Of a stretch of DNA of 37,084 nt, positions 1 to 37,084 are shown piece by piece. The DNA is taken from IMG/VR virus record IMGVR_UViG_3300032225_000155, positions 1-37,084 of that record; one strand, 5' to 3'. Each line of letters begins with the position of its first letter. The first letter of the stretch is position 1. Both the position numbers and the translations under genes were made by a program. The notes beneath the pieces are model-generated. The model saw nothing but the letters and a program-made list of their open reading frames with translations. It had not been told where the DNA came from and made no database searches. Source of the stretch: a virus. Lineage: Duplodnaviria; Caudoviricetes.

Positions 1-155
1 CCAATGCGAACCATCACAACCATGTAACGCGACCCAACGAAATCCCGAAGGAGATCCTCCGGAATGTCGTCAGGGTGCATAGAAAGCGTTAAGACATAAC
101 CATTCTTGTCCTGTTTAAGAGCTACTTTGCAGCCTTCAAACTGAATGCTATTCAA
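1..155 (-). CDS. Partial phage hypothetical protein (runs off the left edge)
   Basis: Translated by hand (not in ORF track): TTG at 155, MNSIQFEGCKVALKQDKNGYVLTLSMHPDDIPEDLLRDFVGSRYMVVMVRI..., open to position 1. GGGAG SD-like sequence just upstream, 2 nt after the stop of the 158..424 ORF. Confidence 0.7.
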   Translation of the reverse strand, partial: MNSIQFEGCKVALKQDKNGYVLTLSMHPDDIPEDLLRDFVGSRYMVVMVRI

Positions 156-157
156 GA

Positions 158-424
158 TTACTCCCAAGGGTTGCTGTTAGTTGCTTCTGCTGGTTTCTCG
201 TAAGGCTCAGACGCGGCCAAGGACAAGAACTTCAAACCATCTTTAGATTCTTTTTTCCAAGCGCCCAAAGAAATCTTAACAGTTGCACCTTTAGATTTAT
301 CCATCATCTGAATAAGGAATGTCTTGTCTAAATGCACATCCCCGCGCATATCTGGATACTTATCGGTCTTCTTTTCGTTGTTTGGAAACAAAGCGCCGGT
401 GTTTGGTTTAACTTCAAAAGCCAT
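158..424 (-). CDS. Small putative ssDNA-binding protein (DUF736-like)
   Basis: PNTGALFPN..KYPDMRG..ISLGAWKK..FLSL pattern, short aromatic/acidic C-tail (NPWE), directly downstream of ERF, AAGGAG SD. Function is inferred. Confidence 0.55.
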   Translation of the reverse strand: MAFEVKPNTGALFPNNEKKTDKYPDMRGDVHLDKTFLIQMMDKSKGATVKISLGAWKKESKDGLKFLSLAASEPYEKPAEATNSNPWE

Positions 425-426
425 GA

Positions 427-1107
427 TTACTCCTTAAAGGTATTTTTAACTTCGGTAAATTTTGCCATCATCTCTTTAAAAAAGATGGCATCTTCTGCTT
501 TGACGGTATCAAATAGAACCTTGTTCTTTTTAAATATCGCCATCACATCTTCTTCGTTGGAACAAAGATCAAGCAACATATATGATGAAGTCTTAATCAT
601 TTGTAGCCAATCGGATACAGCACCCTCTGGTATGGCTGGGGCTACAATCTGCCACTCACCCTTTTGGCCAGCAATAGGTGCCTTAATAGGAACGACCTTT
701 GCTGGCTCAGGCTTTTTTACTGGCTCATCCTTTCCCATTACCGAATCTAAGGCGTCATGCTCTACGATTTCAAAAGCATTAGTCCATAGATAACGGCGAA
801 GGTAGGTCTGCACGGCTCCCAAGTTTTGCACATCGTGACAACCCTTGAGCGCAGCTGATGCCATTGGAGAGGTGAACGTAATAAACTGGCCAGCGTCCTC
901 CACATCGTAAATAGTCAAATACGCTGTATCGCCGGTAAATGATACGGCACCACACAAACCTACCTTATTGCAAATAGTTTGAATCGCCGGCAAAAAGTCA
1001 GCCAACTCAAAATATTCATAACCGGCAAACTTATTCTTGCCCGATTTTTTTAATTGCGTTGATTGCAGAATTATTCTGGCATCTTGCAATTTCTTGTATA
1101 CACTCAT
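427..1107 (-). CDS. erf: ERF-family ssDNA annealing protein (recombinase)
   Basis: ERF signature QNLGAVQTYLRRYLW, N-terminal KNKFAGYEYFELADFL, Pro-rich linker to a C-terminal helical region. Confidence 0.85.
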   Translation of the reverse strand: MSVYKKLQDARIILQSTQLKKSGKNKFAGYEYFELADFLPAIQTICNKVGLCGAVSFTGDTAYLTIYDVEDAGQFITFTSPMASAALKGCHDVQNLGAVQTYLRRYLWTNAFEIVEHDALDSVMGKDEPVKKPEPAKVVPIKAPIAGQKGEWQIVAPAIPEGAVSDWLQMIKTSSYMLLDLCSNEEDVMAIFKKNKVLFDTVKAEDAIFFKEMMAKFTEVKNTFKE

Positions 1108-1258
1108 TTTCTACCTCTCTGTAAAGTTCATTTAACTCCCCAATTGCATCTTGAATGCAATCCAACTTTGTTACTGGATCCAACCTTGACAGCCCTTCAT
1201 AAAACACAATCTGGGCTCCACCAATTGCCGGATCATACGCAAACTCAAACAGCTTCAT
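1031..1258 (-). CDS. Hypothetical protein
   Basis: 75-aa ORF filling the gap between nuclease and ERF. Overlaps the nuclease end by 14 nt and the ERF start by 77 nt. Confidence 0.55.
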   Translation of the reverse strand: MKLFEFAYDPAIGGAQIVFYEGLSRLDPVTKLDCIQDAIGELNELYREVENECIQEIARCQNNSAINAIKKIGQE

Positions 1259-2120
1259 TCTGATAATCCCTCCACTGTTGACACCAACTACTTACTGGGC
1301 AATACGACATACACCGAGTACGCTCGCCCGGACGATACTCAATTTCATACTCTTTACCAAGATCCTTGATGGCCTCTTCTGCCTTATCCTCTGCATCATA
1401 TAAAGACTTAGCACGGATATTGCCTTTTTTCTTAATCGCCCATACAGCCGGCTTTTCCCACATATCTTCAGGTGTGCAATTTGGCAACACACCTGATGTC
1501 TCAATATCAAAGTCACAGGCGCTGTGCATCGCAATCCGTTTAGAGATATAGCACTCTCGCTCAGCCATTGGCCACAACTTAATTGGCAGCTCTTTAATTG
1601 GAGACTCTGGATAACCTTCTTTGTGATTGGCATCGCGGCGGCTCCAATCGCGGATAATGGCCACAATACCCAAGTCCACTATCGGTGCCTGCTTAACTTT
1701 TTCTACCAACCATGCATAAATATTGAGCTGCAGCTCCCACTCAAACTTTTGTTTCATTACCGCCCACACGGATGTGGTTTTGTAATCGCGGATAGAAATA
1801 CCTTCTGGATGCAGTATCTGTAAATCAATCGCACCAGAGATATGCCAGCCATCTAACTCGGCATGAAGACGCTCTTCTACTAAATGGTTCTCATCTTTGC
1901 CGTGCTCCAAGACATTATGTAGAGCGCTACCAAATAAAGAAAAAACCATATCAGAAGCATCTTGTTCAATCTCATCATCAAACTTTCTCCGTAGTGCTAC
2001 TACTTTAGGACTGTCTAATAGCTGGGTTGCAGACAGATGAGCCTTGCCCTTGCTATAGGTAGGGCGATCTAAGACGTTGATAAACGTCTGTGGAATATTG
2101 AATTTGTTGGTAATTTTCAT
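1245..2120 (-). CDS. PD-(D/E)XK exonuclease (Cas4/RecB-like), likely partner of ERF
   Basis: HLSATQL, FGSALHNVLE, ISGAIDL...IRDYKTTS...QLNIYAWL, C-terminal CMSYCPVSSWC cysteine cluster, AGAGGAGA SD. Confidence 0.85.
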   Translation of the reverse strand: MKITNKFNIPQTFINVLDRPTYSKGKAHLSATQLLDSPKVVALRRKFDDEIEQDASDMVFSLFGSALHNVLEHGKDENHLVEERLHAELDGWHISGAIDLQILHPEGISIRDYKTTSVWAVMKQKFEWELQLNIYAWLVEKVKQAPIVDLGIVAIIRDWSRRDANHKEGYPESPIKELPIKLWPMAERECYISKRIAMHSACDFDIETSGVLPNCTPEDMWEKPAVWAIKKKGNIRAKSLYDAEDKAEEAIKDLGKEYEIEYRPGERTRCMSYCPVSSWCQQWRDYQNEAV

Positions 2121-2200
2121 GTTATTCTCCTCTTGTGTGTAAGCATATCACAAGTCATTAGGTTGTACCCACTATTAGTCACCTACCGAGATAAATATTT
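2121..2200. promoter_or_regulatory. Divergent intergenic region, probably holding promoters for the leftward recombination operon and rusA
   Basis: Only divergent gap in the window. Minus strand has an extended -10-like TGATATGCT, overlapped by inverted repeat CTTGTG-N11-CACAAG (2132-2154). No convincing -35. Confidence 0.4.
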
Positions 2201-2545
2201 ATGAATGTTGTTTTTTTGCCATGGCCGCCTAAAGAGTTGTCTCCCAATGCGTCTATCCATTGGGCTAAGAAAGCCAAGTTTAAAAAAGCCTACAGGCATG
2301 ATTGCTGGGCATTAGCCTTAGAAGTGGGCTTAAAAGCCCCACAAGGCGATAAAAAGATAAGGCTGAAGATAACCTTCTATCCGCCGGACAAACGCCACAG
2401 AGACGCAGATAATATGGTCGCGGCTATTAAGTCTGGATTGGATGGTTTAGCGGATGCACTAAGGGTAAACGATAGGTTATTTTTACCTACATTTATATTT
2501 TCTGATGAACCCAAAGGCTATGTTGAGGTTATAATAAACCCGTAG
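2201..2545 (+). CDS. rusA: RusA-like Holliday junction resolvase
   Basis: LPWPPKELSPN N-terminus, FYPPDKRHRDADN..AIKSGLDGLADALRVND catalytic Asp pattern. Confidence 0.85.
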   Translation: MNVVFLPWPPKELSPNASIHWAKKAKFKKAYRHDCWALALEVGLKAPQGDKKIRLKITFYPPDKRHRDADNMVAAIKSGLDGLADALRVNDRLFLPTFIFSDEPKGYVEVIINP

Positions 2546-2564
2546 TACCTTCACGAAAAGGTTT

Positions 2565-2591
2565 GGGGTGGCCTAAAACCACCCCTTTTTT
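2565..2591 (+). terminator. Intrinsic terminator between convergent genes (possibly bidirectional)
   Basis: Stem GGGGTGG (2565-2571) / CCACCCC (2579-2585) followed by T6 on +. On - it is followed by AAACCTTTT. Confidence 0.75.
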
Positions 2592-5500
2592 ATAAGCCGG
2601 CTTCTTTGCGGATCTGGATTACGTCTTCTAAGATTTCATTCTTAGTATTCTGAAGCTCTTGAATTTCTTTGCGGCGGTCGTCTTTAGAGAACTTAGGATC
2701 CCTTACTTCACCAACCCTGCGTATTTCCTTGTTAATTTCTTTGAGCGCGGACTCAATGCCGGTGACATATTCATAAGCAGCAATCTCTTTCTCATGCTTA
2801 TTGAAGTACTTGTCTGCTTCCTCATCTTTCTCACGCTCAATGAGTTTCATAAAGGTCTTGTGCTTAGGCTCAACCTCAGATTTAAGATCATAGAACAGGG
2901 ATTCTGGGCCGCGGCCTACGTCTCTATCCATGAGGCCACCCCATAACGGATTGTCTTTCTGTTCTGCAGTTGGACGATCACCAGAAAGCATATTAGAACC
3001 CCACATCACCACAGCGCCGTTAGTTCCAAAGATACCCCTGACTAAGTGATCCATCTCAATTGGATTTAATACACCGCCAGCAACTGCGCTAAGAACCTTA
3101 CCTAATTCAGAAGTGGATGCGTTGTACTGTTCTGCCGCGTCTAAATTTTCCAATCCTTTTGGAGTAATTGCGCCGCCGGTAAAGAAGTTGCGGTTAAGGC
3201 CAATCTCTACGGCTGGTTTGATACCAGTAGGAATAGGATTTGGGCCAAGCAAGGAGTCTATTGCAGCTTCAGCCAGAGCCTTACGCAATCTGGTGCCGTC
3301 TACTTCATTCTTGGTGCCTTTTTTGATAACGTAGTTCGTAATTAACTCTGGCATTGCCTTAAAGAAATAGGCTGCGGAAGTATTCATCGGCAATAAGATG
3401 TTGTCATCTACACCAATATATTTAGCTATGTTTTTAGGGATAACAAAGTTACGGGCTTTCTTTTGATCATCCATCTTCTCGTAGTCATCATTTCCGCCCA
3501 TAATCATTGTGTAAATCGTTGTCCACGCAGTCAACATTGCAGCTACTTTAAGCATAGATGCAAACGCAGCTGCGCGATTCTTGCCTTTTAAACCACCGCC
3601 GGCCAGAGCCTCAGCCAGTACATCTAACTGCTGGGCATAGGCATTCATAAATGATACTGAACGGGTAATGGCAACAACCATCTTAGCATTACCGTGTTTC
3701 TTAAAGTCAATGATGTTGTTAGATCTCATCAAGGCCAAAGTCTCATCACCAGTCTCAGCCAGTACACGCTTGTAAGTTGCTATACGCTGCGCCATATCGG
3801 ATGCATCACCAACCTTATCCAAGAAATTGGTAAATTTATTTAATTTGTTTTGTTCTATCAGACCAATCTGCTGTTTGTATTGCTGCTCTGGTGAGCGGGT
3901 ATAAGATTGGAATCCACCAATACCGTAGGCCTTTAAATGGCGGACGATTGGATCTTCTGAATTAAGGGCATTTAAGAATGATTTAAAGGTATCTGCATAC
4001 AGGATGGCGGAGTTCTTAGCGCCTAGGCCGGAAACCATAGCCGCGGTTGGGGCATCCATGAACAGCTGGCGTAATTGGAACTGTGGCCAAGTAGTAATAC
4101 CGCGGCGCAACAGGTTGGCCATAACTGCAAATATCTCAACTGCCGGCATATTGATGTTTTCCATACCAATAACCGCCTCAGCAATTAATGGATCTGGGAT
4201 GTTAACAATCACTCTTCTGCCGTTAACCACAATATTTAAACGCACACCGTTGTCATCTCTACCTTCTTCCCTGTAGAGTTTTAACTTGCCTTTCTTTTTA
4301 CCTTCGGTGTAACGTTCTGCGTACCGCGCGGCTACCATATTAGCAGCATGGTTACGCATAGAGTTACGGCCTAAAACGGCAGTGTTGTGCAGCATATTGT
4401 CTAGGATGTCATCAATCTCACCAAGGTTTTCTTGATACTTTTGAATAGCTTCATTAAATTGGTCAAGATCAATCTCGCCATCAATGTAATCTCTGGCTGC
4501 CTTATTGACAGCTGCGTTACGTTTAAAGACTTTTTCTTTGGCTACGTTGGTTAGGCTCTTGGTTGATCCACGGACAGGGGCGCTATGAACGTCTTCCATC
4601 TCATCTTGAATGCGCTGCCATGGAACGTAGTCTTCAATCTCACGTAAAGACTTAGCGCGCTTCTTACTGATAAGACCAGAAAACTCCATGTTGTCAAGGT
4701 TATTACTATTAACCGCTTGCCAGTTGTCCATCATATTTCTAAGCTCTGGATTGTCATCTTCCAGCGCGGAATAAATGTCAATGGACTCATCGCTTAATTT
4801 CACCTTACTTCTGGCAACGGCAATGTTATAGAAGTCGTTCTTGGCTTTTTCTACTTCATCCAAGGCGTCATAATACGCATCGGTGCCAAACTCTATCTTT
4901 TCGGCTTTTTCTTTGGCTTTCTCTACGATACCTTCTTGCTCTTGGAAAGCGTTCAAGATACTTCTAGAGCGCTTGGCCTCAAAGTAATCTTGAATCATGT
5001 TATTGGCTTCTTGGGCGCCAACGCGTTCAATCAAGTCATGCTTAGCCAACATCACATTGGCAAGGGATTCTTTAGCGTCTTCGGCGCGGAACATCTGTGA
5101 TTCAGTATCAAACATCAACTTACCACGCATGATGACCTGAGACATAATCTCACCGGAATGCAGGGCGTTGGTCAATGCTACAGAGGCAATGACCTTTTCT
5201 TGGCCGTCTCTGACCTGTCCGTTAAATTTCTTAACCTCGGCAACTTCTAGTCCGCGGCCATACCAGACACCTTTAATACGTGCGTAAGTTATCGCGCGGT
5301 CTAGCTTGCTGGCCATCTTATTGACAGCCAACATTGGGCTTTCTTTTACCGCCTTAGCTGCTTCTCTAGCCGCGCCATAAGATCCTAATAGCATATCTTT
5401 AACAGACTTAGAAGTCTTTAACTTAAAATCTTCACGGCCATCAGCTTCACGCTGGGCTAAATATTGCTCTCTTGCAGATCCTTCAAACTCCTCACCTTCT

Positions 5501-8500
5501 TCTTCAATGTTTTGAAGATCGCCTTTGTATTCACCTCTTAACAAATATCCAATCAAGCTGCCATGGTCTACACGTTGCATCTCACCTTTAAATATCTTGT
5601 TCATGGTTTTGTGAACGACATAAGTGTTGTTCATGCCAAAGAAAGACTTTAAACCCTCAATTAACCCCTTGATGGAATTAACAAATTTATCCCATGTGGT
5701 TCCAAGTTTTGCACGCATCATATCGGTACCATTGACAGCCCAATACTCGGATGGCGTTAGGTATTGATAAAAATCATATCCAAGGCCTTTTAAATTCTTA
5801 ATAGCATCATCATAATTTTCTTTGGTTGGGTTTTCTAAATATTCCATAACAGCATCAAAATAATCTTGGTGCTTTTGACCCGGATAGTTTTTAATTGCTT
5901 TTTCAAGAGATCTAGCCCATGCATCTACCACCACTTTTCTGGTATCCGCATCCATCATTTGTTCAAATGAGTGGGTTAATTCATGGCTAATTGTGTTTGG
6001 ATTGTCTACGCCAGAACCATTCTTCCAAAGGGTAACAATTCTAGAATATGGCGCAAAGTTTGCAGAGCTAGGGCTATTGGGATTTTTGTTCGCTCTAACA
6101 GACAACTGTAATCCATCTAATATTTTTGGATTGGTTGCATAAATGTGCTGGATAAATTCAGATACTTCAGGAGCTAAGTTGCCCTTCTTTTCCTCTTCTA
6201 CCGCTTTTAATTTAAAAGCAATAGGCCTTCTGTCTTCTTTATATGTAGCATCTAAATAGTTTTTTATATTTTGCTCTGACTCCAACAAAACATTAAGTTC
6301 TTTTTGTAATGGAAGCGTAGATCCAACTTTGGCAACTTCTTTGGTTTTGCGGCGGACAGCTGCTCTAACATTCCTGTATTCTTGCTGGCTGTCTTCTCTG
6401 TCTTTGTTAACTTGTTTGTTCAAGGCTCGCTCATACGCGCCGGGAGATAGCATCTCAAGAGTATTAGTACGAGCCGCATAATTTACTAATGTGTACCCTT
6501 CTTCATGGGCTTTACGGTCGTATTCTATCGCTTTTGCAGGGCTCAGTGGACCATTTTCTAATTCTGCACCATTAAAATAATCAATTGCCAACGGAATATA
6601 TTTCCAACCAAGCGCTTTGGCAGCCATAATCCGATGGTTGCCTTCGTTTACATAAGGCGTTCCATTTTGATAAACATTAATATATGGTGAGTAATGGGTT
6701 TTGCCATCCTGTTCAAATGGCAAGCGATTATTTTTACCCATGTAATCTGTTAAATATTTTAAATTACCAGATCTTACATTTCTTTGCTCATCATTCATGC
6801 CTTGAAATTTTGCAGCAATATCAACAGGGATTAATAATGTTCTTGTAGAAGAATTTACCACATTTTCTTTTGCTCTAAAATAAGCTGTTGCAGAACCAAA
6901 TCTTCTAGGAACGCCAGAAGAAAGTCTTCCATCTTCAATTGATTTTTCTTTTTTATGTCTTAGCCATTCGCCTCCGGGATTGGAGTCTAATAAAAATATA
7001 GGTGGAATTTCTACATCAGAAACCATATTCAATGGAATGTATGGCTCTTCTGTTGGCTTTTCGCCGCGCTTTTTAGCCTGACGCTCGCGGTTAATTTCTG
7101 CTTGAGTTTTGCGTGGCTCAGTGGCCTCTTGTTCTCTGCCAACAATCTTGCGCTCTACCTTAACCTCTTCTGTCTTGGTAGTTTTAGTGGCCGGCTTTAT
7201 CGTTTCACGAGTAAGGTCTTCGTTTGAAACCGTATTGGCAATATAGTCATGTACTTTGGTTTGATCATCTGGCACAACAAAGACAATAGACTTGTCCATT
7301 CGGTCACCTTCTTCCAACTTATCCATTACTTCTGGTTGTGCGTTAACACATCCATGGGATAAACGAGTGCCTTGACCAGTTGCTAAAGCTTGTTTGCGGG
7401 CGGCAGCATCAGCTTCTTTTAAATAAACCGTATGCATAAAGGCTACATTCCAACCTTCTTTTACGTTGCCTACTGTGTAGATAGTTCTGCCATCATAAGT
7501 AGCGCTGCCTTTTTCTTTTTTAACTCTAAGCGCGCCGGCAGGAGTAATCTGGTTGCCCTTAAATTCTGTTTGTCCAACATAAACGTCACCAAGGGATTTG
7601 CCTAAAACTACATTGTCTTTGAGCAATAGACTGCCGTTTGGTTGAAATACAAACGCCTTGGATGTTGGTTTGTCTACAATGGTAAATAGCTTATCGTTAG
7701 CCTGCATCTCAGGCTGCAACGCGGCAAACAGTATAGAGAACGCCTTCTTACCACTATCTGACATCTCACTAGCAGAATCGGGAACTTCAGCCCTGACTTC
7801 TTCAGTAGTTACCTTAGATGGGTAAACCACCACAGACTGCTCACTCATGTAGGCTGGATTAAATACCATAGCAACTGACAGCATACCGGCTTGCAATTTT
7901 GCAATGATGCTACGAATAGCTTTATCAATTGCCTCAGCACCTTTATTGGTGTAGGTAATAATGTCTTCACGAATACGCTTCATGAAGTCCATGCTGGAAT
8001 TTGGAATGCCGTAATGCTCTTCTAATGTAGCAATATCAGCATCGGATAGTTTGCCAACTTGATTTGTTAACAGCTTCATCTGGCTAGGAGTAATTTCCGT
8101 AGCCTCTACGTCAATAGTGCGTGATTCATCAACAAGTTTTGGCGTTCTCTCCATTGGATTGCCAGATTCATTGGTTGCAACGAATCCATATTTGGAATAG
8201 AGATCAGATAACTGCTCTTTAGTTATGCCTTTTTTCTCAAGCTGGGCTGGCTCTAAAAATACGGTATAACCATTTTTATCAGCAACATCAATTAAATCTT
8301 GCAAAGCTTGTTTAGCCAAACCTTGTTTGCGTTTTTCTGGATCAACAATTAAATGTTCAAATGTAATATCTTTTTCTTTGCCAATTCCTGTAGCAACCCT
8401 GCCATACTCTTTTCCTTGTTGTTTAAATAACAATTTATTCGGTTGCAAAGCAAGTCGTACACCATCTCTTTCAATAGTTCTATATGTATTTCCAGCTTTA

Positions 8501-11490
8501 TCTGTGTAAGCTCTTGGATTATCAAAACCAAGCACTTTATAGCCTTTGGCAGCCATATCAACAAACAATGGGAAATCTAGCTTTTCACCTTCGTCATCTA
8601 TTACAAACTTCTCTTCAGCTTTCTTTTCTGCTGGTTTTTCTTCTACTTGAGTTAGCTTAGTTTTACTTACATCAGAAGGTGGTTTTACAGCATACCCTGA
8701 ACTAGACTTTAGCTCTAGATCGCCATTAGGTTTAATAGATTTAATCTCTGCTCTAATTGTTTTTTCAGTTGTAAAAGGTTCATTACCTTTGTATTGCACA
8801 ACTGGTTCCTTATAAAAAACATAGTCACCAATTTTAAATTCTGAAGGTGTTTCTTTTGCAGCTTTCTTCTCAGCCTGACGTTCACGATTGATTTCTGCTT
8901 GTGTCTTTTTGACTTCAATGTGGACTTCTTTTGCCAAAGAATACCTTTCAATGGCTTTTAATTTTTTCTTAATTGAATCATCAAGATAATCATTGCGCAA
9001 AAGTTCTGCTATTGTGTGTTCTAAATCTTTTATTTCTTGCGATGTTTTTTCATTAGCATTAATAAAATAATTGCTAATTTCAGCTTCTTTTCCTTTTGAC
9101 TCTTTAAATACTTTGTTGGCAAACTTTGTTGCCATCTCTTTGCTTGCATCGGCCAATCTAATTGGTGTTTTTTCGGCGGCTTCTCTTTGTTTGGCCTGAC
9201 GCTCTTTATTAATTTCGGCTTTAGTCTTTGGTTTTTCTTCTTCTACTAAACCAATAGCTCGCTTAGCTGCAGGAGTTAGATGTGCAGATAACTTATCTTT
9301 CAGATCTGCTCTTTCGTCAGAATCCGGCATATAATCCATCATCTCTTCTTGTATTTCTTCAGCTTTTTTAAATTCTGCTGGTGTCAAGTCTAATTTAATA
9401 AGATATCTTTGATCTCTTATTCTTTGACCAGATGCATACCAATCTTTGCCATCATTAGATGACACAACATTAATTGGAATATTTCGTTCAAATCTTTCTT
9501 TAAGTAAATCAACCGCTTCTCTATTTACAGGTTCGGCAGGCTTTGTTTCGGCTGTTGTAGGTTTTGGTACCGGTAAATTATATCCAACGAATTTCCTTAC
9601 CCTATCCATGTCTGGTGAATCAGTAAACCGAACAAAGGAATCTCCACCTCTAATTCCGGCAGCTTCTGCTTCTTGAGAAACGTATACTTTGTTGTTCTTT
9701 ATATTAAGTAAGCCGGCTTTTTCAAACTTTTTAAGTACTGGTTTAACTTCATCATTATATTGAAGGCCATTGCCACTTCCAACAACTTGTCCAACAAAGG
9801 CTATTTCTTCAGGAGTAAACTCTTGGGGAATAATTTTTCTTGGTGGCTTAATTTTTTCTGGTGCCTTTGGCGTAGCAACAGTTTTTTCAACAGGCGGCGT
9901 TGGTGGAGCAACCTCTTGTGGCGCTGCAGGGGTTACTGCAGGCGTTACCTCAACAGGTGTAACTTCACCAGCCACTAGATCATTCATTTCTTTAGTGATC
10001 TCGCCTTGACGTCTATTAAGATCACCAAACTCGGCTGGAGTTGCAGTCTTATACTTCTCGTCAATTGTTTTAAACTCGGCCTCTAAAGCATCAAGTCGGT
10101 CAATCTTTTCTTTATCTTGCTCTTCAATGTCTTGGTCTTCAAGAGCTTTGAACTTACCAAGATCCTGTTGGCCGGCTGGTGGTGTACCTGCAGGAGCACC
10201 CGGAGGCGATGTAGGAGGAGCGCCTTCTACGGTAACGTTCTTGCCTTTTTGTAGGACTGGTTTTCCTTCTTCTTCCGGAGCTGCTTGCGGTTGAGTTTTT
10301 GAAACAAAACCACGAGCCGCGCCCGGAGCGGCCTCTCCAATTGCACCAAGCACAAGGTTAGCAAATGAATCAACGCCAATCTCTCTAACAACCGTTTTAT
10401 TAATACCTAAATCCGCGGCAACGCCTTCAGCTAATTCTGATGCTCCACCCTCTACGCCGGCAAGAGCCGTTCCTGCAGCAACTTGGCCAAGTCTAGATTT
10501 AGCGCTATTTAAAAGTAATTTATCAAAGCCACCGTGTAACAGTTTGCTTGTAAATTGATTTCCCAAAGCACCAACCAAACCTTGATACATGGCAGCAGTA
10601 TCACCAGCCTTTGATTCGGTCATTAAGCGAGCATCTTTTGGTGTATATCCAAGTGCCAAAAGGTTTGCAAAATAAGGGCTATTTTTAGAAAGTTCTTGAT
10701 CATTCATCTTTTTGATGTGATCTCTTGCTTCATTAATTGCTTCAGATCCAGCCTGTCCAAATCCAGCTGCGCCAACAACAGTTGGGTTTTTACTTATGGC
10801 TGCTATTAAAAATGAGGGCGCGGCAGTACCAAATACGTTGGCTACGTGACCCATCATGCCTAATGCACTGGGGTCATTACCTATAGATATTTCACTAAAA
10901 TCACCGGTTTGCAAAGCCTTAATAATGTTACCTGTAGGCTGCGATTCAGCCATAGCCTTTTTTGTTTGCGGTGATATTGATTCTTTAATCTGATCCGATA
11001 AGCTATTTCCCAATTCAGTTAATTGTCTAAATTGGGGAATTTTACCTTTGGCTAAAGTCTCGTCTAAAGCTAAGCGCTGTTTTTGATCTAACGTATTAGG
11101 AACAATACTTTGCTCTTTGAATTGTTGACCAAATCCAAGCGCGCCGGTCAATTGATTTGCAAGTTTTCTTGGGTCTGAAACGTAACTTAAAGCCTCTGTC
11201 GGCAAGAAAGTTGTAGATTTAGCAGCCTCTTGTCCGCCAGCCTCAATAGCTTCTGGAGCTCCAAAAGATCCTGTGGTTAAGCCAGCAAGTGCAGATTTAC
11301 CAAGGTCGGCAGCTTTGGTAAGAAAACCGCTATCTTGAGGCGGAGTAGATAAGTGGCTAATAATTTCAGGATAAGTGTATCCAGATTTTACGGCTGATGG
11401 GACGTCAAACTTGTTTTGCTGGCCTAAAAAACCAGCAATCTCCGCGTCAGAATACCCAGCCTTTTTTGCGCCTTCAATATCAAAAGCCAT
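2590..11490 (-). CDS. Giant polyvalent (probably ejected/internal virion) protein, 2966 aa
   Basis: Duplicated N-terminal FDxxxAxKxGYxxxEI motif; Gly/Ala-rich hydrophobic N-region; GNAT (IVDPEKRKQGLAKQAL..LYSKYGF, ~8170-8480); YkuD-like (IVDK..TPAG..MHTV..SHGCVN, ~7260-7700); ParB-like (VNEGNHRIMAAKALG, ~6560-6830); zincin HELTH..SEYWA (~5700-6150); LPD38-like C-terminus (RNFVIP..KPAVEIGLNRNFFTG..QYNASTSELGK..DHLVRG). Last gene of the structural operon. Confidence 0.85.
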   Translation of the reverse strand: MAFDIEGAKKAGYSDAEIAGFLGQQNKFDVPSAVKSGYTYPEIISHLSTPPQDSGFLTKAADLGKSALAGLTTGSFGAPEAIEAGGQEAAKSTTFLPTEALSYVSDPRKLANQLTGALGFGQQFKEQSIVPNTLDQKQRLALDETLAKGKIPQFRQLTELGNSLSDQIKESISPQTKKAMAESQPTGNIIKALQTGDFSEISIGNDPSALGMMGHVANVFGTAAPSFLIAAISKNPTVVGAAGFGQAGSEAINEARDHIKKMNDQELSKNSPYFANLLALGYTPKDARLMTESKAGDTAAMYQGLVGALGNQFTSKLLHGGFDKLLLNSAKSRLGQVAAGTALAGVEGGASELAEGVAADLGINKTVVREIGVDSFANLVLGAIGEAAPGAARGFVSKTQPQAAPEEEGKPVLQKGKNVTVEGAPPTSPPGAPAGTPPAGQQDLGKFKALEDQDIEEQDKEKIDRLDALEAEFKTIDEKYKTATPAEFGDLNRRQGEITKEMNDLVAGEVTPVEVTPAVTPAAPQEVAPPTPPVEKTVATPKAPEKIKPPRKIIPQEFTPEEIAFVGQVVGSGNGLQYNDEVKPVLKKFEKAGLLNIKNNKVYVSQEAEAAGIRGGDSFVRFTDSPDMDRVRKFVGYNLPVPKPTTAETKPAEPVNREAVDLLKERFERNIPINVVSSNDGKDWYASGQRIRDQRYLIKLDLTPAEFKKAEEIQEEMMDYMPDSDERADLKDKLSAHLTPAAKRAIGLVEEEKPKTKAEINKERQAKQREAAEKTPIRLADASKEMATKFANKVFKESKGKEAEISNYFINANEKTSQEIKDLEHTIAELLRNDYLDDSIKKKLKAIERYSLAKEVHIEVKKTQAEINRERQAEKKAAKETPSEFKIGDYVFYKEPVVQYKGNEPFTTEKTIRAEIKSIKPNGDLELKSSSGYAVKPPSDVSKTKLTQVEEKPAEKKAEEKFVIDDEGEKLDFPLFVDMAAKGYKVLGFDNPRAYTDKAGNTYRTIERDGVRLALQPNKLLFKQQGKEYGRVATGIGKEKDITFEHLIVDPEKRKQGLAKQALQDLIDVADKNGYTVFLEPAQLEKKGITKEQLSDLYSKYGFVATNESGNPMERTPKLVDESRTIDVEATEITPSQMKLLTNQVGKLSDADIATLEEHYGIPNSSMDFMKRIREDIITYTNKGAEAIDKAIRSIIAKLQAGMLSVAMVFNPAYMSEQSVVVYPSKVTTEEVRAEVPDSASEMSDSGKKAFSILFAALQPEMQANDKLFTIVDKPTSKAFVFQPNGSLLLKDNVVLGKSLGDVYVGQTEFKGNQITPAGALRVKKEKGSATYDGRTIYTVGNVKEGWNVAFMHTVYLKEADAAARKQALATGQGTRLSHGCVNAQPEVMDKLEEGDRMDKSIVFVVPDDQTKVHDYIANTVSNEDLTRETIKPATKTTKTEEVKVERKIVGREQEATEPRKTQAEINRERQAKKRGEKPTEEPYIPLNMVSDVEIPPIFLLDSNPGGEWLRHKKEKSIEDGRLSSGVPRRFGSATAYFRAKENVVNSSTRTLLIPVDIAAKFQGMNDEQRNVRSGNLKYLTDYMGKNNRLPFEQDGKTHYSPYINVYQNGTPYVNEGNHRIMAAKALGWKYIPLAIDYFNGAELENGPLSPAKAIEYDRKAHEEGYTLVNYAARTNTLEMLSPGAYERALNKQVNKDREDSQQEYRNVRAAVRRKTKEVAKVGSTLPLQKELNVLLESEQNIKNYLDATYKEDRRPIAFKLKAVEEEKKGNLAPEVSEFIQHIYATNPKILDGLQLSVRANKNPNSPSSANFAPYSRIVTLWKNGSGVDNPNTISHELTHSFEQMMDADTRKVVVDAWARSLEKAIKNYPGQKHQDYFDAVMEYLENPTKENYDDAIKNLKGLGYDFYQYLTPSEYWAVNGTDMMRAKLGTTWDKFVNSIKGLIEGLKSFFGMNNTYVVHKTMNKIFKGEMQRVDHGSLIGYLLRGEYKGDLQNIEEEGEEFEGSAREQYLAQREADGREDFKLKTSKSVKDMLLGSYGAAREAAKAVKESPMLAVNKMASKLDRAITYARIKGVWYGRGLEVAEVKKFNGQVRDGQEKVIASVALTNALHSGEIMSQVIMRGKLMFDTESQMFRAEDAKESLANVMLAKHDLIERVGAQEANNMIQDYFEAKRSRSILNAFQEQEGIVEKAKEKAEKIEFGTDAYYDALDEVEKAKNDFYNIAVARSKVKLSDESIDIYSALEDDNPELRNMMDNWQAVNSNNLDNMEFSGLISKKRAKSLREIEDYVPWQRIQDEMEDVHSAPVRGSTKSLTNVAKEKVFKRNAAVNKAARDYIDGEIDLDQFNEAIQKYQENLGEIDDILDNMLHNTAVLGRNSMRNHAANMVAARYAERYTEGKKKGKLKLYREEGRDDNGVRLNIVVNGRRVIVNIPDPLIAEAVIGMENINMPAVEIFAVMANLLRRGITTWPQFQLRQLFMDAPTAAMVSGLGAKNSAILYADTFKSFLNALNSEDPIVRHLKAYGIGGFQSYTRSPEQQYKQQIGLIEQNKLNKFTNFLDKVGDASDMAQRIATYKRVLAETGDETLALMRSNNIIDFKKHGNAKMVVAITRSVSFMNAYAQQLDVLAEALAGGGLKGKNRAAAFASMLKVAAMLTAWTTIYTMIMGGNDDYEKMDDQKKARNFVIPKNIAKYIGVDDNILLPMNTSAAYFFKAMPELITNYVIKKGTKNEVDGTRLRKALAEAAIDSLLGPNPIPTGIKPAVEIGLNRNFFTGGAITPKGLENLDAAEQYNASTSELGKVLSAVAGGVLNPIEMDHLVRGIFGTNGAVVMWGSNMLSGDRPTAEQKDNPLWGGLMDRDVGRGPESLFYDLKSEVEPKHKTFMKLIEREKDEEADKYFNKHEKEIAAYEYVTGIESALKEINKEIRRVGEVRDPKFSKDDRRKEIQELQNTKNEILEDVIQIRKEAGL
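7075..9228 (-). repeat. Three dispersed copies of peptide KT(K/Q)AEIN(K/R)ERQA within the giant protein
   Basis: In-frame copies at 9193-9228, 8872-8907 and 7075-7110, with synonymous differences. Confidence 0.9.
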
Positions 11491-11499
11491 ACTTAATCC

Positions 11500-13641
11500 T
11501 TATCTTTGAAAGCTAGCTAATGGCGGACGATTTGTTGAAGATGTAGTTGTTACTCCAAGACTGCTATTTAATTGATTTGGATCAAATTGAGTCATCTTTA
11601 ACAATGGCCTTAGTTCTGGAGATAGGTTATTCATTGCAAATTTTGCAGCATCAACTTCCATCTGTCCGGGATTGTCTTTATATTTTGCATACAAAGGCTT
11701 ACCGGGCTTAGCGTTGTCTTTAATGTGCTGCAAACTCTGAGTCAGTAAAGTATTATAACGTTCCTGAGCCATTCCAGTTAGTTGCATATCTTTATAAGAC
11801 TGGGTATTTTCACGGCTCGCGCCAGCAGCGGCTAGTTGTGCATTTTTCATATCTACTTGTGCTTGCAATTTAAACAAATCTCCAGCCAATGCTTGGCGGT
11901 TCTTATTGTCAGCAGATATACCTTGCGCATCCATTTGAGAAAGTTGGCGCTTCATTGTGTTAATAGCAGCTATATCGCGCTCATAAGGCGTTAATGCAGC
12001 AAGACCAGAGCGTCCTACGTTAGATGCCAATTGGCTAAACTCATCACCCGGCTGACCGGCAGGAGCATTCATTAGCCCTAAACCAAAACGAGTAAGAGCC
12101 ATTGGATTAATCATAGCTTTTTGCTCTTCAACGCTTTTTCTTAAATCTTCTTTTTCTTTTTTAAGTGCCTCAGATTCTGGTTTCATTTGAGCATATTGCG
12201 CAGCAGCTAATCTTGCATAGGGGCCTTCTTTTGCCATTGCAGCTAAAGCCTCTTTGGTTGCATCTGGTTCCTGAACATCTTCTCCTTTAGCAAAAGAAGC
12301 AATACCGCCTTCAGCCATTTGGGTCATGCTTCCGGTCGGCGCAGCAGCTAAGCCTGCTTGTTGAGGCACGTTTTGTGGCATTGGAAGGCCGGGCTGCATT
12401 GGTTGCATTAGGCTGGCTGCTTGTGGGGCGGCCTGTGGGTTGCTACGGTTATAAGCACGCTCTTGCATTAATCCTTGAGCGTACATATCATCTATTGGGG
12501 TAGATACTGGGCTCTGTGGAACTCTAGCCAATTGATCATCTGAATACATCTTCATTGGCACTGCACCGCCAGTACCCATTTTAATGACGCCGCCGTCCGC
12601 TTTATTAGCCGCGTTATACATTGCGGCCGCGCCCAATCCTGCGGTTCCCAAACCGGCCAACTGAGAAATCTGGCTAGGAGGCGCTTGATACATCTGTGTA
12701 GAAGATTGTTGCATAGGCAGGCCACGCAACATAGAGTTAAGCATACCCAACTGTAAGAACGGATATTGTTGTTCTGTAGCGTAGTTTTGGACAGCTTGAT
12801 TAATAATGTTTTGTTGGTTAGCTTGTTGTAACGCACCCTGCTGCGCTTGGGTTCCAAGAATACTTTGTTGCGCGGCCAATTCTTGACCACCAAGACCAGC
12901 CAATTGATTGGCGTTTTGCATAGCCGCTTGATTGGCCTGTAAACCAAAACCTTGATTTTGGTTGTATTGATTTTGCGCTGCATTAAATGCTTGGTTATAA
13001 CCCTGACCAATTACTTGGTTCATAGCCATATTTTTATTGCGCTGGTTTTCTGCATCCATAATTGCACCGCGGGAACCACCAAATGCGCCGGCTTGCGTAG
13101 CTTGCCCTTGTTGTTGTGTGCCAGTAATATCATATTGACGTTGAATTTCTGCCAAAGCTGGATTTAAGGCGCTTTGCAAGTAGGGATTCATGTAACCACC
13201 GACTTGGTTTTGGAATCCTTGTGCGTTTGCGTTTGCACCCATTCCTAATGCATTGCCAATTCCATAGCCAGTAACTTGTTGTGCCGCACCAAAAGTGCCG
13301 GGGGTTTGAAGATTTGCAGCAGCAGACTGAGCTTGTCTTTGCAACGGACTAAAACCGGCAACGTAATCTGTAGGGTTATTGCTATAAGGCGTATAGGCAT
13401 TAAACCCAGTCATAGATGGGTTATAGATTTGTGCTTGTGCAGCATTAAGCATATTCTCTACATATGGCTGTGCATACTCAGGAATATTCGTATTTTGTAC
13501 TGTAGTTTGAGTTGGTTGTGGTGCTGGTGAGCCTCCGCCTCCGCCGCCGCCATAGATTCGTCCTCCGCCTACTTTATTGCGGGTAACAGAATCCCCTAGG
13601 GATTCACCTAAAGCGTACAGTTGGCGTTTTGAATAATTCAT
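11500..13641 (-). CDS. Putative ejection (DNA pilot-like) internal virion protein
   Basis: Leader plus poly-Gly, NIPEYAQPY, YMNPY, AGAFGGSR motifs, Q/N/A-rich low complexity, hydrophobic LAGLGTAGLGAAAMY segment. Located between GNAT and giant protein. Confidence 0.7.
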   Translation of the reverse strand: MNYSKRQLYALGESLGDSVTRNKVGGGRIYGGGGGGGSPAPQPTQTTVQNTNIPEYAQPYVENMLNAAQAQIYNPSMTGFNAYTPYSNNPTDYVAGFSPLQRQAQSAAANLQTPGTFGAAQQVTGYGIGNALGMGANANAQGFQNQVGGYMNPYLQSALNPALAEIQRQYDITGTQQQGQATQAGAFGGSRGAIMDAENQRNKNMAMNQVIGQGYNQAFNAAQNQYNQNQGFGLQANQAAMQNANQLAGLGGQELAAQQSILGTQAQQGALQQANQQNIINQAVQNYATEQQYPFLQLGMLNSMLRGLPMQQSSTQMYQAPPSQISQLAGLGTAGLGAAAMYNAANKADGGVIKMGTGGAVPMKMYSDDQLARVPQSPVSTPIDDMYAQGLMQERAYNRSNPQAAPQAASLMQPMQPGLPMPQNVPQQAGLAAAPTGSMTQMAEGGIASFAKGEDVQEPDATKEALAAMAKEGPYARLAAAQYAQMKPESEALKKEKEDLRKSVEEQKAMINPMALTRFGLGLMNAPAGQPGDEFSQLASNVGRSGLAALTPYERDIAAINTMKRQLSQMDAQGISADNKNRQALAGDLFKLQAQVDMKNAQLAAAGASRENTQSYKDMQLTGMAQERYNTLLTQSLQHIKDNAKPGKPLYAKYKDNPGQMEVDAAKFAMNNLSPELRPLLKMTQFDPNQLNSSLGVTTTSSTNRPPLASFQR

Positions 13642-13649
13642 AATTTTCC

Positions 13650-14096
13650 TTACAACATCTTTGAAAATACTTTATCTGTCATCTTGTATCCCAAGTACTC
13701 AAACAACTTTGAATTGTCTAAATGCACTTTTGTGTGCATCACAATTCGTTTAACTCCTCGTTCTTTAAGTACTTTTTCAGCATACTTAAACAACATAATT
13801 CCTACTCTGCCTTTGCGAAAACTTTTAGTCACAAAGTACAAATCTTCTATTGCCGTCATACAAGACTTATAATGAAGATGAGGGGTTACTATAAAAATAA
13901 TATAACCAATTAACTGCTCATCATTTCTACAAGTAATGCACCGCAGCATTCCTGCCTGTGCCATCCTTTTATAAGCCTCATAATCAGGCTCATAAGAAAA
14001 TTCTTTTGTTACACATAACTCTTCATAATGCTCCGGAAAGAGTTTTTCAAACTCATCTACAAACTTAAAAACATCCACATCTTCGTAAATAATCAT
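13650..14096 (-). CDS. GNAT-family acyltransferase
   Basis: LIGYIIF, EDLYFVTKSFRKGRVGIMLFKYAE (acetyl-CoA motif A), LFEYLGYK. Confidence 0.85.
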   Translation of the reverse strand: MIIYEDVDVFKFVDEFEKLFPEHYEELCVTKEFSYEPDYEAYKRMAQAGMLRCITCRNDEQLIGYIIFIVTPHLHYKSCMTAIEDLYFVTKSFRKGRVGIMLFKYAEKVLKERGVKRIVMHTKVHLDNSKLFEYLGYKMTDKVFSKML

Positions 14097-16174
14097 GCTG
14101 GTAAATGTTTATATGCTTTCGTGTCTGCTGCAATATTCTTCGTCTTGGCTCTTTTTGCTTTAATGCGATCCATCATGGCATATAAGCGTTTAGCTCCGGC
14201 ATCTGTAGATCCGTTACCAATTTCAGAAACAATACGGGCTGGTATTACAAACTCTCCGGTGGCTAATCTTGCCGGTTGTTTGCCGCCAATTGTAGCAGGG
14301 ATGGAATCAGAAACGCCATCTCCGGGGCCTTGAAGCAAACGGCCACCATCAGAATAATCACCTAAATGACCACCACCTGCATAACCCATTAAACCGCCAG
14401 CAGCGTTTGCAACAGTACTATGATAAAAACTATCTGCAGCTGCATTTGCAGCATCAGCTGCGCGCCTTGTTTCTTCTGATTGCGCTACTTGCTCTGCTAT
14501 CGCTAATTCATTAGCTTTATAAGCTGGGGATCCATACATTCTTAATGGATCAATTGCATACCCTTGGACGGGGGTGGCTGTTCTAGTTGGAATTGGAATG
14601 CTTTCATAATTCTGTATAGATGGAGATTGAATGCCTTGAGAAGGTGCTTGTGCATAATCTACATATTGAGGTTGATATATATGCCCTCGCATACTGCCTT
14701 GTGGGTTTGTATATGCGAATGTACTAGGCGCAGAATCTTTCTTTGCGGCTCCCATTGCAACTCCGCCAAAGTCATAACGAGCTACACCACCATTAGCCAT
14801 AGCCATTAAACCGCCTTCTTTAGCTTCAGTAGAGGACTCTTGGGCAATAGCTTGTTTAGCTCTTTGCTCTGCAATCATTTGAGCCGGGTCAGTACTAATA
14901 GATCCCAGTACATTTTGCTGTGGCAATCCTTTAGAAAGTCTTACTCGGCTAGAGTTAGATAGCATTTCTAACATTTTACGGGCGCGGCTAGCTGGGTCTA
15001 AACGGCGCAGTTCAGGCTCATCTGGTTCAATTTCAACTGGTCTATTCTGAGCTTCTAATGCTTTGCGTTTTGTTGCCATTTCTATGCCGCGCTCTACTTC
15101 ACCAACACCTTCAACCATACTGCCGTAATCTGGAGATCCTTTATAACTTGCAATGCCACCAGAGGCCATCATCTTATCATTCATTAAGCCGCCACTAGCC
15201 GACCCTATTGGGCTATATGGGCTAGCAGCATAGTTAGAATAAGTAGGCCTATAAGCTGGGTTAGGTTGTGCAGGCATGGAAGCGTTAAACATAGGACTGC
15301 CATTTGCATCTCGTGGAATTTGTTTCATTCCAAAAGGATTTTTTTGTTGTGTTTGTACAGGATTATTAGGGGGTTGTGGACCAAATTCTTTTTTGGCTGC
15401 CAATCCTAATGGAAGAGCTACACCAGCTGCTGCATAAGGATTTGCCATCACTGCATTTCCAATCGCAGGCCCACTTGTTAAGCCTTGCGAAAGCCCAGCC
15501 CTAGCCAATTCTCCAGTGCTCATATTAGCGGCATTTGCTACAGTAGGAAGACCCATGTTAGCATTTGCCATGCCAGCATTTTTTACTGCTTCTGCAGCAT
15601 TAGCATCGGTCAAGTTAGCAGTCATATTAGTAATTTGACCTTCTGTCAAATTAGGCATACTACTAATTTGTGATTTGGCAATATCCGAGGCAGTCTGTTG
15701 CGCAGTTTCTTGCGCAGTCATTCTTGTTGCTTCTGTTACTGCTTGTTGTTTAGCAAATTCTTGCGCAGCTTGATTTCCACCTTCTTGCGCAGCAGCATTT
15801 GCAGTTGCTGCCGCTCCTGCTTCAGCTATACCAGAGGCCAAATTACCACCAGACCAAGTACCCAAACCAGCCATAAGACCTTGTGTAAGGCTTCCTGTAA
15901 TAGCATAGTCAGCTGCACCTACACCAGCTGCAATTAAAGGTAAGAATTCAACTTGACCAGTAGCTACGGCTAAAGCACCCAATGCCATAGGCAGTACGGT
16001 ACTTAACATTCCCGCTTCTGGAAGGCCGGTTTTTGGGTTAATAGTTAAAGATTTTCCTTGGCTCTCTGCAAGTTTTTGCATTGCAGCAAGCTCTTTAGAA
16101 GTCATGTGGACTAAATGCGTGTCTTCTCCACGGCCTTGCGCGGCTAAATGATTGGCAGCATGGACTAAACTCAT
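14093..16174 (-). CDS. Putative internal virion/ejection protein
   Basis: N-terminal GRGEDTHLVHM..TINPKTGLPEA, hydrophobic Gly/Ala segment, multiple xxxGG motifs, C-terminal GPGDGVSDSIPA..RLATGEFVIPA domain. Confidence 0.7.
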   Translation of the reverse strand: MSLVHAANHLAAQGRGEDTHLVHMTSKELAAMQKLAESQGKSLTINPKTGLPEAGMLSTVLPMALGALAVATGQVEFLPLIAAGVGAADYAITGSLTQGLMAGLGTWSGGNLASGIAEAGAAATANAAAQEGGNQAAQEFAKQQAVTEATRMTAQETAQQTASDIAKSQISSMPNLTEGQITNMTANLTDANAAEAVKNAGMANANMGLPTVANAANMSTGELARAGLSQGLTSGPAIGNAVMANPYAAAGVALPLGLAAKKEFGPQPPNNPVQTQQKNPFGMKQIPRDANGSPMFNASMPAQPNPAYRPTYSNYAASPYSPIGSASGGLMNDKMMASGGIASYKGSPDYGSMVEGVGEVERGIEMATKRKALEAQNRPVEIEPDEPELRRLDPASRARKMLEMLSNSSRVRLSKGLPQQNVLGSISTDPAQMIAEQRAKQAIAQESSTEAKEGGLMAMANGGVARYDFGGVAMGAAKKDSAPSTFAYTNPQGSMRGHIYQPQYVDYAQAPSQGIQSPSIQNYESIPIPTRTATPVQGYAIDPLRMYGSPAYKANELAIAEQVAQSEETRRAADAANAAADSFYHSTVANAAGGLMGYAGGGHLGDYSDGGRLLQGPGDGVSDSIPATIGGKQPARLATGEFVIPARIVSEIGNGSTDAGAKRLYAMMDRIKAKRAKTKNIAADTKAYKHLPA

Positions 16175-16213
16175 AAGGGTCCTTTTAGGGTATTTGGTGT
16201 TGATTTTATCATA

Positions 16214-16513
16214 TTAAACGGTTGTTCCGTCTGCTTTTTTCCATACGGTACCGTTCCACCAAATGGGTCTATCTAGCGTAGTGTCGTAGTAAATCTGCCC
16301 TACTGCTAGCGGTACTTGAACCGTACTTGCAGGTCTTTCTGCCGTAATCCCAGAAAGGGGTATAGCAGCTGCTTGGGTAAAATTATCCACTTGGTTAAAG
16401 TACAAACGCAGCACATTAGAAAACTGGTCAAAATACCCAGCGTCATATCCTTCTCGTGGAGCATTAGGTAAATTAGGTGCTTTTGAAGAGCGTAGTGGAG
16501 CGTTATATGCCAT
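16214..16513 (-). CDS. Small structural protein downstream of tail tubular protein
   Basis: APNLP..YD..LRLYFNQVD N-terminus and GQIYYDTTLDRPIWWNGTVW fibre-type module; start coupled to the upstream stop. Confidence 0.65.
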   Translation of the reverse strand: MAYNAPLRSSKAPNLPNAPREGYDAGYFDQFSNVLRLYFNQVDNFTQAAAIPLSGITAERPASTVQVPLAVGQIYYDTTLDRPIWWNGTVWKKADGTTV

Positions 16514-18747
16514 TATCTTCTTCCGTCTGGTCGTATATCAATACGTGGATAACCCATCTGCCAAGCAACACCTAACCCTGTAGATTCAATCCTGTACGCC
16601 ATTTGCCGGCCTCTAATGCGGGTATATACCTGTCCGTCAAACTGTTGAACAGCATAGGTGTACCGAGAATTATAGTTTTGAGCACTTGCTACTACTGGGG
16701 CGTTTGGTGCTCCATAAGCAGTACCTGCATTTTGACGAGGCAATACCACCATAGTTACTTGCGGCACACCAGATGTAGACCCGTTAAATGTTAAGTCAGG
16801 TAGTATTCTCCATACAAATCCGAAGTTCATGCCATCGCCAATATCAAAATCAGACGATTGAACATAAGACACAATAGGTACTGGGGTTAACCCTGACGCG
16901 TCATCTACACCATTCTCATGGTACAAAATACGGTAATTAGCAATGTCGGCACCGATTGGGTATTGACGTAAACCAGAATCTAACCATGCGGAACGGCTCA
17001 TATTGCCGTAATACCAAACATTATCCACATAGTTGTAAATAACATACCGGTTAATAACATCACTATCGGCAGAGCAATAAAACCACCAAATCTCGTTATA
17101 GCCCTCTACGCTACCTGCGTATACTTGAAAGTTTTGGTTTTGATTAATATCTTGGTAAACGTATTGCCGCAAGGTACAAGGTAGAGTTTCTACGCGGCCT
17201 GTATAGCGATAGAATTTATCCGTACCCATCCAGTAGGTTACGTTATTAACTGTAATGGAAGCATTGGGTCCCATAATAGAAATGTTGTCTTGCAACAACT
17301 GGAAACCCCAAACATAAGGAGGCCCTAGATATTGCATAGAGTAAATAGCCGCATCGGACCAAATTAAAATTTCTTGGCGGGTTGATCGCGCACAAACAAT
17401 ATAAGAGCCAATATTAAGGCGGTATTCACCAGATTGATTTGTTACTGCAGGCACCCACTGGTAAGGGTTTTCTTGGTCTGACCAACGAACTAATAAAGGA
17501 TCAAATGCAGTATTGGCGTTTGTTGGGTCATAAGGATTAGCCCCAAAAGCAACAACAAAACGTTGAATAGCTGAACCAATAATTTGATTAGTGCTAGTAG
17601 GCACAAACTGCCCTGAGAATCCTGCGGCCGTTGATTCTGTTGATAAAAGTTGTGCTCTAGTTGCAAGCCCTCCAGCAGCGCCGCTGGGATAAGTTTGACC
17701 TGACGGCAACCAAAGATAAATTTTACCTCCACGAGGAGCAAGAACTAAATCTTCACCAAAATTATCGTTAGTCCATAAACGCAATTGTTCGGCAATCCCT
17801 ACACTAGCAGCTGCACCCCATCCACGAACTGGAGCTACTGGAGTATAAATAACCACAGAACCACCAGAAGCTGCCGTTGAAGCTGTTGTGTACGTAAAAG
17901 AACCAATAATTGTAGAGATAGTAAAAGTATTTGCGCCAGTCACGGTAATAGGGAATGATTTTTGCAATACTAGATAATTAATACCGCAAGCATTTGCAGC
18001 AATACTAGAAAAATAAACATAATCGCCTGTTGTTAAACCGTGGCTTGCTTTAGTAACTATAAGAGTAGAAATGCCCGTGCTAGTGGCGGTAAAAGGGTTT
18101 GTAAGCGTTGTACTAACAAAAGAAGGCCAAGCTCCAGCACCCCACCCAGTACTTAAAACTTCAACTTCCAAGCCTGTATTAATTTGAAACGCTGCAGTAA
18201 TGGACGTGCCACCACCTGCGGTAACTGTAGATGTAGCGGCTGTAGTTGTAGTAAATGTAAACTGGTCGCCAGACTTATAAGTTATTTGTTGTTCAGCATT
18301 TAATTCTGTAGCTGGAATACCACCGACTGCAGTTGAACCAGAAATAGTAACAAAATCGTTATCAACCCCACCATAACTAGAAATTGTCCCAGTAACAATA
18401 TTAGACCCGTTAACAGTAGAAAACATATTGTCCGTACTTGGGCTTGTGCTATGGGTATAAGTAACTCTAATAGGTGTTACATCATTGTAAGTACCACCTT
18501 GCTCAATGTAGTATTTAAGGTTAGTGCCAACGCCTAATAGGTTAGCGCCAGCCAATGTACCCCAATTCCAAAGAGCTCGGCAAACCCCTAAAAATGTATT
18601 GTTAGAAAGCCTTGTCCAACCGCCAATTTTTTCTGCATTACCAGAACGAAAACGTACCTTATCGCAATCAAACCAACCGCCTTCATTGGTGTAATTTGTA
18701 CCTTCTTTGTTGATGCCGGGTCTAAAGACTAGTTTTTGCAATGCCAT
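16513..18747 (-). CDS. Tail tubular protein B / packaged-DNA stabilisation protein-like (beta-propeller)
   Basis: GWFDCDKVRFR, VRWSDQEN..W, YWMG..FYRYTG.V..LPC, EIWWFY motifs; size and position before the ejection genes; two Ser/Thr-rich beta inserts. Confidence 0.7.
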   Translation of the reverse strand: MALQKLVFRPGINKEGTNYTNEGGWFDCDKVRFRSGNAEKIGGWTRLSNNTFLGVCRALWNWGTLAGANLLGVGTNLKYYIEQGGTYNDVTPIRVTYTHSTSPSTDNMFSTVNGSNIVTGTISSYGGVDNDFVTISGSTAVGGIPATELNAEQQITYKSGDQFTFTTTTAATSTVTAGGGTSITAAFQINTGLEVEVLSTGWGAGAWPSFVSTTLTNPFTATSTGISTLIVTKASHGLTTGDYVYFSSIAANACGINYLVLQKSFPITVTGANTFTISTIIGSFTYTTASTAASGGSVVIYTPVAPVRGWGAAASVGIAEQLRLWTNDNFGEDLVLAPRGGKIYLWLPSGQTYPSGAAGGLATRAQLLSTESTAAGFSGQFVPTSTNQIIGSAIQRFVVAFGANPYDPTNANTAFDPLLVRWSDQENPYQWVPAVTNQSGEYRLNIGSYIVCARSTRQEILIWSDAAIYSMQYLGPPYVWGFQLLQDNISIMGPNASITVNNVTYWMGTDKFYRYTGRVETLPCTLRQYVYQDINQNQNFQVYAGSVEGYNEIWWFYCSADSDVINRYVIYNYVDNVWYYGNMSRSAWLDSGLRQYPIGADIANYRILYHENGVDDASGLTPVPIVSYVQSSDFDIGDGMNFGFVWRILPDLTFNGSTSGVPQVTMVVLPRQNAGTAYGAPNAPVVASAQNYNSRYTYAVQQFDGQVYTRIRGRQMAYRIESTGLGVAWQMGYPRIDIRPDGRR

Positions 18748-18750
18748 AAG

Positions 18751-19347
18751 TTATCCTAGTGCCGCAAGTGCTTTGGTTGTTTTAACAAGTCTATCATCTA
18801 GACCTAGGGTTCCACCATTAATTCTTTTAGTAATCTGACCGTGCTCTTGAGCATCTGCTAGTTCGTTTAATCCTTTTTTGTTCCAGAACCAACCCGCAGA
18901 CATAGCAGCATAGTTAGGCTCAACCAAAAGGCTAGGCTGATCAACCAAGTTAACACCAATTGCACTTCCGCATCGCTCATAATTTTCTCTTCCCGTCAGT
19001 TGAATTAAACCTCTACCGTGATACTTCCAACCATCGCCTGTTTCTTCTGTACCATTACCCATACGACCACCGTAAACTTTATCAGCTATACGTTGTGGGT
19101 TATTAGCATAGGCTGCTGCTGTGGCTAAATCTGGAAAACGGCTAGGCCACACTTTCATTAAGGACTCGGCTTTGTAATGTAAGTTTTCTTCAAGAGTCTT
19201 AAAATTACCAGATTCATGAGCGCACTGACCAATAAACGCTGCTTGACGCTTAGGTGTGTTGATGTCATATTTAGTAAAGGCAGCCTGCAAAGGCTCCTCC
19301 CATTTAGGGTCAATACCGAGGGTAGTCAGAGCATTACTTAGGCTCAT
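18751..19347 (-). CDS. GH19 (chitinase-like) endolysin
   Basis: AAFIGQCAHESGNF, ENLHY, GDGWKYHGRGLIQLTGRENY, SAGWFW, ITKRINGGTLGLDDR. Confidence 0.92.
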   Translation of the reverse strand: MSLSNALTTLGIDPKWEEPLQAAFTKYDINTPKRQAAFIGQCAHESGNFKTLEENLHYKAESLMKVWPSRFPDLATAAAYANNPQRIADKVYGGRMGNGTEETGDGWKYHGRGLIQLTGRENYERCGSAIGVNLVDQPSLLVEPNYAAMSAGWFWNKKGLNELADAQEHGQITKRINGGTLGLDDRLVKTTKALAALG

Positions 19348-19744
19348 CTTTACCCCGTTTCATATCCACAATTTTTTCAAGGGTACGTCCGCCAAAGTAA
19401 AAGCTCATAATTAACATACCCCACTGTCCTAATAACTCTACATAGTTGTTGTTTACTTCAATATCCCAAGCCGACATCATTGCAAAAGTAGAGTACACAA
19501 TCAAAATAAATACAAGCGTACCGGGACGAATGTTTTTAGATAACCAAGAATCAGAAGCCATGTCAGCTTGCTGTCTTTTAGTAATTTCTTGCTGCTCCGC
19601 AGTATCCGCCTGTAGTTCCGCTAACCTGCCTTGTTGCTGTAGCTCCACTAATTTTGCTTGTGCTTCTGCTTTGGCCGCTGGGTCGGGGATAACCTTATCT
19701 AGAATCTTCATTCCTACGCTAATAATGTCGTCTACACCAAACAT
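19334..19744 (-). CDS. Holin (GTA 3TM-holin-like)
   Basis: ILDKVIPDP N-terminus, DSWLSKNIRP, two hydrophobic segments, FYFGGRTLEK; overlaps the endolysin. Confidence 0.8.
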   Translation of the reverse strand: MFGVDDIISVGMKILDKVIPDPAAKAEAQAKLVELQQQGRLAELQADTAEQQEITKRQQADMASDSWLSKNIRPGTLVFILIVYSTFAMMSAWDIEVNNNYVELLGQWGMLIMSFYFGGRTLEKIVDMKRGKDEPK

Positions 19745-19749
19745 ATCAT

Positions 19750-20202
19750 TTACCCTTTATAGCCCCAAGTACAATACCACGCAATAACCGCAGCAAGTGC
19801 AAAACAGTAGAACTGCACCCTTCTAACCGCTTTAAGGTCATGTTGAAATTCTGCATTGTTTTTTCTTTCAAGTTCTTCTATATCTGATTTAATTTTCAAA
19901 AGTGCTTCCCATTCTTTAGCGCCGTACTTTTTAACAAAATCTATCTTTAGCTTTGCTTCTTGGTCGCTAATTTGTTTCTTGTGGTTCCAATCTTTTAATG
20001 CACGAATTAGAGCCGTTTCTTTTTTAAATTCTGCTTCTCTAGCTGCTCGGCGTCTTTCTAATGCTTTTGCCTGCGCTACATCTGTTGCTTCTTGTTGAAC
20101 CCCTTCAATACTTTTAGACAGCCCTTTTGCAGCCTCCCGACTTGCATCTAGACTTCCGCTAAGAGACTTTACTCCTTCGGTTATTCCATATGGGTCCGAC
20201 AT
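19750..20202 (-). CDS. Coiled-coil protein with C-terminal transmembrane segment
   Basis: Charged helical body, hydrophobic FYCFALAAVIAWYCTW tail; immediately upstream of the holin. Confidence 0.7.
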   Translation of the reverse strand: MSDPYGITEGVKSLSGSLDASREAAKGLSKSIEGVQQEATDVAQAKALERRRAAREAEFKKETALIRALKDWNHKKQISDQEAKLKIDFVKKYGAKEWEALLKIKSDIEELERKNNAEFQHDLKAVRRVQFYCFALAAVIAWYCTWGYKG

Positions 20203-20222
20203 GGTTCACTTTATTTCGCCTT

Positions 20223-21518
20223 TTAGTTATATTCGTAGACAACAATAATTCCATCGCCGCCAACACCAGCAGGTTGACCACTGTATCCAGAACCACCTCC
20301 ACCGCCGCCGTATACACCAGCTCCGCCCGGAGTTATATATCCACCTCCAGCGCCAGCTACTCCAAAAAATGCAGGTACGCCACCAGATAGACCCCATGTA
20401 CTAATGCCTTGGAATGCTCCCGGAGTTTGACCCGGAATGTTTAAGTCTCCGCCTGTTGCAGTGCCGCCTGTACCGCCTTGTGAATAACCACCGGGTTTGC
20501 TTGGAGCGCCTCCACCACCAGCAGTTATTGTTCCAGCTGGATTAGCAAAAGTTGAACTTGAACCAGCTGAATCAATTGCACCGCCAGAACCTACAACTGC
20601 AGCTATTGAAGAAATGGATGTTACATCTATCGTTTTAATTGCACAGCCGCCGCCGCCGCCTCCAGTACCACCATTTCCACTTAATCCGCCACCACCCGCA
20701 CCAATAACATACACATATATCTTTTTAATTCCTGACGGTCTAGTCCATGTAGTTGATCCAGCGGTTGTAAAGTATTGAACAGAAACAAACCCGCCTGCAA
20801 CACTGCTACCACCAGCATTAGCCAAAACAAAAGCCGTAGTAGCTAATTGAGTTGTATTAGTTCCAACCGCAGCAGTCGGTGCAGTCACGACCCCAGAAAT
20901 AGTGCCTGTACTTAAATTAGTAGCCCCAGTAACACCTAAAGTCCCGCCAACAGTTGTATTGCCAGCAACGCCCAAAGTGCCACCAACCGTTGTATTGCCC
21001 GTAAGTGTTGAAGCTCCGGTAACACCTAAAGTGCCACCAACAGTCATGTTGCCTGTATCAGTTAACCCAGTAGCAGTTAAAGTGCCGTTTACAGTAAAAT
21101 TACCTGCAGAGCCTGTTTGGGAAGAATAGCAGTTAGTTCCATCAAAATAAACTTGGGCAGTAACCCCGTTAGGAATAGACGCAGTAGTTCCAGTAGAAGC
21201 GCCAATTGTAATTGCATACCCGCCAGAAGTACTATTCTTAACTATATATGTTTTAGTCTGGTTTAATGGGATAATAATTTGACGTATTGCAGAGTTTGTT
21301 CCACCTACCACCAAAACAGCATTCCGTGCTTCATCTGATACACCGTTAAAATTTGTTAATGTGTAGTCGGCGTTGACCATAGTAATGTTTTGAACACCCG
21401 TAATAGCTTGTTCTAGCAATGTGCCAAGGTTGTTGTTGGTCGTAGTACCCCATGTACCGGACTGGTCGCCGTTACCAATAAGCTCTAATTTAAGCGATGG
21501 TGAGTAAGTAGATGCCAT
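20223..21518 (-). CDS. Tail fibre-like protein with Gly-rich C-terminal domain
   Basis: MASTYS..LELIGNGDQSGTWG..TNNNL N-terminus, tandem GNxTVGGTLGV repeats, TQLATTAFV fibre motif, Gly-rich domain ending GGDGIIVVYEY. Confidence 0.8.
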   Translation of the reverse strand: MASTYSPSLKLELIGNGDQSGTWGTTTNNNLGTLLEQAITGVQNITMVNADYTLTNFNGVSDEARNAVLVVGGTNSAIRQIIIPLNQTKTYIVKNSTSGGYAITIGASTGTTASIPNGVTAQVYFDGTNCYSSQTGSAGNFTVNGTLTATGLTDTGNMTVGGTLGVTGASTLTGNTTVGGTLGVAGNTTVGGTLGVTGATNLSTGTISGVVTAPTAAVGTNTTQLATTAFVLANAGGSSVAGGFVSVQYFTTAGSTTWTRPSGIKKIYVYVIGAGGGGLSGNGGTGGGGGGCAIKTIDVTSISSIAAVVGSGGAIDSAGSSSTFANPAGTITAGGGGAPSKPGGYSQGGTGGTATGGDLNIPGQTPGAFQGISTWGLSGGVPAFFGVAGAGGGYITPGGAGVYGGGGGGSGYSGQPAGVGGDGIIVVYEYN

Positions 21519-21529
21519 ATATTCTTTCT

Positions 21530-22372
21530 TTAAGGCTGAGAGTTATTGACCGGAACCCAAGTAACGGATTGATCGTTGTTAATTTTAAACCATCCAGCAA
21601 CCCCTGCCAAGTCTGCTACAGTAAAAGGTTCAACTCTAGATTGTAAAAAAGCGGATTGTTGTAAGCTAGAGTCCGCAGAATTTAAGTTCTCTGACAGGCT
21701 TTGCAAGAATGTTGATACTTGAGCGCTAGAATCGGCAGAATTAATATTTTCGGTAATTGTAAATACAAGAGTAAATATAAAGCTATCTGCTAAATTAATG
21801 TTTTCAGTAATAGATAACGGGAAGTTAGCCCTAATTAAGGGAGTATCCGCTAAATTAATGTTTTCGGTAATAGCCTGTAAAAGCTGGGCTACATTTGTAA
21901 TGGACTCGGCTAAAGTAGTATTTTCTGTTACTATCGCTAAATAAGCAAATTGCGTGGTGCTTGAATCTTGTACTGATGTTATTGACTCTGAGCGAGTTTG
22001 CAGAGCGGCAAAATACGGCACCGGGGTATCTGCAAGTGTTTGACCTTCAACAATGCTTGATAAAAACAAATTTCCTGCCCCACCCGGCACATCATTAGAA
22101 TTAAAGTTTTCGGCTAGGCTTTGTAAGAATGCTGATGCTTGAGTGCTTGAGTCGCCAAAGGTTAAATTTTCTGTTGCACTGCCAAAATAATTTACTCCTG
22201 CATCGCTATTTTCTACATCATTTAGTCTAATATTTTCAGCAAAACTTTGATTAAAAACAAAAACCTGACTGCTAGAATCTGCTGCATCTATGTTCTCCGC
22301 TATTGTTTCGACAAAGGCTGTCCCTGCCAATGAAGCAAATGGCGTTTGAGCAAAAGATGAAATTCCAAACAT
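21530..22372 (-). CDS. Acidic repeat-containing virion protein
   Basis: MFGISSFAQTPFASL N-terminus; about 12 imperfect hxENhNxAD repeats; C-terminal W..IN..Q..W. Confidence 0.7.
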   Translation of the reverse strand: MFGISSFAQTPFASLAGTAFVETIAENIDAADSSSQVFVFNQSFAENIRLNDVENSDAGVNYFGSATENLTFGDSSTQASAFLQSLAENFNSNDVPGGAGNLFLSSIVEGQTLADTPVPYFAALQTRSESITSVQDSSTTQFAYLAIVTENTTLAESITNVAQLLQAITENINLADTPLIRANFPLSITENINLADSFIFTLVFTITENINSADSSAQVSTFLQSLSENLNSADSSLQQSAFLQSRVEPFTVADLAGVAGWFKINNDQSVTWVPVNNSQP

Positions 22373-23157
22373 TATAGAAGGCCCATTTCTTTGCGAATTT
22401 TAGTGGCACTAATGTCGGTTATTGATTTATCAAAAGTTTCTTGCTCAATCTTGTAACCTACATCTCTGCCGTAAGTAATGTTGGTGATATTAGGAACTAC
22501 CTGTATCTCGTACTGACCTTGGAATAGCGGGTCTAAATCACGCTTAATATTAGATTTTACTTGTTCTATGGCAAAAGGGTTTGACCCTTGCCAGCCCTGA
22601 CAATCACGAATTTGAATAACTACTTGACCTGTCTTGGCAATAGCCCGTTCAAACAATGCTCTGTGTCCTTCGTGCCAAGGTTGCCATCTGCCAAGCATCT
22701 GTACTGTTTCTTTCTGCCAATCAAAGGTAGGTCTGCGCTTGTTCTCAATGATATGATTACCAATAAATTCAGCCCATTTATCGCAGTTCTGCTCCGTAAC
22801 ACGAAAGTCATAAACCTCTGGCGGGATAAAGGCTTTGTTGGTATTTTCAAACCTTCCAGCATCAATAGTATCCATCCAGATAGTCCAGTCGGCTTTGAAG
22901 TTATTACGCATCTCAATTAATGGTGCTACAAAGTCGCAGATAACATAATCACCGCCAGCTTCTAATGCAAAATCAGCCATGCGTAAAGATTGGCGGATAC
23001 GCCCAGCATCAGAGAAGTCCCAGTCGTTATACTTCTTACGCACTTCGTCTGCATTAAACCATGCTACCTGAGCATTAAGCGCTAAATACTTTTTTAATGC
23101 TTGCGCTAGGTAAGTCTTACCTGAACCCGGCAAACCCATAATAAGTATTTTTTTCAT
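22372..23157 (-). CDS. Adenylylsulfate (APS) kinase-like domain fused to an HxGH nucleotidyltransferase
   Basis: N-half: ILIMGLPGSGKT, NADEVR, DFSDAGRIRQ, VICDFVAP (CysC-like). C-half: GRWQPWHEGH, SNPF, ISATKIR. Confidence 0.8.
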   Translation of the reverse strand: MKKILIMGLPGSGKTYLAQALKKYLALNAQVAWFNADEVRKKYNDWDFSDAGRIRQSLRMADFALEAGGDYVICDFVAPLIEMRNNFKADWTIWMDTIDAGRFENTNKAFIPPEVYDFRVTEQNCDKWAEFIGNHIIENKRRPTFDWQKETVQMLGRWQPWHEGHRALFERAIAKTGQVVIQIRDCQGWQGSNPFAIEQVKSNIKRDLDPLFQGQYEIQVVPNITNITYGRDVGYKIEQETFDKSITDISATKIRKEMGLL

Positions 23158-23348
23158 AGTTTATTCCACACTCTTTCATGTATCCAATAAAGCGCAATTT
23201 TTGTCATTATCTCTGTAAACGCAATGCCCGTTGCTACCATCAATGTACCTGATATTACCCAGCTAATTATAAAAGTATCAATAGTTCCTACAACTCTCCA
23301 AGATATAGCCTTTACTAAGCTACGGTATGGACTATCCTTGGAGTGCAT
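23154..23348 (-). CDS. DUF2061-like small membrane protein
   Basis: RSLVKAISWRVVGTIDTFIISW..ALYWIHERVW; ATGA-type 4-nt overlap with the APS kinase gene start. Confidence 0.8.
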   Translation of the reverse strand: MHSKDSPYRSLVKAISWRVVGTIDTFIISWVISGTLMVATGIAFTEIMTKIALYWIHERVWNKL

Positions 23349-23718
23349 CTAGCTGGTCATGTGTTGTACAAGCATCAATAGCAGCTTGTTTTGGTGCAAT
23401 ACCATCTTTAGCAGCTTGTAGTGCGGCTGGGTTATAAGTAGATGGGTCTGCGGCCTGCTGTTTAAATAACATATTAAATGCCATTCCAGCTTGCTGCTTC
23501 ATGTTTTCTTTGCGTTCAACCACGGTTATATCTGCAACGCCGTAAACAATCTCTACAGGGTCTTTAGTCAAATCAAAGGTGTGTGCTGTGTAGTGTTGAC
23601 GATTTGCAATGATGGCAGGTCTTACTTCAATAGCGTGCTTCCAGCCCGGTCTGCCGTCTGGCAAAGTATCCCAAACATCTTTAACTTCACCGTTTTCAAT
23701 GCGTACATATAAACTCAT
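23332..23718 (-). CDS. Hypothetical protein (possible fibre assembly chaperone)
   Basis: Coupled ORF; YVRIENGEV N-terminus and AAIDACTTHDQLDAL C-terminus resemble small fibre-associated proteins. Function is inferred. Confidence 0.6.
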   Translation of the reverse strand: MSLYVRIENGEVKDVWDTLPDGRPGWKHAIEVRPAIIANRQHYTAHTFDLTKDPVEIVYGVADITVVERKENMKQQAGMAFNMLFKQQAADPSTYNPAALQAAKDGIAPKQAAIDACTTHDQLDALQG

Positions 23719-25421
23719 TTAATTCTCCTTGCTTGTTCTTTAAATTCATCAGTTATTTTAGCTAATGGGGCACCCCAATCACCAAATTTCTCTTGTCTAA
23801 ACAGCCTAACATTACGATACCAGATGCTTGTGTTCTTACCGTCTGCCCATAAATAATAAGGCAATACAGGACTAATAATCCATGTTTCCTTACCCATTGC
23901 TGCGGCTAAGTGGGCTACAGAAGTGCAAGAACTAATAACCTTGTCCACGCCCTCAATTACCGCCTTGGTGTGTAGCCAAGTATCTAGGCAAGGTTTTTGC
24001 ACATGGTCAGGAATATTATCAGTTCCAACATCTCTTTGCAAACTAATTAATTCTGCTGGTATTGTAAATAATGGTGCGGGGTCAAATATCCGATTGTGCT
24101 CATGCTCAAAGCGTGGGTTGCCTTGCCAGCGTAGCCCAATCTTGCCGTTAGGTTTAATTGTTTTGCAAGGAATATAAGGTGCATTGTTGACTGTTAAAAA
24201 GCTAAGATAGCCTGACATACCTAATACATGGTAGTCGTGATAGACACCACCTGCGGCTCTAGATTCAACTACTGCAGAAACTCCATCCACTAGCATCATT
24301 AACCCAGCTAATTCAGCCATACAGGAAACTACACAGACACCACCACGGCTGACAATTTCTCTTGCCCACCTAGCGCTATGAATTTGGTCGCCCCTACCAC
24401 CTTCTAGTACCAATAAAACAACCTCGCCATTTAAAGGTCTGCCATCATACCTTGGCATTGCAGATGGGTTAGGATTACCAAAGACTTCCTCGTTACGACC
24501 TCTATCTAATAACTCAAAGCCTTCTTTTAGGTTGCCATGTCTGAGTGCGTACCAACCACGATTAAAAGCGGCTCGGTCATCTTGCGGTCTTGTTTCTAAA
24601 AGAATCTTACACATTGCCTCAGAAGTCTCAAACTCGCCACGCATCGCAGCCTCTACTTGAAAATCAAGCACATCTTTTTTAGGTTCTGTTTCGCCAAGCC
24701 AAAACTTAGGTGCGTGAAAACGATATTCAAATTCGCCCAATACATCTTTAGCAGATGTGTTTGAGTTTTTTAGTTTTGGTTTAACATCATGCAACCCAGC
24801 AACACCCCAAGCGTTCTCGTCATCCTCTGCAACTGATTTACCGTCAATATTATTAAAATCATGGGCAAACGGTTCAAGGTTCCAAAACGTTTCTATCTTG
24901 GCAACCACGGTTTTTGGGTCTGACATTAACTCATCGTAGTCAACAAACAAAATGTTTTCTGGATGTTCTGTGTAACCTTCTAGTAATGAGGCATAAGAAC
25001 CCTTAAGGTGTCCAATTAACTGCCCATTACAAAACTCAGCAAGACTTTCAGGTTTTGCAATCTTGGCAAATGAAGCTGCACAAGTAGCTACATCTCTAAC
25101 AGTAGCCACAATTCTAACTGGGGACTCAAGAACCTCACCCATAGTCTTTTGAATTTGTGGCGTTACCCAACCCCTAGACTTGTCAACCGTAATCTTACCG
25201 TCTTTACGAACAGGTATTAACTTCCTAAGAGTTTCATATAAATGTTCATTAGTTTGATTTTGTGCTTTAGTTGTAGGATTGTTTTCCCACGACTGCACAA
25301 TAGAACCAAATATATCAATAAGTCCAGAGGTAGGCGTTACGTGAATGTCATTACGCTGGTTTAGCAAAGCTGCTAAAACTGTTGAACCTGAGCGTGGAAG
25401 TCCAGATAGAAAGTACATCAT
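23715..25421 (-). CDS. Sulfotransferase - TPR - GT-B (GT9-like) glycosyltransferase fusion
   Basis: 5'-PSB loop FLSGLPRSGST, DKSRGW, 3'-PB TVRDV..CAASF, VDYDELMSDP; TPR-like AAFNRGWYALRHG; EGGRGDQI, IGLRWQGNP, DKVISSCTSVAHLAAAMGKETW, WY.NVRLFRQ..GDW. Confidence 0.85.
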   Translation of the reverse strand: MMYFLSGLPRSGSTVLAALLNQRNDIHVTPTSGLIDIFGSIVQSWENNPTTKAQNQTNEHLYETLRKLIPVRKDGKITVDKSRGWVTPQIQKTMGEVLESPVRIVATVRDVATCAASFAKIAKPESLAEFCNGQLIGHLKGSYASLLEGYTEHPENILFVDYDELMSDPKTVVAKIETFWNLEPFAHDFNNIDGKSVAEDDENAWGVAGLHDVKPKLKNSNTSAKDVLGEFEYRFHAPKFWLGETEPKKDVLDFQVEAAMRGEFETSEAMCKILLETRPQDDRAAFNRGWYALRHGNLKEGFELLDRGRNEEVFGNPNPSAMPRYDGRPLNGEVVLLVLEGGRGDQIHSARWAREIVSRGGVCVVSCMAELAGLMMLVDGVSAVVESRAAGGVYHDYHVLGMSGYLSFLTVNNAPYIPCKTIKPNGKIGLRWQGNPRFEHEHNRIFDPAPLFTIPAELISLQRDVGTDNIPDHVQKPCLDTWLHTKAVIEGVDKVISSCTSVAHLAAAMGKETWIISPVLPYYLWADGKNTSIWYRNVRLFRQEKFGDWGAPLAKITDEFKEQARRIK

Positions 25422-27955
25422 GGTATTTTAATTGCTCCCATGCCAACACCACAAGGGCTATTTCTTACTGTTCTCCAAGTGGTTAATGCACCAACTTGTA
25501 CTGGAGAAGAATAATTTGTAGTGTTACCTAAGCCTAGCTGACCATAATCATTTCTACCCCATGACCATAATGTGTTATCTGCTTTAAGAACAACTGCTGT
25601 ATTATCTCCTATTGATGCTTTTGAATTTAACCAATTAGTTAACGCACCTAGTTGAACTGGAGAATTGTAAGAAGTAGTATTTCCTAGCCCTAATCCACCC
25701 TGACTGCCATTACCCCAAACCCAAGCCGTTCCGTCAGTTTTAGTAGCAAAAGCAGTATTAGGTGCAGAAAAGCTACCATTGCCTTGCCATACATTTGACC
25801 AGTTTGTATCAGAGCCGATTTGAACAGGTGAAGAATAGTTGGTAGCGTTTCCAGTTCCAAGAACTGAATCAACATTTCCACCCCATCCCCATAAAGTTCC
25901 ATCAGTTTTAATTGCTTGCATTACTTGGTCAGCAGTATCGGTTTTTTTAGCAATAGTAATTATTTTCCAATTTGTACCTGAGCCAACCTGAACAGGAGAG
26001 GAACGATTTGTAGTATCCCCTAATCCTAGCTGACCTCCGTTATTTTGCCCCCATACCCACAAGGTTCCGTCAGTTTTAATAGCCCCAAAAAACAATCCAC
26101 CACCACTAACTGTTTTCCAATTAGTTAAAGCACCAACTTGAACAGGGGAATTATTAGTGGCATTACCCGCTAAAGACCCAAACGAATTCTTTCCCCATAC
26201 CCATAATGTGCCGTCAGTTTTTACTGCCGCAGTAGCTTGTGTTGTACTTACACCGCCACCAGCAACAACTGACCAATCAGTTAAAGTTCCAACTTGAGTT
26301 GGAGAGGAACGGTCAGTAAAGTCACCAAGACCTAAAGAACCTCCAAAATAAGCATTACCAACGAAACCATTGCTACCCCAAGCCCACAATTGACCTGTGC
26401 TAGTAATGCCAAACATATTTTGATAGCCACCAGATAGTTTGGTCCAAGTTGTTAAAGAACCTACTTGAACTGGGGATGAACGATTTGCGGTACTGCCTGA
26501 GCCTAATTGACCAAGCCTGCCACGACCCCAAGTCCAAAGTTGACCGCCAGCAAAAGCGGTTACCGTAGCTGTATTAGCGGAGTTAGCGGATGCTGAACCA
26601 AAACTATTTATACCTGTTACTACGCAGCGCAACGTGGAACCAATATCCGCAGGAACAACAAAATAAGTGTTAGATGTTGCACCGCTAATGTCGCTAGTGC
26701 CTCGTTGCCACTGGAATGTAAAGCTAGATGGGAAATTGCTCCATGTTCCGTAACTAGAAGTTAATGTCTGCCCATCTTCTGCTGTTCCTGAAACGACAGG
26801 TACTGTTAAATTAACTGGCGCAGAAGTTTCTACTCCTTGTGTGGCTTCAGCATTGTTAGTACCACCAGCTACTTTTAACCAAGTAGTTAATGTTCCAACT
26901 TGAACAGGAGAATTGCGGTTAATCAAATCATTTAAACCTAATTGACCGTAATTTGAATTTAAACCCCAAGCCCACAATGTGCCATCATTTTTTATACAAA
27001 AAGAAAAATTATCACCAGCCGCAGGTGTTACCCAACTAGTCAAAGCACCAATTTGAACAGGAGAAGAACGAGCATATACAGCACCCAGACCTAATGCACC
27101 ATAACCAGACCGACCCCATGCCCACAATGTGCCATCTGTTTTGACACACAAAGCATGAGTTCTACCAGCGGCAGGAGTTGCCCAATTAGTTAATGAACCA
27201 ATTTGTTTTGGTGAAGAATAATTGGTTGTATTTCCAAGACCTAATGCCCCAATATAATAATTATATCCCCAAGACCAAAGTGTTCCGTCTGTTTTAGTGC
27301 ATAAAGAAAAATTATTATTATTGTTTCGTCTTATGCTGGCAGCAGGTTTTGCCCAATCAGTTAATGCACCAACTTGTACTGGAGAAGAATAATTTGTACG
27401 GTTACCTAAGCCTAGCTGACCAAGACCGTTATAACCCCACGAAAAAAGTTTACCGTTGTCAACCGCCAACATACATCTAACGCCAGCAGAAACTTCTGTC
27501 CAAGTTGTTGATGAACCTAATTGTACGGGTGAACGAAGGGTAGTTGTATTTCCTTGACCATTTGCGCCGTAGCCACCTTCACCCCAAACCCATAGCGTTT
27601 TATCAGTTTTAATGCACGCAGAATTGTAACAACCAGCGCTTGGTTTTTCCCAATTAGTTAATGACCCAATTTGTTTTGGAGAAGAATAATTGGTTGTATT
27701 TCCAAGACCTAAATTACCGTTAAAGCCAAAACCCCAAGACCAAAGAGTTCCGTTTGTTTTAGTGGACAAAGTAAAAAAAGCACCAGCATCGGGGGTTGCC
27801 CAAGTAGTTAAGGCTCCAACTTGGACAGGTGATGATCTATTAGTAATATTCCCTAATCCTAATTCACCTTTAGTGTTGCCACCCCAACTAAATAATTTAA
27901 ATTGTGCAGCAACCGCACTAACTTTAGCGAATAAAAAATTCCTAGAACCAAACAT
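25418..27955 (-). CDS. RCC1/BLIP-II repeat protein: 7 blades + Ig-like domain + 7 blades
   Basis: 14 repeats of KTDGTLWxWGxNxxGxLGLGxTTNxSSPVQVGxLTxW; central APVNLTVPVVSG..FTFQWQR..TYFVVPADIGSTLRCVVT Ig-like domain (~26570-26822). Confidence 0.9.
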   Translation of the reverse strand: MFGSRNFLFAKVSAVAAQFKLFSWGGNTKGELGLGNITNRSSPVQVGALTTWATPDAGAFFTLSTKTNGTLWSWGFGFNGNLGLGNTTNYSSPKQIGSLTNWEKPSAGCYNSACIKTDKTLWVWGEGGYGANGQGNTTTLRSPVQLGSSTTWTEVSAGVRCMLAVDNGKLFSWGYNGLGQLGLGNRTNYSSPVQVGALTDWAKPAASIRRNNNNNFSLCTKTDGTLWSWGYNYYIGALGLGNTTNYSSPKQIGSLTNWATPAAGRTHALCVKTDGTLWAWGRSGYGALGLGAVYARSSPVQIGALTSWVTPAAGDNFSFCIKNDGTLWAWGLNSNYGQLGLNDLINRNSPVQVGTLTTWLKVAGGTNNAEATQGVETSAPVNLTVPVVSGTAEDGQTLTSSYGTWSNFPSSFTFQWQRGTSDISGATSNTYFVVPADIGSTLRCVVTGINSFGSASANSANTATVTAFAGGQLWTWGRGRLGQLGSGSTANRSSPVQVGSLTTWTKLSGGYQNMFGITSTGQLWAWGSNGFVGNAYFGGSLGLGDFTDRSSPTQVGTLTDWSVVAGGGVSTTQATAAVKTDGTLWVWGKNSFGSLAGNATNNSPVQVGALTNWKTVSGGGLFFGAIKTDGTLWVWGQNNGGQLGLGDTTNRSSPVQVGSGTNWKIITIAKKTDTADQVMQAIKTDGTLWGWGGNVDSVLGTGNATNYSSPVQIGSDTNWSNVWQGNGSFSAPNTAFATKTDGTAWVWGNGSQGGLGLGNTTSYNSPVQLGALTNWLNSKASIGDNTAVVLKADNTLWSWGRNDYGQLGLGNTTNYSSPVQVGALTTWRTVRNSPCGVGMGAIKIP
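25482..27422. repeat. 63-bp direct repeat pair (25482-25544 and 27360-27422)
   Basis: GTTAATGCACCAACTTGTACTGGAGAAGAATAATTTGTA(GT/CG)GTTACCTAAGCCTAGCTGACCA, 2 mismatches. Confidence 0.9.
27181..27712. repeat. 64-bp direct repeat pair (27181-27244 and 27649-27712)
   Basis: CCCAATTAGTTAATGA(A/C)CCAATTTGTTTTGG(T/A)GAAGAATAATTGGTTGTATTTCCAAGACCTAA, 2 synonymous mismatches. Confidence 0.9.
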
Positions 27956-27966
27956 TATCTGATTCC

Positions 27967-29322
27967 CTAAGAGAAGTTTTGGATAGCGCTACCATACCAA
28001 ACAGAACCAACTGATATAAAGCTAATTATATCTACTGCTGATGCTGTTGCTGTGATTGTAGGTGCTGTACCGCCAGTCCATTTTACGCCTGTAAATGTTG
28101 CTGTTGTCATGCCTGTAGCTGCTTGAGTAAGCCTTAGAATAAATGATGTACCAGCCGTTGCGGTTGGCATTGTAAAAGTGCAAGGTGTAGAAGCGGTCAA
28201 TGTTGCAGTTTGCACTGTACCACTAGCCAAAGATAGAGTAGCAGTAGAACCTACAGTACCAATTGCTACTACTGATTCTGTGTAGCCTGTTATAGTTGGT
28301 GTAGTTAAAGTTGGTGATGTACTTAATACTACTGATGTAGATCCTGTAGAAGAGGTAACTCCAGTACCACCAGCCGCAACAGGTAATGTGCCAGCAGCTA
28401 AAGCGGATGATGATGTTGAATAAAGAGCGTTGTTGGCTGCACTAAATGTAGTTAGTCCAGTACCGCCATAACCAGAAGCGATAGTTGTACCATTCCAAAC
28501 TGCACTAGAAATGGCAGCATTATTAAAAGTTGCGGTAGTGTTATTAAAATCATATGAGCCGGGTAAGAAAGAATATATACCAAACGTACCCGCAGAAGTT
28601 GCAATGCTGGTTGCGCCTAACTGAGTAACACCACCAGACGGAATAGTTTCAATTACAGTACTAGCATTGTTTGTAATTGTTAAAGCACCAGAAGAATTAT
28701 TTACAAATAGAAAACTTTGCCCAAGCTGTAATGTTGTAGCATTAGGCATTTGAAAAGTATGTGTAGTAGACCCTGTTAATATTTGATTTCTTGTAGAAGC
28801 TACAGTTAAAACTGTTGTGCCAGCCGAAGCTGTGGTTGCGGTAAAACCCGCTATGTAGTTATTAAAACTAATGTTTTGGCTAGCATCTCTTAATACAACA
28901 GAACTAGCGCCAGTAGAGGCTGTTACACCTGTACCACCATAAGCAACAGGGATTGTTGTCCCGTTCCAAACACCAGAAGAAACTGTACCTAATGCGCTAA
29001 CGTTTCCAGAAGCATCAAGGTTTACAGACTTTCCAGAAGGATAAGTAACAAATACAGTAACCGTACCACTAAATGTAACTGCAGAGCCTGAGTTACTAGA
29101 AGATAAAATTGTTGTGCGAGTTAAAGTTGGGCCTGTAGTTGAATACGTGCCAATACCTACTTCCCAATTTCCAGAAGTATCTGTAGCTCCATAATAAGTA
29201 GTGTTGCCGTTACCAACAACGGAGAAAGACTGATACCCTGTAACACTTCCGCTTAAAGTAAAACTTACGGTTGTATTAGCAGTACCAGTCTGTTGAACAC
29301 GGTCATACAGCGCCAGAGCCAT
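27967..29322 (-). CDS. Ser/Thr-rich fibre/structural protein
   Basis: DRVQQT..WEVGIGTY..LTRTTILSSSNSG..VFVTYP N-domain, three (I/L)xxxxGGTGxT repeats, C-terminal VKWTGGTAPT..VDIISF..WYG domain. Confidence 0.75.
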   Translation of the reverse strand: MALALYDRVQQTGTANTTVSFTLSGSVTGYQSFSVVGNGNTTYYGATDTSGNWEVGIGTYSTTGPTLTRTTILSSSNSGSAVTFSGTVTVFVTYPSGKSVNLDASGNVSALGTVSSGVWNGTTIPVAYGGTGVTASTGASSVVLRDASQNISFNNYIAGFTATTASAGTTVLTVASTRNQILTGSTTHTFQMPNATTLQLGQSFLFVNNSSGALTITNNASTVIETIPSGGVTQLGATSIATSAGTFGIYSFLPGSYDFNNTTATFNNAAISSAVWNGTTIASGYGGTGLTTFSAANNALYSTSSSALAAGTLPVAAGGTGVTSSTGSTSVVLSTSPTLTTPTITGYTESVVAIGTVGSTATLSLASGTVQTATLTASTPCTFTMPTATAGTSFILRLTQAATGMTTATFTGVKWTGGTAPTITATASAVDIISFISVGSVWYGSAIQNFS

Positions 29323-29332
29323 TTAGGACTCC

Positions 29333-29944
29333 TTAACTAGTAGCAGTTGTGCTGTAAGTAACGCTTACTGTGTCGCCAGCAGTTGTAGCTTTAGCTGTAG
29401 TGAAGTTACCTTCAGAATACAAAGTACCAGCTGTAGAGCTTTGTGTACTAACAGCGCCAGATCCAGTAACCAAGAAACAACCATAAACAGTACCACCAGC
29501 ACCAGTAATAGTGTAAGTAATAGCAGTTGCAGATGAAGTTGTTACGTTAGAAGGTGTAGAACCAGATGAAGTAGACGCAGCAAACACAGCAGTACCACGA
29601 ACTGCAGAACCACCAACTGTGTAGTTAGTAAATTCAGCGGCATTAGTAGTAACCAATGTAGTCATTGTGTCCGTTGCTGCTGGAGTCAAACTAACTTTTG
29701 TCAAACCTAAAAATGGCCCAACTGTAGTGTATGTACTAGATGTGCGTAATAAAGTATCAAGCATTAACTGTTTACCAGCCGCTACGACTAAGTTAGGAAA
29801 CTCTTCAGTCCACTTTAAATTACCCTGAGCATCACGGCACTCAACGTGATAAAAACCATCAACGCCAAGAATTTCGTTTGACCCAGCGTTTGCTTGTAAT
29901 GTTGCTACAGCATGATCGCCACAGCTTGCTAATTCTTTTTGCAT
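29333..29944 (-). CDS. Virion structural protein
   Basis: YHVECRDAQGNLKWTEEFPNLVV, GTVYGCFL, GTLYS, GDTVSVTY; Thr-rich beta protein in structural context. Confidence 0.65.
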   Translation of the reverse strand: MQKELASCGDHAVATLQANAGSNEILGVDGFYHVECRDAQGNLKWTEEFPNLVVAAGKQLMLDTLLRTSSTYTTVGPFLGLTKVSLTPAATDTMTTLVTTNAAEFTNYTVGGSAVRGTAVFAASTSSGSTPSNVTTSSATAITYTITGAGGTVYGCFLVTGSGAVSTQSSTAGTLYSEGNFTTAKATTAGDTVSVTYSTTATS

Positions 29945-29953
29945 AAAAACTCC

Positions 29954-30379
29954 TTAATTAGAAAAACGAATAATAGCATTTGAAGCATTATCCGTGGGAA
30001 ACGTTATTGTAAAACTTGTTGTGGGGGTTTTGTCCGCCCCAAAATCTAAAACCGCCACTGCTGCATTAGTCGTACTATTATAAATTAAAGCACCCCTAAC
30101 CGTAAAGGAGGCCGGATTCCAAATTACTGTATTGAATGACAAATATGCCGTATAGTCATCAACCTGTGGGGGTATAACCGTTAAAGTCTTGCCACCTGCC
30201 GTATATCCAGTGCCTACTACTTCGCCTGTAGTTGTATAAGCTAAAGTTGATTGGTTTAAGTTGGCATTAGCGGTATATAAGGCAATTTTATAGGTATACG
30301 GGGTTCCAACCGCAAAGTTCTCTAAAGCACTTAAACAGTTTTTCTTGAAGATTGTGCATTGACCTTGGGCAATTGTCAT
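29954..30379 (-). CDS. Virion structural protein
   Basis: YKIALYT, GEVVGTGYTAGG, RGALIYN..AVAVLDFGADK, FTITFP motifs. Confidence 0.7.
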   Translation of the reverse strand: MTIAQGQCTIFKKNCLSALENFAVGTPYTYKIALYTANANLNQSTLAYTTTGEVVGTGYTAGGKTLTVIPPQVDDYTAYLSFNTVIWNPASFTVRGALIYNSTTNAAVAVLDFGADKTPTTSFTITFPTDNASNAIIRFSN

Positions 30380-31299
30380 GGTTTAACCTGTCCAATTCTG
30401 TATTGTCCGTCTCTGTAAGCATCGCCGCGCTCAAGACCAGAACCAAGGCGGTTCAATTGACTCATAGCCTCGGTGTATTTTTCTTCGTAGTATTTAACTA
30501 GATCAGCCTCACCTTTCATAAACAGCATGGCTTCCCGCATTGCACCATAAAACAAGACTGGGTCGTAGTTATCACCAAGCCAACTAGTGCCTGCAGTGTT
30601 ATTAACTCCATTTAGAACAACAGAAAAACCAGAACCAGAACCACCAATATTTGCATTAGAACAAGATAATTGGTCGCCGGCAACATAGAAGTTTCCGTTA
30701 TTTTTAATTGTTACGGCAGTTACTGTCTGTCCAGAAACGGTTATATTTGCAGTTGCACCAGAACCTGACCCGCCTGTTAAAGGCACATTGGTGTAGTTTC
30801 CATTGGTATATAAAGAGCCTCCAGTGATGGCACCAATGCTAGAAATAGCTCCTTGGACAATGGATACTGGATAGTAAAAATAATGCAGTTCTACAGAATA
30901 TCCGCTATCTGGAGTCGGTCCTACAATAAAAGATAGCTCATTGGCATTACTATACTGAGAACCAAACAAAGCATAATACCTAGGAAATCCAGTAGATGTT
31001 GGCGTTGGATAAGCCTCACGAATAAAGTTTACGTCTTTGTTGAGTAAATAAGAATATGCTCCAGTAGTACCGTCAATAACCGCTAGTGAATAGGTGGACA
31101 AATAATCATCGGGGCAAGATAAGTAATTATTACTAGACGTAAGTGTACCCATCACATTTTTGCGTAACGATGGGATTTGGACTGAATTGTATATACGGTC
31201 TTCCGCCTCTTGGACAAACCGAGAAATGTTCCCTACGAATAAAGACTCTGTATTCTCAGAATAGTCCTGTATTGCTTGGTACAGTTGTACGTAGTTCAT
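30376..31299 (-). CDS. Head-tail adaptor / tail tubular A-like protein with beta insert
   Basis: MNYVQLYQAIQDY..FVQEAEDRI, G.PRYYA, GPTPD..YSVELHY, WLGDNY..LFYGAMREA; Gly/Thr-rich insert before the final helices. Confidence 0.65.
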   Translation of the reverse strand: MNYVQLYQAIQDYSENTESLFVGNISRFVQEAEDRIYNSVQIPSLRKNVMGTLTSSNNYLSCPDDYLSTYSLAVIDGTTGAYSYLLNKDVNFIREAYPTPTSTGFPRYYALFGSQYSNANELSFIVGPTPDSGYSVELHYFYYPVSIVQGAISSIGAITGGSLYTNGNYTNVPLTGGSGSGATANITVSGQTVTAVTIKNNGNFYVAGDQLSCSNANIGGSGSGFSVVLNGVNNTAGTSWLGDNYDPVLFYGAMREAMLFMKGEADLVKYYEEKYTEAMSQLNRLGSGLERGDAYRDGQYRIGQVKP

Positions 31300-31313
31300 T
31301 CGGGTTTACCCTA

Positions 31314-31574
31314 CTAGCCCATTGGCCCACGAGATGTAAAGCCTTTAGTTGCAGCGCCTGATCCACGTTGTTTCATGCCGTCAGTTTTTACTACATCATT
31401 TTGGCTTTTAAAAGTTCCAGCTACAGACATTTTAATTTGATCTACGCCGTTGCCGGGCTTAGTAACACAATCTTTAACTGAAGTCATAACTTTTCCATCC
31501 ATAGTGTGCGGTGCAGCATATACGGCAGCGGAGCCTACTTCTTTGCCGCCTTGTTTCATAGAAAATTTAGCCAT
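31314..31574 (-). CDS. Small basic protein
   Basis: Tightly packed ORF; MKQGG motif, C-terminal RGSGAATKG..RGPMG. Confidence 0.75.
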   Translation of the reverse strand: MAKFSMKQGGKEVGSAAVYAAPHTMDGKVMTSVKDCVTKPGNGVDQIKMSVAGTFKSQNDVVKTDGMKQRGSGAATKGFTSRGPMG

Positions 31575-31576
31575 GA

Positions 31577-31765
31577 TTATCTACCCCTTTGAGCAGCACA
31601 CTTAGCCAAGTTGCGTCCCATAGCTTTCATATTAGCGTTAGTCTTACCAACAGTGTGCTTGATCGGACCATTCATTGTTTTAGCTGTAGGGCCTGAATCA
31701 CCTAAGTTTTTACCTATAGTTTTTCCTTTGGACTCAATGCCATTGGCGCCTTTTTTAAATGTCAT
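31577..31765 (-). CDS. Small basic protein with tag-like motif ANGIESKGKT
   Basis: AGGAG SD; Lys-rich; MKAMGRNLAK C-terminus. Confidence 0.75.
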   Translation of the reverse strand: MTFKKGANGIESKGKTIGKNLGDSGPTAKTMNGPIKHTVGKTNANMKAMGRNLAKCAAQRGR

Positions 31766-31774
31766 AATTTACTC

Positions 31775-32203
31775 CTAATTAACTGTTAATGTTACTGTAC
31801 CTACTTGCCCTATTGCAATCAAGTAATTTGGCGTTAAAACCGTGTCAAAACTACTTGCACCACCTACTGGAGCCCAACCCCACTGATACACCCTGCTACC
31901 TTCAGCTTGGTATCCGTTTTGGTCTATATCCACTCCGTTACCATATTGGGTTTGTAAGCCCGTCTGTCCTGATGCGTAATAACTGTTATCTGGCCTTGGT
32001 TCCCGCACTGCCTGTGGGTCATTGACCGGATACATCCCTAATTGTAGCTGAGGTTGGTCTGGTTCCCAACACTCAGGGCATACTTTAATGCTGACCTGCT
32101 TGGTCTTAATGGTGAGCTTTTTGAGCTCTACTAGTTTATATCGTTGCCCACATCGGTCACATTCCGCAATAGCGTACTTACCAGAACTATACTGACTAGG
32201 CAC
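31775..32203 (-). CDS. CxxC...CxxC zinc-ribbon protein (head-completion region)
   Basis: ECDRCG..VCPECWE, PQLQLG, DPQAVREPRPD; GTG start nested in the upstream gene's tail. Confidence 0.75.
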   Translation of the reverse strand: MPSQYSSGKYAIAECDRCGQRYKLVELKKLTIKTKQVSIKVCPECWEPDQPQLQLGMYPVNDPQAVREPRPDNSYYASGQTGLQTQYGNGVDIDQNGYQAEGSRVYQWGWAPVGGASSFDTVLTPNYLIAIGQVGTVTLTVN

Positions 32204-32624
32204 GGGTTTTACCCCTTATACAACAACCATCCGCACGTTCTGATGCTGATTTAACTTTACCGCCTTTTTTATATCCTTTAGCTTTACCAGCTTCTAATGC
32301 TTGTTTTTCTTCGTCATCCATAATTTCATGAATTTCTTCAGAACGTCTATTTAACTCTTTTGCAGAATTATAAATGGGCCATTTGCCTTTATTAATTTCA
32401 CTACGAAAATACTCTTTTGCTGTATCTTCATCTCTAATTTTACCCGCAATATATCCCGGAATAGATGCAAATTTACCTTTATGTGGGCCAGATTCCATTT
32501 CAACGCCAGTACTGTATACAGTAACGGGGCGGCCTTTTTCATCTCTACCAACATTATTAAAAGTAACATTATCCCTATGATACTGAACTATGTTTTTTTC
32601 TTGAGGTGTTAAATCTTTAGGCAT
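32196..32624 (-). CDS. Hypothetical protein with shared C-terminal tag (copy 1)
   Basis: About 115-aa unique region followed by YKKGGKVKSASERADGCCIRGKTRA; GAGG SD. Confidence 0.8.
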   Translation of the reverse strand: MPKDLTPQEKNIVQYHRDNVTFNNVGRDEKGRPVTVYSTGVEMESGPHKGKFASIPGYIAGKIRDEDTAKEYFRSEINKGKWPIYNSAKELNRRSEEIHEIMDDEEKQALEAGKAKGYKKGGKVKSASERADGCCIRGKTRA

Positions 32625-32626
32625 GA

Positions 32627-33583
32627 TTACCTCGCATAAAACAAATTACGCGGAACAAATCTCAGTGGAGCAGTTTCTCTATCTTCTTGGGATGCTAAGG
32701 TAAACTGTTCTTCATAGTCCGCCTTTAATCCCATAACTCTTTGTAAGTCCATATTAGGCAACTTAACGCTTAACATATAAGATAATCCCGCTACAAAACA
32801 ATTAATAAAGCGGAATGGAATATCTTGAATATTGACACCATCTCCAGCATCTTGCAGCCTACGCATACGCCAGTAAATTAACATATATGGTCCACCGCCA
32901 GCATCAGGAGTAGGCCAGACGTTTACACAAGGCAAGTTTTGGATATATACAGAGGCGCCAGCAGCATGAGTTGTTGCTGTAGTTCCATTTTGTCCGCGCC
33001 AGCAGTTTAATAACTGATTTGTAGACGTATTAATATTGGTGTATCCAATGGTTTCATTATCAATTTTTACGAATCCGGTAGAGCCTAAGCCGGCTACACT
33101 GGTTAAATTAATAGTTGTATCCGTAACTGATACCGATGGAGTAGTTGTGCCGGCGGCAACAGTGGTAGTTGCAAGGCCATTAGTCTGGGCAGTTTGGCGG
33201 TTATACCATACCTGAATTGGGCGACCAGTGGTTAGTTTATTAGGTATAGTAGAGTAAGTAGACTCAGATATACGAGACAAATTAATGTCAGTTTGGTTAG
33301 ATGTACTTGCATTGCTTGTCCGTGTGACTAAATCTAAAATATCAATTGTATCAGCTGGAACAGGATAAACACCCTGATTAGTAACCAGAGGGATTATGCA
33401 CTCTTCAATAGTCCAAAGGTTAATACCACGGTTAGCCCACTCAATGGTCATAAGATTGATAGAGCGCCTTGCAGTACGCATATCATATCCAGAACGTAAC
33501 TGCGAGCCACAACGCTCAAAGGCTTCTTCAATAAGCTCAGAGAGGTCTAGGTTAAACGTAGTTTGTCCGGATGTAACAGCCAT
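32627..33583 (-). CDS. Head-tail connector / tail tubular A-like protein with beta insert
   Basis: LIEEAFERCG..ARRSINLM..EWANRG.NLW, YSTIPNK..GRP, VWPTPD, DIPFRF..GLSY.L; insert ..VKIDNETIGYT..RGQNGTTATTH... Confidence 0.65.
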   Translation of the reverse strand: MAVTSGQTTFNLDLSELIEEAFERCGSQLRSGYDMRTARRSINLMTIEWANRGINLWTIEECIIPLVTNQGVYPVPADTIDILDLVTRTSNASTSNQTDINLSRISESTYSTIPNKLTTGRPIQVWYNRQTAQTNGLATTTVAAGTTTPSVSVTDTTINLTSVAGLGSTGFVKIDNETIGYTNINTSTNQLLNCWRGQNGTTATTHAAGASVYIQNLPCVNVWPTPDAGGGPYMLIYWRMRRLQDAGDGVNIQDIPFRFINCFVAGLSYMLSVKLPNMDLQRVMGLKADYEEQFTLASQEDRETAPLRFVPRNLFYAR

Positions 33584-33780
33584 TATTTATTCGCTTTTAA
33601 TATTGATATTTCTTCGCGTAATTTCTTTATTTCTGCATCACGTTCATCTAATTTGCGTATTAGACTAAAGTTTGTATCTGCCCACATTCCCATATCTATA
33701 GTGCGTTCTTTGTGGTCGTCTAACATCATTTTGTACAACCGCTCAGATGCTTCAATCTGGGTTTGTATAAAGTCTTTCAC
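33583..33780 (-). CDS. Small coiled-coil hypothetical protein
   Basis: Coupled at both ends (4-nt and 1-nt overlaps); heptad C-terminus. Confidence 0.7.
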   Translation of the reverse strand: MKDFIQTQIEASERLYKMMLDDHKERTIDMGMWADTNFSLIRKLDERDAEIKKLREEISILKANK

Positions 33781-33959
33781 TTTTTCTTAAGTCCTTTTAG
33801 GGTTTCAGCTAATCTAGCTCTTTGGCCCATTTTTCCGGGTTTCTTTGCCGCTGCTGCTAATTTCTTAGCTGGGATCTTTTCCCCAGATTTAACACCTAAC
33901 TCTTTGCGCAATGCGCCGGGTTTTTTAATTGCACTAGCAATCCAATTTTTAGTAGCCAT
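33777..33959 (-). CDS. Small highly basic protein
   Basis: NWIASAIKKPGALRKELGV..RARLAETLK; coupled ORF. Confidence 0.8.
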   Translation of the reverse strand: MATKNWIASAIKKPGALRKELGVKSGEKIPAKKLAAAAKKPGKMGQRARLAETLKGLKKK

Positions 33960-34393
33960 TATTTTTTCTTTGCAGTTTTAGCGGACTTAATAAAATCCTC
34001 TTTAGTAGGCGCGCCTTTAGAACCAACTTTACGCATTCTTTCACCAGAGCCAGCTGCAATACGTGCTTGCTTTTTATGAATATTTTCGTAAAGTCCACCA
34101 GAAGCCATTTTTTTAGGTTTTTTTCCATTTTCTTTCATAGATATTGCAGTGGCTGCTTGTTGGGCAGCTCCTCCTTTAGCAAATAAATCAGACGCTTTTA
34201 AAGACCCCGGTTTTGCAAGTAATTTTCTAACTACAGCAGACGGGGTTCCGGCTTTACTAACTGTAACATTACCACCAATTCTACCGCCTCTTGCGTAAAC
34301 TTCTACGTCTTGCGGATCATCTTTACGTTGAATAATTTTTTTGCCCGGCATTTTGCTAGGTTTAATATCGCCCATTCCACGACTTGCTCTCAT
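33959..34393 (-). CDS. Basic modular protein with YARGG/FAKGG/MASGG junctions
   Basis: ATG overlaps the upstream TGA; four short segments separated by xAxGG. Confidence 0.8.
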   Translation of the reverse strand: MRASRGMGDIKPSKMPGKKIIQRKDDPQDVEVYARGGRIGGNVTVSKAGTPSAVVRKLLAKPGSLKASDLFAKGGAAQQAATAISMKENGKKPKKMASGGLYENIHKKQARIAAGSGERMRKVGSKGAPTKEDFIKSAKTAKKK

Positions 34394-34734
34394 GCTCTTG
34401 TCTTTCCTCTAATGCAGCAACCGTCTGCTCTGGCTGATGCTGATTTAACTTTACCACCCTTTGAGTAGTTTTTAGTAATATCACGGTTCATTTTGCCTGT
34501 ACCCATGCCGCCGCCACCTACGCCACCAACTCTGGTATTTGCTTCTACTTTTTTAAACTCATTACGAGAGGCGCGTTCTTCCTTGCCTTGATCAATATAC
34601 TTTTGAAGGCGTTCTGCAAAGTCCTTTTGAGTTGCTGGATCCGCATTAGGCATACCACGCTTTATGCGCTCTGCAGTTGATTTACCATCTCCTGTAGGGT
34701 CCATTGGATCAATTGGATTAATTGCATTAGGCAC
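34390..34734 (-). CDS. Hypothetical protein with shared C-terminal tag (copy 2)
   Basis: Start revised from 34767 to GTG at 34734 (MPNAINP..), preceded by AGAGGA SD inside the upstream gene; ends YSKGGKVKSASARADGCCIRGKTRA. Confidence 0.8.
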   Translation of the reverse strand: MPNAINPIDPMDPTGDGKSTAERIKRGMPNADPATQKDFAERLQKYIDQGKEERASRNEFKKVEANTRVGGVGGGGMGTGKMNRDITKNYSKGGKVKSASARADGCCIRGKTRA

Positions 34735-35002
34735 GAGTTTTTCCTCTAATACAGCAACCATCAGCACGAGCTGAGGCAGACTTAATAGAGCCGCCTTTAG
34801 CTTTTTTCTCCACTGGTAGTTCTGATGCTTCTTTAGCGTTCATAACGTTTTTAACTGCTTTTGGGAGGTTTTCTACTGCGTAATTTTTAACAGCTTTAGC
34901 GCCTTTAACAACGGCCTCACCAATGCGCTTAGGAAGCTCTAAATCTTCTTTGTTTTGCGCTGCATCAATATCTGCTACGATTTGGTCAGGTGATTTTGGC
35001 AT
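34727..35002 (-). CDS. Hypothetical protein with shared C-terminal tag (copy 3)
   Basis: Ends KAKGGSIKSASARADGCCIRGKTRA; starts immediately after the upstream stop. Confidence 0.8.
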   Translation of the reverse strand: MPKSPDQIVADIDAAQNKEDLELPKRIGEAVVKGAKAVKNYAVENLPKAVKNVMNAKEASELPVEKKAKGGSIKSASARADGCCIRGKTRA

Positions 35003-35003
35003 A

Positions 35004-35498
35004 TTAGCACTTTCCGCCCATATTCATTTTAATTTCTCTACCTTTAGTTTTGCCTTTAACAGCGCAGCCATCAGCAGACTTATGCCCAGCAGATAGGCCA
35101 CCACCGGCCATTTTCTTCATAGCCATGCCGCCTTTTTTAAGGGCTAACTTAGTACCTTTGCCGCCTTTGTGTTCTTGGGCATCGTGCTGTTTGAAAGCTT
35201 TTTTAATCATAGCTTTGTCTTGCGCTTTGTCCATTTTCATGTCTTCTTTAGCGTCAGTCATGCCGCCTTTTTTCATATAGCCCATTTTGTTACGCACGGC
35301 TGTAGGTAACTTGGCCAATCCGGGATTCTTTTTTGAGTCTACTGGTTTCATAGTTCCACCTTCTTTAAATTTTCTGCCTTTGTCGGCTTGGTTAAAATCT
35401 TTTCCCACAGATTGTGGAACTCCTACTTTTTTAGCAAATGCAGGATTATGTGCAATTGCTGCCATAAAATTATGTTGTTTTTTAGATACGCTTGGCAT
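35004..35498 (-). CDS. Basic modular protein with six xxGG junctions and tag variant SADGCAVKGKTKG
   Basis: FKEGG, MKKGG, HKGG, LKKGG, MAGGG, MNMGG; Lys/Met-rich; ends in Cys. Confidence 0.8.
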   Translation of the reverse strand: MPSVSKKQHNFMAAIAHNPAFAKKVGVPQSVGKDFNQADKGRKFKEGGTMKPVDSKKNPGLAKLPTAVRNKMGYMKKGGMTDAKEDMKMDKAQDKAMIKKAFKQHDAQEHKGGKGTKLALKKGGMAMKKMAGGGLSAGHKSADGCAVKGKTKGREIKMNMGGKC

Positions 35499-35501
35499 TA
35501 T

Positions 35502-35744
35502 TTATTTCCGAATAAGCTCGTCAATTTTGCTTTCAAGCTTGTTAAACCTTGCGTCCATATGTTCAACAATCCGTTCAACTTCTGCTTTAGTAACGTTATC
35601 ACGGGCAACTTCTTCTCTTGTCTTATTTAACAAAATATCAATGCGTTTTAAGTCATTAAACTTTTCGTGCATCATATAGCCAATTAGGGCTACAAATATA
35701 GTTAACCCACCAGTCCAAAGTTCCATCATATCTAACATTTCCAC
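35502..35744 (-). CDS. Membrane-anchored coiled-coil protein (exact start uncertain)
   Basis: N-terminal TM segment LWTGGLTIFVALIGYMM, LLNKTREEVAR, RFNKLESKID. Confidence 0.75.
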   Translation of the reverse strand: MEMLDMMELWTGGLTIFVALIGYMMHEKFNDLKRIDILLNKTREEVARDNVTKAEVERIVEHMDARFNKLESKIDELIRK

Positions 35745-35992
35745 CTCGCAAGAGAGGCAGCCTTTCTGGTAGGCTTGCCGTTCTCATCTTTCATTGGACC
35801 TTTAACTCCAGACATACGAGCGCAGAATGACTTCTTGCGAGCGCCACCTTCAGGCTGTGGGGCTTTTAAATTAGAACCTGTAGCTGCATTATATTTAGCT
35901 CTGCCCTTGGCAGTCAAGCCGGCACCTTTAGAGGCCGGTAATTTCTCACCGCGGCCTATTGCTAAAGAAGGGGCTTTCTTTTTGGTTGCCAT
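35732..35992 (-). CDS. Small basic phage protein (DUF6321-like)
   Basis: GLTAKGRAKYN..GSNLKAP..RKKSFCARM..SLARWKC; family name recalled from memory. Confidence 0.7.
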   Translation of the reverse strand: MATKKKAPSLAIGRGEKLPASKGAGLTAKGRAKYNAATGSNLKAPQPEGGARKKSFCARMSGVKGPMKDENGKPTRKAASLARWKC

Positions 35993-36747
35993 TATGCAGC
36001 ATCCTTATTAGAGTCTACTGGGCGAATTAGTGGGTATAAAAACTCTTCACCGAATGAACCTTCAAACTCATGTACGCCCATATGACCTAACTTAATTGTA
36101 GGATCAATCCATACTTCAAAGCCCATCTCTCTAGCACGATCACAAAAAAGATAGTCTTCACCAATATATTGACCGTCTTTTAATTCAAAGTCAAAGAAGC
36201 AATATGTTTCATCGCCTTGTTTCTTCTCATCATGGTAAAGCCACTCTGGATGAGCCTCGGCCAGCTTTTCAAATACTTCACGGCGAATCATCATAAAAGC
36301 TGTAGCAACACGTTTAGCTCTAACTAGACCCATCTTGTCCATGAAAATGCTGTCATCATCTGTGTCTAATGTAGAAAAATAGACTTGGCCTTTTTTACGG
36401 GCAACTGGAATACCAGCAACAATACCTTTTACAGGATCCGTGTTCCAAGCCATTAAACGGAAAATATCTTCAGCATTAAAGTTAATATCTGAATCAATGA
36501 ACATTAAGTCCGTGCATTCTGACCTTAAAAAATCAGTTGCAATTAAGTTACGAACACGAGATACAACAGAACATCCAGAAATATTGCAAACCTGAACGTC
36601 AATCCCGTGTCTTGTTGCTTGTAAACAAAACTCAGCTAGCGAAATAGCTAGCTTTGAAGAAACTTTATAGTCGTAGGAAGGAAGGCCAATCATCACCCTC
36701 CGACCTGCTAAATTATATCCAGCTTCTAAGCGTACTTGCTCGGTCAT
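35992..36747 (-). CDS. GT-A fold glycosyltransferase-like protein
   Basis: VMIGLPSY, VSRVRN, LMFIDSDI (DxD), ATAFMMIRREVFE, GEDYLFC..GFEVWIDPTIKLGHMG. Confidence 0.75.
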   Translation of the reverse strand: MTEQVRLEAGYNLAGRRVMIGLPSYDYKVSSKLAISLAEFCLQATRHGIDVQVCNISGCSVVSRVRNLIATDFLRSECTDLMFIDSDINFNAEDIFRLMAWNTDPVKGIVAGIPVARKKGQVYFSTLDTDDDSIFMDKMGLVRAKRVATAFMMIRREVFEKLAEAHPEWLYHDEKKQGDETYCFFDFELKDGQYIGEDYLFCDRAREMGFEVWIDPTIKLGHMGVHEFEGSFGEEFLYPLIRPVDSNKDAA

Positions 36748-36751
36748 TTTT

Positions 36752-37084
36752 TTATCCGTAGTAAATATTTGCTGCGGTTAGGTTGTTTATGTAGCCATAT
36801 ACACCGGTATCTGCTCTTACGCCTTCACCCGGAATTACTGGAGAGTTATTGTATGAGTCTCCAGCGGCTATATCATAAGTCAACAACCATTTTCCAGTTG
36901 AGTAAACAAGCGTTGGTGAGGCACTAATAGTTCCGCTATTAATATCGGTTATAGTAAAAGCATTTGCGTTTGTAACCGTAACTGCATAGTTTCCATTAGT
37001 AGCTGTACCGCCTGTACCTGCAGCAAAGTCAATGCCAATAACTTGTCCAGTTGTCAAACCGTGCGCTGTAGAGCTAATAGTAAC
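36752..37084 (-). CDS. Partial structural protein (starts beyond the right edge) with HGLTTG beta module
   Basis: Frame stays open upstream of the tracked start 37057 to the window end (VTISSTAHGLTTGQVI..); C-terminal IPGEGV..GVY..NIYYG. Confidence 0.75.
   Translation of the reverse strand, partial: VTISSTAHGLTTGQVIGIDFAAGTGGTATNGNYAVTVTNANAFTITDINSGTISASPTLVYSTGKWLLTYDIAAGDSYNNSPVIPGEGVRADTGVYGYINNLTAANIYYG

Follow-up and report, generated by a model that had tools for sequence, protein, structure and literature searches.

A portable two-part peptide on unrelated small late proteins of an HTVC023P-like podophage: a candidate head-docking label

Three minus-strand ORFs in the window (the whole 37,084 nucleotide stretch of viral DNA that was analysed) end with the same peptide of ~26 residues, exactly as the sequence-only reading had quoted it, behind N-terminal parts that are unrelated. 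Homology of its head and neck genes, whose order is kept, marks the window as belonging to an HTVC023P-like podophage. Two elements make up the tag, a Phi-x-x-GG joint and the core R-A-D-G-[ICV]-A-x-[RK]-G-K-T-[RK]-G. Genes bearing the core sit in a block between the capsid and adaptor genes, within an array that is closely packed, with many overlaps, among head and neck genes (Table 1). One to four such genes were present per locus in 43/43 adaptor-anchored loci spanning a complete array, and all 11 core matches in four complete genomes fell inside the capsid-adaptor block. The second tagged ORF (34390-34767 as called by the ORF finder) probably starts at the GTG at 34734, giving 114 aa; the Arg-Gly codons of tag copy 3 form AGAGGA upstream of this start. 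The gene of the 142-aa protein is optional and occupies a slot between the adaptor and Zn-finger genes.

Table 1. Array and ejection-module features of the window, by position.
Feature	Position	Strand
713-aa DNA ejection protein (phrog_4287), one strict Phi-x-x-GG, without core	11500..13641	-
693-aa probable ejection-module protein, four Phi-x-x-GG joints, without core	14093..16174	-
Second SU10-type adaptor, closes the array	30376..31299	-
86-aa protein, C-terminus R-G-x-G-A-A-x-K-G, in 43/43 complete arrays	31314..31574	-
62-aa basic protein, core at N-terminus (residues 6-20, 22.6 bits)	31577..31765	-
142-aa tagged protein; residues 1-112 a folded, mobile domain	32196..32624	-
Tag copy 1, Phi-KKGG joint and core	32199..32276	-
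Head-tail adaptor (SU10_adaptor PF24175), inside the array	32627..33583	-
60-aa basic protein, net +15	33777..33959	-
144-aa basic protein, net +23, three Phi-x-x-GG joints, without core	33959..34393	-
Tagged protein, low-hydrophobicity passenger with Gly run	34390..34734	-
Tag copy 2	34393..34470	-
91-aa tagged protein	34727..35002	-
Tag copy 3	34730..34807	-
164-aa basic protein, net +25, several GG joints, internal tag 35037-35114	35004..35498	-
86-aa basic DUF6321 protein, opens the array	35732..35992	-

A core-motif HMM recovered five window ORFs at 21.6-29.8 bits, with the next best at 2.8 bits. Both the 164-aa and the 62-aa protein, previously proposed to carry variants, were among the five; the further claim that each tag begins with xxKGG does not hold for the 62-aa variant, which has no intact xxKGG ahead of its core. 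Since the core occurs internally in the former and N-terminally in the latter, it is not strictly a C-terminal label. The C-terminus of the 86-aa protein that precedes the closing adaptor gene is possibly a distant form of the core, a kinship that its core HMM score of only 0.1 bits does not establish. The vicinal CC, earlier taken to be functional, was rejected as such, being a minority variant (13/102 tags in adaptor-anchored loci, 16/88, and 1/150 best profile matches).

Conservation of the tag was evaluated at the codon level. Copies 1 and 2 are alike in all of their last 13 residues, and a recount agreed that 12/13 codons differ synonymously; pair 1/3 differs at 6 and pair 2/3 at 8. Under saturation, background usage would leave ~4.9 codons identical, and 12/13 is a draw lying slightly towards the extreme (for the best of the three copy pairs, P(<=1)=0.016). 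Immediately upstream, copies 1 and 2 have a run of seven identical codons, which makes the tags mosaics. At same-residue sites the rate of codon identity was 0.47 for the 237 within-locus pairs and 0.415 for pairs from different loci. Across relatives the synonymous sites of the tag are near saturation, so that conservation lies in the protein, in line with the sequence-only reading. A feature at the level of DNA or RNA (a recent duplication, a recombination site or a ribosome-binding site), or divergence of the proteins as paralogues, could draw on the seven identical codons and on AGAGGA in tag 3, but is opposed by this near-saturation, by the 0/182 within-locus tag pairs that reach at least 90% codon identity, and by tag codon usage that follows background with no AGA/AGG excess. 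Recent duplication or homogenisation is ruled out by the synonymous sites, and a ribosome-binding site as the cause of conservation by the background usage of the Arg and Gly codons. The N-terminal parts of the three tagged ORFs are no more alike than shuffles (p 0.96-1.0), and untagged homologues of the folded passenger form a family of their own. This explanation, in both its forms, is largely refuted by the sequence comparisons and is scarcely credible. There was no support for a tag 'dialect' peculiar to each genome (0.39 observed vs 0.32 permuted, p 0.17, 54 pairs).

The 136 passengers of the best 150 profile matches fall into 116 clusters. In a tree of 52 homologues of the domain of the 142-aa protein, all 34 tailed rows lie in one 37-row clade (98/92 support) with 15 untagged rows outside, and tail type changes 11 times (minimum 4); passengers change labels and labels change passengers, as the idea of interchangeable cargo had anticipated. 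P0035 and P0036, which are 0.009 apart, differ in their tails after the same GG joint, and DSL-LC04 has a related passenger with a divergent tail. These comparisons demonstrate that tail and passenger are freely exchanged at the GG joint, and that the tag behaves as a portable two-part module, one that is kept at the protein level and passes among small late proteins with no relation to one another. Public contigs identical to 32216-32846 and 34426-35181 were found, the run of which may be the source sample; joints in public contigs stem from relatives of 85% likeness and did not count as evidence of recombination within the genome.

Passengers are under purifying selection by the estimated median dN/dS of 0.15 (53 pairs), a value biased low because pairs were chosen at >=60% identity in local alignments. 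Their median hydrophobic fraction was 0.143 (321 passengers) vs 0.26-0.38 in 12 control proteins. FoldIndex called 96/133 and 278/321 passengers disordered; as it miscalls the folded passenger, the judgement was based on hydrophobic fraction. Most passengers resemble disordered proteins more than effectors, 0/150 matched a Pfam family at its cut-off, and the suggestion that anti-defence effectors are the usual cargo is not supported. An NCBIfam and PADLOC search of the window proteins gave 0 matches, of which the PADLOC part says little because its models represent defence and not anti-defence. The 112-residue folded domain of the 142-aa protein gave no sequence match and no PDB fold match (best Z 4.1; atlas matches under 0.9), and resembles parts of large viral proteins, one of them named a polyvalent protein (Foldseek E 0.002-0.08).

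The tag HMM search of viral proteins that had been suggested was performed with a 29-position profile, which matched 8,361 protein clusters (50% identity) at E<=0.001; copy 1 scored E 1.2e-15 but is itself in the model. The protein ends 5 residues after the core in 138/150 best profile matches. Spacing between GG and core is variable and tolerates an insert of roughly 27 residues. The profile found a gene ending in the tag in the cultured phage MinM2, and the gene of a tagged 308-aa protein is present in the cultured phage records MinM2, Pag-Yong1 and Pra-JY27. The full tag was found only in a freshwater branch and MinM2; the relatives HTVC027P, CRP-901, DSL-LC04 and ct7L0027 gave no profile match. 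A match in Caulobacter phage RW was discounted, as its alignment crosses a stop. A tblastn search of 'phages' with the 26-aa tag returned nothing, though the profile matched MinM2; PDB sequences gave 0 matches, Pfam and PHROGs single chance-level rows only, and a literature search that included the motif letters no description of the tag or the long core.

To explain these observations, we favour, at somewhat less than an even chance, a peptide that acts as a docking label loading small basic proteins into the head. The tag would dock inside the assembling head, and any protein fused to it would travel with the virion. Residues 118-142 of the 142-aa protein have pLDDT <50 in a monomer model; the tag alone may be unstructured and may fold on a partner, conceivably capsid, scaffold or portal lumen. 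A conserved 149-aa gene after the scaffold, examined as a candidate reader or protease, gave no fold match. Most passengers would then be internal head proteins, flexible and either near-neutral or basic, that share the capsid with DNA, while a minority of folded ones, such as the 112-residue domain, would be delivered by the label into the next cell. Cleavage at GG would not be required. We counted in favour of docking the protein-level conservation of the tag, its disorder in the model, its confinement to the block, its spread over thousands of clusters and diverse passengers, the variable spacing of GG and core, the exchange of tails, the purifying selection on passengers, the likeness of the folded domain to parts of large viral proteins, the presence of phAPEC6 gp161c in virions and the precedent of T4 and P1. 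The N-terminal module of the 164-aa protein is common to phiKZ gp165.1 and phAPEC6 gp161c; the latter is a virion protein (6 peptides by MS) with the array module at its head. phAPEC6 is an unrelated jumbo phage and its virion evidence concerns a module other than the tag. A literature search, covering its sources in part, gave no confirmation of phiKZ gp165.1 as a virion protein and turned up no proteomics of virions from phages that bear the tag. Counted against docking were the absence of the core, in four complete genomes, from the proteins most clearly injected as cargo (ejection and polyvalent proteins), which also argues against the long tag as a general ejection signal, as had been proposed; the cultured phages HTVC027P and CRP-901, which build virions without the tag; the core not being strictly C-terminal; and a tag charge that fits DNA binding equally well.

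The main rival to the docking label is a core that serves as a nucleic-acid- or phosphate-binding module tying its protein to phage DNA, in which case the array would encode proteins that build the virion core or compact the DNA, without need of a protein reader. The median net charge of the tag part is +7 in 29 residues, array neighbours are very basic (net +11 to +25), and the motif works at either end of or inside a protein. Fusellovirus VP2 is a DNA-binding virion protein, and it is weakly matched (E 0.015, under cut-off) by the counterpart, in a relative (L003), of the 60-aa array protein, which itself shares 67% identity with a module in an HTVC027P protein. The Walker A pattern is G-x4-G-K-[TS], and the core spells G-x4-G-K-T in 150/150 best matches, a count partly built into the selection of rows. 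However, the Walker lysine is lost in G-R-T, G-H-T and G-L-T variants, the predicted structure shows no strand-loop-helix context, and the PBCV basic adaptor PF08789 gives no match. A conserved Asp/Asn/His, along with small and hydrophobic positions that stay fixed, also suggests a contact of defined shape and not charge alone. We regard DNA binding as unlikely, if still a serious contender. A P-loop NTPase fold proper is not supported, as proteins end 2-5 residues past the motif in a region disordered in the model and without a Pfam match.

The joint raises the question of proteolysis, in which GG would be a protease site and precursors would be processed inside the head into a conserved basic peptide and the passenger. 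Phi-x-x-GG is enriched at the module joints of array and ejection proteins, with four joints in the 693-aa protein, whose ejection role is probable from its position, vs 0.19 expected from shuffles, and it stands ahead of the core in 326/341 proteins. Adenovirus core proteins are processed at GG, which was likewise counted for cleavage. In the parts of the reports available, T5 pb2 is cut after R1127 (PMC10038345), and an unknown catalyst cuts lambda gpH close to the C-terminus, within a Gly-rich region (PMC12617516). No S78 protease was detected in five complete genomes, however, and no head protease was recognised among the late genes of one genome (G001). The sole protease-like gene recognised in that genome lies in the early region on the opposite strand; it encodes a DUF2201 metallopeptidase and has an AAA ATPase gene as its neighbour. 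An unknown or host protease could conceivably act instead. We hold cleavage at GG to be decidedly improbable.

Alternatively, the tag could dock on a host or phage protein late in the infected cell, as adaptor, decoy, enzyme or protease substrate, and not be packaged. The diversity of passengers resembles that of host-facing genes, a glycosyltransferase-like gene adjoins the array, a GNAT gene lies among the ejection genes, and the core Thr is invariant in the tag alignment, the rows of which were chosen by a pattern requiring Thr. Such a role is quite improbable given the dense packing of the genes among head and neck genes, the lack of the glycosyltransferase in some tag-bearing arrays (L061), and the failure to find the tag as a bacterial motif: 20/24 GTDB matches carry markers of the phage module.

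Capsid-loading signals are known experimentally in very few phages (T4, P1) and are N-terminal there, according to the available part of PMC9024508. If head loading is true, the peptide would be an undescribed protein-loading label, and a C-terminal exchangeable label would explain an unannotated gene block present in 43/43 complete arrays examined. The HTVC023P type, to which the window podophages are related, is widespread. The label would also show how virions recruit new proteins and could serve as a packaging tool; DNA binding would instead imply an undescribed core-protein system in a tailed phage. More speculatively, and as an extension that we lean against at present, the freshwater podophage branch, which is widespread, may possess a C-terminal head-loading system with a huge library of passengers that recombine freely, in which mostly disordered proteins form an internal protein phase around the packaged genome and folded effectors may be captured for injection by gaining a tail. 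Thousands of sequence clusters would then share one docking peptide and change passengers at the GG joint.

Among known systems, the PBCV-specific basic adaptor PF08789 is, like the tag, a small basic module that moves between various viral proteins and sits at their C-termini; the PF08789 profile matched 0/76 tags at E<=10 and 0/5 genomes at E<=1. The T4 CTS is removed by a prohead protease. According to the available part of PMC9024508, the T4 CTS and the P1 DarB signal are short N-terminal peptides that package passengers, as demonstrated by reporter fusion. Like the T4 CTS, the tag is a short peptide common to otherwise unrelated proteins, although its loading role is only inferred; unlike the T4 and P1 signals it is mostly C-terminal, ~26 residues long, two-part and strongly basic, with no prohead protease recognised and passengers mostly low in hydrophobic residues. 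Protein cargo (gp45-gp50, 60-277 kDa) is stored and ejected by the podophage-type virions of crAss001, for which the accessible part of the report describes no shared loading motif or cleavage (PMC10172136), and the core, in contrast, is found on small proteins and not on large ejection proteins. T5 pb2 and lambda gpH, ejected virion proteins cut near the C-terminus, are a possible parallel for the putatively cleaved GG joint only, being siphophage tail proteins for which the portions available describe no counterpart of the core (PMC10038345, PMC12617516, PMC10713586). HTVC027P, CRP-901, DSL-LC04 and MinM2, among the HTVC023P-type podophages and their kin, have, as far as the available part of PMC9599517 goes, the late-gene order and adaptor family of the window phage, and behind the portal of HTVC027P lies an array of small basic genes that bear GG.

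Analysis of the three tagged ORFs reproduced what the sequence-only reading had reported, namely a shared C-terminal tag in which 12 of the last 13 codons differ silently between two copies, N-terminal parts that are unrelated to one another, and two variant tags, internal in a 164-aa protein and N-terminal in a 62-aa protein, that were both recovered with an HMM of the core, the next match scoring clearly lower. Public contigs matched the tag regions with zero differences. The silent differences, taken earlier as a sign of strong selection on the peptide, are an extreme yet unremarkable case of synonymous saturation. Seven identical codons upstream show that the tags are mosaics. An explanation of the repeat at the DNA level, on which these codon counts bear, is extremely improbable. 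The vicinal CC, formerly assigned to metal binding or crosslinking, turned out to be a minority spelling among homologues.

The tag was characterized in 341 distinct proteins from 220 loci plus the window. As the sampling pattern itself demands G-x3-[RK]-G-[KHR]-T, and 137 of the 220 loci were gathered with a DNA pattern in which one Ala is fixed as well, some of the invariance is built in. The consensus consists of a joint, Phi-K-x-GG, a short Ser/Ala/Lys linker, the core R-A-D-G-[ICV]-A-x-[RK]-G-K-T-[RK]-G and usually x-Phi-Phi before the stop. The GG lies at variable spacing, 22 residues or fewer upstream of the core in 326/341 proteins, and a long insert between the two is tolerated in one family; joint and core are therefore separate elements. 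The Phi-x-x-GG joint was also observed in other proteins of the array, the small genes between capsid and adaptor, and in a 693-aa and a 713-aa ejection-module protein, both of which lack the core. The core is confined to the array, where all 11 core matches from four complete genomes are found. Cleavage at this recurring GG, as proposed previously, is quite improbable, and no protease was recognised. In its letters the core fits the Walker A pattern; it was rejected as a true Walker A on account of the missing fold context and the loss of the lysine in some variants. A further protein (31314-31574, minus strand), present in 43/43 arrays, ends R-G-x-G-A-A-x-K-G; this may be an ancestral form of the core, at an HMM score too low to show kinship.

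One to four core-bearing genes, in 32 distinct sets, were found in all 43 adaptor-anchored loci spanning the array. The DNA pattern of the tag was estimated to occur in ~4,700 IMG/VR stretches, and a 29-position profile matched 8,361 clusters at 50% identity (1,094 at E<=1e-10), a total that may include fragments and from which the best 150 were inspected. The 24 GTDB matches (L245-L268) are probably mis-binned phage DNA, because their contigs come from bins that span unrelated phyla, and the phage module's markers are present on 20 of the 24. MinM2 was the sole clean match among 9 named records searched, where the tag terminates a 308-aa gene located between those for capsid and adaptor; Pag-Yong1 and Pra-JY27, with hosts that are cyanobacterial as recorded, share the length and gene layout of MinM2.

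The window record (37 kb, 58% complete) encodes two SU10-type adaptors, one DNA ejection protein and one LPD38 polyvalent protein, and the genes around the tags are all on the minus strand. The closest annotated relatives of the 318-aa adaptor are DSL-LC04, CRP-901/902, HTVC027P/023P, Caulobacter RW-like phages and MinM2 (14 records). Gene order in complete relatives is terminase, portal, GroES, scaffold-like, 149-aa, decoration-like (scaffold and decoration being labels taken from position), major capsid, small-gene array, adaptor, Zn-finger, two small genes and adaptor. The tagged genes sit in the array, amid head and neck genes. The 149-aa gene (L003:3821-4270, in the complete relative genome G001) is conserved and corresponds to phrog_36003; the model of its product (pLDDT 72) gave no PDB match. 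No strict Phi-x-x-GG joint is present in the 2,966-aa LPD38 protein, in contrast to the smaller 693- and 713-aa ejection-module proteins. The GNAT acetyltransferase could have the Lys-rich proteins of the array as substrates.

Positions of annotated features in the window
Feature	Position	Strand	Remarks
LPD38 polyvalent protein, 2,966 aa	2590-11490	-	weak GNAT and YkuD matches
GNAT acetyltransferase gene	13650-14096	-	between two ejection-module genes
Accessory block: 261-aa protein opening with P-loop-like motif, 568-aa protein, 845-aa repeat protein	22372-27955	-	labels by eye
Folded 112-residue domain	32289-32624	-	invariant His16, Arg94, His99
60-aa basic protein	33777-33959	-	67% identical to HTVC027P module
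~45-residue basic module of 164-aa protein	35352-35498	-	77% identical over 43 aa to phiKZ gp165.1

The passengers, the parts N-terminal of the tag, are diverse: 326 of them fell into 109 clusters, and 136 from the best 150 of the 8,361 profile matches into 116, with Pfam families at cut-off in 0/150 of these matches. Their composition favours K, A, G, E, M and P, W and C being nearly absent, and their median hydrophobic fraction is 0.143 versus 0.26-0.38 in 12 control proteins. Purifying selection acts on them (median dN/dS 0.15 over 53 pairs, a value biased low by pair choice). The exception is the 142-aa protein, for which the predicted model shows a folded region over residues 1-112 (pLDDT 71-86 by block, against <50 in the tail). 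For these residues 50 near-length and 3 longer homologues were retrieved and no solved relative was found in the PDB; the model resembles segments of large viral proteins, of which one bears the name polyvalent. The domain occurs alone, duplicated in longer proteins, or structurally within large viral proteins. It may have an undescribed enzymatic or binding function.

A gene of the 142-aa type follows the adaptor in 26/26 loci of this phage group. Across 80 adaptor-anchored loci this slot was empty in 75, occupied in 3 by a different tagged protein and in 2 by a gene lacking the tag, HNH-like by eye. A tagged 116-aa aromatic-rich protein without Pfam or PHROG match fills it in L005/L006/L007 (L006:10961-11311). 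In a phylogeny built from the domain only, with 52 rows after omission of two short ones, the tailed forms grouped into a single clade that excluded 15 untagged forms, and tail type changed 11 times versus a minimum of 4. Tails are exchanged even within a near-identical pair, the two members of which differ in the tail that follows an identical joint, and a passenger bearing the complete tag in L002, L005, L092 and L106 has a divergent tail in DSL-LC04, where it lies after the portal (likeness by eye). These exchange data are the strongest evidence that tail and passenger are independent modules and that the domain, having entered this context, retains a tail.

The link of the array to the virion is indirect. 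In the 164-aa protein, the N-terminal module has matches among PHROGs with a virion structural annotation and also at the N-terminus of 121Q gp51, the orthologue of which in phAPEC6, gp161c (93% identical), was detected in virions with 6 peptides (PMC7247149). The module stands at the start of virion proteins in 121Q/RaK2-like jumbo phages, and 150 named phage records match it; possibly it is a second virion-associated module, here N-terminal, common to unrelated phage groups. A gene neighbouring the tagged genes in a relative (L003:9628-9807), the counterpart of the 60-aa basic protein of the window, weakly matches archaeal fusellovirus VP2 (PF25632, E 0.015, under the cut-off). Virion proteomics for a tag-bearing phage was not found in the literature. 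The data establish the tag's conservation, its place in the array, the exchange of tails and the selection on passengers. The tag is tentatively read as a head-docking label, at a little short of an even chance, by which tagged proteins would be located in the virion, docked to a partner and delivered. The main rival, distinctly less probable, is that the core binds DNA directly, which would likewise place tagged proteins in the virion. A docking role outside the virion is unlikely.

No entry in Pfam, PHROG, NCBIfam or PDB covers the tag, and PF08789 was ruled out by profile comparison, which gave no match. No description of the tag was found in main-text passages of the literature, mostly of papers outside subscription. 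The tag is real and, as far as searched, undescribed in literature and databases. It was rejected as a member of the T4 CTS or P1 DarB signals on account of a different position, no common sequence family and no protease recognised here. As a head-docking label, the tag would nevertheless work like the T4 CTS or P1 DarB signal (PMC9024508).
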